Shown here: positions 1-64,000 of the stretch, one piece after another
Position numbering within the stretch: position 1 is the first letter of the stretch
Layout: each line of letters opens with the position of its first letter
Origin: an uncultured virus (IMG/VR IMGVR_UViG_2811995274_000001)
Lineage: Duplodnaviria > Heunggongvirae > Uroviricota > Caudoviricetes
Length of the DNA: 64,000 bases
IMG/VR virus record: IMGVR_UViG_2811995274_000001
Reading direction: 5' to 3' (one strand)
The notes under the pieces: generated by a model
Databases searched by the model: none
What the model saw: the letters and a program-made list of their open reading frames with translations, nothing else
What the model was told of the DNA's origin: nothing
Program-made: the position numbers and the translations under genes

Positions 1-316
1 TTACGTAATTATACATACGTTCTTGTAATGATACGCATTCTTTTAATGCTTTATCGTTAGGGCCAATAATAGCTATTCTGCGAATAGAATTTTTAGTAGT
101 ATTTTTAACTTTATTTTTATTTACATTAGTAACCTTATTACTATTTACAGGATATATGGTTAATTTATAATCTTTTACTTGAATTGCTTGTTTTGCTATT
201 TTGGCCTGTTCATACATAGTATTAAATACTGTATTCATGACTTTATTAGTTAATTCTTTATTTCCATCTAAAACTTCCATAACTTTATTATTTAAAATTG
301 TATTAATATTTAACAT
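1..316 (-). CDS. hypothetical protein, runs off the window edge (MLNINTILNNKVMEVLDG...RIAIIGPNDK...)
   Basis: ATG at 316-314 with RBS AAAGAGGT just upstream; frame open to position 1 (translated by hand). Confidence 0.75.
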   Translation of the reverse strand, partial: MLNINTILNNKVMEVLDGNKELTNKVMNTVFNTMYEQAKIAKQAIQVKDYKLTIYPVNSNKVTNVNKNKVKNTTKNSIRRIAIIGPNDKALKECVSLQERMYNYV

Positions 317-340
317 AGTAAATTACCTCTTTCTTCAATC

Positions 341-369
341 TTGACTTTTTAATTAAAATAAATTAAAAT
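341..369 (+). promoter_or_regulatory. sigma70/sigmaA-like promoter pointing antisense into the 3' end of the RNAP gene
   Basis: TTGACT(341-346)-17 nt-TAAAAT(364-369). Confidence 0.55.
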
Positions 370-391
370 TAAACTAAACTAAAATAAGTTA

Positions 392-414
392 GAGCGACTC
401 ATAAAGAGCCGCTC
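392..414 (-). terminator. hairpin after the RNAP stop codon
   Basis: GAGCGACTC-ATAAA-GAGCCGCTC; the single mismatch becomes a G-U pair in minus-strand RNA. Confidence 0.55.
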
Positions 415-437
415 AATTAATTAAGTTCTTGTACAAC

Positions 438-3400
438 TTAATCATTAAAAAGAGAACCACAAGCAGATTTAAGATCTTTTAATAAAGTACTTTCTTTTGC
501 TTGTGGCTTTTCTTTTTCTAATAAACTATCCATCATTTTTCTCATTAAAGTTGATGGCTTACTTATTGTTTCTTTTTTCACATTTTTATTCTTCTCGTCA
601 ACAATATTCTGATTATTTAGTTTATTTTCCATAGACTGCAATAGTTTAGATTTAGCCTCTACTTTACTTTCTATAACATTACTATCTATCTGAACATTGT
701 TTTCTTGAACAAATTTTATTTCTTCTTGGCTTGCTTCTTTAACGTTGGATAAAATACCTACACAAATATGAGCATTTCTTTTACCTTCGTTTTTGACTGA
801 GCCAGACACTGTAAGAGAAATAGTTCCTCTGAAATTATGATAAAGTTTACGTTCTAATTTACTATTAGAAACTTTAATACGGCCTATTCTAGTAGCTCTA
901 CCTGTTTTATCGATAATAGAATTAATTGTACCATTACCAGTTTTACCAGAAGCTGATAACATAACTTCAGCAGAAACACATAATTCATCAATGTCTGACT
1001 GAAGAACATTTTCAGAATCACTTTTATAATCATTAGTAATAAATAATCTTTGACTAAGATCTACTTCTGGAATTTGAATAAAGTCTTTAATAGGCTTTTC
1101 TATCCATACTTTTTCACCAATTACTTTGTCATATGAATATTTTGTTTTAAAGCTATTTTTAATATCTCCATAATAATTTAGATTTTTATTAGAGAAGCTA
1201 TGAATAACTTTATTTTTATAACATCTTTTAATGATTAATTCTTTTCTAAAAATAAATTCACCATTTAAAGATGCATCTGTAATAACCTTACCTCCTTCTT
1301 TATTGACACCAGTTCCATTAGTAAATATTATTTTATCTCCATCTTTACAATTTTCATAAGACAATACTTTATCTTTAGTCATACATGTTTCTGCATAATG
1401 ATCTAAAATGAATAAAATATATTCTTCTGGTAAAAGTTTTGCAATATAGTTAGTAGCACTAGCATCAAAGTTTATTTCGCCATTTTCTATATTTTCTTTA
1501 GCAACAGCAGCAAATAAACATGACATTTTATCGTCATTATCAACAATGCCTGCTTCTTTGAAGATAATACGAATATTATTAGCCAATACTTTGAACAATT
1601 CATTATATTTGTCATTAATAAATTGTTTTGAAGAAGAATCATCATCTTTAATTGAATTTAATTCTTTTATTTTAAGATTGTTTATATCTCCAAATATTTT
1701 TCTTTGAGAATAAATCGCATCAGATACTTCTTTTTTAATAGGATCTGATAAAGCTGATGATATTAAATTAATTACTAAAGGATCAACTTCTTGTTTTATA
1801 GATAATAATTTTTCAGCAGATTTTTTGATTTCATTAAAACCAGCTATTCTTGCATGCTGAATTATATCTTTTATCATTAAAGTGCTGGCATTATTCTTTT
1901 TATCAATAAAACCTGTATCATCTAAATCGATCACATATTTAAATTTTTGTTCTGTATCGTTCCACAAAATTTTAAAATCAATTTCTTCACGACTTTTTAA
2001 TTGAGCATATGGAGAAACTTCATATGGAATAATAAAATTATATGCATTTTTCACTGAATCAATAGTTAGTTCCTGATACATACGTTCAATAGATTGTAAT
2101 GTATCTAAAACTTTAATAGCATTAGCTATAGATGGTCTCATATGACAAGCAGCATAAATAACATTTTCAGCATATTCAATTGAAACAGTAGTGTATTTTA
2201 ATCCTTCTTTAGAAAAATTGATAGGTGCATATACGCCATCAAAATCTTCAAAATCTTTATCTAAACGACTTCCTGAATCATAAGTTTCATAACCGTCACC
2301 ATTAAAACCAAAAATAGTATAAAATGCATTAAATGCGTTTTCTTTTTCATTATCATTCCCATTCTTTAACAAACGAGCTAGTTCGATGAAAACTTCGTTC
2401 ATTACAGTTACTTGTCCTACATTTTTCATGTCTTCATTCATAGAATATTTAGCAAGCATACCCATACCGAGTGTAGAAGAATACATATGTTTAGACATAG
2501 TATTTGTTGGAGCTTTAATTTTAACAGCTAACATATCCAACTTACTAATAGTATCTACTACAAATTTATCATAGAAGCATTGAGCAGAATCACTATCAAA
2601 ATCTAATCCCGCCATCTGATTTTTTAACAATTCAATAGAAGGAATTACTAATATACCTTCTGAAGAATGACATGCATTAGTTTTAATAAATTCTTTTTCT
2701 ATTAAAGGTAAATTTAATTTATCAACTCTATTACAGTATTCTTCAATAGATACTACTTTGCATAACATAAATTCCTGTGTATGCATTTTAGGATATTTAA
2801 TACATACAAAATATTTAATACCCAATCTTTCAGCATGTGGACAAAGAACTTCAACATATTTTTTACCATTTTCTTCAACAATGCCTAAGATTTTAAGATC
2901 ATTATAAAATGTAGCTATATCAGGAGAAACCATTAAATAAGCACCAGATAAAGGTACAGTACAATTAGATACTCTATTAACAGAGCCTTTAATAAAGTTA
3001 TCTGCAAAAGATCTAAATAAATACTGATCTTTTGTTTTTACATAATTAGGAGCAATCTGCATTGCTATTGTTGCAACATCTAATGATAAATTATTAAAAG
3101 AATCTCCAGATATATTTTTCACCTTTGAATCATCAATAGAATTACGTCTAGACACTTCTTGTTGAACTAATTTATCAGTTAACCATGTAATAGTTCCTTC
3201 AGCATCTGCGGTAATCATGCTCTGAATTAATTGATTAGATGTTTTTCCTCCATCATCAGCTAATTTATCTGCATGACTAAATTTTAATATGTGCCAATTG
3301 GAATCCGTTTTTAGATCCCAAGAAATCTTAAGACCATTTAAATCAACAAAAGCATCGATAATATTATCGTTATCAAATGGATCATAGTCTTTGTCACAAA

Positions 3401-4691
3401 CAATAACAATTTTGTCAGCATAAATACCTTCTCCGTATTTAACTCCTAAATCAAAATTATCTTGAATGTCTTCAGTAATTTTATCTTTATATAAAACTAC
3501 TATTTCTTTTTTCATATTTTTTACTAGATATTTTATTTCTTTTGCCTGAACAAATCTAGCTTTTGTTTTAAACCCAGCAAAAGGTCTATTCTGTGCATGT
3601 ACACCTATTAAACTATCAGAAGTAACAGCATACTTATTTGGTTGTTCAGCATTAATAGCTTGAGCTAAAGATTCAGCAGCACCTAAATGCTCACCGTCCA
3701 TCCATTCGTTACCTTCTTTATCAGCAAATTTACCCATATAAACAGCAACTGCTTTTAAATGGAATTTTTTACTATCCCATAATCCAGTAGATGGTTTAGC
3801 TAATGATAATCTATTTGCGAGGCCAGCTATCTTTTTAAGAGATAATTCTTTTCTTTTATTAAAAATACTTTTATATGTTCCATTAGTATCTTCATAAAAT
3901 CTTTCTTTTAGTCTTTTAACATTACTTGCTTCTGGAATAGTAAGAGTATATGCTTTCATCTGAGAAGCAGATGAAGATTGAAAACCAATAGTTTCGCCAT
4001 TTTCATCTTTTACTAAAGATTTACCTAATGGATACACTAATATACCTAATTTATATTTGTTGTTTTCATCAACAAAATATTTTGCCTTCATTACAGATAA
4101 AGTTTTATATGTTTTAAAACCATTTTTAGTTTCATGTGCAGGACGATCATCAATTCTAATAAAATGTTCATTACCGTCTTTTGTAGACGTATGCAAAACT
4201 ATTCTCATATTTGCAGTACCAGCACCATAAATCAAAATAGCGTGAGCATTCATCATTTGAATAGCACTATTTTTTCCTACTATTTTTAACTGTATTTCGT
4301 CAAAAGTGAATCTTTTTACATGATTCATTTTGCGATTAACTATATCCCAACCACCAATATTAGTATCGGTTTTCTTTTTATTCCAAGTTGCATCTCCAAA
4401 TTGAGTTATTACATATTCATTTTGAATACGTAAATTATGACTCATTCTATTCCATGCCTGAGACACTATACGACAAGAGAAATGTCCTAATAACATTTTG
4501 TTTTCTTTGTTATTGTTTTTAAAATCAGCTGTAATTTCTAAGATATTATAACTTTTGCCTTCTCTTTTTAAGAATATAGCACTGTTCTTTTCAAAATAAT
4601 GTTGATTGTTAAATACATATAAATTTTTCATAGTAGCAGCATCTCCTTCACTAATGTTGTTAATAGTTTTTGTTTCATTAATGTTTTTCAT
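438..4691 (-). CDS. single-subunit two-barrel RNA polymerase, YonO / eukaryotic RdRP-like family (probable non-virion phage RNAP)
   Basis: 1417 aa; ordered motifs WMDG, QNRPFAGFKTKA (cf. QIR..G.KG), IKYP (cf. KNP/RNP), AGLDFDSD (catalytic DxDxD, nt 2589-2603), VGQVT, TIDSVKN (cf. avD.pK). Confidence 0.85.
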   Translation of the reverse strand: MKNINETKTINNISEGDAATMKNLYVFNNQHYFEKNSAIFLKREGKSYNILEITADFKNNNKENKMLLGHFSCRIVSQAWNRMSHNLRIQNEYVITQFGDATWNKKKTDTNIGGWDIVNRKMNHVKRFTFDEIQLKIVGKNSAIQMMNAHAILIYGAGTANMRIVLHTSTKDGNEHFIRIDDRPAHETKNGFKTYKTLSVMKAKYFVDENNKYKLGILVYPLGKSLVKDENGETIGFQSSSASQMKAYTLTIPEASNVKRLKERFYEDTNGTYKSIFNKRKELSLKKIAGLANRLSLAKPSTGLWDSKKFHLKAVAVYMGKFADKEGNEWMDGEHLGAAESLAQAINAEQPNKYAVTSDSLIGVHAQNRPFAGFKTKARFVQAKEIKYLVKNMKKEIVVLYKDKITEDIQDNFDLGVKYGEGIYADKIVIVCDKDYDPFDNDNIIDAFVDLNGLKISWDLKTDSNWHILKFSHADKLADDGGKTSNQLIQSMITADAEGTITWLTDKLVQQEVSRRNSIDDSKVKNISGDSFNNLSLDVATIAMQIAPNYVKTKDQYLFRSFADNFIKGSVNRVSNCTVPLSGAYLMVSPDIATFYNDLKILGIVEENGKKYVEVLCPHAERLGIKYFVCIKYPKMHTQEFMLCKVVSIEEYCNRVDKLNLPLIEKEFIKTNACHSSEGILVIPSIELLKNQMAGLDFDSDSAQCFYDKFVVDTISKLDMLAVKIKAPTNTMSKHMYSSTLGMGMLAKYSMNEDMKNVGQVTVMNEVFIELARLLKNGNDNEKENAFNAFYTIFGFNGDGYETYDSGSRLDKDFEDFDGVYAPINFSKEGLKYTTVSIEYAENVIYAACHMRPSIANAIKVLDTLQSIERMYQELTIDSVKNAYNFIIPYEVSPYAQLKSREEIDFKILWNDTEQKFKYVIDLDDTGFIDKKNNASTLMIKDIIQHARIAGFNEIKKSAEKLLSIKQEVDPLVINLISSALSDPIKKEVSDAIYSQRKIFGDINNLKIKELNSIKDDDSSSKQFINDKYNELFKVLANNIRIIFKEAGIVDNDDKMSCLFAAVAKENIENGEINFDASATNYIAKLLPEEYILFILDHYAETCMTKDKVLSYENCKDGDKIIFTNGTGVNKEGGKVITDASLNGEFIFRKELIIKRCYKNKVIHSFSNKNLNYYGDIKNSFKTKYSYDKVIGEKVWIEKPIKDFIQIPEVDLSQRLFITNDYKSDSENVLQSDIDELCVSAEVMLSASGKTGNGTINSIIDKTGRATRIGRIKVSNSKLERKLYHNFRGTISLTVSGSVKNEGKRNAHICVGILSNVKEASQEEIKFVQENNVQIDSNVIESKVEAKSKLLQSMENKLNNQNIVDEKNKNVKKETISKPSTLMRKMMDSLLEKEKPQAKESTLLKDLKSACGSLFND

Positions 4692-4734
4692 AATAAATAA
4701 CCTCTTTTTGTTTATTTTTTTGTGACCTGACTTC

Positions 4735-4763
4735 TTGACTACCGCTTTTCTCCGTTTTATAAT
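4735..4763 (+). promoter_or_regulatory. sigma70/sigmaA-like antisense promoter (cassette 1)
   Basis: TTGACT(4735-4740)-17 nt-TATAAT(4758-4763). Confidence 0.75.
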
Positions 4764-4775
4764 ATTAATAGAACA

Positions 4776-4812
4776 TATGGAGAAGCAGTGAAATAGTCAC
4801 TACTCCTCCATA
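4776..4812 (-). terminator. 16-bp stem hairpin downstream of small peptide 1
   Basis: TATGGAGAAGCAGTGA / TCACTACTCCTCCATA; both mismatches are G-U in minus-strand RNA. Confidence 0.65.
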
Positions 4813-4823
4813 CATAACAAATT

Positions 4824-5003
4824 CTATTTCTTTAAAGTTATGTGAAATAACAATTTAGTTAATTCAACTTTAACTTCAAGATGGTTGAACTTATTATGTT
4901 TTGTTGTATTATCTACTATTATTAATAGCATGATTAGACATACCATTGTAAAAATAGTAAAGACAAATAAAACAAAAAGTTCTATCAATCTTACTATGTC
5001 CAT
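4824..5003 (-). CDS. small membrane peptide 1 (59 aa), type I toxin-like or leader peptide
   Basis: RBS GAAAGGAGATGATTCCA-ATG; one long hydrophobic helix then a basic C-terminal tail. Confidence 0.7.
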   Translation of the reverse strand: MDIVRLIELFVLFVFTIFTMVCLIMLLIIVDNTTKHNKFNHLEVKVELTKLLFHITLKK

Positions 5004-5029
5004 TGGAATCATCTCCTTTCGGACATAAC

Positions 5030-5064
5030 AAAAAGAACCTCATGTGCGGATAAGGTTCTTTTTT
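5030..5064. terminator. bidirectional intrinsic terminator
   Basis: AAAAAGAACCT...AGGTTCTTTTTT. Confidence 0.7.
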
Positions 5065-5092
5065 ATTTTCTTAAGGTGTTTCAACCATATTG

Positions 5093-5740
5093 TTATTTAT
5101 TTAAATCAGAATTTAAAGCATATATTGCTTTACGAATATTGTGTTCTGTCTCGATTTCCTCATCTAAATCTTTTGAATTATGATAATTTTTGTATAATTC
5201 TAATGGTAAAGAAACAAAAACCTTATCATCATCTTTTGTCCCTAAATACTCAGCAAATCTATTAGCGTCAATCTCAAGTGGACATTTATCATATAAAGAA
5301 AAATAAGTATTTCTATTATCATCTATCATCCACCACATATATTCTTCTTTTAAATTATGATATTGCCAATGATGTCTTAGTTCATGCAGTACTAAAACAA
5401 TAAATATTTCTGTATCAGTACTTAAACATACTATAGCTGTTTTTCTTTGTTTTACTATATTTTTTAAATTGAATCTAATTGTGCAAGTATCATAAGAATA
5501 AGTACCACAAAAGGCTTCATTTAGTTCTTCATCTAATATTAATTTGGGTACATTAAGTCCATATTTTTTACAAAAAGATTTAGCAATTTCATCATAAATA
5601 TTTGTCATTAATTCTTCTGTAAGTTCTTCATCTTTTAAATCATTAATTAGTTTATAAATAACTTTAAAGAATGAACGACTATATACAGATACTCTAATTC
5701 TTTTTATGATTGTTCCTATAAATGATAATACTTTTAACAT
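5093..5740 (-). CDS. HExxH zinc metallopeptidase-like protein A (~215 aa)
   Basis: HELRHHWQY plus downstream PLEIDANRFA; start moved to ATG 5740 because of RBS AAAGAGGT. Confidence 0.75.
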   Translation of the reverse strand: MLKVLSFIGTIIKRIRVSVYSRSFFKVIYKLINDLKDEELTEELMTNIYDEIAKSFCKKYGLNVPKLILDEELNEAFCGTYSYDTCTIRFNLKNIVKQRKTAIVCLSTDTEIFIVLVLHELRHHWQYHNLKEEYMWWMIDDNRNTYFSLYDKCPLEIDANRFAEYLGTKDDDKVFVSLPLELYKNYHNSKDLDEEIETEHNIRKAIYALNSDLNK

Positions 5741-5758
5741 AATAAAACCTCTTTCTGA

Positions 5759-5787
5759 TTGATTTTTATTGTTCCATAGCTTAGAAT
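5759..5787 (+). promoter_or_regulatory. sigma70/sigmaA-like antisense promoter (cassette 2)
   Basis: TTGATT(5759-5764)-17 nt-TAGAAT(5782-5787). Confidence 0.65.
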
Positions 5788-5803
5788 ATAAATATATACG
5801 ATA

Positions 5804-5830
5804 GAAGGAGAGGATTACTCCTCTCTCTTC
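5804..5830 (-). terminator. hairpin whose loop contains the stop codon of peptide 2
   Basis: GAAG-GAGAGGA-TTAC-TCCTCTC-T-CTTC. Confidence 0.55.
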
Positions 5831-6000
5831 CAGCAACAATTACAGTTGCATTTGTCATTATCAAATTCAATAGTAAACGATGGGTGAACAAGGTCTACAC
5901 TGAATTTAAAATGACTAGAAGAAAAGTCATTCCATAGTAGTATTAGGATTAATACTACAAATAGAATGGCTTTCATTCTATCGTATCTTTTATTGTGCAT
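5815..6000 (-). CDS. small membrane peptide 2 (61 aa), type I toxin-like or leader peptide
   Basis: RBS GAAAGGAGGTGATTCCA-ATG; KRYDRMKAILFVVLILILLW..SSSH; paralog of peptide 3. Confidence 0.7.
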   Translation of the reverse strand: MHNKRYDRMKAILFVVLILILLWNDFSSSHFKFSVDLVHPSFTIEFDNDKCNCNCCWKREE

Positions 6001-6040
6001 TGGAATCACCTCCTTTCAGTAAAAGATACGAATATTATGA

Positions 6041-6514
6041 TTATTTTATTAATTTATCTATTGAATTAGATATGCCAACAACTACATCAAATCCGTCAGC
6101 AACACTATTTGACGTATATACAGTAATTGTATTAGTTTCTTTATCAAAGCTAACACAATTACTACCTGTATTAAAATTAACATAATATTCTTTGTAATGT
6201 TTTATACTTTTATATGTTAAATCTGGACATTCTCCTTCTACGATGATTATAGTTGAAGTTTCAATATTTTTATTTTTCAATTTTGATTTACAATCAACAA
6301 TAACTTTTGCTATAGACTGAATCTCTTTATTATTAATCATTCTGTCTGTATTGCAATAGCTATTCTCTAATACAGAAAGAATGTTTATATAATGATTTTG
6401 CAACATTAATTCTTTAGATCCTTCAGAATTAATATTGGCAGTTTTGCAACCACTTAAAACAATACAAACCATAACGATAACCATAACAATAACTTTTACT
6501 AATAAATTTTTCAT
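6041..6514 (-). CDS. lipoprotein (~157 aa)
   Basis: start ATG 6514 with RBS AAAGAGGT; signal peptide MKNLLVKVIVMVIVMVCIV followed by lipobox LSGC. Confidence 0.75.
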   Translation of the reverse strand: MKNLLVKVIVMVIVMVCIVLSGCKTANINSEGSKELMLQNHYINILSVLENSYCNTDRMINNKEIQSIAKVIVDCKSKLKNKNIETSTIIIVEGECPDLTYKSIKHYKEYYVNFNTGSNCVSFDKETNTITVYTSNSVADGFDVVVGISNSIDKLIK

Positions 6515-6556
6515 AATAAATAACCTCTTTCTTTTAAATAAAATAATAATAATGAT

Positions 6557-6585
6557 TTGACCTTTTAAACTTAATAGCGTAGAAT
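6557..6585 (+). promoter_or_regulatory. sigma70/sigmaA-like antisense promoter (cassette 3)
   Basis: TTGACC(6557-6562)-17 nt-TAGAAT(6580-6585); shares ATAGCnTAGAATATAAATAnATAC with cassette 2. Confidence 0.7.
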
Positions 6586-6609
6586 ATAAATACATACAGA
6601 AGACTAGTA

Positions 6610-6635
6610 AGGAGCCAATTATAAAACTGACTCCT
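6610..6635 (-). terminator. hairpin downstream of peptide 3
   Basis: AGGAGCCAATT-ATAA-AACTGACTCCT; mismatches are G-U in minus-strand RNA. Confidence 0.55.
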
Positions 6636-6648
6636 CATTAATGTTAGC

Positions 6649-6795
6649 TTATTTATCGAATATTAAATGTAATGTTGATGGTCCAACACTAATTTCAAAT
6701 TCGATATGACTAGAGCTACAGGTTAAATAAATCACTAGTGCGATAGCGACTATAAAACTTATAGCTATTAGTCTTCTGTATCTTTTAAATCTCAT
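6649..6795 (-). CDS. small membrane peptide 3 (48 aa; not in the ORF track)
   Basis: hand translation MRFKRYRRLIAISFIVAIALVIYLTCSSSHIEFEISVGPSTLHLIFDK; RBS GAAAGGAGGTGATGCTT-ATG. Confidence 0.75.
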   Translation of the reverse strand: MRFKRYRRLIAISFIVAIALVIYLTCSSSHIEFEISVGPSTLHLIFDK

Positions 6796-6831
6796 AAGCA
6801 TCACCTCCTTTCAATATGTGTACATAAAAAA

Positions 6832-6893
6832 TTGACCTCTTTTTTTAATAGATATATACTTAAATAAGATATAAACTATTAAGAAAAGAGGTC
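6832..6893 (+). promoter_or_regulatory. promoter embedded in an 18-bp inverted repeat
   Basis: TTGACC-17 nt-TATACT (6832-6860); IR arms 6834-6851 and 6876-6893 with 1 mismatch. Confidence 0.6.
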
Positions 6894-6900
6894 TTATAAC

Positions 6901-7221
6901 ATGTTTGATAGAATTTTAGATAAAATATTTTCAAAAAATGTTAAACCAGATAAAAATGTTAATTATCCAGAACGATATACTATATGTGTCATGGATAAAG
7001 AAATAAATAAAAAAAAGAAACCTCTTAAATTAAGCGATTGGCTCAAAATATATATTTTTCTCAATAATTTTGAGCCAAAACGTCCGCCAAAGATTTACAA
7101 GCATCCATTAAAAAACCTTGTTGATAAGCCTGTTCGACCTTTTCGATTGGCAAAATATCAAAAACTTCACCGTTATAAGATTCCTTATTGGATGCAAATA
7201 ATCGAGCGTCAATCTCAATAG
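6901..7221 (+). CDS. basic hypothetical protein, convergently overlapping peptidase B
   Basis: own promoter and AAGAGGT RBS; 161-nt overlap with 7061-7522. Confidence 0.45.
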   Translation: MFDRILDKIFSKNVKPDKNVNYPERYTICVMDKEINKKKKPLKLSDWLKIYIFLNNFEPKRPPKIYKHPLKNLVDKPVRPFRLAKYQKLHRYKIPYWMQIIERQSQ

Positions 7222-7522
7222 GAGCAAACCAATACAATTCTTTATATAATTCATCATAATGGTCCATCCACCACATATAATCTTTATGTCTATGAGTCCA
7301 TTGCCAATGATGACGAAACTCATGATGTAGAGCATTAAAAAACTCTTTTTGACCATGCAATTTATTAGGATCTAATAAAATTACATGATTTAAATAATCG
7401 TAATGTCCGATATATGGACCTTCTTTTTTACCTAATACTAATTTAGGCAAATTAGTATTATATTTTATTGATAAATTTATTAATTCTATGTTTAAAGCTA
7501 ATTTAAGTCTAAATATTTTCAT
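7061..7522 (-). CDS. HExxH zinc metallopeptidase-like protein B
   Basis: HEFRHHWQW...PIEIDARLFA; paralog of 5093-5740. Confidence 0.75.
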   Translation of the reverse strand: MKIFRLKLALNIELINLSIKYNTNLPKLVLGKKEGPYIGHYDYLNHVILLDPNKLHGQKEFFNALHHEFRHHWQWTHRHKDYMWWMDHYDELYKELYWFAPIEIDARLFASNKESYNGEVFDILPIEKVEQAYQQGFLMDACKSLADVLAQNY

Positions 7523-7554
7523 AAAGATTACTTCCTTTCTTTTTTAATTAAATA

Positions 7555-7563
7555 TGTTATAAT
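7555..7563 (+). promoter_or_regulatory. extended -10 antisense promoter (cassette 4)
   Basis: TGTTATAAT; -35 weak. Confidence 0.5.
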
Positions 7564-7581
7564 GTTTATGTGGATAATTAG

Positions 7582-7609
7582 AAAAGGGCGATGCTACCGA
7601 CATCGCCCT
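7582..7609 (-). terminator. intrinsic terminator after peptide 4
   Basis: AGGGCGATG-7 nt-CATCGCCCT, followed by a T-run on the minus strand. Confidence 0.7.
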
Positions 7610-7616
7610 ATACCAA

Positions 7617-7766
7617 TTACTTAAACCATATCTTGATAGCATTAGTTGCTATTTCGATATGATCTATCATCAAAATTTTTATAGCTATTGCTACTCCAAT
7701 AACAAATGAGCTAATAAAAACTTCAATGGCAATTGGTTTTCTAAATATCCATATGAATTTTTCCAA
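7617..7766 (-). CDS. small membrane peptide 4 (49 aa), type I toxin-like or leader peptide
   Basis: RBS GAAAGGAGATGGTACCC-TTG; hydrophobic core IAIEVFISSFVIGVAIAIKILMI. Confidence 0.65.
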   Translation of the reverse strand: MEKFIWIFRKPIAIEVFISSFVIGVAIAIKILMIDHIEIATNAIKIWFK

Positions 7767-7935
7767 GGGTACCATCTCCTTTCTTTTTTTTATTAAATTT
7801 TCAACACGAGAACCTACCCCGGGGGCTAGAATTCTCACATCAAAAATTTTCATATAAGACCTGGTACCCTCAGAAAAATTTTATAAAAATTAAAACTATA
7901 TATGATTTCCTACTATTTTAATATGAAATAAAAAT

Positions 7936-7980
7936 AAAAACCTAGTTGAGTATCAATTAAAATACTTGACTAGGTTTTTT
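7936..7980 (+). terminator. terminator at the strand switch (probably bidirectional)
   Basis: AAAAACCTAGTTGAGTAT...ATACTTGACTAGGTTTTTT. Confidence 0.7.
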
Positions 7981-8031
7981 GTTATTACAGATAAAAAATG
8001 CGTAATAAATTGTTAAAGGAGGGTAAATAAT

Positions 8032-8295
8032 ATGTCTAATTTAAAAATTAATAATAAAATAGAATTAAATGGTCGTTTTACTGTAGAAAGAAAAAAGGAC
8101 ATTAATGCTAATCCAGTAATAATCTATAGAACAGGAGTTTTAGAAATTCCTAAATACATAGATGAAATAAAGACAATTGAAAATGATAAATATAAAATAA
8201 ATGGAATAAATGTATATAAAGAAACATTTGTATCTGAAGAAGATTATATTGCATACGAATTTAAGTTTGATGAAATATTTATAAAAGATAACTAG
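8032..8295 (+). CDS. hypothetical protein
   Basis: 87-aa ORF with AAAGGAGGG RBS. Confidence 0.75.
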   Translation: MSNLKINNKIELNGRFTVERKKDINANPVIIYRTGVLEIPKYIDEIKTIENDKYKINGINVYKETFVSEEDYIAYEFKFDEIFIKDN

Positions 8296-8305
8296 AGGAG
8301 TGTAT

Positions 8306-8935
8306 ATGGCTGTAAATGATGTAGAACAAATAAAAGATGTGGACAATAGAAAAGAATTAGAAAAGCAATTAATAAAAGATAATAATATATGGGGTTATAG
8401 TAATAAAGGATTAGAAGCAAAAAAAGCAGCTATGGCTATGTTATCAACTAAGACCGGAATGTATGCTAAAATCCCTTTGATTTGCAAATCTAGACAATGT
8501 CCATATTCTGACACTTGTAAATTATTAGCATATGATTTAGCTCCAGAGGGAGAATATTGTCCTTTAGAGACTGCGATGATAGAAAAAAGTGCTTGTAGCT
8601 ATGCTCAAGACATAGATATAGATAGCACTTCTTTTACTGATCGAACTTTATTAAATGAAATAATAGGCTATGACATAATGTTAGAAAGATGTAGGGCATT
8701 AATGGCCAAAGAAGGTACTCCAGTAATAGAAATAACAACTGGTATAACAGAATTGGGCGATGAAATAAAACAACCTACAGTGTCTAAAGCATGGGAAGCT
8801 TATGAAAGAATATCAAAGAAAAGAAATGAAGCTTATCAATTAATGATGTTAACACGAAAAGACAATAAAAATAATAATCAAGAAAATCAACAATCTATGT
8901 CTGAAATATTATCTACATTAACTGTTAATAGTTAA
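8306..8935 (+). CDS. probable terminase small subunit with a Cys-rich motif
   Basis: CxxxxCPYxxxC..CP; C-terminal half (EGTPVIE..QPTVSKAWEAYERISKKRNEAYQLMMLTRKD) resembles P27-type TerS; near the start of the packaging region. Confidence 0.5.
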   Translation: MAVNDVEQIKDVDNRKELEKQLIKDNNIWGYSNKGLEAKKAAMAMLSTKTGMYAKIPLICKSRQCPYSDTCKLLAYDLAPEGEYCPLETAMIEKSACSYAQDIDIDSTSFTDRTLLNEIIGYDIMLERCRALMAKEGTPVIEITTGITELGDEIKQPTVSKAWEAYERISKKRNEAYQLMMLTRKDNKNNNQENQQSMSEILSTLTVNS

Positions 8936-9080
8936 AATATATAAAATTAAGGTGAATATAGTAGTGCAAGCAAAAACAAGAAAAATAAGTATTAATAATG
9001 ACATAAATGATATAGAAATAGTAAATGTAAATGGCATATATATATCTAAAAAAAGAAATAAAAAAGAAGGAGAAATAACA

Positions 9081-9332
9081 ATGCAAGAACAAGCAAAAAA
9101 AATAGTAATGGAGTATTTTAATAGTCATGTCGATAAAACAGATAATAAACAAATCACAATGAATGATGTTTATGTAGTTTGGTTTAGTAAGACATTACAA
9201 AATTGGAAAGCTCTTGTAAGCACTACAGTTAGCGATGGTATGTACTACGAAATAACTCATAACGGCAATGAAAACGAAACTTATGTAGATGTTTATAAAA
9301 AATGGGAAAATTATACTGTTAAAGGAGAATAA
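9081..9332 (+). CDS. DUF6275-like small phage protein
   Basis: DVYVVWFSKTLQNWKALVST..DGMYYEITHNG...YVDVYKKWEN; start moved to the RBS-preceded ATG 9081. Confidence 0.65.
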   Translation: MQEQAKKIVMEYFNSHVDKTDNKQITMNDVYVVWFSKTLQNWKALVSTTVSDGMYYEITHNGNENETYVDVYKKWENYTVKGE

Positions 9333-9334
9333 AA

Positions 9335-9766
9335 ATGAAAAATTATATTAGCGTAAAAATGATAAAAGCAGAACCATGCAAAGCATGGAAAGACTTTAAA
9401 GGTCATATGACTGGAGATGAAGGATATAAAATTTATTATCCTGATGGTTATGTATCTTGGTGTCCTAAAGACATTTTTGAAGCCCAGTATTTAGAATTAG
9501 AAAAAGAAAATACTATTAGTCAAAGTGATGTTGATAACTTTATTTCAAAAGTTGAAGCAATAAAAATGGGTGATAAAACAACTGTAGTACAAGCTACTTT
9601 CAAAAATGGTTTCAGTATGGTTTCTGGCTCTTCTTGCGTAGAACCAAAAAACTTTGATATGGAAATTGGTAAACAATGCTGTATGGAAAAAATTAAAGAC
9701 CATGTTTGGGGATTTTTAGGCTTCTTACTTCAATCTGCTAAAAATGGATTTAAAGGAGATGAATAA
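9335..9766 (+). CDS. N4 gp49/Sf6 gp66-family domain protein with an N-terminal GY.V.YPDGY.SW domain
   Basis: GDEGYKIYYPDGYVSWCPKDIFE plus TTVVQATFKNGF..GSSCVEPKNFDMEIG...W..LGFLLQ. Confidence 0.7.
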   Translation: MKNYISVKMIKAEPCKAWKDFKGHMTGDEGYKIYYPDGYVSWCPKDIFEAQYLELEKENTISQSDVDNFISKVEAIKMGDKTTVVQATFKNGFSMVSGSSCVEPKNFDMEIGKQCCMEKIKDHVWGFLGFLLQSAKNGFKGDE

Positions 9767-9768
9767 TT

Positions 9769-10017
9769 ATGGAATTAAAAGATACAGTTAAATTAATGTT
9801 GAGTGCTGATTTTAAAGAAAGATTTTAAGCTGAATATCATCAAGATAAAAAAAGAGCAGAAGGTTTAGCAAAAATGTTAAAAGCTTATAAAGCAGGAACA
9901 TTACCATTTAAGCCTAAATGCAGTTACGAGCTTTTATATGAACAACTAATCTACATGAGAGCAAAATTAAAAGTATTAGAAGAACGTGCTTTTGTAGAAA
10001 ATATATCATTATTTTAA
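9769..10017 (+). pseudogene. small phage protein interrupted by an in-frame TAA (9826-9828)
   Basis: RBS AAAGGAG; MELKDTVKLMLSADFKERF*AEYHQ...LEERAFVENISLF; frame continues cleanly past the stop. Confidence 0.75.
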
Positions 10018-10028
10018 AAGGGGAATTT

Positions 10029-10232
10029 ATGAATATATTAAAAGAAATAGCTAAAATTTTTATTACAACTACTCTTACTCAAAAAAGAGAAGAAACAAAA
10101 ATAAAATTAAAAGAAAAATTAGTTACCGCAAATGCATCTGAAGTATCTAAAATAATGGCATATTTAGCTATTATAGACGCAGCTGACGGAAAAGTAATAA
10201 AAGAAATAAATCGTTTAATAGATAAAATATAA
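10029..10232 (+). CDS. hypothetical protein
   Basis: 67 aa, RBS AAGGGGA. Confidence 0.7.
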   Translation: MNILKEIAKIFITTTLTQKREETKIKLKEKLVTANASEVSKIMAYLAIIDAADGKVIKEINRLIDKI

Positions 10233-10249
10233 AAGAAGGGCATTGTTGA

Positions 10250-10495
10250 ATGGAAGTATTAATAGATAAAATTTCTTTTAAAAACACTATAATAGACAAA
10301 ATACATATTAAAGGAGACAAAAAAGACATAATAGATTTTTTTAAAGAAATTTTATTAGAAAAACAAAATCATTATGACTATAGTCCATATATACATAACA
10401 TTCCTCAAAAAATCCCTAATGAATATACTGAATGGAAAAATCCATTTATATATAATAATTCGCCTATAACATGCGATAATACAAAATCAATATAA
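10250..10495 (+). CDS. hypothetical protein
   Basis: 81 aa in a tight operon. Confidence 0.65.
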   Translation: MEVLIDKISFKNTIIDKIHIKGDKKDIIDFFKEILLEKQNHYDYSPYIHNIPQKIPNEYTEWKNPFIYNNSPITCDNTKSI

Positions 10496-10514
10496 AAGAG
10501 GAAAATAAAATTAT

Positions 10515-10937
10515 ATGGAATATATAGAAACTAGATTGATTAAAGAAATTATTAAATTAAATAATTCTACATACAAAATAAAATATGATAATAATGAAGA
10601 AAAAATTATAAATCAAGAATATTACGATAAACACTTATTAGGAATTGATAATGATTTTGATAAAGTAATAAATAACTTCATAATTGATATCAAAACAGAA
10701 GAAACTCCTTATGACACAACAATTACAGCTTATTTTAAAAATGGTTGTATTTTTATAGCAAATGAGTCTAACGACTCTATAGAACGTTATTATTCTTTAA
10801 AAGAAATAAAAAATAAAGGTTCTTTTATTCAAGCTAGAAGAGACTGTTGTATGGAACAAATAAGAGAAAAAGCAATTACTTATATTGACAATTTATACGC
10901 TTCTGCTAAATTAGGCAATAATTATAATACAAAATAA
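10515..10937 (+). CDS. diverged paralog of 9335-9766
   Basis: shared YKI.Y, NFI, FKNG, CCME.I and SAK.G in the same order. Confidence 0.6.
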   Translation: MEYIETRLIKEIIKLNNSTYKIKYDNNEEKIINQEYYDKHLLGIDNDFDKVINNFIIDIKTEETPYDTTITAYFKNGCIFIANESNDSIERYYSLKEIKNKGSFIQARRDCCMEQIREKAITYIDNLYASAKLGNNYNTK

Positions 10938-10951
10938 AAGGAGATGATTGT

Positions 10952-11401
10952 ATGTCTTTAGCTGGAGAAATAGTAGGACAAATATTACATAGTAATAAAA
11001 CTATTAACCAAATTACTACATCGCCAAGAGAAATTGTTCAAGAAGGGGTTAAAAACTTAAGATTCGCTCACAATAAGGTTAAAGCTTCTGATATGAATGA
11101 AACTTATTTAAAACGAGCTGGAATTACTAAAAAAGATAACAAATATTATAATGATAAAAATGAAGAAATCTCTATAGATAAAGATGGTTATATGAGTAAT
11201 TTATCTTTAAATAATAGATTTAATATGTCTTATTTAAATCAAGACGGATCTTTTAATAAAAGTAAGATAGGTACTCATATAGCTGGCTCTACTTTATTAG
11301 GATATAGTGGTTTATCATCTGCTGGACGATTAGCTTCAGGCGGTGGTTTTTATAGAGATAGTAATGGTAATTTTGATTTAATGGGAATACCGTTTATCTA
11401 A
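10952..11401 (+). CDS. hypothetical protein, Gly-rich hydrophobic C-terminus
   Basis: 149 aa, AAAGGAG RBS. Confidence 0.75.
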   Translation: MSLAGEIVGQILHSNKTINQITTSPREIVQEGVKNLRFAHNKVKASDMNETYLKRAGITKKDNKYYNDKNEEISIDKDGYMSNLSLNNRFNMSYLNQDGSFNKSKIGTHIAGSTLLGYSGLSSAGRLASGGGFYRDSNGNFDLMGIPFI

Positions 11402-11427
11402 TATGATATACAGAAAGGAAGAATATT

Positions 11428-11832
11428 ATGGGAAAACCTTATAACCCTATTCCGGCATTAGGAGCTTTTGGAAGGGATTTTTTAAATAAACAAAATGTTA
11501 TAGTTTCAGGAACATTAAGTGAAATGGGAGTTAAAGGAAGCAATACTATTTCTGAAGCTATTAATACTATAGATATCGGGAATGCAGGACTTCAAGATTC
11601 ATTAGCTAATGTAATGACATTGGGCAAAAATGTATATGGAGAACTTCATAAAGCGGCAACTGCTGAAGGAGCTTATATTAAAAATATGGCTGCAAAAAGA
11701 TATAGATATGCTGGTGCAAACAAAAAAGGCATAAAATATGAGCAAATTGCTCTTGACGCTGCTGTTGTAGGTGGAATTGGAGCAGGGATTGCTGGAGCCG
11801 GATATGTTGGATCTTCTTTAATGGATGATTAA
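11428..11832 (+). CDS. hypothetical Gly/Ala-rich protein with a C-terminal TM-like segment
   Basis: AAVVGGIGAGIAGAGYVG. Confidence 0.75.
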   Translation: MGKPYNPIPALGAFGRDFLNKQNVIVSGTLSEMGVKGSNTISEAINTIDIGNAGLQDSLANVMTLGKNVYGELHKAATAEGAYIKNMAAKRYRYAGANKKGIKYEQIALDAAVVGGIGAGIAGAGYVGSSLMDD

Positions 11833-11834
11833 TT

Positions 11835-12434
11835 ATGGAGAATATAAGAACTGTACACGATGGTATAGGTAGTAGGATTGGTGATACTGCTATATCTGGA
11901 ATAGGTTTTTTAGCTAAAAATACAGGTAAACTCGCTTGGAAAACAGGAAAAACAATTGGAAAATTAAGCTTAGGTACCGCAGGCATTTTAGGACAAGGAA
12001 CGATAGGATTAGCATCTGGATTAGGAAGATTAAGTATTAATTTAGGATATTATGGTGGAAAAAATGTACTTAATTCATTAAAATATGATGATTGGCGTAA
12101 TCCTATAGGAAAGGCTGCAAAAGGAATATATAACTTTTCTTCTAGTTTAGTTAAATACGTTCCAGAAGAAACAGTATATAATGCTACTAAAAATCAATTA
12201 GAACATAGATCTGGTAAATTAAAATTAACAGGCAGAGGCAAAGTTGCTCTAGCAGGAACTGCACTATTTGGAATGGTGGCTAATTTTAATAATTCTAATT
12301 CTTTTAAAAATATGGGATCAACAGATACTAACATAACTACTGCCACTCCTGTTTTTCAAAATACAAAATCAAACAAAATAGATTTTGGTGGAGCAACAGG
12401 AGATTTAGTATTTGCTTTACACAATAACAGATAG
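11835..12434 (+). CDS. hypothetical Gly-rich protein
   Basis: 199 aa; ends GGATGDLVFALHNNR. Confidence 0.75.
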   Translation: MENIRTVHDGIGSRIGDTAISGIGFLAKNTGKLAWKTGKTIGKLSLGTAGILGQGTIGLASGLGRLSINLGYYGGKNVLNSLKYDDWRNPIGKAAKGIYNFSSSLVKYVPEETVYNATKNQLEHRSGKLKLTGRGKVALAGTALFGMVANFNNSNSFKNMGSTDTNITTATPVFQNTKSNKIDFGGATGDLVFALHNNR

Positions 12435-12447
12435 AAGGTGATTTAAT

Positions 12448-12885
12448 ATGGCGATTATGCCAGTTGGTAATTTAGCTAAAACAATTTTATCTAATAAAAT
12501 GACTTCTTTAAATATTGCATTTTCAGGTATATCAGCATTAGATACATATCAAACAGAAAGAGAAGAAGGTGCTGGTTTTGCTAAGACAACTGCTAGTGCT
12601 GTTTTTGATGCAGCACTAGCTTCTACTGTTGGATTTGTTCCATATCTAGCTTATTCTATGGCTAAAGAAATCCCTGGATTAGCTGTTGATGCATATCAAG
12701 CATATGGACAATATTCAAGACAATTAGGAGCTATGCAAAAACAACAAGCCTTTCAAAATGCAAAATTTAATGATACCGAACAGGCATACACAATGAGACA
12801 AGCAGGAATGGCTATTGCTCAACGTAGTAGATATAATGTTCAACAAGCTATGCTAGGCAATGAAGCTAAATATATGATGAGATAG
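12448..12885 (+). CDS. hypothetical Ala/Gln-rich protein
   Basis: 145 aa, GAAGGTGA RBS. Confidence 0.75.
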   Translation: MAIMPVGNLAKTILSNKMTSLNIAFSGISALDTYQTEREEGAGFAKTTASAVFDAALASTVGFVPYLAYSMAKEIPGLAVDAYQAYGQYSRQLGAMQKQQAFQNAKFNDTEQAYTMRQAGMAIAQRSRYNVQQAMLGNEAKYMMR

Positions 12886-12902
12886 TAGGTAGGTGACATA
12901 AA

Positions 12903-13700
12903 TTGCCTAAATTTAATCTTAATAAATTTAGAAAATACGTTAGTAAATTAGACATAGAAAACCCTCAGCATCAAAGAAAAGCATTAAAATACGTATTAGA
13001 TAGATCTGAATATAAACCTTCAGAACGAAAAACTATATTAAACTCATTTGATAAAGGTGATTATGGTAACTTTCTCACTAAAGAAAGACGTAGTGCTTCA
13101 TGGGATGATTTCGCAAAATACCATAATGTTTATCATACTATAGAAGAAACCCCTATCTCAAAACCAGATACTAGTGGTTTTGGACATATTAGAAAAAATG
13201 TCATAGGACCATCAGAAGAATCAGTAGACAATAAATGGAAAAATTTTGTAAATTGGGCTAAAGAATATAAACAATCAAATTCAAACACTACGCAACCACT
13301 CCAATCTGGTCCTATATCTGCTAACGATTTTGCTGCAATGAGCGGTAGTGATAATAGAGCTTCTAGCTATATGGGCAAACGCTTAGCTAATAGATTTAAT
13401 GAAACTAATGCAAAAATAAAAGCTATAAAAGACAATGCTGATCTATCAGAGATAGATAAGACTAAACAGATTAATGATATTTATAGTACTTTTGGCGATA
13501 ATGTAAAAAATATAGATGATGTTTCACGTATATTACAGCAAGAAGCACAAAATGGTCCAGATATTCGTGATTATGTACATGCTTATAGTGGACATGTTGT
13601 TGGTGCTGGTATGGTATTAGGAATGGGTAATGCAGTATTAGACGCTGCTGATACTAAAGGACAAAAAACTAATGCTCAACTATATAGTAATCCGTTTTAA
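12903..13700 (+). CDS. hypothetical protein with a C-terminal hydrophobic Gly-rich segment
   Basis: 265 aa, TTG start after AGGTAGGTGA. Confidence 0.75.
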   Translation: MPKFNLNKFRKYVSKLDIENPQHQRKALKYVLDRSEYKPSERKTILNSFDKGDYGNFLTKERRSASWDDFAKYHNVYHTIEETPISKPDTSGFGHIRKNVIGPSEESVDNKWKNFVNWAKEYKQSNSNTTQPLQSGPISANDFAAMSGSDNRASSYMGKRLANRFNETNAKIKAIKDNADLSEIDKTKQINDIYSTFGDNVKNIDDVSRILQQEAQNGPDIRDYVHAYSGHVVGAGMVLGMGNAVLDAADTKGQKTNAQLYSNPF

Positions 13701-13717
13701 AATAAAAGGAGAGTTTT

Positions 13718-14179
13718 ATGGAAATAGTATCTTATTTTAAAAAAAATAGTAAAAATAGAATTACAATATGGGCTAAAAATAATATAAGAGATGATAAAAA
13801 TAAAAAATGGACTCCAAAAAATGAATACCAACATATTTTTTTAGAGACATATTCTTATGATACATATGTTTCAGATAAAAAAAGACAACAAGGAAAAACA
13901 GAAGCGTTAATAATAAAATCTTTATATGAAGCATTTAATAAAAATAATTCTCTTATAGTCTTTAAATTGCATACCTTTCTTGATATAAAAAATATAATGA
14001 AAAGAACTAATAGATTTCTAAAAAATAGTACTTCATTAATTAATCATGTTTATCGATTTAATCCTTTTGAGATATTGTTTACTAATGGATCTAAAATAAT
14101 TTATGTTACATCTACTACCTTAAATCGCTTAAGAGGAATTCCCTCAAATACATATATTACATTAGAAGATCAATATTAA
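13718..14179 (+). CDS. truncated, degenerate paralog of the terminase ATPase domain
   Basis: YQ...RQQGKTE...PFEILFTNGSKI...LRG...ITLEDQY aligns with TerL YQ...RRTGKTE...PYMIEFKNGSTI...IRG...IFLDEID. Confidence 0.7.
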   Translation: MEIVSYFKKNSKNRITIWAKNNIRDDKNKKWTPKNEYQHIFLETYSYDTYVSDKKRQQGKTEALIIKSLYEAFNKNNSLIVFKLHTFLDIKNIMKRTNRFLKNSTSLINHVYRFNPFEILFTNGSKIIYVTSTTLNRLRGIPSNTYITLEDQY

Positions 14180-14201
14180 AATTGTAAGAGGGTGATTTTA
14201 T

Positions 14202-15971
14202 ATAGCAAAACTTACACCAGTAGAAATAGAAAAATTAAAACAAATAAAAAATGATCCAGTTTTATGGGCAAGAACATTTATTAGAATATCTGATTCTAAA
14301 ACAAAAAAAATAGGACCTTGGGAAGCTAGAGATTATCAAGCAGAAATGCTTAGAGATCGAAGTGTTCGTAAAGTATATCAATGTGGAAGACGTACTGGTA
14401 AAACAGAGACAATGATAGTAGAAGGACTTCATAAAGTATGTACTAATAAAAACTTTAGAATCCTTTATGTTACTCCATACGAAAATCAAGTTAATTTGAT
14501 ATTTATGAGAATGAGAGAAATCATTCAAGATAGTCCTTTAATTAAAAATGATGTTGTCAGAATGAAGAATAGCCCATATATGATAGAATTTAAAAATGGC
14601 TCCACTATAATGGGCTTTACTACTGGAGCTTCTTCTGGACAAGGAGCAGCATCAATACGAGGACAAAGAGCAGATTGGATATTCTTAGACGAAATAGATT
14701 ATATGGCAGAAAATGATTTTTCTACTGTTGCTATGATTGCTGGAGAACGTTCTGATATTGGTATAACTGCAAGTTCTACTCCGACTGGTAAACGTGGTAC
14801 TTTTTACAGAATGTGTACCGATAAATCTTTCGGATATTCACATCATTATCATCCATCTATGCATAATCCTAACTGGAATCAACAGATGGAGGATCAATTT
14901 AGAGCAGAACTAACTCAATCTCAATATGATCACGAAATACTTGCTATATTTGGAACTGAAGAAGCAGGTGTTTTCGATAAAAACAAACTAGATAAAGCTT
15001 TAACTTTTAAATATTATACATATGATAAATTAACAGAAAATGATAAAAGAAAAATAGAGTTATCTGGAGGAAATTATCCAGATGAATACATATATGATAG
15101 AAATAATTTACCGCCATATAATCCATTTAGGTGTATGGGAGTCGATTTTGATAAATATCAAGCTTCTAGTTCTATAATTATTTTAGATTTTGATGTAGAT
15201 ATAAGAAAATTTAAGGTAATAAAACGTATAGAGGTGCCTAGAGGAGAATACACTTTAGATAATGCTGTAAAAATGATAATAGAATTAAATGATATTTATA
15301 AACCTAGTTGGATTTATGTTGATAGAGGATATGGAGATTATCAATTAGAAAGATTACATATATATGGAGATGAACATCCTTCCTCTGGATTAAAAAATAA
15401 AGTTAAAGGATGGCAATTTAAAAACACAATAGAAATAATAGATCCTGTTACAAAAGAAAAAACAAAAGAACCAATGAAACCTTTTATGGTAAATCAATTG
15501 TCTGTATCTTTTGACAGAGAACGTATTATATTATCTCCATTTGATATAATTTTACATAAACAATTAGTCGATTATGCAGTAGAAAGAGTATCTCAATCTG
15601 GTATACCTATATATAGTTCAAAAAATGAGCATTATGTAGATGCTCTTGGACTAGCACATTTAGGTTTTGTTTTAGAGTTTCCTCAATTATCTTCTTTAAT
15701 AAAAAAACCTAAATTTACTACCAAAATTAAACATAGTGTAGCGTCTTTAGGGGCTAATAGAGTAAAAAATGCTTTCAAAAGTATTTCACAACCTATTAAA
15801 AATCCTTGGAAAAATTATAATACACATAATAAAAATGATGATGATGATTTACCAGGAGATAAACCTTATTGGACAAAAGCTCCTAAGATAAACAGTAATT
15901 CACAACGATATAAGACTGCTAAATGGGGAAATAGAACCGGTATAGGTTTTAAGGGCAGATCGCTTTGGTAG
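14202..15971 (+). CDS. terL: terminase large subunit (probable ATA start, ~589 aa)
   Basis: Walker A GRRTGKT, Walker B IFLDE, coupling STP, nuclease GVDFD and HYVDAL; frame open from 14196 with RBS GAGGGTGA before ATA. Confidence 0.92.
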   Translation: MAKLTPVEIEKLKQIKNDPVLWARTFIRISDSKTKKIGPWEARDYQAEMLRDRSVRKVYQCGRRTGKTETMIVEGLHKVCTNKNFRILYVTPYENQVNLIFMRMREIIQDSPLIKNDVVRMKNSPYMIEFKNGSTIMGFTTGASSGQGAASIRGQRADWIFLDEIDYMAENDFSTVAMIAGERSDIGITASSTPTGKRGTFYRMCTDKSFGYSHHYHPSMHNPNWNQQMEDQFRAELTQSQYDHEILAIFGTEEAGVFDKNKLDKALTFKYYTYDKLTENDKRKIELSGGNYPDEYIYDRNNLPPYNPFRCMGVDFDKYQASSSIIILDFDVDIRKFKVIKRIEVPRGEYTLDNAVKMIIELNDIYKPSWIYVDRGYGDYQLERLHIYGDEHPSSGLKNKVKGWQFKNTIEIIDPVTKEKTKEPMKPFMVNQLSVSFDRERIILSPFDIILHKQLVDYAVERVSQSGIPIYSSKNEHYVDALGLAHLGFVLEFPQLSSLIKKPKFTTKIKHSVASLGANRVKNAFKSISQPIKNPWKNYNTHNKNDDDDLPGDKPYWTKAPKINSNSQRYKTAKWGNRTGIGFKGRSLW

Positions 15972-16020
15972 ACAAAATTAATAGATACAGGTTACTCTCC
16001 CGCCTGTTCTATATAGATTA

Positions 16021-16058
16021 AACGCTAAAGTTCCCCTCCGCTTTAGCGTTATTTTTTT
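16021..16058 (+). terminator. intrinsic terminator with a C-rich loop, preceded by a second hairpin (15981-16012)
   Basis: AACGCTAAAG-TTCCCCTCCG-CTTTAGCGTT-ATTTTTTT. Confidence 0.75.
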
Positions 16059-16072
16059 ATAAGGAGATAAAA

Positions 16073-17587
16073 ATGACTGATTTAAATAAAAATAATCTTT
16101 TATATGTACCAAAAACAGAATTAGAACGTCATTATGAATCTTCGGGTATTTTTTACGATAAAACACCTGATTTAATAAAAAATACACCAATTATAGAAAA
16201 TAAAACTAATATAATTAATGATTTAAATGAATTAAAATCATTAATAGATTTTTTACCAGATGGTTTAGCATTTATAAAAGATTCTATTGATAAATTAATA
16301 GAATTACAAGAATATCATTTTAATAAAGATAATAATAACGAAGAAGATAATGATTCTAATACTCCTGATGATACAAATAATGAAACAGATAACGACATTA
16401 AAGTTCCAAACATAACTCCGCCAGATGAAATAATAGATAATAGTACTAACGAAGAACAAAATGATATAAATGATGATTCTAATAATAATAATAATGAAAA
16501 TAATAATATTAACAATGATAATAATATAGATTTTACTGAGGATTATGAAATTACAAATAATGAGTTAATAGATTTACCTGACTTTTTTCCAAACAAAACT
16601 AATATAGATATTAATTTTGTTGAACCTAAAAGCTTAATTCAAATCGCTCAGGAAGACTATAAAAGAGATACATTGGATTTAAATGAATATTATTTACAAA
16701 AATTGCAAATAGTTCTTCAGCAATATTTTCAAAAAATGTTAGCAATCGGACAAGAATGTGGAGTAATGAATATTAAAAACTTAATTAAAGATTTTGACGG
16801 AAATGCTGTTAATATAAATGATAAAAATCTACTACATTTAAAAGATCATGTTATTAGATCTCAAATATTAAGAGATCAAAAAACTAGATTATTTAAATTA
16901 ACACATAATGTAGATAATACATTAAATCATATAAGAAGTTGGCACGCTTCTGAACAAGAAAGAGAACGTTATTATTCAGAAGAATATGGAGATAGTGAAA
17001 CCTATTTAAATAATTGCTCTAATACTTTATTAGTACAAAGTAGAAAAAGATATGATAATAATTACAAACAATCTTTATATAATATGTTTAAATATCTTGA
17101 TAGTTCTGTTTTAGTTACTGGAGAAATTCTTTCATTAGTAACTAACGAAGCTCAGGCTAAAGGAAAAATGTTAAAAGAAGGAATAGATATATTTGTTTCT
17201 TCTAAAACAAAAAAAGCAGAAGAATTAACTAAACAAACACAAGTTATAGAAAGTAACATGAATAAGGTTCAAGATAATACTAATACTACTACTAATACTA
17301 ATAATGATACTACTAATAATGAACAACAAAAATATGATGATTTTGCAAAACTACAAAAAGAACATCCAGAATGGTTTGTAGGAGATACATATGTTGGAAA
17401 TGATGCTGACGCTAAAAAGAAAGCAGAAGAAGCCCTAAAACAAAATCAAGATACTAAAAATAAAACAAACAATATTATTAAAGATGTTTTAAATACTGTA
17501 ACATCAAAAAATAATGATAGTATTGTTAATTATTTTATAGAGTCTATAAAACTTAAAAATAATACTAAAGATAAAGGTGGCAATTAA
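16073..17587 (+). CDS. hypothetical protein with Asn/Asp/Thr-rich low-complexity linkers
   Basis: 504 aa between terL and portal. Confidence 0.8.
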   Translation: MTDLNKNNLLYVPKTELERHYESSGIFYDKTPDLIKNTPIIENKTNIINDLNELKSLIDFLPDGLAFIKDSIDKLIELQEYHFNKDNNNEEDNDSNTPDDTNNETDNDIKVPNITPPDEIIDNSTNEEQNDINDDSNNNNNENNNINNDNNIDFTEDYEITNNELIDLPDFFPNKTNIDINFVEPKSLIQIAQEDYKRDTLDLNEYYLQKLQIVLQQYFQKMLAIGQECGVMNIKNLIKDFDGNAVNINDKNLLHLKDHVIRSQILRDQKTRLFKLTHNVDNTLNHIRSWHASEQERERYYSEEYGDSETYLNNCSNTLLVQSRKRYDNNYKQSLYNMFKYLDSSVLVTGEILSLVTNEAQAKGKMLKEGIDIFVSSKTKKAEELTKQTQVIESNMNKVQDNTNTTTNTNNDTTNNEQQKYDDFAKLQKEHPEWFVGDTYVGNDADAKKKAEEALKQNQDTKNKTNNIIKDVLNTVTSKNNDSIVNYFIESIKLKNNTKDKGGN

Positions 17588-19680
17588 TGGATTTAACAAA
17601 ATTAATGTTTTGGAAAAAGAAAAAGAATATTGTTGAAGCTCCTGCCACATCTAATAAAACCAAAACTAGTAGCGGGCAACAAATAACAAATGCTAATTTA
17701 AAAAATTTTGTTGTTAAAGCTGTTGGATTTTCTGGAGGAGATTCATCTGGTGATTTTGCTTCTCCAGAATATGACTTATCAGAAATAAAAAGTGCTATAG
17801 AATCTGATTCATATTTAAATATAGCTTTAAGAAAATATTCTCAATTAATCTTTAAAGCTGGATATAATATAGTATCTGAAAATGATTCAGCAGCAGAGTA
17901 TATTGAATCACGATTAAGAATGATGAGTTTTACAACGAATATACCAATAGATGTTTTATTACAACAAATAGCTACAGATTTAGTTTATTACTCTAACGCC
18001 TTTTTAGTAAAATCTCGTGTAGATACTAATCAACTTGGTGGAATACAAGCACAAGGTATTTTAGATAAAAAACCCGTTGGTGGTTATTTTAGATTAGATC
18101 CATCTACTGTACAAATTAAAGTAGATGCTAATGGAACTGTTCAACAATATCAACAAGAATCTGGAAGTGATACAACAACATTTAAAAGTACTGATGTAAT
18201 ACATTTCTATAAGAATAAAAGCGGAGGATCTATTTTTGGAACTCCAGATGTAATTGCAGCATTAGAAGATATTAAATTATTACGTAAAATAGAAGGTAAC
18301 GTATTAGATTTAATATATCGTTTTGCTATACCAATATATCAAATGAAAATTGGTATACCAGAAACTGGAATGATGGCAACAGATAAAGAAATTGATGATG
18401 CTAAAACAGAAATTGAAAAAATGCAAAATGATGGTATTATCATAACAAATGAAAGAACTGATTTTAAATCCATTGGTGCAGAAGGAGAAGCAATTGATGT
18501 AAGTAGTTATTTATCATATTTTGAAAAACGTGTTTTTTCTGCGTTAAATGTTTCTGAAGCTATGATGGGACGTGGAGGAGCAAAGCAAGATGCAGATAGT
18601 ATGGAAGAACAAGTACATAATACAGTAAAGTTTATTCAAAGAACTATTTCTATTTTTATAGAAAATTTTATGTTTAATGAACTTCTATTGGAAGGTGGAT
18701 TTAATCCTATTTATAACAAACAAGATATTGTCCATTTCCAATTTAATGAAATTAATTTAGAAACAAAAGTCAAAATGGAAACTCATGCATTAAATCAATT
18801 TCAAGGTAATTGTATTTCATTTGCAGAAATGCGACAGCAAATTGGTCTTAGATCAGATAATGTTGATGAAAGTTTGTTGTATGCTAATATGATTCAACAG
18901 AAAAATGCATTGGAGCTTATTCAAGCTAAATTAGGACAAAATACTACATCATCTGTATCATCAAATACAGGAACTAGTGGACCGGATAAAGAACAAAAAG
19001 TTTCTGGAACCGCTAAAAACACAATATCTCCAACCAATCAACATGGCACAAGTTCTGTTAATATAAAAGAATCTTTATCAAAAAAAACCAAAAAAAATAT
19101 AGAAAAATATAAGAAAAATTTTGCTTCAGTGTATAAAAGATATCATGTAGCACGTAATGAAATATGTGAGCAAGACAATAGCGATATCACAACTATTTTA
19201 GCATTAACTAGAGATAGTATATCAAAAGACTTAGCTAATCGAATACAAGCAGAAGCAAGTAATGGTATGTTAAAAGCTTTAAAAGATTCAAATTCAAACA
19301 TATTTTTAAATAAAAAAATAATTATTAGTGAATTAACTAATAAAATGAATAAAACATTAAACAATATTTTTAAAGATATACATAAAAAAATTAAAAATGA
19401 AGCTAAGTCTAATGAAGAAAAAATAGCTATTTTTGATGCAATAGAATACAGAATTCGTTTTCTATCAGAATCAATTGTACTTAAATCATATTGGTATGCT
19501 TATGTAAAAGCTTGCCATCAATTACATATAGCTAAAGTATACATAAAGTTTAATTCAGAAAAAGATAGTAAAAATCATAAAACTATTATAGATACTAATA
19601 AATTTACTTTAGATGATATACCTCCATATAATGCTTATTGTTCATGTAAAATTTTTCAAGAAAGGAGAGATAGCAAATAA
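17587..19680 (+). CDS. portal protein with a C-terminal MuF/SPP1 gp7-like extension
   Basis: LVYYSNAF, RLDPSTV, DVIHF..GTP portal-like motifs and gene position; ends DIPPYNAYCSC. Confidence 0.8.
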   Translation: MDLTKLMFWKKKKNIVEAPATSNKTKTSSGQQITNANLKNFVVKAVGFSGGDSSGDFASPEYDLSEIKSAIESDSYLNIALRKYSQLIFKAGYNIVSENDSAAEYIESRLRMMSFTTNIPIDVLLQQIATDLVYYSNAFLVKSRVDTNQLGGIQAQGILDKKPVGGYFRLDPSTVQIKVDANGTVQQYQQESGSDTTTFKSTDVIHFYKNKSGGSIFGTPDVIAALEDIKLLRKIEGNVLDLIYRFAIPIYQMKIGIPETGMMATDKEIDDAKTEIEKMQNDGIIITNERTDFKSIGAEGEAIDVSSYLSYFEKRVFSALNVSEAMMGRGGAKQDADSMEEQVHNTVKFIQRTISIFIENFMFNELLLEGGFNPIYNKQDIVHFQFNEINLETKVKMETHALNQFQGNCISFAEMRQQIGLRSDNVDESLLYANMIQQKNALELIQAKLGQNTTSSVSSNTGTSGPDKEQKVSGTAKNTISPTNQHGTSSVNIKESLSKKTKKNIEKYKKNFASVYKRYHVARNEICEQDNSDITTILALTRDSISKDLANRIQAEASNGMLKALKDSNSNIFLNKKIIISELTNKMNKTLNNIFKDIHKKIKNEAKSNEEKIAIFDAIEYRIRFLSESIVLKSYWYAYVKACHQLHIAKVYIKFNSEKDSKNHKTIIDTNKFTLDDIPPYNAYCSCKIFQERRDSK

Positions 19681-20934
19681 ATGGCAATAATTATACGTGA
19701 ATATGCTGGATATAATAATTTTAATGCTACACGTAATGCTATTGACGTTAATTTTACAGAAGGTTTTTTTAATGAAACAAATGATAGTTTTGCAACCATA
19801 GAACCAGATTCTTTAATGGTTGATGTAGAAGGTATACATGCTTATCCTTATGCAACAAGAAATTTTACTAGATATATGCCTAAATGCTTAAAAAATAGTA
19901 TACCTTCTTGGACAAAGCCTTATAGAAAACCAGTAATTAAACATCATAATGAAGAAAATGGTGAAACTATTGGTAGAATTATTAACGCAAAATATAAAGA
20001 AAGTAATACATTATCTAATACACCTGCGCTTGTTTTTACTATAAATATACCAAATGAACAAGCAAAAAAAGAAATAAAAAATGGTTTACTTGCTACAACT
20101 TCTATTGGTGTTATAGCGCATGATGTAAGATGTAGTATTTGCGGAGCACACTTGGAAGATGGAAGTAGCTGTGGACATGAACGTGGACAAGAATATAGCA
20201 TTAACGGAAAAAAAGAAATTTGTTATTGGGATATGTATTCCATAGAAGCTAAAGAATTAAGTTATGTTATTGTGCCGTCAGATACATACTCTAAAAATAT
20301 TAGAGCATATCCTGCTACTTCTACACATAACAATAATAAACCAATATCGGAATCCTTAGACGACAATAAAGTAAATACAAAAGGAGAAAATAATTTGGAA
20401 GACATTAAAGCTCTTAAAGAAAAATTGCAACAATCCGAAGAATCTATCACTAAATTAAATGAAAAAATTACTGAATTAGAATCAGAAAAAAAATCATTAA
20501 AAGAAAAAATAGTTGAATTAAATAATAATATAGATTCTTTAAAAGAAGAAAAAACACAAGAAATTCAATTAAGAGAAGGTGCAGAATCAGAATTAATTGA
20601 AACAAAAAAAGAATTGAGACTTAATATAATAGAAAATTTTCAATACTTACGACAGGCTACAGGTAAAGAAAAAATTAGTTTAGATTTATTAGAAAATAGA
20701 ACAGATGATTCATTGAAAGATTCTATAAAAGATTTAAAAGAAGAATTATCTATTGTAAATAACAAAGCTAAAGAAATGAATGATAATTTACCAAAACCTG
20801 GATCTGTTAAAAGTCCAATTAAACATTCAACAAATGTTCAGGAATCGCATAAAGAGTCTAAAAACAAAAAAGAAATTAATTTTGATGAAAGCTTAGAACA
20901 AATTTTAACTGCTATGTTTAATAAGAAAAGATAA
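19681..20934 (+). CDS. prohead protease with a C-terminal coiled-coil scaffold region
   Basis: KPVIKHHN, IGRI, TSIG..CSICG..CGH, ELSYVIVPSD; coiled coil at the C-terminus. Confidence 0.8.
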   Translation: MAIIIREYAGYNNFNATRNAIDVNFTEGFFNETNDSFATIEPDSLMVDVEGIHAYPYATRNFTRYMPKCLKNSIPSWTKPYRKPVIKHHNEENGETIGRIINAKYKESNTLSNTPALVFTINIPNEQAKKEIKNGLLATTSIGVIAHDVRCSICGAHLEDGSSCGHERGQEYSINGKKEICYWDMYSIEAKELSYVIVPSDTYSKNIRAYPATSTHNNNKPISESLDDNKVNTKGENNLEDIKALKEKLQQSEESITKLNEKITELESEKKSLKEKIVELNNNIDSLKEEKTQEIQLREGAESELIETKKELRLNIIENFQYLRQATGKEKISLDLLENRTDDSLKDSIKDLKEELSIVNNKAKEMNDNLPKPGSVKSPIKHSTNVQESHKESKNKKEINFDESLEQILTAMFNKKR

Positions 20935-20950
20935 GGAGATTATGTAAATA

Positions 20951-22576
20951 ATGGCAATATACCCTAATGATTTTACAACACAAGAAAAATTACAGCCAGG
21001 TGCTAGAGGCGAAGTATTTCAGACAAGTTTGCCTGGCTATAGAGATAATGCAGATCGTGTAAATCGTACAAATAATAATCTTAACACTTCTGCTCATGAC
21101 GTACCTAATATCAAATATCTATTTGATTACAGATTACCTACTTTATTTAAATATGGTTTTGCTTACGGCTTTAACCAGATTGTTATTCCTAAAGGACGTA
21201 TCGTTGCAGCTGATCCTAATATGGATTTAGTAGATTTTGAATCTCAAAAACAATTTAATACATTAACTCTTGCTAATGGTGGCGTTCCTGTACGTATTCG
21301 TGCTATTGGGGATAAATATAATGATCATAGTAGCAGTGCTACTGCCATTGTAAGTCCAGCTAGTCAAAATCAAACTGTATTAAATATAGGTAAAGAATGG
21401 ATTCCAGTAACTGGATTTAATAAAACATATAAAGAAACATGTTATCGTCCATTTAAAATAGATGGAAATACAAAAGGAGCAAATACTCAACTAGAAGATG
21501 CAGGATATTCTATTAGTGCTACTACTGGTAAAGTAACTAAATCAAATGTTGAAGTAAAAGACGTTCGTCCTGGCAATATTCCTTTAGGCATGCTTCAAAG
21601 AAATGAATATACTAGAGATGATGATGCATTTAACGGCATTGCTCCTGGTCCTATCTTAACAGATGCTATGGTAGAGTTCCCTTGGTTTGTTTATAAAGAT
21701 AAAGCAGAAGAAAATCCTTGGGGTAGTGCATATGGTGCTTTATTCCCAGGTGCATTGGTTAAATCAGATGAAAATGGTCGTATCACAATTTCTCCACTCT
21801 CTATTGAAACTGAAGTTGCTGATATGGATATTGCTGAATATGAAATGGAACGTCAGCAGGTTATTGGACAAGTTTATTCTGTTAATCATGAAATTGTTCC
21901 AGAAGGTGCAGCTAAATGGGCTACTTGGGCATTAGAAGATCGTTTAAATTCTGATGAATTTAATCCTGCTCTTTATGCTAAAACTAATCGTCATGGCGAA
22001 GATGCTGTAAATTCTTCTCCATTTAATAGCGAAGGTAAGTATCCTGGATATCCATACGATAAAAATTATTTAAATCATGACTTACATATGCTTGCTTCTA
22101 TAGGACGTAGAGACAATTATGATCCACGTATGAACCAAGAATTCTTATATGATGATTTAGGTATTCCTGGATTAACAGATGGTCATAATGCCGTAGTTCG
22201 TGATGTAGAACCTGCAATTGCTGGTTATATTCACTATGCTGGCGGTAAAGATTATTCTCCTATGTACTTTAGAACATTAGATGTAAATATAGAACCAAAT
22301 TCTTTACAAATTGCAATCAGCGACGATTCTTTTGTTAATTGTACAAAAGGAGCAAAAGTAAAAAATGATATATTTGAAGTTACTTACTGCAATGAAGAAC
22401 AAGGTATTATTGTGCTCGAAGTTGCTAAAAAAACAGAAGCTGATAGTTTGTTAAGAGATCAAGATAGCGGTGTAACTGTCAAATTTAAATATAAAAAACG
22501 TGGAATGAGCGGCGTACCTACTTATTTAGATTGGGACGGTATTGCTGGTAGTGTAAAAGTTCTTTTCACAAAATAA
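20951..22576 (+). CDS. virion structural protein (probable head decoration/minor capsid)
   Basis: 541 aa between protease and MCP; VIPKGRIV and PGALVKSDENGR motifs. Confidence 0.6.
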   Translation: MAIYPNDFTTQEKLQPGARGEVFQTSLPGYRDNADRVNRTNNNLNTSAHDVPNIKYLFDYRLPTLFKYGFAYGFNQIVIPKGRIVAADPNMDLVDFESQKQFNTLTLANGGVPVRIRAIGDKYNDHSSSATAIVSPASQNQTVLNIGKEWIPVTGFNKTYKETCYRPFKIDGNTKGANTQLEDAGYSISATTGKVTKSNVEVKDVRPGNIPLGMLQRNEYTRDDDAFNGIAPGPILTDAMVEFPWFVYKDKAEENPWGSAYGALFPGALVKSDENGRITISPLSIETEVADMDIAEYEMERQQVIGQVYSVNHEIVPEGAAKWATWALEDRLNSDEFNPALYAKTNRHGEDAVNSSPFNSEGKYPGYPYDKNYLNHDLHMLASIGRRDNYDPRMNQEFLYDDLGIPGLTDGHNAVVRDVEPAIAGYIHYAGGKDYSPMYFRTLDVNIEPNSLQIAISDDSFVNCTKGAKVKNDIFEVTYCNEEQGIIVLEVAKKTEADSLLRDQDSGVTVKFKYKKRGMSGVPTYLDWDGIAGSVKVLFTK

Positions 22577-22612
22577 AATTTAAAACATAAAAGAAATGAG
22601 GAGTTTACATAA

Positions 22613-23842
22613 ATGAATTTTGCAGAAGCGCTAAGTAACGTACAGAATTTACGTAAAGCAATAGAACAACAAGAAAAAGATTTTGAATCTGGTAAAACAG
22701 ATAAACGACCTTCTGTTAATCAAAAAACACTTGATTTAACAGAAAAAATGATTCGTAATATATACGGAGATTATTCTAAAGGTAGTGCTACTATTAAAGA
22801 AGCATTAATGAGTACAGATACTGTTCGTTTAATTCCAAAAGTTATAGAAGGACAGTTAAGAGAAGCAGCAGAACCAGAATATTTAGCTTCTAAATTTATG
22901 AATGTTATACATGTTGAAGGTAACAATAGTGCTGTATATGTAGTTCCAGTAGTTGGAGAAATTTTCGCATCTGAAGTTACAGAAGGCGGACGCTACAATG
23001 AACAAAACTTAGATTTCAATACTGTAGAAAATGGACAGTTAGAAATTCGAGTAAAAAAATATGGTCTTAAAGTAACTATTTCTGAAGAAGCAATTCAAGA
23101 TTCTTCTTGGGATATATATGGAATTAATGTACGTAAAATGGGTAGAGCTATGGCTAGATTAAAAGAAGAAAACTGTTTTAACGCTTTTTCTAATCATGGA
23201 CATATTTTATTCGATAACGACAAAAGAGAACAATTCCCAGAAGCAGGTACAACTGGTAGAGACGCTGATGGCTCTTATAACGATACTTTATCTGTTGAAG
23301 ATTTCTTAGATTTAGTATTAGCATTAATGGGCAATAATAGAGTTCCAACAGACATAATCATGCATCCATTAACTTGGGTAATTTTTGCTCGTAACTCTAT
23401 GATTGGTAATGGTTTAACATTTGGTGCATTTGGTGGTAATCAAGTTCATCCATGGGGTGCAACTCAAGGTACACCAGGTTTTGCAGGTTTATCTTCCGAA
23501 GAAGGTCCTCAAAAATTAATTATGCGTCCAGATCAGGTTCAAAATAGACTTCCTGTACCTCTCGCTATAAACTTTAGCCCATTCGTTAGATTTGATAAAC
23601 TTAAAAAACGTTTTGATATGTATTGTATTGATCGTTCTGAAGTTGGTGTCATAGTAGAAAGAGAAGGATTAAGCACTGATGATTGGAATGATCCAGAACG
23701 TGATATGCGTATGTTAAAAGTTAAAGAACGTTATGGTGTAGGTATTTTAGATAATGGTAAAGGTATTACAGTAGCTAGAAATATTGCTGTTGCTCCAACT
23801 TATCCATTGGCACCAGAAGTACGTATTCAGAACTTAGATTAA
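22613..23842 (+). CDS. major capsid protein (HK97-like)
   Basis: LIPKVI, EVTEGGRY, KKYGLKVTISEEAIQDS, IIMHP, KERYGVG; followed by a terminator. Confidence 0.88.
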   Translation: MNFAEALSNVQNLRKAIEQQEKDFESGKTDKRPSVNQKTLDLTEKMIRNIYGDYSKGSATIKEALMSTDTVRLIPKVIEGQLREAAEPEYLASKFMNVIHVEGNNSAVYVVPVVGEIFASEVTEGGRYNEQNLDFNTVENGQLEIRVKKYGLKVTISEEAIQDSSWDIYGINVRKMGRAMARLKEENCFNAFSNHGHILFDNDKREQFPEAGTTGRDADGSYNDTLSVEDFLDLVLALMGNNRVPTDIIMHPLTWVIFARNSMIGNGLTFGAFGGNQVHPWGATQGTPGFAGLSSEEGPQKLIMRPDQVQNRLPVPLAINFSPFVRFDKLKKRFDMYCIDRSEVGVIVEREGLSTDDWNDPERDMRMLKVKERYGVGILDNGKGITVARNIAVAPTYPLAPEVRIQNLD

Positions 23843-23864
23843 AAAATAATAATATAATAAAAAT

Positions 23865-23903
23865 AAAATATAGAGTGGATTTAATAGTCCACTCTATATT
23901 TTT
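23865..23903 (+). terminator. intrinsic terminator after MCP
   Basis: AAAATATAGAGTGGA / TCCACTCTATATTTT. Confidence 0.8.
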
Positions 23904-23923
23904 AAAATAATAATAGAAGGGAT

Positions 23924-24364
23924 TTGTATATTTTGGAACAAATAGCAGTCATTAGATTATCAAAAGGTCAAGTTGGATACTATGATGAATTAAGCAGAAT
24001 ACATCTTACTTTAAATAAACCAGAAGCTATTATTTATGCTGGAACTAACTGTACTCAATTAAGACGTTCTATAAAATCTGGAAGATTAAAATTAATATCT
24101 GGATCTTTAGGAAAAGAAGATATTCCTAAAAAATTAAAAAAAGTATCTACTTTTACTAAGGGTAGTATTATAAAAAAATCTGAACCTAAATCTGAATTAA
24201 TTACGGCTGAAAAATCTGTCGAACCAACAAAAGCTGAAATAAAAACTGAATCTAAGGTTATTGAGACAACAAATATTGAATCTAAAAAAAATACTAAAAC
24301 TACAACTAGAACAAAAAAAAATGATAATAAAGATAGTATAAAAAAAATAGAAGAAAAGAAATAA
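23924..24364 (+). CDS. hypothetical protein with a Lys/Glu/Thr-rich tail
   Basis: 146 aa after MCP. Confidence 0.7.
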   Translation: MYILEQIAVIRLSKGQVGYYDELSRIHLTLNKPEAIIYAGTNCTQLRRSIKSGRLKLISGSLGKEDIPKKLKKVSTFTKGSIIKKSEPKSELITAEKSVEPTKAEIKTESKVIETTNIESKKNTKTTTRTKKNDNKDSIKKIEEKK

Positions 24365-24365
24365 A

Positions 24366-25166
24366 ATGGCTGAATATGAATTTGGAATAATCGGCGTAGA
24401 GCCGAGTTTTAAAGAACAAAGTGTTTTTATATATTTTAATTTAGACTTAGATCCTGATACTATTGATCATAAAAATATTTATTTAGTTTATTTAGATAAA
24501 AAATTAAACGCTAATAAAGCAGTAAATTATAATTTAATAACTCATGGAGATTTTATACAATTAAAATTAGATGATTGGGCCGTTCCTAATGATGAATATA
24601 CTTTATTAATACAACCTGGTATTTCATCTATTACAGGAGTAAATTTAGATTCTGCTTTAATTAGAAATTTTTCTTTTAAAACAGATGTTACTTCTAAAAT
24701 TAAAATATTGTCTCCATCAAATTATCAAAAAATATCTAATAATTTCACATGCAAATGGGAAGAAATAGGAGATACTTTAGAAAACAATTTTTATTTAGAA
24801 ATAGATAAAAATAATTTATTTAATTTAAATCCTATAAAAACAACTATATCATCTAAGAAAAAATTCTCTACAAAAATAAAAGAAAATGGCCAATATTATT
24901 TACGTATAAGATCTATAAAAGGTGATGAATATGGATATTGGTCTGATATAGTTACGTTTTTAATAGATAATAAATCAAATAATGATTCTGACGATAATGA
25001 TGAAGATAGTTCTGACGATGATATGCTTATTATCGATAATGAAGAAATAAAAATTCTCTCTTTTCCAGATAATGGAATTACACCTTCTAAATCTTTTGAT
25101 TTTGTATTTGATGAAGATATTGATACTACAGATATGAATATCAAAATAATAAGGAGTGATATATAA
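24366..25166 (+). CDS. Ig-like/fibronectin III domain virion protein
   Basis: YFNLDLDPDTI, YTLLIQPGI, GQYYLRIRS...GYWSD. Confidence 0.65.
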   Translation: MAEYEFGIIGVEPSFKEQSVFIYFNLDLDPDTIDHKNIYLVYLDKKLNANKAVNYNLITHGDFIQLKLDDWAVPNDEYTLLIQPGISSITGVNLDSALIRNFSFKTDVTSKIKILSPSNYQKISNNFTCKWEEIGDTLENNFYLEIDKNNLFNLNPIKTTISSKKKFSTKIKENGQYYLRIRSIKGDEYGYWSDIVTFLIDNKSNNDSDDNDEDSSDDDMLIIDNEEIKILSFPDNGITPSKSFDFVFDEDIDTTDMNIKIIRSDI

Positions 25167-25168
25167 AA

Positions 25169-25828
25169 ATGTATGAAAATGTTAGTTATGATACTGATAT
25201 GATAGATTCTAATATTTTAAGTATTATTCCTTCAGAGATAAAAGATAATTCTATTTATAGAATAAAAATATCTGGAATAAAAACTAAAGATAACAAAAAA
25301 ATATTTCCTGAAACAACTTTTAATATCTTAACAGCTGTTTCTCCTATGTACTGTACTTTAAAAAGTCTTAAAGCATTAATTAATAAGTTTAATATATCAG
25401 ACAAAGATCTTCTTACATATATTAAAGACGCTTCTAATTATGCAGATTTTATAGGTGGTTCAGTAGTTTCATCAAGCGATGATGTAGATTTTGCAAAAGA
25501 ACAATTTACAAAAACTAAAGTAACGTTAGATTGTTTACTGCGAGGTATTGTAGATAAATCTTATGAAAACGGTTCTAAATACATATTGGATGTAGCCACA
25601 TATGAAGAATCATCTAATTTAGATGCATTACAAAAATTAATTGATGATTTAAAAGATGAATTAATTAAATGGCAAGATGCAATAAGAGGATATTATAACG
25701 AAGGACGAGCAGCTCCTGTAGTTACTAGAATAGGTATTAAATCTAATACTAATAGTGACGTTAGTCATACAACAGTAGATACAATTCTAAACGATTTTAC
25801 TCGTACTCCGCCAGAAGGGAGCAATTAA
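25169..25828 (+). CDS. probable head-tail adaptor
   Basis: position; PMYCTL...IKDASNYAD. Confidence 0.55.
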   Translation: MYENVSYDTDMIDSNILSIIPSEIKDNSIYRIKISGIKTKDNKKIFPETTFNILTAVSPMYCTLKSLKALINKFNISDKDLLTYIKDASNYADFIGGSVVSSSDDVDFAKEQFTKTKVTLDCLLRGIVDKSYENGSKYILDVATYEESSNLDALQKLIDDLKDELIKWQDAIRGYYNEGRAAPVVTRIGIKSNTNSDVSHTTVDTILNDFTRTPPEGSN

Positions 25829-25831
25829 TTT

Positions 25832-26293
25832 ATGCAACCTTCTTTTAATAATAATATACAAAAAGTTATTAAAAAATTTTCTTATCCAATGTGGATTATA
25901 TATAGAGATCAAGATATAAAATGTACATGTGTTGATTTTACTACTAATCAACCAAATCCTAAATGTAAAAAATGTTTAGGGACTGGAAGAAAAATTAAAA
26001 TAAGAAAAATTACCGCAGCTAGACAACCATTTAGAGTAAGCATTACAGGACAAGGAGTAGCTACAGAATTTTCTTTATATAGTACATATTATACATTAAA
26101 CAATATAAAAGCTAATCCTAGAGATATTTTAATAGATAAAAACTCTGTTGATGTAATACAAGACTGCTATGAAGAGAGATGTAATGATAATGAGCCAACA
26201 TATTATAGATATCTTACAGCTCCTAAAAAAACTAATAAAGATATTTTTTTAAAAATGTTTAATTATATATTAGGTAGTGATAAAAATGTCTAA
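25832..26293 (+). CDS. probable neck/head-closure protein with a CxC..CxxC motif
   Basis: CTC...CKKCLGTG; position. Confidence 0.55.
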   Translation: MQPSFNNNIQKVIKKFSYPMWIIYRDQDIKCTCVDFTTNQPNPKCKKCLGTGRKIKIRKITAARQPFRVSITGQGVATEFSLYSTYYTLNNIKANPRDILIDKNSVDVIQDCYEERCNDNEPTYYRYLTAPKKTNKDIFLKMFNYILGSDKNV

Positions 26294-27326
26294 TATACTA
26301 ACTGTATTAAATTCTAATTCTTTAGAAATAGCTGTTAATAAACATTCTAATCTTCTTATCATAGGAAAAGCTTCTACTAATTATTGTTATAATACTATAA
26401 CATATTGCAATGATTATAATAATGTATTAAATAATTATGGAGATAGCGATTTATCTAATGCTTTTAAGATAGCTCAGGATAATGGAGTAGAAGATATATT
26501 TTTATTAAATATAAAAAGTAATGATGATTATTTTTTAATAATAGAAACTTTAAAGCAAAATGATTTTACATATATAGCTCCTATAAATACATTATTATCT
26601 GATTATTATTATGATAAAAATAATAATAATAAAAAAACATATTATGCTGAATATCTATTAAAAGAAATAAATAATAATGATTCTATTTTTATTTTTACTG
26701 ATAAGCATGCTAATTTATATGAAGATCAATTAGCATATTTAAAAGATATGAATTTTTTATCTAAAGAAATTACTAATAATGTTGTGTCTAGCAAATGTAA
26801 AGAAAATTTAATTTTTGTTGCCAATAATTTAAAAAATTATACTATGTCTAATTTAATACTGGCTATTGCATTATGTACTACAGATATAAGCTTATATCCG
26901 ACATCTAATTTTGGTCCAGCTTTATTTCTTATAGATCAATATGATGATACATATAATTTTGCTTATTTTAAAAATCATACAGATATAGATACTACTGTTG
27001 AAAATTTATTAAATTTTAAAGATGTTTCTATAGAAAAAATCGTTACTGTTCAACGAATTATTAAAATGATAAAAAGAGAAATGGACTTTTCTGAATTTCA
27101 TGGTCGTCTTTATAATGAATATCAGAGGTTATTGATATATAAAAAGATAGAAAAATATTTATCTAGTTTATTAGATTATGTTATTTATAATTACGATATT
27201 ATTTCTATAGATCCTTATAAAGATCCTAATAATCCATGTACTATTATTGTAGTTTGCATTTTAGAAGTATGGCCAAAAAATTGTTTAGAAAAATGTAGTA
27301 TAAAGATAGGAGTAGAAGTTGGATAA
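26286..27326 (+). CDS. short tail-sheath-like protein
   Basis: LLIIGKA, YGDSDL, TVQRII motifs parallel the sheath N- and C-terminal domains. Confidence 0.5.
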   Translation: MSNILTVLNSNSLEIAVNKHSNLLIIGKASTNYCYNTITYCNDYNNVLNNYGDSDLSNAFKIAQDNGVEDIFLLNIKSNDDYFLIIETLKQNDFTYIAPINTLLSDYYYDKNNNNKKTYYAEYLLKEINNNDSIFIFTDKHANLYEDQLAYLKDMNFLSKEITNNVVSSKCKENLIFVANNLKNYTMSNLILAIALCTTDISLYPTSNFGPALFLIDQYDDTYNFAYFKNHTDIDTTVENLLNFKDVSIEKIVTVQRIIKMIKREMDFSEFHGRLYNEYQRLLIYKKIEKYLSSLLDYVIYNYDIISIDPYKDPNNPCTIIVVCILEVWPKNCLEKCSIKIGVEVG

Positions 27327-27990
27327 AAATATTAATAAACAAGATCAAATTACAGAATTTGAATTAATGTTAAAAAGTAAAGAAGAAAATAATCATATAG
27401 TAACAAACAATTCACAAGAGTTTCATCAAAGTACTACATTAAAATCAGACAAAACAGCCACTTTATCTGATTTTATCAATATGTTATGTATGCTCATAAA
27501 TAAAAGTGAATCCATGAAGAAACTAAAAGCAATATTTCTTCCTGATGAAGGAGCTCGTATTCGTATAGATCAAAAAGAAACTATTGATAATTCATATATA
27601 TTTTTCGATTTAATAAGTAGAACTCCTTTAAACGAATTAAAACCTAGACATAGAGAAGATATATTAGAGATAACTGATGATATAAATAATAAAAGAGCTG
27701 GCTATATTTTTGGACAAAAATATAGTACAATAATACAATTTAATATTTTAGCTTGTGATTATAAGACAGCAAATGCAGTAATTAATAATTTAGAAGACTT
27801 ACTTTTCAAATATACTGGTTATTTCAAAAAAAATGGCATATCAGAGATATTGTTTAAAAATCAATATACAGATCAGAACTTAGCATATTATAGACAATCT
27901 TTATCTGTAAGAAGCTTAGTATATGAAATAATTACAGAAAAATTATTTGTTCAATTCAAGTCTGAAATTCAAAATATTCACACTAGTTAA
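27319..27990 (+). CDS. probable tail completion/terminator protein
   Basis: position directly before the sheath; IIQFNILACDYKTAN. Confidence 0.5.
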   Translation: MDKNINKQDQITEFELMLKSKEENNHIVTNNSQEFHQSTTLKSDKTATLSDFINMLCMLINKSESMKKLKAIFLPDEGARIRIDQKETIDNSYIFFDLISRTPLNELKPRHREDILEITDDINNKRAGYIFGQKYSTIIQFNILACDYKTANAVINNLEDLLFKYTGYFKKNGISEILFKNQYTDQNLAYYRQSLSVRSLVYEIITEKLFVQFKSEIQNIHTS

Positions 27991-28015
27991 CAAAAAAATA
28001 TAAGGAGGAACTATT

Positions 28016-30934
28016 TTGGGAATTTTTGATAATGAAAAAACACTTCCAGGTGTAATTACACAAATAGAAAGTGATTATACTGGTGGATTTGATTCTAGTC
28101 AATTTGGAAGCACCGATTCCGTTTGTATAATTGGAACAGCATTTCAGGGACCTACAGCACAACTTACTCAAATTTATACTCCAGAACATGCTGCTTATAT
28201 ATTCGGAAAAGTATATGATGCAGAAAAAGACCAAGAAGCTACATTAGTAGCAAATATTCAAGATGCCTGGGAACGTGGTTGTCGAACAATTTATGCTGTA
28301 CGTGTAGGAGGTAAAGAATTATATAAAGACTTTGATCTTTGTATAGATTCCAACTATAAATTACGTGTATCTAGTATGTTTCCTACAAATATAGGTAAAC
28401 AATGTTATTTCAAATATGATAATACAATTGGTATGGAATCTTTGAGATTCTATAAACCAGCTTCTCAAGCAACTATTGCAGAAAAAAAACAAGGTTATGT
28501 AACTAGCGCTAGTGCTGTATTAGCTACAGAAATTAAATTAAATCAAGACTATGGATACAATAGAGATTCTAATTTAATAGATGTAATTAAAATGTTCAAT
28601 TATCATGCTAATAATAATGTTCTTAAATTGTCTATTGTAGACGAAGAAGGTAATGACGTAACTAATTCTAGCGGAGTACGCAAACTTCCTTTAGGTGTTA
28701 TTTATCCAGGAGTTTATTTTATTGGTAGAGATCATTCTTTATGTCAGAACATTACAGAAAAGAAATTTACTATATCATCTACTGAGTCTGGTACAACAAA
28801 ACCTTTCACTAAATTTGAAGATCCTTATTATCGTACATTAATTATTAATACAGATGTAAGTCAGCCATTACCTATCTATGCAAAAAATATGTCTGATTTA
28901 CGTGATATTTTATATGATGTAGATATTACTATGATTGATGATTGGGATTTCTTAGATAATACAGAAATTCCTGACAGAGCTTTTGCTCTAAATGATACTG
29001 ATTATGAAGGTGCAGATATATCTGGATTTGATTTATATAAAGCTTTAGGATCTGGTTTTGCTATTACTGCTAAAGCAGAAAAACGAATAGATTCTACAGG
29101 TAAAGAACTTACACCTAGAATAAGAGAAACATCTATGGATGATCCTAATAGAATTATTTCTATTACAGATGGTATCTATTCTATGCTACAAGATGCAAAT
29201 ATGAAATATAGAGTTTTATCTTGTGCATCAGCAGATGAAAAAATTGATAGTAAATTACCTAGAGCTATTGACTTTAAAAAAGCAATTCCTCAAGATATGA
29301 CCGTATTAAATGATTATATTAAAATAACATCTAAGGTAGATTCTGATGATAAGACAGAAGCAAAAATATATACAATACAATTTGTAGCAGTTGATAATGC
29401 AACAGTTGATAATGTTTCTGATATTTATTCAGAAGAAGTTTATCCAGTAATTGGATCTATAGATGATATTAGCGAAATTGAAACTGTTACATTAAATAAT
29501 GGTACTTTATTAATGTTAGTAGATAAAACAGCTGCAAATGAAAATACTTTAATAAGAATGAACAATGATTCTACTTATACAATTTTAAATGGAGTATCTT
29601 TCGAAGATAAATGTTATATTGTTGATGGAAATTTATATATTGGCGTAAAATGCTCAGATTCAGAACATGGTGAATATGTATCTTTTGCTAAAGTAGAAAA
29701 TATATCTTCTATTGCTAATAGAAAAGAATATATTTTAGGAGATATGGGAAATCATGTTTTCGTATATAAAATTCTATCTGAAGCAAATTCTGAAGGTGCT
29801 ATTTTAGAACCACTTGGCGATTTAAAATCTATGTTAAGTGAAGATGAATCTGTAATTGTATATGCTGAAAATTTAAATTTCAATACTAATAAAGTTATTA
29901 TTAAATCAACACTATTTAACGATATAACTTTAAATGAATTGATAGAAATCATTAATCAAAACGAAATATTAAATAAATTATTTGAAGCTGAAATCACTAG
30001 TGCAGGTTCTGAATTTGTAAATGACTTTATTTTAGATATATTAAAAAATGAAGTTTCTAATGAAGGACAGAAATATACTATGCCAGAAGATCGTAAAATA
30101 TCTTATGACTATAATATGTATATTCCATATCGTACAACAGATAATTTTGCTAGACAATTTAATCAACATTGTACATATACTGAATTAAAAACTGCTCCTA
30201 CTCATGGCATTATCGGCTGTGAACGTATTACTAACTTAAATTTAAAAGATATTAGCAATAAAGTAAATAAATTATTAGAACTAGACTATGATTTATATGC
30301 TAAAAATGGCTTAGGAAGAAATATGTTAGATAGAAATAATTTAGCATATCCTATAGGTAGAAATCTAACTGTTGTATTTGGACAAACTAATGTAGTTATT
30401 GGAACAGATAATGATTATAATTTTACTTCTAATTGTGCTGCTTCTTATGCTGGAATGATATCAACATTACCATTAGATCAGAGCTCTACAAATCAACCAA
30501 TTGCTATATCTAAAATTTCTCCTGTCCTTACTCAGAGTCAATTAGAAGCATTAACTGCTAAAGGTATTGTTACATTTAAACGTAGCTTTACAAAAGGTAT
30601 TGTAGTTACAGATGGTATTACTATGGCTCCAACAGATTCTGTATTCAGAAGACTTTCTGTTAGCAGAATTATGGGTGCTGTGGAAGAAGCTATTAGACAA
30701 GCAGCTGAACCTTATATTGGTAAACAAAATCATTCTGCTAATCGCAATAGCTTACATACTGCAATTACTTCTAAGTTAGATAAATTGCAAGGTACATTAA
30801 TTGAATCATATAGCTTTACAATGAGCGTTGATCCAACAAAAATGCAATTTGGTAATATAGATATTAATTATTCAATAGTACCTATCTACGAAATTCGTAC
30901 AGTTAATAATACTATAAAAATTAAATCTAAATAA
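28016..30934 (+). CDS. contractile tail sheath protein
   Basis: LPGV, IIGTAFQGP, IYAVRVGG, DGIT..RRLSVSRI, PYIGK, VPIYEIR. Confidence 0.88.
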   Translation: MGIFDNEKTLPGVITQIESDYTGGFDSSQFGSTDSVCIIGTAFQGPTAQLTQIYTPEHAAYIFGKVYDAEKDQEATLVANIQDAWERGCRTIYAVRVGGKELYKDFDLCIDSNYKLRVSSMFPTNIGKQCYFKYDNTIGMESLRFYKPASQATIAEKKQGYVTSASAVLATEIKLNQDYGYNRDSNLIDVIKMFNYHANNNVLKLSIVDEEGNDVTNSSGVRKLPLGVIYPGVYFIGRDHSLCQNITEKKFTISSTESGTTKPFTKFEDPYYRTLIINTDVSQPLPIYAKNMSDLRDILYDVDITMIDDWDFLDNTEIPDRAFALNDTDYEGADISGFDLYKALGSGFAITAKAEKRIDSTGKELTPRIRETSMDDPNRIISITDGIYSMLQDANMKYRVLSCASADEKIDSKLPRAIDFKKAIPQDMTVLNDYIKITSKVDSDDKTEAKIYTIQFVAVDNATVDNVSDIYSEEVYPVIGSIDDISEIETVTLNNGTLLMLVDKTAANENTLIRMNNDSTYTILNGVSFEDKCYIVDGNLYIGVKCSDSEHGEYVSFAKVENISSIANRKEYILGDMGNHVFVYKILSEANSEGAILEPLGDLKSMLSEDESVIVYAENLNFNTNKVIIKSTLFNDITLNELIEIINQNEILNKLFEAEITSAGSEFVNDFILDILKNEVSNEGQKYTMPEDRKISYDYNMYIPYRTTDNFARQFNQHCTYTELKTAPTHGIIGCERITNLNLKDISNKVNKLLELDYDLYAKNGLGRNMLDRNNLAYPIGRNLTVVFGQTNVVIGTDNDYNFTSNCAASYAGMISTLPLDQSSTNQPIAISKISPVLTQSQLEALTAKGIVTFKRSFTKGIVVTDGITMAPTDSVFRRLSVSRIMGAVEEAIRQAAEPYIGKQNHSANRNSLHTAITSKLDKLQGTLIESYSFTMSVDPTKMQFGNIDINYSIVPIYEIRTVNNTIKIKSK

Positions 30935-30963
30935 AAAATAAAAATACATAAGGAGTGATAATT

Positions 30964-31716
30964 TTGGCAAGATCTGTTGCTTCAGATTATGCACGTACAT
31001 ATACAACATTTTCTGGTTGTGATATAGTTGCAACATTTGGTAACGTTGTTATAGGTGCACTTCAAGCTATTACATATCATGTACAGAGAGAAAAAGCCCC
31101 TGTTTATACAATGGGCTCACCAGAACCACGTTCCTTTAGTCGTGGTAAACGTGGAATTGCTGGTACTCTTGTATTTACAATTTTCGATAAAGATGCTTTA
31201 ATTGATGCATTAGCAGACGAAGTATTAGAAGAAGAAAGCTTTCATAGAATAGGTGGAGACATTTCTCAACAAGCCATCTCAATAGATGAATGGGATGAAC
31301 AAATGACTAAAATGGCAGTAGATGGAAATACACCTGCATCTACTAATTCTGAAACAATTACAAATAACATAGCTCCGGCTTCTAGACCTGTCTATGATGA
31401 TGAAATTCCTCCATTTGATATTACTATCAGTTTTGCTAATGAATATGGTCAAAAAGCTTCTCTTGTTTTATACGGTGTCGAAATTTTAAATGAAGGTTCT
31501 GGTTTTAGTATCGATAACGTAACAAGTGAAAAAGCTTGTACATTTGTTGCTCGTAGAGTTAAATATCTTGCACCAGTAGATGCTTCAGGTACTCCACAGT
31601 CTATTGGAGCTGATGCTGTATCTACATCAACATCTAATTCTACATCAAGCACTAATACTAAAAATAGTAATGTAACTAGTGCTGGAACTAGCTATTCTAA
31701 TGGTTCAATAGTTTAA
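30964..31716 (+). CDS. tail tube protein
   Basis: follows the sheath; TFSGCDI, RGKRGIAGTLVF, DEIPPFDITISFANEYG; TTG start after AGGAGTGA. Confidence 0.8.
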   Translation: MARSVASDYARTYTTFSGCDIVATFGNVVIGALQAITYHVQREKAPVYTMGSPEPRSFSRGKRGIAGTLVFTIFDKDALIDALADEVLEEESFHRIGGDISQQAISIDEWDEQMTKMAVDGNTPASTNSETITNNIAPASRPVYDDEIPPFDITISFANEYGQKASLVLYGVEILNEGSGFSIDNVTSEKACTFVARRVKYLAPVDASGTPQSIGADAVSTSTSNSTSSTNTKNSNVTSAGTSYSNGSIV

Positions 31717-31738
31717 TAAAAATAAATAAAGCAGTAAT

Positions 31739-31778
31739 AAAAAGTTGAGGGCATTAAAACCTTCAACTTTTTATTTTT
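31739..31778 (+). terminator. intrinsic terminator
   Basis: AAAGTTGAGG...CTTCAACTTTTTATTTTT. Confidence 0.7.
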
Positions 31779-31791
31779 ATAGGAGGAAAAT

Positions 31792-32712
31792 ATGGCAGAA
31801 CAAAAAACTAGTGTCAACAGAAGTGTTGCTTCTGCTTATTCAAATAAATATATAAGTTTTTCTGGACATGATATGGTATGTGTATTTGAAATACCAATAA
31901 CTGGAAAAACAATAAGTAAAGTAGTTGGTTCATTACAAACAGTTACATATAGCGTGCATCAGGAAAAAACTCCTGTAAGATGTATAGGTGATATGAATGC
32001 TAAAGGATATGTATTCGGACCAAGAACTATTGCAGGAACATTAATTTTTACAGTTTTTAATAAACATTGGGCACAAGATATGATGGAAGAATATTTAGAT
32101 GCATATAAAATAAATGCACATTTCTTAGTAGACGAATTACCTCCCATTAATATTACTATTAGTTTTGCCAATGAATATGGTAATAAAGCACGTTTAGCAT
32201 TGTATGGAGTAACTTTTATTAATGAAGGACAGGTAATGTCTATTAATGATTTATATACAGAAAATACTTTTCAATTTTTTGCTACAGATATAGATTATTT
32301 ATCAAATATAGCATCTAGCACATCTGGCAAGCCAAATCACAGTAATAGTGATTTACCAGATGTACCAAATTCAAATGATTCTTCAAGTTCTTCAACAACC
32401 GAGAATAATACTTCTACTGATGACGCAGATAATGATAATAATAAAAAACCTTATTTTTATGATATAAGAAATACAGTAACTGAATACATACAATTTACTT
32501 CAAAAATTTCAGAAGCTAAGGCAAATGAATTATTAACAAAATTATTTTTAGATAGAGCAGATTATATTGATGAAGTTAATAAATTATATTCAGATAAAAA
32601 AATTACTGAAGCAGAAAAGCAAACTCAATTAGATAAAATTAATTCAGATTATCGCTTAATTAAAAATATTATAAATAATAATACTAAAAAAGAAGGAGAT
32701 ACAACAAATTGA
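31792..32712 (+). CDS. tail tube paralog with a C-terminal extension
   Basis: FSGHDM, GPRTIAGTLIF, DELPPINITISFANEYG. Confidence 0.75.
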   Translation: MAEQKTSVNRSVASAYSNKYISFSGHDMVCVFEIPITGKTISKVVGSLQTVTYSVHQEKTPVRCIGDMNAKGYVFGPRTIAGTLIFTVFNKHWAQDMMEEYLDAYKINAHFLVDELPPINITISFANEYGNKARLALYGVTFINEGQVMSINDLYTENTFQFFATDIDYLSNIASSTSGKPNHSNSDLPDVPNSNDSSSSSTTENNTSTDDADNDNNKKPYFYDIRNTVTEYIQFTSKISEAKANELLTKLFLDRADYIDEVNKLYSDKKITEAEKQTQLDKINSDYRLIKNIINNNTKKEGDTTN

Positions 32713-34460
32713 ATAATTTTAATGCTAATATATGTTTTTTAGAACAGAATACAAATTCTTTAAGTTTATATATAAATTCATATATGCAAGGTCATTCTAT
32801 TTTAAGATATCGTATAAAGGATAATGATAGATATACTTTTATTCCTATAGAATCTCCAATGGTTACTATATCCAATTTAGACCAAGAAAATTATTATTTA
32901 TTTTCTACAGCTAAAGATCTTAATTCATTTAATGAAGATGAATATCAAATTTATTTTTTATTCGAAAATATTAATGATACTGTAGATAAAATATTAAACA
33001 ATATTTCTTTTATAAAAAGTTATGATATATTAGAAGATATAAGAACTTTTTTGTATAAAGAATTAAGTATAGATCCTAAACAACAAATTTCTTATTTAAT
33101 ATATAAATATTTTATAGAAATAAAAGATATACAACCTAATGAAATAGATACAATCTATAATATATTAATGGCAGTACAAAAATATGATAATAATAAAAAT
33201 ATCTTTTGGAATAAAAATATAAGTGAAAATTTTTCTATTGATTATTATGGTTCTGGAGCGTTAAATACTAATGGATTAATTTCTAAAATAGTTATAAAAG
33301 ATTATTTTGGTAATTTTATTAAAACAATTTATACAGAAGGACATTATTATATTGATTTGTCAATAAATAAAGCAGGATATTATTATATTTATGTTTATGA
33401 AAATAATAATTTAATTAATAAATTAACTTTTGTACAATTTAATGACAGTATTAAAGCTAAAATATGGAAAGATAAAATAAATAATAACGAACATATTTCT
33501 TTACTTAATGAACAATACAATATTACATATTTTGAAGATATTATATTAACTGAACAAGAAAAACAGTATTTTATAGAAGAAATGTCTAAAAATCCAGTAT
33601 ATCCATTAGTTATTAGACCTAATATAAATGATATTGGTAATAATAATATCATGATATCTATAGAAGATTATGATTTATTAAAAACAATTGGACATACTTT
33701 TTATATTGGAATAAAAGAACAAGATACTCTTTTTATAGATTATTTGGACAATTATGTAGATATAAATAATAAAACTATTATTTTTAATTGTAATAAATAT
33801 TTTTTAAATGGAGAAATGCTGTTTTTTATTGAAGATTATAACGGCAATATTATTAGCGAACTAACAAGATTTAGTTTTGATGATGATTATAACAATTATT
33901 ATAATAAAGTTTTAAGAATAAAATCTAATATATACTTTAAAAGATTACTTTCTTTTATTCAAAATAAAAATCCTATTTATAAAAATTTTATAAATTCTTC
34001 TATAGAATTAATTCTTTCTAATGTTACAAATCATAATTACTTATGGAAATCTCTAATAGAATTTATATTATTACATGGAACTCCAGAAATTAATAAAAAT
34101 GAGATAATAGAACTTATATTAGAAGATTTTATTAATAATTCTATATATGATAATAGTTTTTATAATGAACCAATTATATATTATAGGTCTACAGATACAT
34201 TAGTATTTCCTCCTTCAAAAAAGAATAATTCTGGATATACATTAATAATATCTACTTTAAAAAAATCTTCTAATTCTATTAAAACAGAATATATACAATC
34301 TTACAATGGAGCTATTGATTATTCTATAAAACCTAAAGGTCAGTATATTTTTTATGCAATAGATAATGATACATATAAATTTTCTGGAATTACATATATA
34401 AACAATATAAATGGTGAACAATGTATTTTTAATTATAATTTAAGAATGGAGTCTATATAA
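32709..34460 (+). CDS. hypothetical protein (tail module)
   Basis: 583 aa, overlaps the upstream gene and abuts the downstream one. Confidence 0.75.
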   Translation: MNNFNANICFLEQNTNSLSLYINSYMQGHSILRYRIKDNDRYTFIPIESPMVTISNLDQENYYLFSTAKDLNSFNEDEYQIYFLFENINDTVDKILNNISFIKSYDILEDIRTFLYKELSIDPKQQISYLIYKYFIEIKDIQPNEIDTIYNILMAVQKYDNNKNIFWNKNISENFSIDYYGSGALNTNGLISKIVIKDYFGNFIKTIYTEGHYYIDLSINKAGYYYIYVYENNNLINKLTFVQFNDSIKAKIWKDKINNNEHISLLNEQYNITYFEDIILTEQEKQYFIEEMSKNPVYPLVIRPNINDIGNNNIMISIEDYDLLKTIGHTFYIGIKEQDTLFIDYLDNYVDINNKTIIFNCNKYFLNGEMLFFIEDYNGNIISELTRFSFDDDYNNYYNKVLRIKSNIYFKRLLSFIQNKNPIYKNFINSSIELILSNVTNHNYLWKSLIEFILLHGTPEINKNEIIELILEDFINNSIYDNSFYNEPIIYYRSTDTLVFPPSKKNNSGYTLIISTLKKSSNSIKTEYIQSYNGAIDYSIKPKGQYIFYAIDNDTYKFSGITYINNINGEQCIFNYNLRMESI

Positions 34461-35117
34461 ATGGCTAAAGCAGTAAAAGATTTAGATAAGCGACCTATTC
34501 ATACTCCATACATAACTACATTTCAAAAAGAAAAGACTAAAAATGGAGATATACAAATTACTTCAGCAGAATTAAAAAGATATTATTCTGTTATAGATGC
34601 AGAAATATACTTTCAAAATTATTTTGTAGAAGATGTTTCTGATATAAATTGGGCTATAACGCAAAATGTTATGCCACTATTTGGATATAATTCGTATATT
34701 TATGACGAAGTCGCTAGAGGTAATAGATTAATACAAGGTACTTTTAATATTAATTTTACATCTCCAAACTATTTATTTGATCTATTAAATAAAATAGATG
34801 GTTCTTTAATAACAGATTTAAACTCATATTTAACGCATGCACCATCTATAAAAGGAAAAGAAGTAGTTGGTGCTATTAATACATCATTATTTGGAAAAAG
34901 AGAATATCCAGATAAAGGACCTCTTTGGAACAAAACTTTTGATATAGATATTATTTTTGGAGAGAAAACTGGTATAAACGATCCTGTTCATATAATCATA
35001 GAAGGCGTAGCTATACAATCATGTCATAATGTTTTGTCTGGATATTGTGCCGGCACTCCTCCTATAATACAAGAACAATATAGCTTTATAGCTAGAGACA
35101 TAACTACTATTGGTTAA
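34461..35117 (+). CDS. third tube-fold paralog (tube initiator-like)
   Basis: YYSVIDAEIYF, RGNRLIQGTF, FDIDIIFG, YSFIARD. Confidence 0.65.
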   Translation: MAKAVKDLDKRPIHTPYITTFQKEKTKNGDIQITSAELKRYYSVIDAEIYFQNYFVEDVSDINWAITQNVMPLFGYNSYIYDEVARGNRLIQGTFNINFTSPNYLFDLLNKIDGSLITDLNSYLTHAPSIKGKEVVGAINTSLFGKREYPDKGPLWNKTFDIDIIFGEKTGINDPVHIIIEGVAIQSCHNVLSGYCAGTPPIIQEQYSFIARDITTIG

Positions 35118-35190
35118 TTTATTATTATGTTAAATAAAAAGAAATAATGCGTAATAAACTAAATAGAAAAACTTTTGGAGGGACCTAAAA

Positions 35191-35529
35191 ATGAAAATTG
35201 ACACAACTAATACTTTAACAGAATCTCAAATAAATGATTGGAAAAAACAATATAAAAAAATATACAAATCTATTGTTGGTGAAGAAGTAATTATATGGAG
35301 AAAATTAAAAAGATCAGAGTATATAGATATAATGACTAATTCAAGTTTTAAAGATGATGATTCTAATAAGTCTCCTTATTTACGTCAAGATGCTATCGTA
35401 AAAATGTGTTGTTTATATCCATCAAATATGGACGAAATTATAGAGGAAAATGGTGCATTATCTACATATATTTCTGATGAAATAATGTTAAAATCCGGTT
35501 TCGAGATTACAGCAACAACTGAAATGTAA
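35191..35529 (+). CDS. tail assembly chaperone
   Basis: between the tube genes and the tape-measure-position gene; IWRKLKRSEY..CCLYP. Confidence 0.6.
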   Translation: MKIDTTNTLTESQINDWKKQYKKIYKSIVGEEVIIWRKLKRSEYIDIMTNSSFKDDDSNKSPYLRQDAIVKMCCLYPSNMDEIIEENGALSTYISDEIMLKSGFEITATTEM

Positions 35530-35543
35530 GTGAGAGATATTAA

Positions 35544-36344
35544 ATGAAAATTGATACTGTTAACGATGAGAATAAAGTTGATATAACAGATTTATATTTT
35601 GAATTTAAAACAAAATGGAGAAACGTTTTTATATATCGTTTAGGAGAATATGATTTCATATATAGAGCTTTAGGAAGAAAAGAATATAAAGACATAATAA
35701 ACGATAAACGTTTTAATAATTTTGAAAAAGAAGATATCATTTGTGACAAATGTTTATTATATCCTAAATATTTTGATTGGGATAATTGTGATGCTGGTGT
35801 ACCTACAGAATTATTAAAAAATATTTTAAAGAATTCTTATTTAGATACGATAGAATCACAAACTAGTGTTTTAGATTATTATCGCAGTGAGATGTATGAC
35901 CTAGATAATCAAATTACTGCAATTATCGCAGAAGCTTTTAATTTAGATATAGAAATTGTTGAACAATGGGACGTTGAAAAAACAATGAAATATTTAAGTA
36001 GAGCTGAATGGACATTACATAATTTAAGAGGAATTCCTCTTAAGGATGCTGGAGTACGACAAGATAATTATGAAAATGAAGAAATACAATACAATAAAAC
36101 ACAACAGAAAGAAAGTAAAACAAAAAAACAAACAAATACACCAAGTAAAAAAAATGACAGTGACGCAACTATTAGGGGCGGTTCACGAAAAAATAAATTA
36201 ACTCCTGATTTATTAAGAGAATTAAAAGCTAAATATCCTGATATAAATTGGGAAAATGATGATGGATTGCGTGGAATAAAAGGTCTACAACAACAAGAAA
36301 TAGACTTAGATACTCCACCTGCATTACGACCTGGTTTTTATTAA
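35544..36344 (+). CDS. tail assembly chaperone paralog with a C-terminal extension
   Basis: IYRALGRKEY..CLLYP aligns with the preceding gene. Confidence 0.6.
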   Translation: MKIDTVNDENKVDITDLYFEFKTKWRNVFIYRLGEYDFIYRALGRKEYKDIINDKRFNNFEKEDIICDKCLLYPKYFDWDNCDAGVPTELLKNILKNSYLDTIESQTSVLDYYRSEMYDLDNQITAIIAEAFNLDIEIVEQWDVEKTMKYLSRAEWTLHNLRGIPLKDAGVRQDNYENEEIQYNKTQQKESKTKKQTNTPSKKNDSDATIRGGSRKNKLTPDLLRELKAKYPDINWENDDGLRGIKGLQQQEIDLDTPPALRPGFY

Positions 36345-36368
36345 TAAAAAAAAGAAAGGACGTTTCTT

Positions 36369-39300
36369 TTGGATAACGAAAAGATAGAAAAAACACAAAA
36401 CAAAAACGATGATAGCTTTTCTACCAGAGGAATCGTAAAAGCTGCCGTAGCATTAGCTGCTACGACAGCTTTTTTTTATAAGACTGGTAGAATTAAATCT
36501 TTAAGTAATAAATTGAATAAAGGATATATGTTAACAAAAGATATTCAAAGAGCATATGATGCTAGATTATCTGGAGACGTTACATTATCAAATGTAAAAA
36601 ATTTTTATAACGACATAAGAGCTTCTCGTCTTAAACGTAAAGATGAATTCGAGCAAAATCCTATAATATTAGATGTTAATTCTAATAGTAACTTTTTTGG
36701 ATATATAAATTCATTGAGTAATATAAAAAACAAACAATTATCTGTAGCAAATAAACAATTTATAAAAAAATATTATATTAATCCTACTAGACAAATGTTT
36801 GACAATAGTATTTCTGAAAATATAGATGAAAATTCTAGAAATAGATTTTACAATTATATAAGAGATATGTCATATTCTCTAGGAAATTTTGAAAAAATGT
36901 CTAGGATACGTCAAAAATATAAATTTAAAGAAGAGAATAAACAAGCTCTTATCGATATAGATTCATTTTTACAAAAACAATATAATGATTTCGACAATAA
37001 AAAAAGTGAAGTAATAAAACAAGTTAATAATCAATTCGATGAGTTATACAATAAAGCTTTTGATATAGATAAACTTGAAAAAGAATTTGGACACAAGAAA
37101 AATACATTTGTTGAAACATTATTAGATGATAGAGCTGCTACTATAGAAGACATATTAAAAAATAAATCTAAATTACGAAAAACAAATATTTATCATAAAG
37201 ACAACGATCAAACATTTTTAGATGATATCATAGATAATATAGAACAATTAAGAAAAAATATTCGTGAACAACATGGTGAAGAAGCAGAAAAACGTTTTTT
37301 AAATATTACGCCAGATAAAAAAGGATTAAGAGTCAATAGTAAAAATGAACTATATTCTATTGGAATTATTCGTAATATACAAAATGATTTATTAAATATT
37401 GGTGCTAATACGTTACCTGGTAAAATATTGAGATTAAGAAGTTTTGAACAAAGAAATAAAGCTCCATTTTTCATGTTTTACGAAGAAGGAACTTTTGATC
37501 CAGTATTAGCTAGTTTAACAAACAAAAATAATTTAACTAATAATAAATATCTAGATTCATCTTATTATCAATTAGGTAAAGATCTTTATAAAGTTTTAGA
37601 CAATGGCTCATTAGAAGAAGTTAAATTAAAAGATGATTTGCATTTAATATCTGGAATATATGGTACAGAACAAAAATTAATCCGCCAAATTATGGGACAA
37701 ACTAGATATAAAGAAAGTTCAAATTCTATCTTTAATAAATTAGACCTATTTCAAGATAGAGAAGAATATAGCGGAAATATAATTGAACGTTTTAAAAGTA
37801 TTTTTACTAAATTCGACAATCCAGAATGGCGATATAATAAATTTAATAAATTTTTTAATCCTACCAACTCACAAAAAGAAGAATTAACTGAACAATACAA
37901 CAAAAGAAACACAGATCCTTTTAGCTATAACTATGCTATACAATACACAAATGACTATAATTTACTTAATTCATTTTTTAAGGAAAATATTTATGATATT
38001 AATCGTAAATCTATTAACGAATTAAACGTACAAAGCACTGAAGCTAAAGATTATTTACAAATAATTTTAAATAGTAACGATGATGAGATTATAGATAATT
38101 TATTAACATATAATGCAGAACGTAAAAATGATATATTAAATAAAAATCTTGAAGATATTATAAATAGAATATATAACGATAAATATAGCGCACAACAATC
38201 TATTAAATTAAAAACAGATAGAGAAGGTAGTAATTTATCTACAAGCATATTTGATATATTTAACACAGAGCCTAATAATGAAACTGCTTCTATTGTAAAT
38301 CAATTAAAAGTTGAAATAACAAAAGAAGCGTTTTTACAAGAAGCAAAAAACACTGTTAAGAATTCTGAACAACAATATGATTATAAATCTATCTTTAATA
38401 TGATTGAAGGTATTTCAGATAATCAAGAAAAAGAGTATGCTATGCAATTAGCAAGTCATACTATCTTTGAAAATAAAACAGGTATAAATATATTTAATCA
38501 TGATAGAACAAGTGATTCTTTATGGAAAGAAATAACACGTGTAAATTCAATTTTAAATTCTTCTGATGATGAAACAGATAGAATAGTTAGAGAAAATTTA
38601 TATAATATAGTAAAAAAAAGAGTTAATAATTTAGAATCTATTCCTGGGCAAGGATTAGAGGATATTGAAGATCCTCAAGAATTACCAGAATGGATACATA
38701 TTGGAAATACCGTTACTCCTATTAGTATAATTAATAATTTAAATAATTTAACAAAATTAAAAAATAATACTACAAAATCATTTACTCAATTTATAGCTGG
38801 AAGAGATGATCCAGGAAATATAACAACTTTGTCGTTAGTTCCTTATTTCTTTGTATCTCGTCTTAGCGATGATTTAAATAAAATAGGTTTAGGTTTTTCG
38901 AAAGATAGTACTGGAAGTACACATGAATTAATAGCTAATTTTGCTTTTAAAAGAATATTGCCAGCAGCTATAGCTGGAACATATTTAGAATGGGCAGATG
39001 ATACTTCTCAAGAACTAACCGGAACTTCTATATCTGGTGCATTAGCTAATAGTGTTGCTAATGTAGATTTAACGACTAGAAAACTATTTGATACTATTGG
39101 ATTAACTGATTGGTTAAAAAAAGAAAAACAAATTAATCCTATCATGCAATATTGGGGAGATCATAACGAATTCATGAGTTATGATGAACGTAAAGAATGG
39201 TATGAGTCTGGTTATGAACCAGTAAGAAAAGGTGCATGGTGGACTTTTGGCGGAGTAAATGAAGCTAGAGGTAGTGAAATATCTTATTGGCAACCATCAT

Positions 39301-42300
39301 TTGCAAGAAGAATAAATTCCGACTATAAAGATAAATCTTTATATGATGGATATTTTGATAAATGGTCTCATTCATTATTGCCAACGCCTAGTAATCCTTT
39401 TTCTCCAATATTTGCTATATTAGATCCATATTGGCTTGAAGATAAACATGAAGATGATAGACCATATGCTATATCTGGTAATATGTTTGCAGAAGGAACT
39501 CCTTGGGGAGCAATTTTGAATTCTACAATAGGTGAGTATATTAAACCCAAAATAGAATTACATCCATATAGATTAAATAATGGAATTGATTTATATGCTA
39601 TGTTGCATCAAATCAATGATTATATAAAAAATAAAGCTCAAGATTTAAGCGAACAAAATACTTTTAGTTTAAAAGGAAGTTCAATTGAACCAGTACAATC
39701 TGTTAATTATAATTCTATAAACAATAATTCATCTATTTATTCTATCAATATACACAATGATGGGAATAATCATGTTACTATAACAGATAGTACAACTACA
39801 GTTAATAATAATTATAATAGCATACCACAAATTGTTAATAGTAATAATGTTTATTTATCTAATGGATATTACAATACCGTAAATTTAAAACCAATAACAT
39901 TTAATGACTTAGATTCACAAGCAGATGAAGTTTCAGTTAGTGAATATATGCATAATGAGCTATTAGATCAAAATAACAATTATTATCAAAATAATTCAAT
40001 AGTAACTGATAGCAATGGTAATTTAAATATTTTAAAATTTTATAAGCAACATATTAATGAAGACTATTATGATTTCTCTTTAGAAGATTCATTACGATTA
40101 GATAAAGTAATCAATGGAGATAATAGTGGTTTAAAGTCTACATTAATTAATGCTATTGAAAAAATCAATCCATTAGATACAATAAAAAAAATAAATGAAA
40201 ATACTAAAAAAACAGGACTATCTAATAATCAAAATATAGATAATAATGACGATAATGAAAATATATCGGAAGATAAATTAAAATTTTATACTCCTAGTCA
40301 AAATATGGATATATTAAATAATTCGTATGAAATTGCTGAGCTTATAAACGCTAAAAAAGGTTCAGATTTTGTAAAAGATAGCGCAACATCTTTTAGATTA
40401 CTTGCTGGTATGTATGGTTATATTGCAAATTTAACGATTGGATTAGGAGATAATACTGCTAAAACTATTGCTACATCTTCAGATATTAATAGCTTTTCTA
40501 GAACATTTTGGGATATGAATTTAGGTGGAGCTGGTGGAGACGTAATGGAAATTGTACGTCGTGTAATTCCAGACTTTAAAAGAGGAACACGAATAAATCC
40601 ATTAATGAATGAAATGCCAGACTGGCTTCCAGAAAGATTTAAATTTGGAGATCCATTTACATTAATTCCTAAAGGTGAAATGAGATTACCAGGAGCAGGA
40701 TATGAAAGTTTAAATGAATTACATCCAGATATATATGGAGACTATGGTGCATTTGATAGATTTAAAATACTTGCAGATATCGCTCCGTTTACTCCTGAAT
40801 TTAAGCTTTGGAAAAACATTGCTACAAAAACTATTAAAGATCCATCATTAATAGAAGAAATGGATGAAATATTAAACAGAGTTAATCAACAAGGTAAAAA
40901 ACATGATTTTTATGACTATAAAGTGGTTGGTAAAAATTTAAACTATGAAAATGTAGTAGTATCTGAAGTATTAGGATACGGTAAATTTAGATCTGGAGAT
41001 ACCATATATAAGTTAGCAGGAGTACGTGTTAAAGGAAACGATCAAGAAACGGCACAAGATGTATTAAATAAATATATACATGTTGGTGATATAATAACAG
41101 TAGCTACTGATCAAGATATTATAACAGGAACAAATAAAGATAAGGATTCTACCATTAATGCTGCTGTAATAGATGCTAACGGTCAAAATGTAGCTAATTT
41201 AATGTTAGAAAATAATGATGCTGTAAAGAAAAAAGGAGATACCTCTGCTCCAGCAACATTGTTAAATTATTCTCCATTACAAAAAATATTAGCATATGGT
41301 TCAGAAATTATAGCACATACAGATATTCCTTGGATTAGCGATCAGTTTTTAAGAGTAAGAAGTCCTCTAGAGTCTTATTCTGCTGAACAAGTTTATGGAA
41401 CACCATATCAATCATGGTCACATCCAATAAATACCTTTTTACTTCCAGCAATAGAAAGAGCAATTCATGAACCATCTATAATGCCTAAATTCATTTATAA
41501 TCAACTAAAAAACACAAAAAATATACCTAAAAAATTATCAGATGCAATGTTTTTATTTGGAGATAGAGGCGCTTTTATAGGAGCTGCTCTAAGTTCATTG
41601 TTATATCCTAAAAATGGAAAAATGATAATGAAAGGTGCGTCTTTAAGCTCTGATATATTAAATATTTTACGTTTTGCTCATGGTAGTAATGGGTATACTT
41701 CTGAAATATTTTCTGGCGTAGGTTTAGGCTATAATATAGCAAAATTTTTAGAAAAAGACACTAAGATTGGAGCTGTTATTGGTGGTTTAAGTGGATTAGT
41801 ATATAGGGCCATATTAGGAGACACTAATTGGATTCCAGATAGAACAATAAAAAAATGGAACACAGAAGAATATTTTGATAGATTAACTTATCTTAAATAT
41901 ATGGGATTATATCATATAGCGGCAGAAAAAGCTAAAGAAGAAGAAGATATTGATATAGAAAAGTTACAAAAAGATTTAGAGAAACAAGAAGAAATTAGAC
42001 ATGTTCTATCAGATAAATTAGAAAAAATAAAAGAAGCTTTAAATGATACTAAAAATTCTTCTGAAAAAAATAATCTATTAAAACTAGTAAATTCTAAAAT
42101 TAATGCATTGGAACCGCAAGAAACAATAGTTAAAGGTGGAGAATGGACTCATACTGCATTAATCTATAAAAAAGCAGCAGAAAATACTATTACAGCATTA
42201 AAACCTGGTGCTAGTTGGTCTCAAATATTAACTGCATTACCGACTAATGATAGAGAATATTTTATAGAATTTGTAAAAGAACGTAATCCAGAAAAACGAA

Positions 42301-42767
42301 ACGATATTTTAAAGATAGTTTCTCCACAATTAAAAAAAGCATTACTTATATCATGGGGAAAAATTAAAAATATCGATGATGAAGATATAGAAGATGAAAA
42401 TAAAAACTTTTTTAATAATCATTTCTTACCTTCTGAAGCATGGGTAGGATGGCGTCCAGATGTAGATTTAAAAGATATTAAAGTAAAAACAATAGATAAT
42501 GAAGCAATGAATTTATCTGATTTTGGTTTTTACGAATCTCAATTACGAGATCCAAATGTTATAAACGCTACTCCAATTAATATGTATGATAGTAATATAT
42601 CTAATTTAAATAATAACATAAAAAAAATATTAGAAGGACAAGGATTAAAAGATGTTGACGTTAGTATATCAACATCTGCTAATGGAACAGCTACTCAAAT
42701 TATAGCTAATATAGCTACTTTTACAGGATTAAGCGAAATAAATAATATGATTAATAATTCATTTTAA
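36369..42767 (+). CDS. giant tape-measure-position protein with TM-like segments and a degenerate SNase-like domain
   Basis: 2132 aa right after the chaperones; Gly-rich hydrophobic segments; VSEVL..GDTIYKLAGVRV...NGQNVANLMLE. Confidence 0.55.
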   Translation: MDNEKIEKTQNKNDDSFSTRGIVKAAVALAATTAFFYKTGRIKSLSNKLNKGYMLTKDIQRAYDARLSGDVTLSNVKNFYNDIRASRLKRKDEFEQNPIILDVNSNSNFFGYINSLSNIKNKQLSVANKQFIKKYYINPTRQMFDNSISENIDENSRNRFYNYIRDMSYSLGNFEKMSRIRQKYKFKEENKQALIDIDSFLQKQYNDFDNKKSEVIKQVNNQFDELYNKAFDIDKLEKEFGHKKNTFVETLLDDRAATIEDILKNKSKLRKTNIYHKDNDQTFLDDIIDNIEQLRKNIREQHGEEAEKRFLNITPDKKGLRVNSKNELYSIGIIRNIQNDLLNIGANTLPGKILRLRSFEQRNKAPFFMFYEEGTFDPVLASLTNKNNLTNNKYLDSSYYQLGKDLYKVLDNGSLEEVKLKDDLHLISGIYGTEQKLIRQIMGQTRYKESSNSIFNKLDLFQDREEYSGNIIERFKSIFTKFDNPEWRYNKFNKFFNPTNSQKEELTEQYNKRNTDPFSYNYAIQYTNDYNLLNSFFKENIYDINRKSINELNVQSTEAKDYLQIILNSNDDEIIDNLLTYNAERKNDILNKNLEDIINRIYNDKYSAQQSIKLKTDREGSNLSTSIFDIFNTEPNNETASIVNQLKVEITKEAFLQEAKNTVKNSEQQYDYKSIFNMIEGISDNQEKEYAMQLASHTIFENKTGINIFNHDRTSDSLWKEITRVNSILNSSDDETDRIVRENLYNIVKKRVNNLESIPGQGLEDIEDPQELPEWIHIGNTVTPISIINNLNNLTKLKNNTTKSFTQFIAGRDDPGNITTLSLVPYFFVSRLSDDLNKIGLGFSKDSTGSTHELIANFAFKRILPAAIAGTYLEWADDTSQELTGTSISGALANSVANVDLTTRKLFDTIGLTDWLKKEKQINPIMQYWGDHNEFMSYDERKEWYESGYEPVRKGAWWTFGGVNEARGSEISYWQPSFARRINSDYKDKSLYDGYFDKWSHSLLPTPSNPFSPIFAILDPYWLEDKHEDDRPYAISGNMFAEGTPWGAILNSTIGEYIKPKIELHPYRLNNGIDLYAMLHQINDYIKNKAQDLSEQNTFSLKGSSIEPVQSVNYNSINNNSSIYSINIHNDGNNHVTITDSTTTVNNNYNSIPQIVNSNNVYLSNGYYNTVNLKPITFNDLDSQADEVSVSEYMHNELLDQNNNYYQNNSIVTDSNGNLNILKFYKQHINEDYYDFSLEDSLRLDKVINGDNSGLKSTLINAIEKINPLDTIKKINENTKKTGLSNNQNIDNNDDNENISEDKLKFYTPSQNMDILNNSYEIAELINAKKGSDFVKDSATSFRLLAGMYGYIANLTIGLGDNTAKTIATSSDINSFSRTFWDMNLGGAGGDVMEIVRRVIPDFKRGTRINPLMNEMPDWLPERFKFGDPFTLIPKGEMRLPGAGYESLNELHPDIYGDYGAFDRFKILADIAPFTPEFKLWKNIATKTIKDPSLIEEMDEILNRVNQQGKKHDFYDYKVVGKNLNYENVVVSEVLGYGKFRSGDTIYKLAGVRVKGNDQETAQDVLNKYIHVGDIITVATDQDIITGTNKDKDSTINAAVIDANGQNVANLMLENNDAVKKKGDTSAPATLLNYSPLQKILAYGSEIIAHTDIPWISDQFLRVRSPLESYSAEQVYGTPYQSWSHPINTFLLPAIERAIHEPSIMPKFIYNQLKNTKNIPKKLSDAMFLFGDRGAFIGAALSSLLYPKNGKMIMKGASLSSDILNILRFAHGSNGYTSEIFSGVGLGYNIAKFLEKDTKIGAVIGGLSGLVYRAILGDTNWIPDRTIKKWNTEEYFDRLTYLKYMGLYHIAAEKAKEEEDIDIEKLQKDLEKQEEIRHVLSDKLEKIKEALNDTKNSSEKNNLLKLVNSKINALEPQETIVKGGEWTHTALIYKKAAENTITALKPGASWSQILTALPTNDREYFIEFVKERNPEKRNDILKIVSPQLKKALLISWGKIKNIDDEDIEDENKNFFNNHFLPSEAWVGWRPDVDLKDIKVKTIDNEAMNLSDFGFYESQLRDPNVINATPINMYDSNISNLNNNIKKILEGQGLKDVDVSISTSANGTATQIIANIATFTGLSEINNMINNSF

Positions 42768-42805
42768 ATAAAGAGAGAATAGCTAAAACTATTCTCTCTT
42801 TATTT
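42766..42805 (+). terminator. intrinsic terminator
   Basis: perfect 17-bp IR AAATAAAGAGAGAATAG / CTATTCTCTCTTTATTT. Confidence 0.8.
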
Positions 42806-42877
42806 AATTAAATATATCTTATTAAAACTAAAATAACAGTAATGTTTTTATAGAATATATAATTATGGAGGAAATAT

Positions 42878-45800
42878 ATGGATAACATATTTGAACAAGA
42901 TTTACATATACAAGAAGTAAAAAGAAGATATGATCAATTATTAAATACTACAGTAGAAAAAAGTATTTTAGAAAAACAAACAAAAGAAGATAGAATATTA
43001 TATTATTCAAATTATACTAAATGGAAAGAAAAATTCTCTGATGTAATCAATAATTATAAAGAAAAGAATATTTCTGCTATACCATCTATAGCTATTAATA
43101 GGATTAATAATACTGTTAATTTATTTAACACGAGCGGAATTACTATAGTTTCACAAAAAAAATTCAATATAAATAATAATTCTAAAAATATTACTGAATA
43201 TAATAATGTGAATAATTTTTATAAAAAACACGGATATGACATATTTAATGCTATAGAAACTGGACATTCTAAAAATAATAGTATTAAAAATTTAAATTAT
43301 GATTTTGATTTAAGTTATTCTTTTGAAGAAAATAAAAGTGCTATTCCCTCAAAAAGATTAATTGATTCTTTTAATAATATAAATAAAAAAAATAAATTAA
43401 TGGTTTTTGACTTAGAAACTATTAGTGGTACAGACGTAAATAATAAGATAAAGTTAAGCCAAATTACCGATTTTACGTTTAGTCTTTTTGATGCTAAAAC
43501 TAAAAAAGAAATAAAAACTTATTCCGCTATAATAGGTGCAACGTCTGAGCAATATGATGATTATTTAGATATAATAAATAAATTTAGAAAAGCATCAGGA
43601 GAAGTTACTAATTATGAAAAAGTTGCTTTTGAGCGCTTAAAACTTATTGGAGCTTCTGAAATAGATTTTAGCAATATAGACAAAGGAATAGCAAAATTTA
43701 CTAAATTTCCTACAAGCAAAGAAGTTCCTGGTATAGATATTGATTTAGCACAAAAAGGTGCTGATATTTTAAAATATATTGGAGAAAAACAACAAAAATC
43801 TAAATTAGTAAAATATAATAATATTAAAATGTATTCTTGGGAAAAGTCATTATTTGAAGCATTAGATACAGTGATTGATAAAGATATAACTATTGCTGGA
43901 CATAATATTCAAAATTTTGATATACCTATGATTTCAGAAACATTATATTCTAAAATGCATTCTGATGGTGCAAAAGCTTATGTTGCAAAAAAATATCAAA
44001 ATGGTTTTAAACCTAAATACATAGCAGATACTTTGGTAGCAGAACGATTATATGGTAATGATATTCCGATATCCGAAAATCATATAAAAGCTGCTAAAGA
44101 AAACGACTTAACTACTCGTACTCAAGAAGCTTTAGTAAGAGCATTTTTTCCTGATTTCTATGAAGAAAATGGAGCACATTTATCTTCTGTAGACGTTGAA
44201 GCTAATGCAAAACTTATTCTTGAATCAGGAAGATATGATACTTCCGGGAATGATAAAAATAGTATTTTTCCTAAAGGCACAAACACAAAACGTATACAAA
44301 TAAAAGATGGATCTAAACAATTGTTTTTAGCTCCTAAAGGAATGCTTCCTGCGGCTCATAATCTTATTGCTTTTACTAAGGATTTTATTAATAATAACTA
44401 TCATACAAATGATAAATTTTTAATAACTAATAATGATGTTAAAGATGAATTATTTGGACAATCTGCATTACAAAAAGATATAGCGTATACTATTAAAAGT
44501 ATACATAAAATAAATATAGATGATGTAATAAAAGATGATATACGTAAAATCAATCCTAGTTTATACGATAATGAATTATATTCAGTTTCTTTTTTGCCAG
44601 TAATAAATGATACTGAAACTACTGATATTAAATCAAATACACCTATAACATTATTAGGTACTAAAAACAATATTGAGAAATATATCAGTGAATTACGATT
44701 AGTAGCAGAAAAAGATACTAATAATGAATGGAGTACTGAAAATATTCCAGACGAAAATTATCGAAATTTAAAATATATTACAGTACAAAACGGATCTATT
44801 GTAGAAAATGTTATTCCAAAAACATATGATGGTATTCAAACAATTTTAGATCAAAGTACACATGCTGTATTGAACGAATCAGCTGCTAGAAAAATTCGTG
44901 ATACACAATATAGTTGGAATAAAAAAATGATCAAATTGCTTGATGAAATAGATAAATATGTAGAGGCAAATAGTGATGAAAATACATCTGATTATGAAAA
45001 ACGTAAATTAAGAAATGATTTTATAAATAAAGAAATAAAAAAAGCACAAGATATTGAATTAAAAAGAAATAATGGAGAAGCAATCTCTTCACAAGAATAT
45101 GGTGCTTTTCATAAAATATTAGGTTTTCATCCATTAAATGATAAAAATTCTTATAAAGTTTATAGTAACACTATTCATTCGTCTATAAATGCTATAGATT
45201 ATTTTTACGCTAATAGAGATGTAATTAAAACTGCTATAGATTTTACAGAAAATCAAGACATAGATTTAAAAAACACTCAGGAACTAGATAGCACTTTTTC
45301 TTATTTTTATAGAGGATTAATGTCTAAAGCAGAACTAGAAAAAGGACCAGAAGCTATAGGAAAAATTAATACTGCTTTACCTTATTCTGATTATCAATTT
45401 GAAATAGATTTAAATGGATATAAAGGACGAACTTTTGATGACAATATTTTAAAAGTAGATTTAAATAATCCTAATGCTGGATATAATTTAATAAACAATC
45501 TTTTTAGTAAACAAGGAATCAAAAAGATTTCTAAAATTACAGAAGAAAGCAAAGTAGCAGAGTTAAAAAGATTTCAAGATTTTTTATTTAAAAACAATAA
45601 AAAAATAGATTCTAATTTTGATAATACTGAACCAAGTATACGAATCAATAAGTTTAATGACTATTTACGTATAGATCCATCAAAAGATAATTTATCAACT
45701 TCTATAGATAAAATAATTTATAATTTAAAAAAAATAAAAGAAATAAACCCATTAAGTGGTATAATTTCTGATTCAGTACATTATGATGTAATTAATCCTA

Positions 45801-48800
45801 CATATAAAAATTTTGGATTAAGTAAAGAAGAAATATATTCTTCTGCGTTATTACTAGAAAAAGAAAAACCTAATTTTAAAACAAATAAAGATTTTCCATT
45901 ACAATATCATGTAAATAATATAGTAGATAATATTATTTTTCAAAAAATAGCTGATTCTCCAGAAAAAGAAATTGAAGAAATTGCTAATAGAACTAAATTT
46001 AATAAAGAACAAGCTAGTGCTTTACATAGAATTAGAAACATTAAACGTGAAGAAACAAAAGATTTATTTAATTTTTTGTTAGGTGCAGTAGTCAATGCTG
46101 GTGGAGAATTTAAATATGATATAAATAATAAAACTCTTCACATTAAAGAAAAAGATAATTGGATAAAAATAGATGATATTTTTAAAGATGTAATCACTGA
46201 TAGCGGAATGATGTATATGCAAATTGGCAACACTCAAACCGCATCTCCGTATGGATATTATTTACTAGGTTATAATGAAACTACTAAACGATTAAGTGCT
46301 AATACTAGAATTGCATACGCTAAAGATTCTATAGGTTGGGCTAAAAGTAAAATACTAGAAGCAGCTACAGATCCTAATTCTGAAGAAACAATAGCTAGTG
46401 AATTTCAGAGAGCTATAAAGAAATTTAATCAAGTATTAAGACAAGCTTCATCAAATTCTAAAGAAGATATGCAAGACATGAAAATGGCTTCTTGGTTTGA
46501 TGTTGAAGGTTTATGGAAAACGTTACCAGATATGTATCAAAAAGGCTTTTTAAATAATTTTAAAGAGCTAGAAACTATCCCTGGAACAGATAAAATAAAT
46601 AATTTAAGTTTAAAAAATATTTTTCATGAATTTTTAGAAGAATATTCTAATAAAGAAGTAGATGTCGATAATTTAGATAATAAATATATTGTAGCCATAA
46701 ATGAATACTTGCCTAATATAATACAAAACGGCATAGTTGATGATTATATAGAAACACATAATCTTACTAATTCTACATATTTACATGCCAATACAGCAGA
46801 TGAGTATGTAAAATCAAATTTAGTTGCAGTAAACAAAAAGAGCGCAAATGCCATATTAAGTTTTAATGAAAATTATAATTATGGTGAAAGAGAAGGTATT
46901 TTATCTCGTGGAATAAATAATCAGATCGCTAGAGCTAAAAGTTTTAATGCTGATTATGTTGAACAACAAATATCTTCTGGAGAATTAAATGATGTTCAAA
47001 TTGGTTCTCCTATTGAAACAGAGCATAGATCTTTACAAAAAACTAATAAACATGGCTTAATCTATAAAATTAATGATACAGTAATGGCTAGAAGGTTAAA
47101 TGTTACAACAGGAGATCTTCGTTTAATACTTGAACATAGTGATTTAGACGAACAAACAATGGATTTCTTTAGCACAATAACTACCAACGAAGGTTCTTCT
47201 GCTATTACTCCACAGTTAGCTTCTTACGCATTTTCTAGTAGAGATTCTATTCAAAAAATAAATATTAATAAATTATTAGAGGAAAATGGAGAATTTTTAC
47301 AAAGATTAAATGAACGTAATAATATAACTCCTACTTTATCTATCAAAGATGGAAAAATTGTTTTTAATTATTCTAACGGACTATTCGTTCAAGAAGGAGA
47401 ACAATTAGCATATATAAAAGGATGGCAAGAAGCTCAAGATGATATTGCTTCAAAAAGAGATGGCATACTAAAATATGGTATTTTCTCTTCAAACTCTATG
47501 CTTGTAGACGAGAAAAGTATAGAAACACTTTTAAATAAAGGTATTACAAAAGAACAAAAAGATTTATTAACTAACTATTTATTAGAGTCTCAAAATAATA
47601 AAAAAGACTTAAATGTTTCTTCTATTAGAGCATGGAATTTATTCCAACAAATCCTTAAAGATAATAATTTTAATTCATATTTATACGTAGATTCAATAGA
47701 TATGTCCGCCAATATTAAAATAGCCCAAATGGAAAAAGAAAAAGGCATGGCAAAAGTAATTGCTCCATCTATTGGTTCGTTAAATACTAACATAAAAAAT
47801 GTTATAGAAGAATTAGTTGGAAAAGGATCTAGCGTAGAGGTTAAAAACGGTAAAATAGTTAAAAGATATGGTGCCGATAATATTTTACATCTTATACCTA
47901 ATAGAAGCATTATAGATTCTATAATTACTAGTGATTCTATAGCTGATTCTATGTTTGGTAAAGTCTTAAGTGGATATAATAAAGATAAAAAACAACTAAC
48001 CGATAACGAAATTATTGATTCACTTAAACGAAATGGATTTAATGATAAAACTGATTTTTATAATGCTATTTTAGAAGAACAAAATTATTATTCAAATGAA
48101 TTAAATAGAATTTTAAGACAAGCCGGTATTACAAAAAATAATGAATGGATTAATGTTATTGGACATACTAATGCTGAAGTATTAAAACATCAAGATACAG
48201 ATTTTGCTAAAAATGCTATATCTCAACTATTGTCTGAAGACAATTCAATAGAAAATAAACAAAGAATAGTTGAAGAATTAAGTAGTTCTGTTATAGGAAT
48301 ACATCTAGATGATAATAATAATATAGTTGTTCCCGATAGTTCGTATCACAATGTAGAAGAATTAAATAAAGCAATTAATAAATTATTAATTGACGATAAT
48401 GGAAAATTTGTAACAGATAGAGTATTTTATTATAACGATAAAAATATGATATCTGAACAAGAATATAATCAATTATCTGATGATGAGAAAAAGCAATATA
48501 AATCTAATATAAATGAAGTAGATTTTATTCCTGTACGTCAATTACCAAACTATGATAAAGAACGTGTAAAAGCTGTAGATGATGCTTACGGAAAATCTAC
48601 GTATTTAACAGATAGACATTTAGAGATATTATCTAAAAGAAGATATGATGATAATACATTAAATATATTACATAAACGTTTAATAGACGAATTTGGAGAA
48701 AATGAAGGAAATAAAAAATATAACAAACTATATGGTAATATAAAAAATAATGATTATATATTTAAAGAATTGATTAGTAGTTTAAAAAATAAACGCTATA

Positions 48801-51679
48801 TGCAAGATGGAGACGATCTATTAGTAAAATTTGATGATAAAGGAAATAAAGTAGCTTTTTACAAAAACGCTGATCAAAATAAACAAGCAAAAATTGCAGC
48901 TAAAAAAGCAAGAGACAAATTAATAGAGCAAGGAATAGATGAAAAATATATAAATGCTTTTATTGATGTAGCTAGAAAAAGAGGAGCTAGGGGAGTAAGT
49001 TCTTCATATATTGAAGGTAATTATACTGCATTAAGATTCTCTCAAGCAATGGAATTTAATAATAACAATAAAAATTTTACATTAGATTTTATGAAAAAAG
49101 ATGGTTTTATTGTTAAATCAATTTCTGATATATCAACTGCTACAGATATAGATGCTAATCTAGAAAATTCAATGTATGGCAAAAATCTAATTATAGATTT
49201 ACACATGGATCAATTAGGAAATAAACAGTTATATAAAAATGAAAACGAACGCTATATAGCTATTCCATTTGCTAATCCTAAATATATGGATAAAGACTAT
49301 AAGATAAGAGAGTCTTTTCAACAAAAATTAAATACTATAAAAGATTTTATGACTACATATCGTGATGATTTATTAAATAATAAAATAAATGATGCAGAAC
49401 AAGAAAATCGATATTTGTCTCTTATAGAACATGTAAAAGAAACTAAGTCCGCTATAGCTGAAGAATTGACAAAAAAACAAACAGGAATCATAGCTAATTT
49501 ATCTAAAATAAATTTATCTGATACTGGTATTTTTAATACTCAAGGTATGCAAATTGTTGGAATTGAGACTATGCATGCATTAAAAGATTTATCTTTTGAC
49601 GGCATTAATTTAGTAGAACAAGCATTAAAGGTAAACAGTTCTAATGGTAAAAAAGGTGTAGACTTTGCATATGCTTTAGCTGGTAGAGCTTATGCGGATA
49701 GATTTTTTAACGAAAAATATTTAAAAGATATCACTAATTCTTTAGGAGTAACAGAAGAAGTATATAGTGATTTTAAAAATAAATTATTTAATAATCTAAA
49801 AACTACTGGAACATTGTCTCTTAATAAACGTGAACCGCAAGAATACGCTGGTTCTACTAATATAAACGCATTATTTTTTAGTGATCATGTTCAAGGAGAT
49901 ACGTTACTTGTTTCAAACACTCTTCAAGAAATTATGAAAAACGATAATGACTCAGACAATATCGATTTTTCTATTTTAAAAGGAGAAGCGGATATCTCTT
50001 ATGCTGATAAAGATGGCTCTATACGTACAATAACAAAAAATATAGATTATGCTACATATAAAACATTATCTAATATGGATAATTTTAGTGTTAGATTACA
50101 TCAAAATACTGCTGAATTATTTGGAGAAGCTAAAAGATCTATGTATGTAGATGCAGCAACATTACATCCTCAATATTATAAATCAGATGCTATGAAAACT
50201 ACAAAAGAATTACGTGAACAAGGTAAGGGGCAAAATCATTTTGATATGCCTTATATGAAAAACTTTACTATTGGTGGTACAGATAGCGGAGATTGGGCTG
50301 AAACTTCATCAAGACAATATACAGATCCAAAAGAATATCAAAGATTATCTACTCAATATGCAAATATAGAACAAAATTTTCTTTCTTCATTAAACGATGA
50401 ACAACAACAAGAATACAATTCTTCTGATCATGCAAAACAAAGAAATATGATTAGAAATTGGGCCGTAAATAATTTTAAAGATAAAGATAATGAATATTTT
50501 GAACAAGTAAAAGACGCATTAGAGTTTAGATTAAATGAATACGATAAAAAACGAGCAACTATTATAGCTAATGCTAATAAACAAGCGGCTGGTAGTTCTA
50601 ACTATGTAATACATAAATATCTTCGTAGAATTGGAGAATCTAATGTATTTAATGGAACAGAATTGTCCGATATAATGCATATTAGTACAGCATTATCAGA
50701 ATCGTTTTTGAGTCCGAAAAACGAACGTGGAAGTATAAATTATAGATTCATAGATGAATTAAGAGATGCAACAGAAAATATGTATTCAGCAGCAAAAAGT
50801 CATGATCAATCTAGAATAGAAGAAGCTCAAAATAATATGGTTGATACTTTAAATTCTTTATTGTCGTCTAGAAAAGAAAAAGAATTATCAAAATTAATTC
50901 CAATAGAAGGAATGAATTCTGAAGAACGTATTCAACATGCATTTAGAACATATGCTTCATTAGCATCTAGAGTTGATTTATCTCAAGTTAGTGATCAGAC
51001 AGAATCTATAGGTACAACACGAAAAGGTGCTTCACAATTATCAGTTTATAAAGATAGTAGTGTTCCTACACAAGAAGTACTCCAAGATATTAATTATGCT
51101 AGTGAGATTGCTACTAATAGAAGTATAGCTAAAACATTGAATGGTCCTATAGAAAGTAATATATCCAAACTAGATAATAATACACCAGATTTAATAGATA
51201 CTATTAATAATAATGTAGAAATGCCAACCATTGAAGACAACATTATAAGAGATAGCTCTAAACAAATTGAAAACTTTTCACGTAAATTAAGTCAAAATTT
51301 TCATTTTAAAGCTAGTAATTTTATAGCTGGTATCGGCGCTGGTATATTATTAACAGGATATGGTTCTACTCCTTCAACTCCAGCAGAAACTCAAGCAAAT
51401 GGAGCTCAAGAAGAATATAACGAACAATATCAACAGCCAATTACCTTTTCTGATATATCTACTCAACAACAATCGAACGGAGCTCCAAGCTATATAATTA
51501 ATATTTCTGGTAGCTCTCCTAATGGGCAACAAGAACAAATTGTAGATGCTATTAATACTGCTATAAATAGTCAAATTCCTAATAATACTTCTATTAATTT
51601 ACAAATAAATACATCATTTGCTGATAAAATATCTCAATCACAAATCAATAAAATGGTAGTAAATAGTTTATTTAATTAA
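42878..51679 (+). CDS. probable virion two-barrel RNA polymerase fused to an N-terminal DEDDh 3'-5' exonuclease
   Basis: 2933 aa; exonuclease VFDLET / GHNIQNFD / AHLSSVD; beta-like NEGS, GLFVQEGEQL, KIAQMEKEKG; beta'-like KREP...NDNDSD. Confidence 0.72.
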   Translation: MDNIFEQDLHIQEVKRRYDQLLNTTVEKSILEKQTKEDRILYYSNYTKWKEKFSDVINNYKEKNISAIPSIAINRINNTVNLFNTSGITIVSQKKFNINNNSKNITEYNNVNNFYKKHGYDIFNAIETGHSKNNSIKNLNYDFDLSYSFEENKSAIPSKRLIDSFNNINKKNKLMVFDLETISGTDVNNKIKLSQITDFTFSLFDAKTKKEIKTYSAIIGATSEQYDDYLDIINKFRKASGEVTNYEKVAFERLKLIGASEIDFSNIDKGIAKFTKFPTSKEVPGIDIDLAQKGADILKYIGEKQQKSKLVKYNNIKMYSWEKSLFEALDTVIDKDITIAGHNIQNFDIPMISETLYSKMHSDGAKAYVAKKYQNGFKPKYIADTLVAERLYGNDIPISENHIKAAKENDLTTRTQEALVRAFFPDFYEENGAHLSSVDVEANAKLILESGRYDTSGNDKNSIFPKGTNTKRIQIKDGSKQLFLAPKGMLPAAHNLIAFTKDFINNNYHTNDKFLITNNDVKDELFGQSALQKDIAYTIKSIHKINIDDVIKDDIRKINPSLYDNELYSVSFLPVINDTETTDIKSNTPITLLGTKNNIEKYISELRLVAEKDTNNEWSTENIPDENYRNLKYITVQNGSIVENVIPKTYDGIQTILDQSTHAVLNESAARKIRDTQYSWNKKMIKLLDEIDKYVEANSDENTSDYEKRKLRNDFINKEIKKAQDIELKRNNGEAISSQEYGAFHKILGFHPLNDKNSYKVYSNTIHSSINAIDYFYANRDVIKTAIDFTENQDIDLKNTQELDSTFSYFYRGLMSKAELEKGPEAIGKINTALPYSDYQFEIDLNGYKGRTFDDNILKVDLNNPNAGYNLINNLFSKQGIKKISKITEESKVAELKRFQDFLFKNNKKIDSNFDNTEPSIRINKFNDYLRIDPSKDNLSTSIDKIIYNLKKIKEINPLSGIISDSVHYDVINPTYKNFGLSKEEIYSSALLLEKEKPNFKTNKDFPLQYHVNNIVDNIIFQKIADSPEKEIEEIANRTKFNKEQASALHRIRNIKREETKDLFNFLLGAVVNAGGEFKYDINNKTLHIKEKDNWIKIDDIFKDVITDSGMMYMQIGNTQTASPYGYYLLGYNETTKRLSANTRIAYAKDSIGWAKSKILEAATDPNSEETIASEFQRAIKKFNQVLRQASSNSKEDMQDMKMASWFDVEGLWKTLPDMYQKGFLNNFKELETIPGTDKINNLSLKNIFHEFLEEYSNKEVDVDNLDNKYIVAINEYLPNIIQNGIVDDYIETHNLTNSTYLHANTADEYVKSNLVAVNKKSANAILSFNENYNYGEREGILSRGINNQIARAKSFNADYVEQQISSGELNDVQIGSPIETEHRSLQKTNKHGLIYKINDTVMARRLNVTTGDLRLILEHSDLDEQTMDFFSTITTNEGSSAITPQLASYAFSSRDSIQKININKLLEENGEFLQRLNERNNITPTLSIKDGKIVFNYSNGLFVQEGEQLAYIKGWQEAQDDIASKRDGILKYGIFSSNSMLVDEKSIETLLNKGITKEQKDLLTNYLLESQNNKKDLNVSSIRAWNLFQQILKDNNFNSYLYVDSIDMSANIKIAQMEKEKGMAKVIAPSIGSLNTNIKNVIEELVGKGSSVEVKNGKIVKRYGADNILHLIPNRSIIDSIITSDSIADSMFGKVLSGYNKDKKQLTDNEIIDSLKRNGFNDKTDFYNAILEEQNYYSNELNRILRQAGITKNNEWINVIGHTNAEVLKHQDTDFAKNAISQLLSEDNSIENKQRIVEELSSSVIGIHLDDNNNIVVPDSSYHNVEELNKAINKLLIDDNGKFVTDRVFYYNDKNMISEQEYNQLSDDEKKQYKSNINEVDFIPVRQLPNYDKERVKAVDDAYGKSTYLTDRHLEILSKRRYDDNTLNILHKRLIDEFGENEGNKKYNKLYGNIKNNDYIFKELISSLKNKRYMQDGDDLLVKFDDKGNKVAFYKNADQNKQAKIAAKKARDKLIEQGIDEKYINAFIDVARKRGARGVSSSYIEGNYTALRFSQAMEFNNNNKNFTLDFMKKDGFIVKSISDISTATDIDANLENSMYGKNLIIDLHMDQLGNKQLYKNENERYIAIPFANPKYMDKDYKIRESFQQKLNTIKDFMTTYRDDLLNNKINDAEQENRYLSLIEHVKETKSAIAEELTKKQTGIIANLSKINLSDTGIFNTQGMQIVGIETMHALKDLSFDGINLVEQALKVNSSNGKKGVDFAYALAGRAYADRFFNEKYLKDITNSLGVTEEVYSDFKNKLFNNLKTTGTLSLNKREPQEYAGSTNINALFFSDHVQGDTLLVSNTLQEIMKNDNDSDNIDFSILKGEADISYADKDGSIRTITKNIDYATYKTLSNMDNFSVRLHQNTAELFGEAKRSMYVDAATLHPQYYKSDAMKTTKELREQGKGQNHFDMPYMKNFTIGGTDSGDWAETSSRQYTDPKEYQRLSTQYANIEQNFLSSLNDEQQQEYNSSDHAKQRNMIRNWAVNNFKDKDNEYFEQVKDALEFRLNEYDKKRATIIANANKQAAGSSNYVIHKYLRRIGESNVFNGTELSDIMHISTALSESFLSPKNERGSINYRFIDELRDATENMYSAAKSHDQSRIEEAQNNMVDTLNSLLSSRKEKELSKLIPIEGMNSEERIQHAFRTYASLASRVDLSQVSDQTESIGTTRKGASQLSVYKDSSVPTQEVLQDINYASEIATNRSIAKTLNGPIESNISKLDNNTPDLIDTINNNVEMPTIEDNIIRDSSKQIENFSRKLSQNFHFKASNFIAGIGAGILLTGYGSTPSTPAETQANGAQEEYNEQYQQPITFSDISTQQQSNGAPSYIINISGSSPNGQQEQIVDAINTAINSQIPNNTSINLQINTSFADKISQSQINKMVVNSLFN

Positions 51680-51751
51680 TAATAATTACTATTTAATATT
51701 ATTTACAAATATGTTAAAATATATTAATAAAATAAAAAAGGAAGGTTTTAA

Positions 51752-54700
51752 ATGGCGTCTGAAAATTACAATTCTGATTTTAGTGGTTATATAGTAGATC
51801 CAAAGAAATTTTTAACTCCAGAAATGGGCGATTACTATATAGGTGCAATTGACGATACATATTTAAAAAAAATAAACTCTATTATAGAAAACAAAGACTC
51901 TAGTAAAACTAATAAAAAAGATGCTCAAAAAGCTGCTTACTATACAGAAAAGCCACCATTTTTAAATGATGGCTTAGGCAGTTTTAATAATGTTAATTTT
52001 ATTAAAACTAATATAAATATAACTGATGAAGATATTGAGCTAGGCTTAATAAGTCCTACAACATTACTAATAAATTCTACAAAAATTATATCTGATAATA
52101 ATGAGAAAGTTCTTGCTAGTCTAAAAGAAAATTTAGAAATATCCGATAACGATGTAAAAGATTATGCCTTTTTTGTTAAATTAATAGGAATAAAAAATAT
52201 GAATAAATCTAAATGGTATATAGATACTTCCATTAATTTAAAAACAATTCCTATAGAAAATAATAGATATTCAGATATATTAAATAATAATAATTATATA
52301 TCTAGTTTTGAACATAATAATGATGATATAGTACAATACATAAAAATAGGAAATAAATGGCATGAAATTAAAAATACATCAAATGGAGTACATGTATGTA
52401 TAGATTCTGGAGATAATAATTATAACGCTGTTATAGAAAATATAAACATATTAAAAGATTTAATAAATAAAGCAAACAATGAAGTGTATTTTGTTATAGA
52501 TAATTATCCTTCTAATAAAATATCTATAGAAACAGATTCTTCATATATGTTAGGAAACTCTACATTAGAAAATGAATTTAAAAACAAAGAAAATATAAAT
52601 AATATAAAATCTGGATATTTTAGATGTTTTATCGAACCTAAAAGATTTTTAAATGCTAGTGCATATATAAAAATAGATAATAAATGGATTAATTTAGCAA
52701 AAGCAATATTATCGAATCCTAAAAATAATGCTTTATATGATACTACGTATAACGGAGTAAATAAAGATATTTTTAAACCAGATTTTTATGATCCTAATTA
52801 TTCTAAATATGCAGATGATTTTTATGAAGATGCTAAATTATTAGATGACAGGAGAGATATCCAGAAACAAATATTTGGTATGGATTTTGATTCCTTGAAT
52901 GATTGGACTGTTACTATAGGAGACGTTACTTTATTTGTTCCGCCAAGCAATATAACAGTAATTTCTACCATAGACAATACCTCTGTTCCATTACTACGAG
53001 CTAAAGGTAGTATGTCTAAAACAGGATTACATAGTAATAAAGTATTAAATTTTTCTATTTACTTTAATGAAGATAGAGGTATCAATGGCTACGAATATAA
53101 AACTAAATTACCTAATGGTAATGAGATTACATATAAAATGAATGGATTAAGAGCTTTAATTTCACAGTTTAAATTTTGTCCATTTTTACCAATAAATAAT
53201 AAATATATTAATCAAACCTTAGATATAGACGCTGTGGTTGTTACTGGCTTATCTATATCTAATTTAGAAGGATATCCTAAGACAATCAAAGTTAATTTTA
53301 CATGTAAAGAATTTGATTATTTAACGTATATACCAGATATAATAAATCAATTTGATGATCCAGATAAATATATAAATTATTTCGCACTAAGTTTTAATTG
53401 GCCAACAATGAGATATTATTATCAACGTCCTATTTTAGCTGGAGATGATTTAGCATCTAAAAAGTATGAATTTAATTCTGATAATTTTAATACAGAAATA
53501 ATGAAAAATAGAACTCTATTGTCACCAATGTCATTTATGGATCCTACAATTAAATTTTTTCTTGCTGACAAAACTTATTTAGATGAATTATATGATATGT
53601 ATTTAGATGCTAATCGCATAGCTCAAACAGGAGTTAAATTTAATCAAGACGATAAGGATAATTTAACACAATTATCTTTTGTTTTTGAAGCTATTAAAAG
53701 TGTATCTGAAAGTGAAGATTTCATAAAAACACTAAATGAATTAAACACAATAGAATTTAAAAAAATTACTAGTACTACAACTGGAGATAGATATAGTGAA
53801 CAAAATCTTAATATAGTTCCTGAGATACGTCCAGCAAAAGAAAAAATAAATAATATATTAGATATGTTAAATAAAAAAGTTACATCTATAAATGAGACTA
53901 TAGGACATAACTTAATAAACAAAACATATTATAGTTATGATAAAGTATCAATAAACGATACTGAATTTAAGATATATTGTAGTTTAAATATTGTATTAAA
54001 TACTCCAGTAAGCGATAAAGATGCATTTGATAATTTAGGATTTGCATGTTCTAATTTTTTAAATACGCAACAAAATAGAACATTACAAGAAAATACTATT
54101 GTAGTTCCGATTACGGCTATTTTAATAAAAGATGATAATGATGATAGCTTTTATAGTTCATCATATTGTATAAAAAAAGGAACCTTTTCTCTTGATTGGG
54201 AAGATGCAGATATGACAGTTCTTTTATTTTCTACTAAAGCAAAAGAACAAGAAACAATGGTAAAAAGTTATAATTTAAGTTTTAAAAATACAGAAAATAT
54301 ACCATTTAATGAATATGATGTTGGCACTGTAAGAATAAAAAGTTATAGTGCTATTTTAGCTAATCACGTATCTCAAATTTATTTAAAAGATATCGATGGT
54401 ACTGCTCCTCAATATTTGGGCGGAGAAGATATGATTTTTTCTATCGTTGTAGAAACTACTGATGAAAAAACAGTACGAACGTTAAGTAATTTGCCAAAAA
54501 TAGTTTCTAGTTTTACTAGAAAATATAAATCTATAATGCCATGTTATCCTTTAAGAATAGATTCAGAAATAACAAGATTTTTAGGTACTTTTGAAATGAT
54601 CGTTGAAAACGTACAAGCGGTAGCAACAGCTAACGATAATCCTGTACGAACTTTAGTACTTAATCTTAGAGCAGTCGATAGAACGTATAGATCTAGAGAA

Positions 54701-57700
54701 GCATTAAGACGTATAGAACAAGATAATTCAGGAAAAATATATAGTTCAGAACGTCATGAAAAGCAAGTACAATCATATTTTGATATTAAAAAAGTAATCT
54801 CTAAAGCAGAATTATATCCAGATCTTGAATTACCAACTATAAAAGAAATGGAAGATATCGGTTATCAGTTTATCAGATATAAATTTCAAGATTATAGGGA
54901 ATATGTCGATCCAGATTTTTATTTTATATATCCAAATAAATTAGCTTCTAGCATAATAAGAGAAGCATGTATTAACTGTGGAGATGCTTGTTCTAAATCT
55001 ACATATACCCTTACGGATTCTTCAAATGGCGTAGTTTCTATTTCTCCAGATAAAAAAATGGGATATAAAGTAGTAAATGAAAATAATGAAATTATAAAAC
55101 AAAAAGAAACAAACAATCAAATAAATAAAGCAATTGATAAGTCTATTGCTGATAAAAAACAAAAAGAAAAAGAAGATAATCTAGCACAAAAAGCTAAACT
55201 TAAACCTAATCTTGAAAATGAAGAAACATATGAAGCGTGGACAATTTGTAACGATATTAAAACTATTTTCTTTGAGAGTAATAAAAAAATACAATACGAT
55301 GCCTTTATTCAGACAACTAAATCACGTAATCAAAATCCTGATGACGTAATTAATAATACAGAAAATAGTACAGATAATAACGCAAATACAAAAGAAAATG
55401 CTGATAAAGATACAGATAATACCTCCGTAAATAATACTGATGCTAAAGAGTCAAATACTACTAAAAAAAGCACTTCTGTATCTAAAAAATATGTAGAAGG
55501 AAAAGAATTATATATTAAATTAGAAGAAGCTAGAAAAGCTTCTAATGAAATCGAATATTATTTAAATAATACATATATAAATGAAGAAGTATACGACAAA
55601 TTATACACTCCTAATATAGTTACTGTAGAAGGTAGCTTATATGAAAATGAATTTTATGAAGCGATTAAAACTTTAATATATAATACTATAGATAAATTTT
55701 TTAGTGATTCAGAACCTATTTCTAATATGTTAAGCCCATTAAATATAGAAATAAATGATAACTTTAAATCTGTTGTAAAAGATATTATTTATTCATTTGC
55801 TTGTGCTAAAACTGGTACACAATGTTATTCTGGAAAAATGGCTTCTAATGATTGGAGACCTAATCATTTTAATGTTGTTGGATACAAGATAAATAGAGAT
55901 TCTCAAGATATAACTGGAAAGGATGCTGTAAAAACTGTAGATGAAGGAGTAAAAGAATCCATAGAATTTAGCATATTTGGTATTAAGCAATATGATAAAA
56001 ATGAATTTGCAAAAATAACCGAACAATCCGTAATAAATCCTTGGGATAATATTGGCTCTACAAACACAACACACTATTTATTGGATCCTTACTATACTTA
56101 TAACACAGTAGAAACTATAGAAACATATAAAAAAGGATGCATAACTAATCCATGTTATGCAACCGTAGCATTTTTAAGATTATGTCTATATTGGTTAAAA
56201 CGTTTAATAGATATACAAGCTTTACCATCATATAATTATTCTATTATGCGTAATAGTTTAAATGTAGAAGAAAATGCTCAAAAAGATTTAAAAAAAGTAA
56301 TTTCTCAATCACAAATGTCAACAAATTATGATTTATATCAAATGTCTATAAGCCAAACACATATAAACTTTATAAAGAAAAATTTATATGCATTTGATGC
56401 CGGCATGTTTTGGATTGCTGCTCTTTTAGCAGCTACAAATGGTTCTCCTACTATATTGAACAAAATACAATATAGAGATTATAGTTCATTAAATGATTAT
56501 TTAAAAAGTAGCTGTGTTACTGAAACTAATTTTGATACAAGCGATATAACTAGACTAGTCCTTAGAAAATCTGCTTTTGCATTAGTTGGTTTAGGAAGAA
56601 TTACTGACTTTGATGCAATAGGCATAAAACAATCTAGTCCAGCTATAAATTATAAAAGAAATTTGCTTAATAAAATATACTTAGAATGCGCAGATGATCC
56701 TTCTATTTATATCCCCCATGCTTGTCATGATATGATAGTCCATGACGCTAGAGGAAGAATGTTACGTGCCTTTCCTACTTTTTATATGCTTTTGGTGGAC
56801 GAAGGAAGGACTATAGGACAATGGAAACTACATGATAATTTTTATAATAATATGTGCATAATGGATATGCAAATTGTTAAATCTAGAAAGATTCCTGCTG
56901 ATACAGCAACAATAACAATGAGTAATTTCTTTAAAACTTTTGTAGAGGATAATAGCGATAATATTAATGTACAAGAAGCTAGTTTTGATAATGTATTTGA
57001 TGCTATTTTTAGTCCATTGGTTACAACAGAAAGTGTTTATAAAAAACTAGAAGATAAACGTAAAAAATCTTCTGTTAACAGCGCAACAAGACTTCAGCCA
57101 GGCGTTAGAATTCATATAAGAATTGGATATGGTTCTAATGCTGATATGTTACCAGTTGTTTTCAATGGAGTAATTGCAGAAGTAGATGTTCAAGACGCTG
57201 TCAATATAGTCGCTCAAGGAGACGGAATAGAATTAATGAATCCTATTCTTGATGATAGAGAAGCTCATACTGTTAGAACAAATGATGATTTTTTACCAGG
57301 CACCGTTACAAACGGAGACACTCCTAAAAATATAATGAATTCAATATTAACTAATCATGGAGGTTGGATTCCAGATACATTTAAAGATGGTATTGGAGAA
57401 GACGGTTGGCTTGCTGGATTAATTGACGCTAATCCATATGGAATTGTACATTTTGGTGACAAAGATTATAAAGATATAATTCCTAGCGGAGAACCTACTC
57501 AAAATATTTATGAAGCTGTTAGCAAACCTGCTTGGGGAGCAGATGATAGCATAACTATGACATATGCTGATGATGATGTACCAACAATAACATTTGAATT
57601 GTTAGGAAAAACAGTTTGGGATGTTGCAAATATTTGTCGTTCAGTTAGTCCAGATTTTATATGTGGTATAGCTCCATTTGATTTTAGATCTACATTATTT

Positions 57701-59758
57701 ATTGGACATCCTAGATATTATTATGCTTATTCATATTATAAAGATGGACAAGCTATTTTGGAAAAAAGAAAGCCTTATCAACAATATCATATTTATACTA
57801 GTTCTACAGATATAATTGATAATAAAATCAAAGCTTCTTCTAGAGACATAAAAACAGCTGCATTAGGATTGTATCAAATCGCTGAAAGTTTCAATATAAA
57901 AAGTCAACAACGTGTAGGTCCAATATTTGCAGATGCAGATATTTTTCCAGAATTTCAAAAAACTATGATTGTAGATACTCAATTGTACGGAAAAGGAATA
58001 CCATTTGTTGGAACAATAACTAATACATTAACTAATAGTCTATTGGATAACTTTTCTTCATCTCCACATGAAAAAATTGCTTGGAGAATGACAGTAAGTG
58101 CTTTAAAGGAAAGCATGAAAGATATGTATTCCGGAGATTTAATTATTTTAGGCGATCCAACAGTAAAACCGCATGATCGAATTTACTTATCAGATAATTA
58201 TGTTAATATGCAAGGACAATGCTTAGTAAAAGAAGTTGTACATCATTTTTCTGTAACAGAAGGATTTATTACTACTATCAGTCCAGATCTTATAGGAGTA
58301 GTTGATGATCCTTTTGAAGTTACAAATCAACAAATGTTTTCTACAGTTGGTGCGATAACATCTACTGCTTTATCGTTAGCATCATATAGCTTTTTTAATA
58401 AAAAAATAGGTAAGGCTCTTTCAACTAAAGATTTATCCAAAATAATTCCAAAACCAGTAGCAGATATTATAGAAAAATCTAAGGGTAAAATAGAAAATAT
58501 TAAGGATACTACAGCTAACGGGAAAAAAGCTAAAAAAATTCTTTCTTTAGCCAATAAAACAAAAAACTTTATTAAACTAGGAGGAACTGCTTCTGGTATT
58601 ATTTCTGCAATAGGTAGTTCAGCATTATTGTTACCAACTTTAGCTATAGGCGCACAAGCTATATGCTTTTATATGATTGGAAATTATATATCAAATACTC
58701 TTTATCGTACTTTAAGAAACTTACAAGCTATGCAAATTTTTCCTCTAAAGAAAAATTTAATTCCTTTTACAGCTGGAGTTTCTGGAAGTCAAGGTTTTAT
58801 ATACGGATCTCCAACATATAATCAACAAGGTGCTTTAACTAGTTTTATGAGTAATTTATTAGGCGATAATCAAGATGATTGTTGGCTTATTAGTTGCTTA
58901 AAAGATTATTTTATAGACGATAATATAAAAGACGTTGCTAATAAAAATATGCATAATCTAAATATAATTAATTCAGATAATAAACCTGTTAGAGATGCTA
59001 AACAATTTGAAAATAGTATGAAAAATATAGCATTTTCTCAATCTACTATTCCTAAAGATTATAGAGAATTACAAATTATAAAATTAGCAACATCTAACAA
59101 AGATATGGTAGTAGCATATAAAAAATACGCTTTATTATCGGATGATTTTTATAATGACACTAAATTAAGTAATAATATTTTATTGAGTGATTCAGAACAG
59201 TTACAGCCATATATATCAGAAAAATTTTTGATCATACTTCATGAAACACCTGCTTTAAATCAAAATTTAAATGTAACTGTAAATGCTATTAATATTAATG
59301 GAATCACAAAATATATAAAAGCAATAAAATATAAAACTAAAGATAATAAAACTATATATGATATACCATTCTTAAACCCAAATGCTTTATCAGTGCTAAT
59401 TGAAATACTTCGTAGAGAAAAAAATAAAATGCCGCCAGTTAATTCTTCTGACCAATATGAAAACTATAATTATACTAAAAATAGTTTTATATTATTAAAA
59501 TCAGCTTTACGAGCAAATGACTCTGATACTTTAGCTTCTACTGGTTTTTCTTTTATATTAGAACCATATGGAAATATAGTAGAATTTTTTGAAGATATAA
59601 TTACTGATTTTAAAACAAATATTGAAAATGAAGCTAAAGATAATAACACATTAAATAAAAATATTTTTGATTTTAAAAAGTTAGATAAAGGCAATGAATA
59701 TGCTTTTACAGTGTATATGCCTAGTGCATCTAGTCAAAATACAGAGGAGAACGCTTAG
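51752..59758 (+). CDS. giant baseplate hub / tail-tip protein
   Basis: 2668 aa; hub-like LQPGVRIHIRIGYG..VFNGVI and GDPTVKPHDRIYL..VKEVVHHFS..GFITTI; tube-like segment TIGDVTLFVPPSNITV. Confidence 0.65.
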   Translation: MASENYNSDFSGYIVDPKKFLTPEMGDYYIGAIDDTYLKKINSIIENKDSSKTNKKDAQKAAYYTEKPPFLNDGLGSFNNVNFIKTNINITDEDIELGLISPTTLLINSTKIISDNNEKVLASLKENLEISDNDVKDYAFFVKLIGIKNMNKSKWYIDTSINLKTIPIENNRYSDILNNNNYISSFEHNNDDIVQYIKIGNKWHEIKNTSNGVHVCIDSGDNNYNAVIENINILKDLINKANNEVYFVIDNYPSNKISIETDSSYMLGNSTLENEFKNKENINNIKSGYFRCFIEPKRFLNASAYIKIDNKWINLAKAILSNPKNNALYDTTYNGVNKDIFKPDFYDPNYSKYADDFYEDAKLLDDRRDIQKQIFGMDFDSLNDWTVTIGDVTLFVPPSNITVISTIDNTSVPLLRAKGSMSKTGLHSNKVLNFSIYFNEDRGINGYEYKTKLPNGNEITYKMNGLRALISQFKFCPFLPINNKYINQTLDIDAVVVTGLSISNLEGYPKTIKVNFTCKEFDYLTYIPDIINQFDDPDKYINYFALSFNWPTMRYYYQRPILAGDDLASKKYEFNSDNFNTEIMKNRTLLSPMSFMDPTIKFFLADKTYLDELYDMYLDANRIAQTGVKFNQDDKDNLTQLSFVFEAIKSVSESEDFIKTLNELNTIEFKKITSTTTGDRYSEQNLNIVPEIRPAKEKINNILDMLNKKVTSINETIGHNLINKTYYSYDKVSINDTEFKIYCSLNIVLNTPVSDKDAFDNLGFACSNFLNTQQNRTLQENTIVVPITAILIKDDNDDSFYSSSYCIKKGTFSLDWEDADMTVLLFSTKAKEQETMVKSYNLSFKNTENIPFNEYDVGTVRIKSYSAILANHVSQIYLKDIDGTAPQYLGGEDMIFSIVVETTDEKTVRTLSNLPKIVSSFTRKYKSIMPCYPLRIDSEITRFLGTFEMIVENVQAVATANDNPVRTLVLNLRAVDRTYRSREALRRIEQDNSGKIYSSERHEKQVQSYFDIKKVISKAELYPDLELPTIKEMEDIGYQFIRYKFQDYREYVDPDFYFIYPNKLASSIIREACINCGDACSKSTYTLTDSSNGVVSISPDKKMGYKVVNENNEIIKQKETNNQINKAIDKSIADKKQKEKEDNLAQKAKLKPNLENEETYEAWTICNDIKTIFFESNKKIQYDAFIQTTKSRNQNPDDVINNTENSTDNNANTKENADKDTDNTSVNNTDAKESNTTKKSTSVSKKYVEGKELYIKLEEARKASNEIEYYLNNTYINEEVYDKLYTPNIVTVEGSLYENEFYEAIKTLIYNTIDKFFSDSEPISNMLSPLNIEINDNFKSVVKDIIYSFACAKTGTQCYSGKMASNDWRPNHFNVVGYKINRDSQDITGKDAVKTVDEGVKESIEFSIFGIKQYDKNEFAKITEQSVINPWDNIGSTNTTHYLLDPYYTYNTVETIETYKKGCITNPCYATVAFLRLCLYWLKRLIDIQALPSYNYSIMRNSLNVEENAQKDLKKVISQSQMSTNYDLYQMSISQTHINFIKKNLYAFDAGMFWIAALLAATNGSPTILNKIQYRDYSSLNDYLKSSCVTETNFDTSDITRLVLRKSAFALVGLGRITDFDAIGIKQSSPAINYKRNLLNKIYLECADDPSIYIPHACHDMIVHDARGRMLRAFPTFYMLLVDEGRTIGQWKLHDNFYNNMCIMDMQIVKSRKIPADTATITMSNFFKTFVEDNSDNINVQEASFDNVFDAIFSPLVTTESVYKKLEDKRKKSSVNSATRLQPGVRIHIRIGYGSNADMLPVVFNGVIAEVDVQDAVNIVAQGDGIELMNPILDDREAHTVRTNDDFLPGTVTNGDTPKNIMNSILTNHGGWIPDTFKDGIGEDGWLAGLIDANPYGIVHFGDKDYKDIIPSGEPTQNIYEAVSKPAWGADDSITMTYADDDVPTITFELLGKTVWDVANICRSVSPDFICGIAPFDFRSTLFIGHPRYYYAYSYYKDGQAILEKRKPYQQYHIYTSSTDIIDNKIKASSRDIKTAALGLYQIAESFNIKSQQRVGPIFADADIFPEFQKTMIVDTQLYGKGIPFVGTITNTLTNSLLDNFSSSPHEKIAWRMTVSALKESMKDMYSGDLIILGDPTVKPHDRIYLSDNYVNMQGQCLVKEVVHHFSVTEGFITTISPDLIGVVDDPFEVTNQQMFSTVGAITSTALSLASYSFFNKKIGKALSTKDLSKIIPKPVADIIEKSKGKIENIKDTTANGKKAKKILSLANKTKNFIKLGGTASGIISAIGSSALLLPTLAIGAQAICFYMIGNYISNTLYRTLRNLQAMQIFPLKKNLIPFTAGVSGSQGFIYGSPTYNQQGALTSFMSNLLGDNQDDCWLISCLKDYFIDDNIKDVANKNMHNLNIINSDNKPVRDAKQFENSMKNIAFSQSTIPKDYRELQIIKLATSNKDMVVAYKKYALLSDDFYNDTKLSNNILLSDSEQLQPYISEKFLIILHETPALNQNLNVTVNAININGITKYIKAIKYKTKDNKTIYDIPFLNPNALSVLIEILRREKNKMPPVNSSDQYENYNYTKNSFILLKSALRANDSDTLASTGFSFILEPYGNIVEFFEDIITDFKTNIENEAKDNNTLNKNIFDFKKLDKGNEYAFTVYMPSASSQNTEENA

Positions 59759-59759
59759 T

Positions 59760-60125
59760 ATGACTATAAAACAAAATTTATTAAACAAATTAATACAGCC
59801 AACAACAAGAATAGTCGATTCTTTAACTACTATAGGATTAGTTAAAGCTGCTGATACTCATAATAAAATATGCACAGTAATATATAAAAATAAAAATGGT
59901 ATCTTACAAAAAAAAGAAAACGTAACTGTACGTTTTTTAGATAGCGGATTAGATTATTTTCCAATTGTTGGAGATTATGTAGTTTTACAATTAGAAGGAG
60001 ATATTTGCACGATAATTTCTAAATATACTGCAAATGATTCTAGTAAAGAAAGCGCTAAGCAACAAATATCGCAAGATATTTATTCAGATTCCACCGGAGC
60101 TAATCCCGGTGGAACTATTTATTGA
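59760..60125 (+). CDS. probable baseplate spike (OB-fold, gpV/gp45-like)
   Basis: TIGLVK...FPIVGDYVVLQ; ATG 59760 after GAGGAG. Confidence 0.55.
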   Translation: MTIKQNLLNKLIQPTTRIVDSLTTIGLVKAADTHNKICTVIYKNKNGILQKKENVTVRFLDSGLDYFPIVGDYVVLQLEGDICTIISKYTANDSSKESAKQQISQDIYSDSTGANPGGTIY

Positions 60126-60146
60126 TTATAAGGAGAGGATAAGATT

Positions 60147-60893
60147 ATGGCTGAACAAATAGAAGAAAATAATATTAAAGTTAATTTAGAAGCAGATCCT
60201 CCTAAAGAGTTTTCTACAAAACTATCAGATTTAGAAAATAAGGCAAAAAATCTAAATCGAATGACAGAAAAAGGTTTAATTAATGAATCAATTGGATCAT
60301 CTGCTATTGTAAGAGATAATGGACAAATAAATCTTACAGCTAGTACTAGTTCTCAATATAAATTAAATCCTAATGGACAGTCAATAGAACAAACATTAGA
60401 AAGTAATACTATATCTGTAAGGAAAAATTTTTCAGTAAATGAATTAATAATTAACAATCATAAATTAAATCCAGATCTTTATGAATTAACAGATTTTAAG
60501 ACAAGAGATATTCTACCTGGACAAGATGTCATTATTGGAAATTTATGTGTTTATGGCAGTGTATTAGTTAAAGCATGGGAACCAAATTTAAAAAGATATG
60601 TACTTATTAGACGACCAGTAAGAATACCTATGTTTTCTAATAAATTAAATACTCCTTCTATTAATAGTGGATTAAATATAGATGATCCTTTAAAAAATAC
60701 TGAAAATATTTTAGGAAAAACTAATCAAGGTTATCAAGTTAATGGAGCAATTACAGATGCTAAAAGTCTAATCGGGAAAGAAGGAGTAGATAGATCTGAT
60801 CCTACATCCAATACTGATAATGCAAATAAAGATACAAATAATAATAAAAATACTACTGACAATAGCACTAGTGAAAAGAAAGAAGAAAAATAG
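60147..60893 (+). CDS. hypothetical baseplate-region protein
   Basis: 248 aa, GGAGAGG RBS. Confidence 0.7.
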   Translation: MAEQIEENNIKVNLEADPPKEFSTKLSDLENKAKNLNRMTEKGLINESIGSSAIVRDNGQINLTASTSSQYKLNPNGQSIEQTLESNTISVRKNFSVNELIINNHKLNPDLYELTDFKTRDILPGQDVIIGNLCVYGSVLVKAWEPNLKRYVLIRRPVRIPMFSNKLNTPSINSGLNIDDPLKNTENILGKTNQGYQVNGAITDAKSLIGKEGVDRSDPTSNTDNANKDTNNNKNTTDNSTSEKKEEK

Positions 60894-60896
60894 CTT

Positions 60897-61964
60897 ATGG
60901 CAGATAACGATCAATATATAAAAACTTTAGAAAATGCATATAAAACACAATATGAACAAATACAAAAAATATATATAGATGGAATTAAGGAAATAGCTAA
61001 AAAATATAATAAAGGTGATTTGTCATTTAAAGATTTAATGATATTTTACGTATCTCAAAATGATAAAAATAACGATCAATTTTATAAAAATATATATGTG
61101 GGTACAGATTCAAATAAGTTAAATACAGTTAAACAGTTATTTAAAGAATTAGAGGATTTAGAAAAACAATTAAAAGAAAATAATGTATCTATTTCAATCG
61201 ATATACAACAGAGTATAAGCAAAAAAGAAATAGAATCTATGATAAATGATATTGCCCAAAATATATTAGATAAACAATTGGATGAATACATGAATACTGA
61301 AGTTACTAAAATTTTATCTAAATATAATTATAATTTAAATGCACAAGATTGTATCGATGAAATAAAAAAATACATATGGTCTTTTAATACCGCCAAAGAA
61401 AAAAATAAAACTGAATTAACAAATATTCAAAAAGAAATAAATAAATCTATAACAAATGCAATAGATAAAGCAACTAATGCAGCTATGTATAAATTAGAAC
61501 AAGATGTAAAAAATAAACTTCCAAATTTTAATGGATATATAGATACTTCACAAAAATATCTAAATACATTAAAAAAAATAGATATAAAAAAAGATATATT
61601 AACTAATGTTCAATCCAATTTAAAAGATGGATTGAATTCAATAGATAGTTCTATTAATAAAGTTTTAGGCAATTTTGGTCTTAAGATTGATATATCTGGA
61701 ACTTTTTCTGACGATATCGGTATATTGTCTAAAGAAATTACATCATCTTTTGACAAATATCTTAATCCAATAATTAAAGAACAAAATAAAGTAATAGATA
61801 TAGCAGAAATTCATATAAAAGAAGCGGAAGAATTAGTTAAAGAATATGAAGCACAAGTACAAGGCTTAATTAATAGATGGGAGCAAACAGCTCAGGATTA
61901 CATAAAACAACAAGAACAAAAATTAGTTAATACAATAATTAGTAATATTAATATAAAATTTTAG
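60897..61964 (+). CDS. hypothetical coiled-coil protein
   Basis: 355 aa, helical composition. Confidence 0.7.
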   Translation: MADNDQYIKTLENAYKTQYEQIQKIYIDGIKEIAKKYNKGDLSFKDLMIFYVSQNDKNNDQFYKNIYVGTDSNKLNTVKQLFKELEDLEKQLKENNVSISIDIQQSISKKEIESMINDIAQNILDKQLDEYMNTEVTKILSKYNYNLNAQDCIDEIKKYIWSFNTAKEKNKTELTNIQKEINKSITNAIDKATNAAMYKLEQDVKNKLPNFNGYIDTSQKYLNTLKKIDIKKDILTNVQSNLKDGLNSIDSSINKVLGNFGLKIDISGTFSDDIGILSKEITSSFDKYLNPIIKEQNKVIDIAEIHIKEAEELVKEYEAQVQGLINRWEQTAQDYIKQQEQKLVNTIISNINIKF

Positions 61965-61975
61965 GAGTAAATGGC

Positions 61976-62503
61976 ATGATCGATTTCGCTATTAACAATA
62001 AAGGAGATTTAACTTTTGACAGATATTCTCCTATTAATATATTTAAACTATCTTTTAGAACAACTAAGTATCCTATTTTTCAAATACAATTTTTACAAGA
62101 AGATCAACATATTGAAAGAGATATTAAAGATAATTGTTTTGTTATAAAATTCATAACAACAAATCTAAACGATAAAAAACATAAACAAAATAAAGCTATA
62201 CATAATTTAGATGAACTAAGACAACGTGTAATGATTGCCTTAAGAACAGAAGAAAATGAATTAACTGATAGTAATTTATTAGGAAGTAAATTATATACAT
62301 ATAAACATAAAGATATTTTATCTTTAGATGTACAACAAGGTATTATTGATACTATAACTAACTATTTAAATAATATGTTAGATGGTATTTATAATATTGA
62401 AGTAAAAGTAATACCAAAAAAAATAGATAATCCATTTTTTTGCCAAAATTTATCTATTTATATATTTTTAAATGATGAATTATTGTACGATTTTTTATTC
62501 TAA
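61976..62503 (+). CDS. baseplate wedge protein (gp25/DUF2634-like)
   Basis: MIDFAINNKGDL...LRQRVMIALRTE..EL...LGSKL. Confidence 0.6.
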   Translation: MIDFAINNKGDLTFDRYSPINIFKLSFRTTKYPIFQIQFLQEDQHIERDIKDNCFVIKFITTNLNDKKHKQNKAIHNLDELRQRVMIALRTEENELTDSNLLGSKLYTYKHKDILSLDVQQGIIDTITNYLNNMLDGIYNIEVKVIPKKIDNPFFCQNLSIYIFLNDELLYDFLF

Positions 62504-62505
62504 GA

Positions 62506-63318
62506 TTGGAGGTAATTAAAATAAAATCCGCTAAAGATATACAATCTGATTTAAATAATAATTTTAATCAATTAACTAATGAAACCATTGCTCCTGGATC
62601 AGTTATAGATTTATATAATACTGCAACTAGTAAGGTTTATGAAGATTTATATTTAGAAATAGAAAATAATAAAACTCCTCACATATGGTCAAATTTAGAA
62701 GGCGAAAAATTAGACGATACTGGTATTTGGGTTAATTTACCACGTAAAGACGGAGAAAATGACAATAACTATAAATATAGATTACAAAATTGGATGTTAA
62801 GTGCAGAATCAAGTAATACTACAGCTATTCAAAATGCATTAACCAATTTGCAATATGCTTCAAATGTTGATTACCGACCATATACTAAAGGAACTGGAAC
62901 TGGTGCATGTTATATTATACCTAAAAATTATGATATTAATACAATAAATAACGCCTTGAATGAAGTACACGATATAATAAAACAAGTTGCATCACCATCA
63001 CTGTATATAGAGTATATAATACCAACTGTAAGAGCTGTCAAACTTCAAATATATATGGTTACTAATAATGGAGATATAGAGGTTATTAAAACTAATTTAT
63101 CTAACGCAATAGCCAATTATATAAATTCTATACCGCCAAATGAATATTTAGAAGTTGGAGAAATAAATAAAATAGGAATAAACACTAATAATGTTAGCTA
63201 TTTTAATGTAATTTCAGTACTAATAGATAATTTAAATATTGGAGACATTAGAATCTTACAAACTATAGATTCTAAAATGTTATTTGATAAAATTATTTGG
63301 ATAGAAGGAGATATGTAA
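62506..63318 (+). CDS. baseplate J-like protein
   Basis: PGSV, GEKLDDTG, RKDGENDNNYKYRL, GTGT, YINSI. Confidence 0.75.
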   Translation: MEVIKIKSAKDIQSDLNNNFNQLTNETIAPGSVIDLYNTATSKVYEDLYLEIENNKTPHIWSNLEGEKLDDTGIWVNLPRKDGENDNNYKYRLQNWMLSAESSNTTAIQNALTNLQYASNVDYRPYTKGTGTGACYIIPKNYDINTINNALNEVHDIIKQVASPSLYIEYIIPTVRAVKLQIYMVTNNGDIEVIKTNLSNAIANYINSIPPNEYLEVGEINKIGINTNNVSYFNVISVLIDNLNIGDIRILQTIDSKMLFDKIIWIEGDM

Positions 63319-63322
63319 TTAT

Positions 63323-64000
63323 ATGATAACTTCTGAACAAGCTTTTTTATATGCAATTCAATCATTTCCAAAATGGATGGATATAAGAAAATATCCTAGA
63401 ACTGCTAATGGAGCAAAATATTTACAATCTATAATTAAAGAACAAGATAATGTAGTTACTGAATTAAAAAAATATATAAAAGATTGTTTTTTGGCTAGTT
63501 ATATAGGTAGAGAAAATACAATTATTGATTATGCTTATATTGCACAAGTAGGTAATATTGATATAAATTTAATAAAAATAGATAAAATTAAAATAACTAA
63601 TGATCCTAAATTGTTTTTAAATAATAGAGAAACATATTGTTTATTTCAAGATGGATATATAATTATAGATCAAGCTTTAATTGCTCCTGAAGATAATATT
63701 TTATATTATACATATAATGAACAGGAATATTCTTCTACATTAATTAAGACACATATATGGAATATATTTGACGAATTTGCAATGATGTCTTCATTAGAAA
63801 GATACGATAATGAAACTAATGAGGAACTAATGAAACGTTGTTTTTTATCTTTTTCTAATAAGCCTAATAGTAGTATAGATGGAATAAAGAACACTATAAC
63901 AAATGCATTAATTAATTATGTTCCATTATCAAATTCTGATATAAAAATAGAAACACCCAACTTGGACAATATGTCCAAGTTGATTAATAATACAAGTTTA
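63323..64000 (+). CDS. baseplate/tail protein, truncated by the window edge
   Basis: hand translation MITSEQAFLYAIQSFPKWMDIRK...HIWNIFDEFAMMSSLERYDNETNEELMKR; open to 64000. Confidence 0.7.
   Translation, partial: MITSEQAFLYAIQSFPKWMDIRKYPRTANGAKYLQSIIKEQDNVVTELKKYIKDCFLASYIGRENTIIDYAYIAQVGNIDINLIKIDKIKITNDPKLFLNNRETYCLFQDGYIIIDQALIAPEDNILYYTYNEQEYSSTLIKTHIWNIFDEFAMMSSLERYDNETNEELMKRCFLSFSNKPNSSIDGIKNTITNALINYVPLSNSDIKIETPNLDNMSKLINNTSL

Follow-up and report, generated by a model that had tools for sequence, protein, structure and literature searches.

Four peptide-encoding RNA cassettes with opposing promoters in the leftward operon of a large gut myophage

The array and its peptide ORFs

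The DNA analyzed here (64,000 nt, referred to as the window) belongs to a large gut myophage of low GC content (~27%), in whose leftward operon four short cassettes alternate with larger genes. Our data confirmed the array that a first-pass annotation had described, in which four single-TM ORFs of 48 to 61 codons, all on the minus strand, each have a hairpin and an opposing sigma-70-type promoter behind them, with the genes labeled peptidase A, lipoprotein, peptidase B, and RNAP directly downstream of the cassettes.

4824-5003, minus strand: peptide 1 ORF, 59 aa
5001-5020, minus strand: cassette 1 leader
5815-6000, minus strand: peptide 2 ORF, 61 aa
5998-6017, minus strand: cassette 2 leader
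6649-6795, minus strand: peptide 3 ORF, 48 aa
6793-6812, minus strand: cassette 3 leader
7617-7766, minus strand: peptide 4 ORF, 49 aa, TTG start
7764-7783, minus strand: cassette 4 leader and SD (leader plus ORF, 7617..7783)
4776-4812, minus strand: hairpin H1 of cassette 1 (with the 3' box X', 4764..4812)
5804-5830, minus strand: hairpin H2 of cassette 2, stop codon in the loop, overlapped by X' (together 5791..5830)
6608-6637, minus strand: hairpin H3 of cassette 3 (with X', 6589..6637), two G-U pairs in the sense RNA only
7585-7609, minus strand: hairpin H4 of cassette 4, a canonical intrinsic terminator (10 pairs, 6 of them G-C, then TTTTCT)
5030..5065, no strand assigned: bidirectional terminator-like hairpin between peptidase B and cassette 1, read from the sequence and folded

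Two of the gene labels need qualification. In the 1417-aa RNAP-like gene, a DxDxD motif is invariant and the best Foldseek matches are almost all two-barrel RNA polymerases, at a weak E value of about 7e-3, which weakly suggests that this gene may encode the phage's own two-barrel RNA polymerase. The putative peptidases A and B owe their label to an invariant HExxH...E..DA motif.

The near-identical leaders ascribed to the four ORFs were borne out. The pattern GAAAGGAGRTG-N6-DTG matches four times in the 64-kb window, each time at one of the four peptide ORFs, against an expectation of 0.10, and 0 of 100 shuffles reached four matches. When the genomes of two relatives were scanned (G004, 221,928 nt; G002, 193,057 nt), three and four matches were found, respectively, all within the array, and the reversed pattern, used as a control, gave none. 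The SD is perfect in all four cassettes, with 9-nt spacing.

Each peptide contains one hydrophobic 19-aa stretch of TM grade (mean Kyte-Doolittle, 2.0 to 3.1). Peptide 1 differs from its L028 variant at 48 of 177 nt (27% divergence) with neither a stop nor an indel (pN/pS, 0.236/0.412), and the annotated frame is the only open one in either of the diverged forms of cassette 1, the other five being stop-rich. Given these observations and the TM-grade stretches, the ORFs look translated, as far as sequence can tell. Replacements within the peptide families are conservative (I/V/L) and preserve length. The C terminus of peptide 2 varies (56 to 88 aa among relatives), stops being gained or lost within the hairpin; the CNCNCC codons of this peptide themselves make up a hairpin. 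Cassette 4 shows replacement changes at no lower frequency than silent ones (for example, 8 versus 1), and what constrains it most may be the RNA fold.

Peptides 2 and 3, correctly recognized as paralogs, align at 35% identity and have positive N-flanks and acidic C-flanks. Peptide 1, with its hydrophobic N terminus and lysine-rich, positive C-tail, is the only one with this toxin-typical pattern. No peptide rose above noise against Pfam, PHROG, and NCBIfam families, and no homology to txpA, bsrG, or another toxin family was found in these libraries; the peptides therefore belong to none of the type I toxin families that the libraries contain. Neither peptide family (8 and 4 protein clusters) extends beyond this phage clade. 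Contigs from the RNA libraries of three studies (142 to 376 nt, unstranded) are located on the four cassettes.

Folding and covariation of the sense RNA

The sense RNA of each cassette, ~250 to 315 nt long, folds exceptionally tightly, its MFE ranging from -72.5 to -88.9 kcal/mol and its z from -6.4 to -10.3; the corresponding values for the antisense strand are -51.5 to -74.5 (z, -3.8 to -6.7). In a coarse scan of 48 minus-strand windows, z was below -4 in 15, and 13 of these overlap cassettes. A hairpin is present after all four ORFs, and the earlier observation that the imperfect pairs in cassettes 1 and 3 are G-U in minus-strand RNA only held up: the sense hairpins have 16 and 13 uninterrupted pairs, while their antisense versions are interrupted. 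In the L003 variant, U-G and G-U pairs of the sense RNA maintain the H4 stem, and the hairpin/X' region of cassette 2 shows a compensatory G-C to A-U change in L037. A search of Rfam gave no match to the cassettes, the four hits at E <= 1 (best E, 0.13) all falling far under the gathering scores.

In addition to the hairpins, the fold involves arms in the 5'-UTR and a pair of distant boxes, X in the early codons and X' behind the hairpin.

5020-5030, minus strand: cassette 1 5' arm, pairing with 4992-5002 and enclosing the SD and start codon (arm to ORF, 4824..5030)
4979-4989, minus strand: cassette 1 box X, forming covarying helix 3 with X'
4764-4774, minus strand: cassette 1 3' box X', the other side of helix 3
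6020-6030, minus strand: cassette 2 5'-UTR arm, pairing with 5982-5992 (arm to ORF, 5815..6030)
5970-5991, minus strand: cassette 2 box X, inverted repeat I17
5791-5812, minus strand: cassette 2 3' box X' (I17, 22 nt, 82%)
6766-6786, minus strand: cassette 3 box X, inverted repeat I19
6589-6609, minus strand: cassette 3 3' box X' (I19, 21 nt, 86%)
7862..7880, minus strand: cassette 4 5'-UTR arm, pairing with the start-codon region 7756-7774 (I23, 19 nt, 89% complementary)
7565..7585, minus strand: cassette 4 3' box X', complementary to codons 3 to 9 at 7737-7757 (I21, 21 nt, 86%)

Cassette 1, the best sampled, has a consensus of 103 pairs, 11 of which are changed on both sides; six slid alignments gave 0 to 2 such double changes, and shuffles gave a mean of 3.6, with 0 of 500 reaching 11. 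In the true alignment 96.8% of cells are paired, compared to 40 to 55% when slid. Both sides have changed in four pairs of helix 9, helix 3 (X-X') shows one A-U to G-C and one G-U to A-U change, helix 1 contains one compensatory G-C to A-U change, and with eight sequences one pair splits GC:4/AU:4. The fold of cassette 1 is conserved by covariation, essentially across two or three lineages.

The tails prefer their own 5' coding region in five of six cassette types, with cognate duplexes of -13.6 to -19.8 kcal/mol against a noncognate mean of -7.2 (standard deviation, 2.6). The cognate X-X' duplex of cassette 3 reaches -19.8 kcal/mol, a value as low being found in 0 of 500 shuffles, and that of cassette 4 reaches -13.8 (3 of 500). 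X and X' of paralogous cassettes differ in a matching fashion. The 5' arms enclose the start codon or pair with it, and the arm pairing of cassette 4 is present in both the MFE structure and the consensus structure of five relatives. In the predicted folds, the start region is clamped from both sides, by the 5'-UTR arm and by X', which pairs with codons ~3 to 10. Such a 5'/3' clamp on the start region is described as a hallmark of type I toxin mRNAs, and in the hok and aapA toxins the long-distance 5'-3' interaction accompanies a translationally inert mRNA (PMC6733600).

Opposing promoters and modular exchange

The promoters proposed at 4735, 5759, and 6557, all with 17-nt spacing, and the extended -10 at 7555 were found as described. 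Two further sites are listed with them.

4735..4763, plus strand: cassette 1 opposing promoter, TTGACT-17-TATAAT (11/12 consensus positions)
5759..5787, plus strand: cassette 2 opposing promoter, TTGATT-17-TAGAAT, hexamers invariant among relatives
6557..6585, plus strand: cassette 3 opposing promoter, TTGACC-17-TAGAAT
7555..7563, plus strand: cassette 4 opposing extended -10 promoter, TGTTATAAT, invariant in 5/5 distinct relatives
341..414, no strand assigned: fifth hairpin (392-414, minus strand) and opposing promoter (TTGACT-17-TAAAAT, 341-369, plus strand), after the 1417-aa gene, no peptide
6832, plus strand: sixth plus-strand promoter

The region shows no enrichment of promoter-like sites as a class (27, compared to 36.9 ± 4.8 in shuffles), and the case for the promoters therefore rests on position and conservation rather than counts. 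Both hexamers of the cassette 2 promoter are invariant in all eight distinct sequences (12 instances), while 7 of 17 spacer positions vary. In relatives, the cassette 3 promoter reads TTGATT-17-TAAAAT or TTGATC-17-TAAAAT, with other spacers, and the sequence upstream of the invariant cassette 4 element is unrelated among the five distinct relatives. Altogether, five sequence-distinct versions with diverging spacers retain the -35 and -10 hexamers and the 17-nt spacing. The outer edge of the promoter is also where conservation of the module stops; in cassette 1, relatives whose downstream sequence differs lose similarity a few bases upstream of the -35. The promoter is missing from one lineage. 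The L028/L038 form of cassette 1 retains the fold but offers no more than a -10-like TATAAT and a poor -35. No clear plus-strand terminator was found close behind promoters 1 and 3.

The ORF, hairpin, X', and promoter are swapped as a single block among related phages. Positions 4708-4948 of the window have no match in L003, where a different peptide, equipped with a hairpin, X', and promoter of its own, lies between the same flanks. Close relatives carry mosaic versions of the array, the breaks falling at the shared leader and at the shared cargo RBS, and in L041 the 5'-UTR of cassette 3 is joined to the peptide 2 ORF at the leader. One and the same cassette stands ahead of different cargo genes, and different cassettes stand ahead of the same cargo; a cassette is therefore not tuned to what follows it.

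The combination of hairpin and opposing promoter accompanies all four peptides, as the first-pass annotation had it, but is not exclusive to them, as it recurs behind the peptide-less 1417-aa gene, in L001 as well as in the window. This raises the possibility that the promoter is general punctuation. An 18-bp inverted repeat after the A-type peptidase genes contains another promoter.

Interpretation of the cassettes

The best explanation of these data is that each of the four cassettes is a self-contained RNA module of the operon. We tentatively regard the modules as type I toxin-antitoxin-like, combining a locked peptide mRNA with an antisense RNA made by the host, an assignment in which our confidence is a little short of even. 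The clamped sense RNA would serve as a long-lived message, translationally inert, that holds a membrane-active peptide in store. From the outer edge of the module, immediately behind X', the sigma-A/sigma-70-type promoter would fire back into the module, and host RNA polymerase would produce a predicted antisense RNA; by pairing with the ORF, X', and the 3' hairpin, this RNA would leave the message silent or cleaved. Peptide would be made only upon opening of the clamp, by 3' trimming or unwinding, together with a falling supply of antisense RNA. Of the type I layout originally claimed, the peptide, the strong SD, and the convergent promoter are real, nonrandom, and conserved as a unit, and the conserved 5'/3' clamp adds to them; toxin homology was not found.

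The txpA/RatA and bsrG/SR4 pairs of B. subtilis are convergent (3'-overlapping) type I toxin-antitoxin modules of Bacillota prophages. The cassettes resemble such systems in that a consensus AGGAGG-type SD precedes a small hydrophobic peptide, that a sigma-A-type promoter immediately downstream of the ORF points back over its 3' end, that one phage genome contains several modules, and that peptide 1 has the hydrophobic N terminus and positive tail. They differ in lacking sequence homology to any of them, in the flanking charges of peptides 2 and 3, in an antisense RNA that is a prediction, and in being embedded in a phage operon, alternating with cargo genes, with no sigma-70-like sense promoter found upstream of cassettes 1 to 3; the carrier, moreover, is not a known temperate phage but a very large myophage that has an RNAP-like gene of its own. 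Convergent CD0977.1/RCd11-type modules are described from C. difficile phages, the temperate ones carrying several each, with AGGAGG 7 to 8 nt before the ATG (PMC7699646). With hok/sok and aapA/IsoA, as presented in PMC6733600, the cassettes share covariation-supported long-range pairing that joins the 5' part to the 3' end of a small-toxin-type mRNA, local 5' hairpins that form first, and a highly compact RNA. Unlike in that account, the 3' box pairs with early codons instead of the SD, a separate 5'-UTR arm covers the start codon, and the predicted antisense RNA starts at the 3' end and not over the translation start; an overlapping mok-like frame and Hok homology are also lacking.

The suggestion that each cassette is a leader-peptide switch gating the downstream gene found direct sequence support in one of the four. 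As attenuators, the cassettes would let translation of the ORF, at a frequency set by the clamps, decide hairpin formation and hence transcription or message survival into the next gene. The true intrinsic terminator after peptide 4 fits this idea, as do the highest-depth contig (460) on cassette 4, expected for a terminated leader transcript, the U-rich tails 3' of the hairpins, the freely varying C terminus of peptide 2, and hairpins that begin 7 to 11 nt past the stop codon in all cassette types, or contain it in cassette 2, compared to 23 nt after the 1417-aa gene. Nevertheless, only one hairpin (H4) scored terminator-like, an alternative antiterminator pairing was not identified, and cassettes and cargo mix too freely for tuning; a pure leader would need neither a TM segment in every peptide nor an ORF kept open at 27% divergence, and the opposing promoter would have no role. 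We consider this unlikely, and judge similarly improbable a PeSL-like regulatory and recombinational punctuation of a hyperplastic region, with ordinary accessory small membrane proteins, hairpins as 3' stabilizers or attenuators, leaders and RBS blocks as shuffling linkers, and opposing host-type promoters as insulators or a general antisense brake on an operon transcribed by the phage RNAP. The mosaic breakpoints, the L041 chimera, and the promoters behind the 1417-aa gene and in the 18-bp repeat all suit it, and the PeSLs of T4-like phages, as described in PMC2839356 and PMC4122927, are likewise sigma-70-like promoters with stem-loops between genes of a variable, small-ORF-rich region, which mediate small-ORF shuffling, close relatives differing by module exchange at conserved linkers. 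The PeSL promoter of those accounts, however, drives the phage's own early genes, while all five here point against the genes; the stem-loop here belongs to the sense RNA, with G-U pairs in that strand only, and the ORF's own start region is part of the structure. Punctuation also leaves unexplained the clamping by covarying 5' and 3' arms, the genome-wide restriction of the leader to these ORFs, and the promoter traveling with the peptide as one block.

Far less probable still is that the cassettes are structured noncoding RNAs, for example elements for processing or stability, or RNAs that have their own function, whose ORFs are by-products of an AT-rich, purine/pyrimidine-patterned helix. 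The extreme fold (z down to -10.3) spans the whole ORF, the CNCNCC codons of peptide 2 themselves form a hairpin, and amino acid changes that preserve pairing are allowed (E to K in L037 and, via G-U intermediates, E to G and V to I in cassette 4), but the perfect, evenly spaced SDs, the single open frame in both forms of cassette 1, the TM-grade segments, the conservative, length-preserving replacements, and the failure to match Rfam all speak against this reading.

Against the toxin-antitoxin-like reading we counted the lack of any toxin-family match in the libraries searched, the clade-restricted peptide families, the position inside an operon with no sense promoter found ahead of cassettes 1 to 3, unlike autonomous toxin-antitoxin loci, the want of a clear plus-strand terminator close behind promoters 1 and 3, the peptide-less hairpin and promoter after the 1417-aa gene, the acidic C-flanks of peptides 2 and 3, the variable C terminus of peptide 2, the replacement changes in cassette 4, the promoter-poor L028/L038 form, and the few lineages behind the cassette 1 covariation. 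If the cassettes are nonetheless type I toxin-antitoxin-like modules with toxic peptides, their biological role may lie in the timing of membrane damage, in addiction, or in exclusion.

The leftward operon and its genes

The window has a G+C content of about 27%, and PHROG matches to large terminase, portal, major head protein, and tail sheath, together with three plus-strand ORFs of 2132 to 2933 aa from 8 kb onward, identify the virus as a large myophage. Close relatives are contigs of 87 to 303 kb from gut-type metagenomes. In the structural region (36369-59758), the giant ORFs follow one another directly, with lengths of 2132, 2933, and 2668 aa, and phrog_20474, annotated as endolysin, matches only the last of them (residues 1913-2356). 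The four peptide cassettes alternate with larger cargo genes in a leftward operon. An A/T-flanked 18-pair hairpin (7936-7979) that contains TTGACT and is terminator-like on the plus strand occupies the divergent region between this operon and the rightward genes.

Features of the leftward operon (minus strand, from about 7900 to beyond the window start)
7617-7766, minus: gene 1, peptide 4
7061-7522, minus: gene 2, HExxH protein "A"
6649-6795, minus: gene 3, peptide 3
6041-6514, minus: gene 4, lipoprotein with lipobox LSGC
5815-6000, minus: gene 5, peptide 2
5093-5740, minus: gene 6, HExxH protein "B"
5030-5065, bidirectional: terminator-like hairpin between HExxH protein "B" and peptide 1
4824-5003, minus: gene 7, peptide 1
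438-4691, minus: gene 8, 1417-aa protein

The first-pass annotation had claimed four small membrane-peptide ORFs with a common leader, each followed by a hairpin and an opposing promoter, and all of these elements, including the statistics of the leader, are present as it described them. Peptides 1 to 4 are 48 to 61 aa long and contain one 19-aa stretch each, with a mean hydropathy of 2.0 to 3.1; all four thus have the size (less than about 60 aa) and membrane-directed hydrophobicity of type I toxins. In the window, 4 copies of the leader, GAAAGGAGRTG-N6-start, were found where 0.10 would be expected; relatives of 222 and 193 kb have 3 and 4 copies, there too in the array only. Because of this restriction, we regard it as a mark of the peptide ORFs and not as the general ribosome-binding site (RBS) of the phage.

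Judging from their sequences, the peptide ORFs look translated. The frame of peptide 1 is open and free of indels despite 48 of 177 nt differing from the related phage sequence L028 (pN/pS, ~0.57), the five remaining frames are all closed, and replacements among family members are mostly of the I/V/L type. In places, the peptides are nevertheless loosely constrained: the length of peptide 2 is 56, 61, 74, 82, or 88 residues, depending on stops in or near the hairpin loop (in the window, its stop codon lies inside the loop of hairpin H2, in the region 5815-5830, and it is lost or shifted in relatives), and in cassette 4 replacement changes are as numerous as silent ones. Within cassette types, dN/dS is uninformative at 1 to 9 substitutions per pair. 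The peptides belong by sequence to no described toxin family. Pfam gave no family at an E value of ≤0.01 for any of the four, and NCBIfam gave noise only (E, 0.008 to 0.12, far under the cut-offs). For peptide 1, tblastn against 50,697 phage records returned nothing at an E value of ≤10, and the best ESM Atlas score (0.85) led to unnamed clusters without a lead. Likewise, blastn of positions 4600-8100 matched none of the 50,697 phage records, and both peptide families are found in this phage clade only.

Among the cargo, the 1417-aa protein appears to provide the phage with a two-barrel RNA polymerase (RNAP) of its own. A DxDxD motif is invariant among 11 homologs (DFDSD in the window), and with a model of residues 480-1000 (mean pLDDT, 63), two-barrel RNA polymerases made up nearly all of the best Foldseek rows, including QDE-1, RDR2, Pol II/IV/V, and phage P23-45 gp96, albeit at a weak best E value of 7e-3; Pfam and PHROG gave no match. 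In the related phage G002, the distant counterpart consists of two separate ORFs (of about 673-682 and 805 aa; 25 to 29% identity), and its metal motif is DCDGD. The sites for this comparison are 438-4691 in the window and 11101-13122 and onward in L028.

The HExxH family comprises proteins of 145 to 215 aa with an invariant HE.RH.WQ ... WW ... E.DA..F pattern, present as two copies in the window and as up to four in relatives (L001, L003, and L028). Compared with Pfam, these proteins reached nothing above the cut-off (DUF6782, E of 0.006), and a profile of the paralogs had 0 matches at an E value of ≤1 among PDB sequences. A distant HEFRHHWQ homolog occurs in an unrelated, higher-GC phage (L035) with no cassette nearby.

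Predicted fold and clamp of the peptide mRNAs

For folding, each cassette was taken from its leader to 75 nt beyond the stop codon; the four sense RNAs reach -72.5 to -88.9 kcal/mol, with z-scores of -6.4 to -10.3, and the antisense orientation is clearly weaker in energy. A coarse sliding scan, its z-scores rough at only 12 shuffles per window, located the strong minus-strand signals in the cassettes rather than in the cargo genes. Rfam offered nothing near its gathering score for the cassettes.

To follow the fold through evolution, cassette 1 was aligned from four and then eight sequences, including the L028/L038 lineage, in which 27% of the ORF positions are different. Eleven of the 103 predicted pairs have changed on both sides and yet remain paired, and another 13 have changed on one side through G-U; sliding the partners by 1 to 3 columns left 0 to 2 double changes, and none of 500 shuffles reached 11. 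A single hairpin pair of this cassette is GC in four sequences and AU in four, in two separate lineages. Further compensatory G-C to A-U changes were found in hairpin 1 (L042 and L044) and in hairpin 2 (L037), the latter altering the peptide as well, from E to K. Since the one-sided changes can wobble-pair in the sense RNA only, the selected fold is that of the peptide mRNA strand. In cassette 4, no pair has changed on both sides; 13 have a change on one side that is compatible with G-U, and 14 are broken in one sequence or more, several of these 14 in a hairpin loop region misaligned by an indel.

Refolding with the 5' untranslated region (5'-UTR) gave a common plan in all six cassette types. 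The Shine-Dalgarno (SD) sequence and start codon are either paired with the 5' arm or enclosed in a stem that this arm closes; a box in the early codons (X, about codons 3 to 10) pairs with a box directly 3' of the hairpin (X'); and the 5' arm and X' adjoin on one continuous stretch of the mRNA. Inverted repeats of 21 to 22 nt connect the first codons with the stretch just 3' of the hairpin in three cassettes (I17, I19, and I21), and an additional repeat in cassette 4 (I23) connects the 5'-UTR with the start codon. Among paralogous cassettes, X and X' differ in matching fashion. In five of the six types, the duplex between a tail and the 5' coding region of the same cassette has an energy of -13.6 to -19.8 kcal/mol, versus a noncognate mean of -7.2 (standard deviation, 2.6). 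Cassette 2 fails under the uniform tail definition (cognate duplex, -6.6; 233 of 500 shuffles as low) because its X' overlaps the hairpin base; its X-X' pairing is based on repeat I17 and the predicted fold, and alternative states are possible because six bases can pair with either the 5' arm or X'. Taken together, prediction and covariation suggest that the peptide mRNAs would be held translationally inert by their own structure, as expected of type I toxin mRNAs.

Opposing promoters, module exchange, and RNA libraries

Downstream of the peptide ORFs, predicted plus-strand promoters at 4735, 5759, 6557, and 7555 face them in a convergent layout. As a class, sigma-70-like sites are not enriched in the region (27 found versus 36.9 expected), and TTGA-N19-TANAAT is mildly enriched in the window (9 versus 5.7 expected, with 10 of 100 shuffles reaching 9). 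The plus strand between 341 and 6585 carries four of these nine sites, all of them just behind hairpins of the minus strand. The promoter of cassette 2 retains TTGATT and TAGAAT, 17 nt apart, in 12 instances (8 distinct) with seven variable spacer positions. That of cassette 3 exists in three versions with different spacers (TTGACC/TAGAAT, TTGATT/TAAAAT, and TTGATC/TAAAAT), and in cassette 4, TGTTATAAT is invariant and the sequence upstream of it is unrelated among relatives. In cassette 1, similarity stops a few bases upstream of the -35 element, and the promoter of the L028/L038 version is poor, with a -10-like element only. The opposing promoters, with their conserved hexamers and spacing, are located at the edge of the module.

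Among relatives the array is mosaic, and its breakpoints fall at the leader and at the RBS of the cargo. A replacement cassette in L003 encodes another peptide (MNIKRYDRV...) between flanks identical to those of the window and brings its own hairpin, matching X and X', and TTGATT-17-TAAAAT. From this swap and the conservation of the promoters, it follows that the unit of inheritance consists of ORF, hairpin, X', and opposing promoter. L041 (700-960) contains a chimera that fuses, at the common leader, the cassette 3 5'-UTR to the peptide 2 ORF and so shows recombination within the leader.

A fifth module, at 341-414 and also present in L001, lacks a peptide. Located 3' of the gene for the 1417-aa protein, it consists, in order, of a 9-bp hairpin (one G-U, sense strand only) 23 nt past the stop codon of that gene, a U-rich stretch, an opposing TTGACT-17-TAAAAT, and the RBS of the next leftward gene. 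A further plus-strand promoter, TTGACC-17-TATACT at 6832, lies inside an 18-bp inverted repeat (6834-6851/6876-6893) and drives a small ORF (region 6832-7221) of 106 aa here and 56 to 91 aa in relatives. The N-terminal ~35 residues of this ORF are conserved (M[FL]D[KR]I..KI...KPDK..DIP), and its remainder overlaps, in antisense, the 3' end of the HExxH gene present at the site. In L001, L003, and L028, every A-type HExxH gene is followed by a copy of the promoter/ORF module. Given the fifth module and the promoter at 6832, opposing host-type promoters are a general feature of the operon. On the sense strand, a search for sigma-70-like promoters, by which phage-RNAP promoters are not recognizable, found none in the leftward operon, including upstream of cassettes 1 to 3; cassette 1 directly follows the terminator. 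On the plus strand, the CNCNCC codons of peptide 2 form a 5-bp, terminator-like hairpin (5833-5849) about 40 to 55 nt past the predicted antisense start of cassette 2. We rejected a plus-strand ORF of 47 aa behind promoter 1 (4885-5028), which lacks an SD sequence and is broken by stops in L028.

Four RNA-library runs (X15 to X18) from three studies were consulted as contigs, which convey no strand, reliable ends, or expression level. The contigs on the cassettes are short, at 142 to 376 nt, plus one of 1053 nt.

RNA-library contigs on the four cassettes
Cassette 1: 4782-5036 (X15), 4870-5036 (X17), 4806-5033 (X18)
Cassette 2: 5777-6103 (X15), 5725-5913 (X16), 5818-5926 (X17)
Cassette 3: 6608-6808 (X15), 6597-6800 (X17), 6608-6739 (X18)
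Cassette 4: 7601-7880 (X15), 7601-7835 (X17), 7601-7872 (X18)

Cargo genes are largely uncovered in X15, X17, and X18; since a contig gap is no evidence, we do not take this to mean lower cargo-gene expression. Contig ends recurring at 5033-5036 (three runs, two studies), 6597-6608, and 6800-6808 are weak hints of RNA ends, as strain variation can break contigs too. The X15 contig of cassette 4 (343 nt; depth, 460) is circularly permuted with a 313-nt cycle, joining 7880 to the equivalent of ~7567 at exactly the nick predicted between 5' arm and X' on the start-region splint. The five letters of the joint are perfectly complementary to the splint, and two of the positions are unlike every relative's tail seen. 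Such a joint would be expected if the strain carries a variant whose clamp is perfect and its RNA ends were ligated, either intracellularly or during library preparation; if the ends were filled in on a template and then joined; if reverse transcriptase switched between juxtaposed ends; or if the strain has a tandem duplication. Under all four explanations, the module boundaries are at the arm ends. An Rnl2-type RNA ligase (PF09414), as a possible circularizing enzyme, was found in 0 of 3 related records, two of which are incomplete. In X18, ~44 nontemplated A-rich letters follow position 6739. If they are a 3' tail, this strandless contig may represent a plus-strand (antisense) RNA of cassette 3; it may also be chimeric.

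A toxin-antitoxin-like reading and its rivals

Plasmids, chromosomes, and temperate phages are all known to carry type I toxin-antitoxin modules. Our leading, still tentative, reading is that the cassettes could well be modules of this kind, in which a locked, stable peptide mRNA is paired with an antisense RNA from a host-type promoter. We place it somewhat short of an even chance because antisense RNA and toxicity are unobserved and homology is lacking, and also because the locus is nonautonomous, the promoter motif is not peptide specific, and one lineage is without a promoter.

The hok and aapA type I toxin mRNAs are described as translationally inert through a long-distance interaction of their 5' and 3' ends, with transient 5' hairpins and covariation (PMC6733600). 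The cassettes share this lock design, but their 3' box covers the early codons and not the SD sequence. They also differ from hok/sok in that the antisense RNA is predicted to begin at the 3' end instead of over the 5' initiation region and in that a mok-like overlapping frame is absent, as the closed frames of peptide 1 illustrate. A promoter on the antitoxin side, downstream of the ORF and facing it, is typical of txpA/RatA-like modules; unlike these, the cassettes are nonautonomous, with no sigma-70-like sense promoter found for cassettes 1 to 3. Convergent type I modules have been described from temperate Clostridioides difficile phages, with several per genome and AGGAGG 7 to 8 nt before the ATG (PMC7699646). 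New here are the pairing of an end-to-end lock of the hok type with a 3' antisense promoter in the Bacillota style and the context of four tandem modules inside an operon, each before a cargo gene, in a very large phage that apparently has an RNAP of its own. Among the papers listed by a literature search on jumbo phages, type I toxins, antisense transcription, and two-barrel RNAPs, none describes such an array.

Other readings have to be weighed against the toxin-antitoxin-like one. Leader-peptide attenuation would make each cassette a switch for its cargo gene, and the hairpins do begin 7 to 11 nt past the stop codon in the cassette types (in cassette 2 the stop lies within the hairpin loop); an intrinsic terminator was scored in one of the four cassettes, no antiterminator fold was identified in them, and we consider this reading unlikely. 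We see a similarly small chance that ordinary small membrane proteins are shuffled with PeSL-like punctuation: the cassettes resemble PeSLs (PMC2839356 and PMC4122927) in being sites of modular exchange among close relatives, whereas all five promoters lie on the strand opposite to the genes and do not drive a downstream phage gene. That the cassettes are structured noncoding RNAs would accord with the strong folds, but given the open, indel-free frame of peptide 1, it is very improbable.

The toxin-antitoxin-like reading can be extended. That the phage appears to have its own RNAP suggests that sense and antisense RNAs come from different enzymes. In an extension that we regard as improbable, end-clamped, circularizable RNAs from the phage-RNAP transcript would form an exonuclease-proof store of membrane-peptide messages, a proposal made because the depth-460 contig of X15 is permuted exactly at the predicted nick. 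The two-barrel phage RNAP would make the sense RNA and the host RNAP the antidote. Cassettes would be cut or trimmed out of the phage transcript; with the start-codon region acting as a splint that holds the 5' and 3' ends of each RNA next to each other, these ends could be joined into circles, yielding pseudo-circular or circular messages of phage make. Shut-off of host transcription would then time the release of the peptides.

If the cassettes are toxin-antitoxin modules, three aspects of the tandem array of four would be new: its place in the promoter-proximal operon of a phage that is very large and has its own RNAP, the alternation of every module with a cargo gene, and the union of a hok-like lock with a Bacillota-style convergent promoter. 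The array would then constitute a testable two-machinery switch, with the phage RNAP as the sense half and the host RNAP as the antisense half, and would supply four to six naturally occurring RNA locks that are orthogonal and have matched keys. Should the peptides prove nontoxic, the cassettes would still be a clear, covariation-supported case of whole-ORF mRNA structure under selection and would also demonstrate that phages exchange regulatory modules as whole units.

What the first reader, a model, noticed from the sequence alone, without database searches (positions are those of the whole stretch)
42878..51679. Probable virion-packaged two-barrel RNA polymerase within a 2933-aa tail-module protein
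Seen in sequence: beta-like motifs occur in the correct order. These are TTNEGSSAI (~47180; cf. beta NFEDSI), GLFVQEGEQLAYIKG (~47378; cf. G..V..GDILVGK) and IKIAQMEKEKGMAKVI (47714-47761), whose two lysines are 8 residues apart as in beta GDKMAGRHGNKG. They are followed by WINVIG (cf. PVDIV) and then the beta'-like LNKREP (R at 49829), 38 aa before DNDSD (49943-49957; cf. NRAP...NADFDGD). Established: crAss-like phi14:2 gp66 and Thermus phage P23-45 gp96 are single-chain two-barrel virion RNAPs. Inference: its position between the tape-measure-position gene and the baseplate hub, plus a hydrophobic C-terminal segment (FIAGIGAGILLTG), suggest it is packaged and injected to transcribe early genes.
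Basis: partly seen in the sequence, partly recalled or inferred. Interest (0 to 1): 0.92.

Follow-up and report, generated by a model that had tools for sequence, protein, structure and literature searches.

The report
Tail-gene giant: exonuclease plus RNA polymerase
A 2,933-residue protein encoded among the tail genes of an uncultured giant phage contains a cell-type (two-barrel) RNA polymerase core and a DNA-proofreading-type exonuclease, so this contractile-tailed phage probably carries its own transcription enzyme into the host.

Summary
Taken alone the motifs are at chance level: 1.2 DxDxD expected, one found. They are real because they are conserved. In a 48-row alignment of relatives down to about 20% identity, D2356/D2358/D2360 are each kept in 47 rows, P2320 in 47, R2318 in 45 (+2 K), K1614 and K1622 in 46, and E1438 in 42 (+3 D).

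An AlphaFold2 model of residues 1380-2480 (pLDDT 84.9, pTM 0.84) matches only two-barrel RNA polymerases at the top of three fold searches. The best matches are QDE-1 (Z 10.0) and P74 gp62 (Z 9.5); beta'-type and beta-type subunits, P23-45 gp96 and phi14:2 gp66 follow.

The gene lies between orthologues of Bacillus phage 0305phi8-36 gp145 and hub gp147. This is the slot of gp146, annotated as the tape measure and found in virions by mass spectrometry. Packaging here is inferred, not shown.

A second, YonO-like polymerase candidate lies at 438-4691 (-).

Verdict: a new variant of the known virion two-barrel RNA polymerases.

The parts
42878..51679 (+). Giant ORF, 2933 aa (P0001). Architecture: exonuclease, unassigned region, two-barrel RNAP core, conserved tail region, hydrophobic segment, conserved C-terminus.
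   Evidence: 46 relatives at E<=0.001 among 1.84 billion representatives. Of the 47 relatives aligned in A2 (45 of those 46 plus two closer relatives), 45 are 2485-3555 aa.
43373..44293 (+). DnaQ-type DEDDh 3'-5' exonuclease domain, residues 166-472. Motif residues D178, E180 (FDLET), D348 (GHNxxxFD), H434 and D439 (AHxxxxD).
   Evidence: AF2 model 2 (pLDDT 82.7). All 50 rows of the wide VIA search are DnaQ-fold exonuclease or exonuclease-like domains; best is E. coli Pol III epsilon 1j53_A, Z 13.1, rmsd 2.7, 168 of 174 residues aligned. Among the 47 relatives: D178, E180 and D348 in 44, H434 and D439 in 45; the rest are gaps.
44294..47071 (+). Residues 473-1398: well-predicted mixed alpha/beta region with no fold assigned.
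   Evidence: Model 2 is confident here, but the exonuclease filled the fold-search lists, so this part is barely tested.
47072..48643 (+). Beta-like (second-largest-subunit-like) half of the polymerase core, residues 1399-1922, with the barrel that carries the two lysines.
   Evidence: Model residues 3-543 align to ASFV RNAP chain B (Z 6.8), yeast Pol I chain B (Z 6.1), Xanthomonas RNAP chain C (Z 6.1) and a plastid PEP chain (Z 6.1). QDE-1 and P74 gp62 alignments start at model residue 18-20.
47189..47191 (+). E1438, candidate counterpart of the invariant acidic residue of the beta-type barrel (Rpb2 D837).
   Evidence: 42 E + 3 D of 48 rows. The equivalence to Rpb2 D837 was not checked residue by residue. 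The list of eight invariant residues comes from PMC2919709 (passages).
47717..47743 (+). K1614 ... E1621-K1622: the two basic residues of the beta-type barrel.
   Evidence: K1614, E1621 and K1622 are each 46 of 48, with 2 gaps. They lie on adjacent strands E233-238 and E242-248 of model 1.
49067..50191 (+). Beta'-like half of the core, residues 2064-2438, with the catalytic barrel.
   Evidence: Model residues 685-1059 align to largest subunits of bacterial, archaeal, eukaryotic, vaccinia, AR9 and phiKZ RNAPs, Z 6.9-8.5. Foldseek E about 2e-4 to 2e-3.
49829..49837 (+). R2318-E-P2320, the R-x-P signature (Rpb1 R446/P448).
   Evidence: R 45 + K 2 of 48; P 47 of 48. It is the only R-x-P in the protein.
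49943..49957 (+). D2356-N-D2358-S-D2360, the metal-binding DxDxD triad.
   Evidence: 47 of 48 for each Asp. The family pattern is D[NYF]D[SG]D.
50192..51319 (+). Residues 2439-2814, including the strongly conserved TALxExFLSPKNExG block (about 2604-2618). This is where the bridge helix and trigger loop would be expected. Most of this stretch (2481-2814) was not modelled.
   Evidence: Conservation.
51320..51364 (+). Gly/Ala-rich hydrophobic segment FIAGIGAGILLTGYG (residues 2815-2829).
   Evidence: Conserved as a hydrophobic G/A-rich stretch in 45 of 47 relatives. It does not reach a Kyte-Doolittle 19-residue mean of 1.5. 0305phi8-36 gp146 has WMAGIGAAAFAV at the matching place.
51488..51676 (+). 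Conserved C-terminal domain (SYIINISG ... NSLFN).
   Evidence: Y2873 in 46 of 47 and N2876 in 44 of 47 relatives (P0002 numbering; one residue lower, Y2872 and N2875, in the window protein). Weak, non-significant hhalign match to the C-terminus of 0305phi8-36 gp146 (E 0.063).
36369..42767 (+). Upstream giant gene (2132 aa), orthologue of 0305phi8-36 gp145, WH1 gp096, Moorella CDS0026 and ME3_35.
   Evidence: blastp E 1e-67 to 6e-100. gp145 was detected in virions by mass spectrometry, per the record note.
51752..59758 (+). Downstream giant gene (2668 aa), baseplate hub with cell-wall-degrading part; orthologue of 0305phi8-36 gp147.
   Evidence: phrog_20474 E 2.3e-165. tblastn to the hub genes of MTATph1, WH1, Edson, KLEB27-3, 0305phi8-36 and ME3.
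28016..32712 (+). Tail sheath (28016-30934), tail tube (30955-31716) and tube paralogue (31792-32712), which fix the contractile-tail context.
   Evidence: PHROG tail-sheath families, E 4e-58. phrog_9206. Same gene order as 0305phi8-36 ORF139-141.
438..4691 (-). Candidate second (non-virion, YonO-like) two-barrel RNA polymerase, 1417 aa (P0050). K632-Y-P-K-M-H637 at 2781-2798 and D697-F-D-S-D701 at 2589-2603.
   Evidence: Both motifs are invariant in 6 sequences. 20 of the 30 listed ESM Atlas clusters, led by the three at 0.93-0.94, carry PF05183 RdRP as their only common family (30-46% of members in those three). No fold was obtained.

Best explanation
What it is. The ORF encodes a multi-domain virion protein of a jumbo contractile-tailed phage of the 0305phi8-36 lineage. 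Residues about 1400-2440 are a single-chain two-barrel RNA polymerase core. A beta-like barrel carries K1614/K1622, and probably E1438. A connector follows. A beta'-like barrel then carries R2318-x-P2320 and the Mg-binding D2356-x-D-x-D2360. Residues 166-472 are a DEDDh 3'-5' exonuclease with all five catalytic residues. The C-terminus has a Gly/Ala-rich hydrophobic segment and a conserved end domain.

Proposed mechanism:
1. The protein is made late with the tail genes and built into the particle, in the slot that its nearest cultured lineage assigns to the tape measure.
2. It is expelled through or with the tail at infection. The C-terminal hydrophobic part stays at the envelope or channel.
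3. The polymerase core transcribes the first-entering phage genes without the host enzyme.
4. Those early genes plausibly include the YonO-like polymerase at 438-4691 (-), which would take over later transcription. This is the cascade shown for Thermus phage P23-45.

Shown here: the fold, the catalytic-residue conservation, the exonuclease fold and the synteny. Inferred: packaging, ejection, DNA-dependent RNA synthesis, the cascade, and any role for the exonuclease (for example trimming the entering DNA end or RNA 3' ends).
For: Fold:
- AF2 model of residues 1380-2480: pLDDT 84.9, pTM 0.84, from a 25-row alignment.
- Foldseek against PDB: all 50 listed rows are RNAP chains, 18 at E<=0.001.
- VIA second look: QDE-1 Z 10.0 (251 aligned, rmsd 4.5), P74 gp62 Z 9.5, P32 gp64 Z 9.3, then beta'-type chains Z 8.0-8.5.
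- Search of 48,161 representative chains: only 3 reach Z>=8 (QDE-1, P74 gp62, M. tuberculosis beta'), and ranks 1-22 are all RNAP entries, including P23-45 gp96 and phi14:2 gp66.
- BFVD: crAss-like giant proteins and giant-virus and phage RNAP subunits among the matches.

Residues: seven of the eight residues named as invariant in all two-barrel polymerases (PMC2919709, passages) have clear counterparts kept in 45-47 of 48 rows. The eighth has a plausible counterpart, E1438.

Exonuclease: Pol III epsilon Z 13.1, all 50 rows DnaQ-fold; five catalytic residues kept in 44-45 of 47 relatives.

Virion context:
- The gene lies between orthologues of gp145 (E 1e-67) and hub gp147 of 0305phi8-36.
- The same three-giant-gene order occurs in MTATph1, WH1 and ME3.
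- WH1 gp095 shares the N-terminal exonuclease (hhalign probability 95.5, E 1.5e-8) and has R-Y-P followed 36 residues later by DHDGD. ME3_36 has R-E-P followed by DHDQD.

Precedent: P23-45 gp96 is a tape-measure-fused virion two-barrel RNAP paired with a non-virion one (PMC10770324, sections 6, 11-13).

Second polymerase candidate in the window.
Against: - No experiment and no virion proteomics exist for this phage. Packaging rests on synteny.
- Direct similarity to the MS-verified 0305phi8-36 gp146 is not significant (hhalign E 0.11 and 0.063). gp146 and Moorella CDS0027 have no DxDxD at all, so the virion-detected protein is not itself shown to be a polymerase.
- No sequence method recognises the polymerase: Pfam, PHROGs, NCBIfam and PDB sequences gave nothing.
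- The Z scores of 6-10 lie in the range the tool calls 'middling'. The argument rests on the list being exclusively RNAPs and on the motif match, not on Z alone.
- Bridge helix and trigger loop were not located.
- A folded polymerase core of about 1000 residues cannot pass a tail tube without unfolding. The route into the cell is unknown.
- The hydrophobic segment is short and does not reach a usual transmembrane hydropathy threshold.
Confidence: 0.7

Rival explanations
1. The polymerase and exonuclease are real enzymes, but the protein is not packaged. It is simply encoded in the late/tail block and works inside the infected cell, for example as a late-gene RNA polymerase or a nucleic-acid-processing enzyme.
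For: Packaging is untested here. The only proteomic evidence is for 0305phi8-36 gp146, which lacks DxDxD. An 18-bp hairpin (dG -22.2 kcal/mol, z -9.4) separates this gene from the upstream one, so it may be its own transcription unit.
Against: All 45 full-length relatives keep the C-terminal hydrophobic segment and end domain typical of tail-internal proteins. The gene sits strictly between two structural genes in five lineages. The phage already has a separate intracellular-type polymerase candidate. The WH1 homologue is annotated as a virion structural protein (basis not seen).
Confidence: 0.12
2. It is essentially a tape measure or tail-internal structural protein. The two-barrel module is an exapted, non-catalytic scaffold.
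For: Hardies et al. assigned the tape-measure role to the positional equivalent orf146 from tail length (PMC2147016, passages). The sequence diverges fast, as tape measures do.
Against: A scaffold would not keep all three aspartates, R-x-P and both lysines in 45-47 of 48 rows at about 20% overall identity, nor all five exonuclease catalytic residues. The 2300 modelled residues are globular domains, not a helical ruler.
Confidence: 0.08
3. The two-barrel core is a polymerase of another specificity working together with the proofreading-type exonuclease. It might make DNA as archaeal PolD does, make primers, or copy RNA as QDE-1 does. It would not be a transcriptase for early genes.
For: The fused exonuclease is most like the replicative proofreader Pol III epsilon and PolC/B-family editing domains. 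PolD is a two-barrel DNA polymerase that works with an exonuclease (PMC10770324, section 11). The best structural match, QDE-1, has both RNA- and DNA-templated activity (abstract listing).
Against: The top matches are RNA polymerases of every kind. DEDDh enzymes in the same list also act on RNA (RNase T, Orn/REXO2, 3'hExo, PARN), so the fold does not imply DNA proofreading. The phage lineage has its own replication genes in 0305phi8-36.
Confidence: 0.08

Closest known systems
Thermus phage P23-45 gp96, the tape-measure-fused virion two-barrel RNA polymerase (PDB 8H2M/8H2N; Chaban et al. 2024, PMC10770324)
   Same: A single-chain two-barrel RNAP inside a giant tail-module protein that also has membrane/hydrophobic parts. 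It is paired with a second, non-virion two-barrel polymerase in the same genome. Structural match Z 6.5-6.7 across both barrels.
   Different: gp96 has the polymerase at its N-terminus (DFDGD at 779-783), belongs to a non-contractile siphovirus, carries a metallopeptidase, and no exonuclease is described. Here the core is central (DNDSD at 2356), follows a DEDDh exonuclease, and belongs to a contractile-tailed jumbo phage. No sequence similarity was found. The tape-measure role is uncertain here.
Cellulophaga crAss-like phage phi14:2 gp66, virion RNA polymerase (PDB 6VR4)
   Same: A giant (2180 aa) virion protein with two barrels in one chain in the order beta-like then beta'-like. It is flanked by two other large virion genes. 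Most of the chain is of unknown fold. Match Z 6.0, 355 residues aligned.
   Different: It is a podovirus. Its motif is DFDID, with a non-Gly fourth position as here (S2359). It has a cleft-blocking domain, and no exonuclease is described. There is no detectable sequence similarity.
Neurospora QDE-1 and the YonO / PF05183 RdRP-type single-chain two-barrel polymerases
   Same: Best structural match: Z 10.0, 244-251 residues, both barrels.
   Different: No PF05183 hit for this protein or for 15 relatives. QDE-1 is a cellular RNA-silencing enzyme. In this window the YonO-like member is more probably the other gene, 438-4691 (-).
P23-45-group non-virion RNAP (P74 gp62, PDB 8F5M; P32 gp64, PDB 8F72)
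   Same: Second-best structural match, Z 9.3-9.5 over model residues 18-1050.
   Different: Those are about 600-residue stand-alone enzymes that are not packaged.
Bacillus phage 0305phi8-36 gp146, 'hypothetical tape measure protein'
   Same: Same slot between the gp145 and gp147 orthologues. Similar size (2537 aa). Similar C-terminal AGIGA hydrophobic segment. Detected in virions by mass spectrometry (record note).
   Different: It has no DxDxD and no significant profile match. Its only exonuclease hint is a DIETTG motif at residue 1223.
E. coli DNA polymerase III epsilon and other DEDDh exonucleases (for residues 166-472)
   Same: Fold match Z 13.1, rmsd 2.7, 168 of 174 residues. D-E-D-D-H residues are all present.
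   Different: No Pfam RNase_T hit. Here the domain is fused to a polymerase of the two-barrel class, not attached to a right-hand or C-family DNA polymerase.

Membership tests
Two-barrel (double-psi beta-barrel) nucleotide polymerase superfamily | Two DPBB domains facing one active site | tested here: met
   This rests on a predicted model only. Model 1 (pLDDT 84.9) matches single-chain two-barrel RNAPs across model residues 18-1052. It matches beta-type subunits on 3-543 and beta'-type subunits on 685-1059. Isolated DPBB proteins match 835-990 (ranks 32, 39, 41).
Two-barrel (double-psi beta-barrel) nucleotide polymerase superfamily | DxDxD metal-binding triad in the beta'-type barrel | tested here: met
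   D2356, D2358 and D2360 are each 47 of 48 rows.
Two-barrel (double-psi beta-barrel) nucleotide polymerase superfamily | Invariant Arg and Pro (Rpb1 R446, P448) about 30-40 residues before the triad | tested here: met
   R2318 is 45 R + 2 K and P2320 is 47 of 48, with 36 residues from P to the first Asp. The feature list is from PMC2919709.
Two-barrel (double-psi beta-barrel) nucleotide polymerase superfamily | Two basic residues in the beta-type barrel (Rpb2 K979, K987) | tested here: met
   K1614 and K1622 are each 46 of 48. The spacing is 8 here and 7 in 28 of 48 rows.
Two-barrel (double-psi beta-barrel) nucleotide polymerase superfamily | Invariant acidic residue of the beta-type subunit (Rpb2 D837) | tested here: inconclusive
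   E1438 (42 E + 3 D of 48) is the candidate. Structural equivalence was not checked at residue level.
Two-barrel (double-psi beta-barrel) nucleotide polymerase superfamily | Bridge helix and trigger loop after the catalytic barrel | not tested
   They would be expected beyond residue 2440, and most of that region (2481 onward) was not modelled. The conserved FLSPKNExG block at 2610-2618 is a candidate only.
Two-barrel (double-psi beta-barrel) nucleotide polymerase superfamily | Template-dependent NTP polymerisation | not testable with these tools
   Needs biochemistry.
Virion-packaged RNA polymerases (functional class: N4 vRNAP, phi14:2 gp66, P23-45 gp96, phiKZ vRNAP) | Protein present in the virion and delivered to the host | not testable with these tools
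   Only indirect evidence is available: the tail-module position and the mass-spectrometry note on the positional equivalent 0305phi8-36 gp146.
Tape measure proteins | Gene directly after the tail chaperone genes; long, mostly helical chain whose length sets the tail length; hydrophobic segment(s) | tested here: inconclusive
   The gene is second, not first, after the chaperone-position genes. About 2300 modelled residues are globular. A short hydrophobic segment is present. Tail length is unknown.
PF05183 RdRP / YonO family | Match to the Pfam model over its cut-off | tested here: not met
   No hit for P0001, its core fragment or 17 relatives (P0003, P0005 and the 15). No PF05183 match in 4 related phage records either.
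DEDDh (DnaQ-like) 3'-5' exonucleases | RNase H-like DnaQ fold with ExoI D-x-E, ExoII D, ExoIII H-x4-D | tested here: met
   Z 13.1 to Pol III epsilon and all 50 rows DnaQ-fold. D178, E180 and D348 in 44 of 47 relatives, H434 and D439 in 45 of 47. Pfam PF00929 itself gives no hit.

The most novel reading that the evidence does not exclude
A whole lineage of jumbo contractile-tailed phages fills its 'tape-measure' slot with an ejected exonuclease-polymerase machine. The lineage comprises 46 sequence clusters in metagenomes, cultured Bacillus phage vB_BceM_WH1 (gp095) and probably Acinetobacter phage vB_AbaM_ME3 (gp36). At infection the DEDDh exonuclease would work on the entering DNA end, or on nascent RNA, for a two-barrel RNA polymerase that starts a host-independent cascade handing over to a YonO-like second polymerase. 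This would be a third, independently diverged class of virion two-barrel RNAP, the first in myoviruses and the first with a built-in exonuclease. It would also mean that the 'tape measure' annotation in this lineage is wrong or incomplete.
Probability: 0.45. Interest if true: 0.85.

Novelty: new variant of a known kind. Interest (0 to 1): 0.74.

Why it matters
Virion-delivered two-barrel RNA polymerases are so far established in crAss-like podoviruses and in the P23-45 group of siphoviruses.

What this finding adds:
- A structurally supported third family, in jumbo phages with contractile tails.
- A fused proofreading-type exonuclease, an architecture not described in the papers I could search.
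- Invisibility to Pfam, PHROGs and NCBIfam. Its members are currently labelled 'hypothetical', 'virion structural protein', 'minor tail protein' or, by position, 'tape measure'.
- Extension of the idea to cultured phages of Bacillus and Acinetobacter, where it can be tested directly. It predicts rifampicin-resistant early transcription.
- With the YonO-like gene in the same window, a two-polymerase cascade like that of P23-45. This bears on how large phages become independent of host transcription and on how a folded enzyme travels through a tail.

The 2021 jumbo-phage survey credited 0305phi8-36 only with a YonO-like enzyme, and in the passages seen mentions ME3 only in group 2.2, outside the groups it credits with two-barrel enzymes (PMC7824862, passages).

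Tried and rejected
Sequence recognition of P0001 failed everywhere:
- Pfam at E<=0.1 and <=10.
- PHROGs, only a 33-residue hit at E 0.0016.
- NCBIfam.
- PDB sequences with profiles A1 and A3: no hit at E<=0.01. The best relevant row was a TREX1-like 'exodeoxyribonuclease III' at E 0.11 on the ExoII-ExoIII stretch.
- tblastn against 50,697 phage records: no match.
- Pfam on 15 divergent relatives: 0 relevant hits.

Profile comparisons:
- A1 or A2 against 0305phi8-36 gp146: not significant (E 0.11, 0.063).
- A2 against ME3_36: nothing.
- A3 against the P0050 family A4: nothing (E 0.68). So paralogy of the two polymerase candidates is not shown.

Other searches:
- PF05183 in four related phage records (one 94% complete): 0 of 4. 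The control rang only in B. subtilis and below cut-off, so this is weak evidence.
- P0050 has no tblastn match in phages and no PDB sequence match.
- A scan of bacterial and archaeal genome representatives with A1: 125 pattern matches, none confirmed. The same scan with A3 could not run.
- The window's own assembly is not held.

Fold lists:
- PolD DP2 is not among the rows listed. That does not exclude similarity.
- Foldseek on model 2 gave no row at E<=0.001. VIA gave the exonuclease.

Smaller checks:
- The simple terminator scan did not call the hairpin after the upstream gene, although it folds strongly.
- The upstream giant gene gave no PDB sequence hit. The nuclease that earlier notes of this scan ascribe to such proteins was not tested.

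Literature:
- Searches, and the supplement search of PMC10770324, found no report of a polymerase in the gp146-position gene. The supplement search had no occurrence of ME3, 0305phi8-36, WH1 or Moorella.
- Thomas et al. 2007, the original 0305phi8-36 proteomics paper, is not held.

No complex prediction was run.


Full report
**1. The observation**

- The region 42878-51679 (+) is a single open frame of 2933 codons under the bacterial code.
- It has a GGAGG ribosome-binding site just before the ATG.
- By composition alone these motifs mean little. 1.2 DxDxD are expected in a protein of this length and Asp content, and one is found. About 25 K-x7-K pairs are expected.
- It is more telling that R-x-P occurs only once in 2933 residues, 36 residues before the only DxDxD.

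**2. Context**

- The window is AT-rich, with GC about 0.21-0.32.
- It carries a head-and-tail morphogenesis block on the + strand: terminase, portal, protease, major head protein, a 972-aa sheath, tube and tube paralogue.
- Three giant genes follow, of 2132, 2933 and 2668 aa.
- Close relatives lie on viral contigs of up to 221,928 bp, one judged 94% complete, so this is a jumbo phage.
- The sheath and the third giant gene find only one cultured lineage: Bacillus phages 0305phi8-36, vB_BceM_WH1, Edson and KLEB27-3, Moorella phage MTATph1 and Acinetobacter phage ME3.
- In all four records examined the order is sheath, tube, tube paralogue, small genes (tail chaperonins in 0305phi8-36), giant 1, giant 2, giant hub.
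- Giant 1 of the window is a clear orthologue of 0305phi8-36 gp145, WH1 gp096, Moorella CDS0026 and ME3_35 (blastp E 1e-67 to 6e-100). Giant 3 is the hub with muralytic domains.
- The finding therefore occupies the slot of 0305phi8-36 gp146. The record calls gp146 'hypothetical tape measure protein; identified as virion protein by mass spectrometry'. [quoted passage not shown]

**3. The family**

- No library recognises the protein.
- An exhaustive HMMER search with residues 1380-2480 against 1.84 billion representatives found 46 proteins at E<=0.001 (26 at E<=1e-30). All but three short fragments are 2485-3555 aa.
- In the 48-row alignment A2 the signature positions are nearly invariant, although identity to the query falls to 17-24%:
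  - D2356, D2358, D2360: 47 of 48 each.
  - P2320: 47. R2318: 45 R + 2 K.
  - K1614, E1621, K1622: 46 each.
  - E1438: 42 E + 3 D.
- The family form of the triad is D[NYF]D[SG]D, which includes the classical DFDGD.
- These are the residues that Ruprich-Robert and Thuriaux list as the eight invariant positions of all two-barrel polymerases: three Asp, Arg and Pro in the Rpb1-type barrel; two Lys and one Asp in the Rpb2-type subunit (PMC2919709, passages).
- The 8-residue lysine spacing is 7 in 28 of the 48 rows.

**4. Fold of the core**

An AlphaFold2 model of residues 1380-2480, built on a 25-row alignment, has mean pLDDT 84.9 and pTM 0.84.

| Search | Result |
|---|---|
| Foldseek against PDB | 18 matches at E<=0.001. 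All 50 rows shown are chains of multisubunit RNA polymerase entries: bacterial, plastid, yeast Pol I/III, phage AR9 and phiKZ non-virion enzymes |
| VIA-align second look | QDE-1 first (Z 10.0, 251 residues, rmsd 4.5; Z 9.8 twice). Then P74 gp62 (Z 9.5) and P32 gp64 (Z 9.3), all spanning model residues about 18-1052, that is both barrels. Then beta'-type chains at Z 8.0-8.5 on model 685-1059 |
| Independent search of 48,161 representative chains | 3 chains at Z>=8 (QDE-1, P74 gp62, M. tuberculosis beta'). Ranks 1-22 are all RNA polymerase entries |

- The ranks 1-22 include largest subunits of vaccinia, human Pol I, Drosophila Pol II, archaeal, AR9 and phiKZ enzymes on the C-terminal half.
- They include second-largest subunits (ASFV chain B Z 6.8, yeast Pol I chain B Z 6.1, Xanthomonas chain C Z 6.1) on model 3-543.
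- They also include P23-45 gp96 (Z 6.7 and 6.5) and phi14:2 gp66 (Z 6.0, 355 residues).
- Below them come isolated DPBB proteins on model 835-990.
- The tool warns that Z of 7-8 is common for unrelated models. The weight therefore lies on three things together: the list is exclusively polymerases, the two halves match the two different subunit types in the predicted order, and the invariant residues fall in those halves.
- I could not obtain coordinates for a residue-level superposition.

**5. The exonuclease**

- The five-sequence alignment already showed FDLET, GHNxxxFD and AHxxxxD near the N-terminus.
- A second model, of residues 150-1349 (pLDDT 82.7, pTM 0.61), gives a DnaQ fold for residues 166-472. 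The best match is E. coli Pol III epsilon at Z 13.1, rmsd 2.7, 168 of 174 residues.
- All 50 rows are DEDD-type exonuclease or exonuclease-like domains, among them PolC, DinG, 3'hExo, TREX1, ExoI, REXO2, RNase T, Cas2-DEDDh and B-family editing domains.
- Foldseek alone had no row at E<=0.001, but the same families led its list.
- The five catalytic residues are kept in 44-45 of 47 relatives.
- The ESM Atlas look-up listed one DnaQ-like cluster among 30 at score 0.93.
- Residues 473-1398 are confidently modelled but remain unassigned, because the exonuclease filled the lists.

**6. Links to cultured phages**

- WH1 gp095 (2515 aa, 'virion structural protein') matches the family's exonuclease domain by hhalign (probability 95.5, E 1.5e-8). 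It contains N-R-Y-P followed 36 residues later by DHDGD at 1996.
- ME3_36 (1603 aa) contains S-R-E-P followed by DHDQD at 1217.
- The two best BFVD matches of model 1 are a 1258-residue chunk (E 2e-8, 1175 columns) and a 'minor tail protein' of an uncultured phage (E 2.4e-8). A chunk of an ME3 protein scores 8.5e-4.
- From the chunk lengths I infer, but could not verify, that the first is the second half of WH1 gp095 and the ME3 chunk is the second half of ME3_36.
- By contrast 0305phi8-36 gp146 and Moorella CDS0027 have no DxDxD and no significant profile match.
- What they share with the window's protein is the slot, a DxETTG motif at another position, a similar AGIGA hydrophobic segment about 120 residues from the end, and a weak C-terminal resemblance.
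- So the polymerase module is widespread in this slot, but it is not universal.

**7. A second polymerase**

- The 1417-aa ORF at 438-4691 (-) has K-Y-P-K-M-H (632-637) and G-L-D-F-D-S-D (695-701). Both are invariant in its six-member alignment.
- 20 of its 30 listed ESM Atlas clusters, led by the three at 0.93-0.94 (200-205 shared features), have PF05183 RdRP as their only common family, on 30-46% of members in those three.
- This fits the YonO-like orf99 of 0305phi8-36 (PMC2147016; PMC7824862).
- It has no Pfam, phage tblastn or PDB sequence hit. No profile similarity to the giant protein was found.

**8. Mechanism**

- The best-supported reading is a packaged, ejected exonuclease-polymerase that transcribes the first genes to enter. 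A YonO-like enzyme would follow. This is analogous to the gp96 then gp64 cascade of P23-45 (PMC10770324, sections 6, 12, 13).
- Shown here: the fold, the catalytic residues and the synteny.
- Inferred: packaging, ejection, template and product, the cascade, and what the exonuclease does.
- phi14:2 gp66 transcribes only single-stranded or denatured DNA in vitro (preprint passages). That makes an end-resecting role for a fused 3'-5' exonuclease an attractive but untested idea.

**9. Known or new**

- My searches of the held library and of the supplements of PMC10770324 found no report of a polymerase in this gene or its relatives.
- The 2021 jumbo-phage survey credits 0305phi8-36 only with the YonO-like enzyme and, in the passages seen, places ME3 in group 2.2, outside the groups it credits with two-barrel enzymes.
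- Subscription papers are not covered, and the 2007 proteomics paper was not available.
- Earlier AI notes of this scan describe the same exonuclease-plus-polymerase-motif giants in four other uncultured jumbo phages. These are not independent evidence. They do show that the pattern recurs, and in two of them the fold could not be confirmed, which the present models now do for this member.
- I class the finding as a new variant of a known kind (virion-associated single-chain two-barrel RNA polymerases), with interest 0.74.

Noticed in passing
window 438-4691 (-): A 1417-aa ORF with invariant KYPKMH (2781-2798) and DFDSD (2589-2603). Its nearest ESM Atlas clusters carry PF05183 RdRP. It is probably a YonO-like second (non-virion) two-barrel RNA polymerase, the counterpart of 0305phi8-36 orf99. 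No fold was obtained.
   Followed up: partly
window 42765-42812: A perfect 18-bp hairpin directly after the stop codon of the upstream giant gene (RNA dG -22.2 kcal/mol, z -9.4, 0 of 200 shuffles as good). The consensus terminator scan did not call it. It may separate the two giant genes transcriptionally or stabilise the mRNA.
   Followed up: partly
L007 16624-24237 (0305phi8-36 gp146) and L008 15513-19442 (Moorella CDS0027): The positional equivalents in these two phages have no DxDxD. Each has a DnaQ-like DxETTG motif in mid-protein (residues 1223 and 870). The polymerase module seems to be absent or replaced there.
   Followed up: partly
L009 10593-18140 (-) (WH1 gp095) and L010 18173-22984 (ME3_36): Cultured Bacillus and Acinetobacter jumbo phages carry R-x-P followed by DHDGD / DHDQD in the same slot. 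In WH1 the same N-terminal exonuclease is present. These proteins are annotated only as 'virion structural protein' and 'hypothetical protein'.
   Followed up: partly
window 51752-59758 (+): Besides the phrog_20474 match, the hub giant has a weak His-Me finger endonuclease hit at residues 1219-1250 (E 0.024, below cut-off), next to a DKDTD at 1218. It also has a strongly hydrophobic stretch at residues 2276-2310.
   Followed up: no
window 4983-5020, 5980-6017, 6775-6812, 7502-7539, 7746-7783: A five-copy repeat family that is the reverse complement of strong GGAGG/GGAGGTGAT ribosome-binding sites plus ATG, upstream of the minus-strand genes. This suggests a host with Bacillota-type translation signals.
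   Followed up: no
window 28016-30934 (+): The tail sheath is 972 aa, but only its last 270 residues or so match known sheath families. The N-terminal 700 residues or so are unassigned.
   Followed up: no
window 36369-42767 (+): The upstream giant gene (gp145 orthologue) sits directly after the chaperone-position genes, the classical tape-measure place. Earlier notes of this scan ascribe a nuclease to such proteins in other phages. No family or PDB sequence hit was found here.
   Followed up: partly
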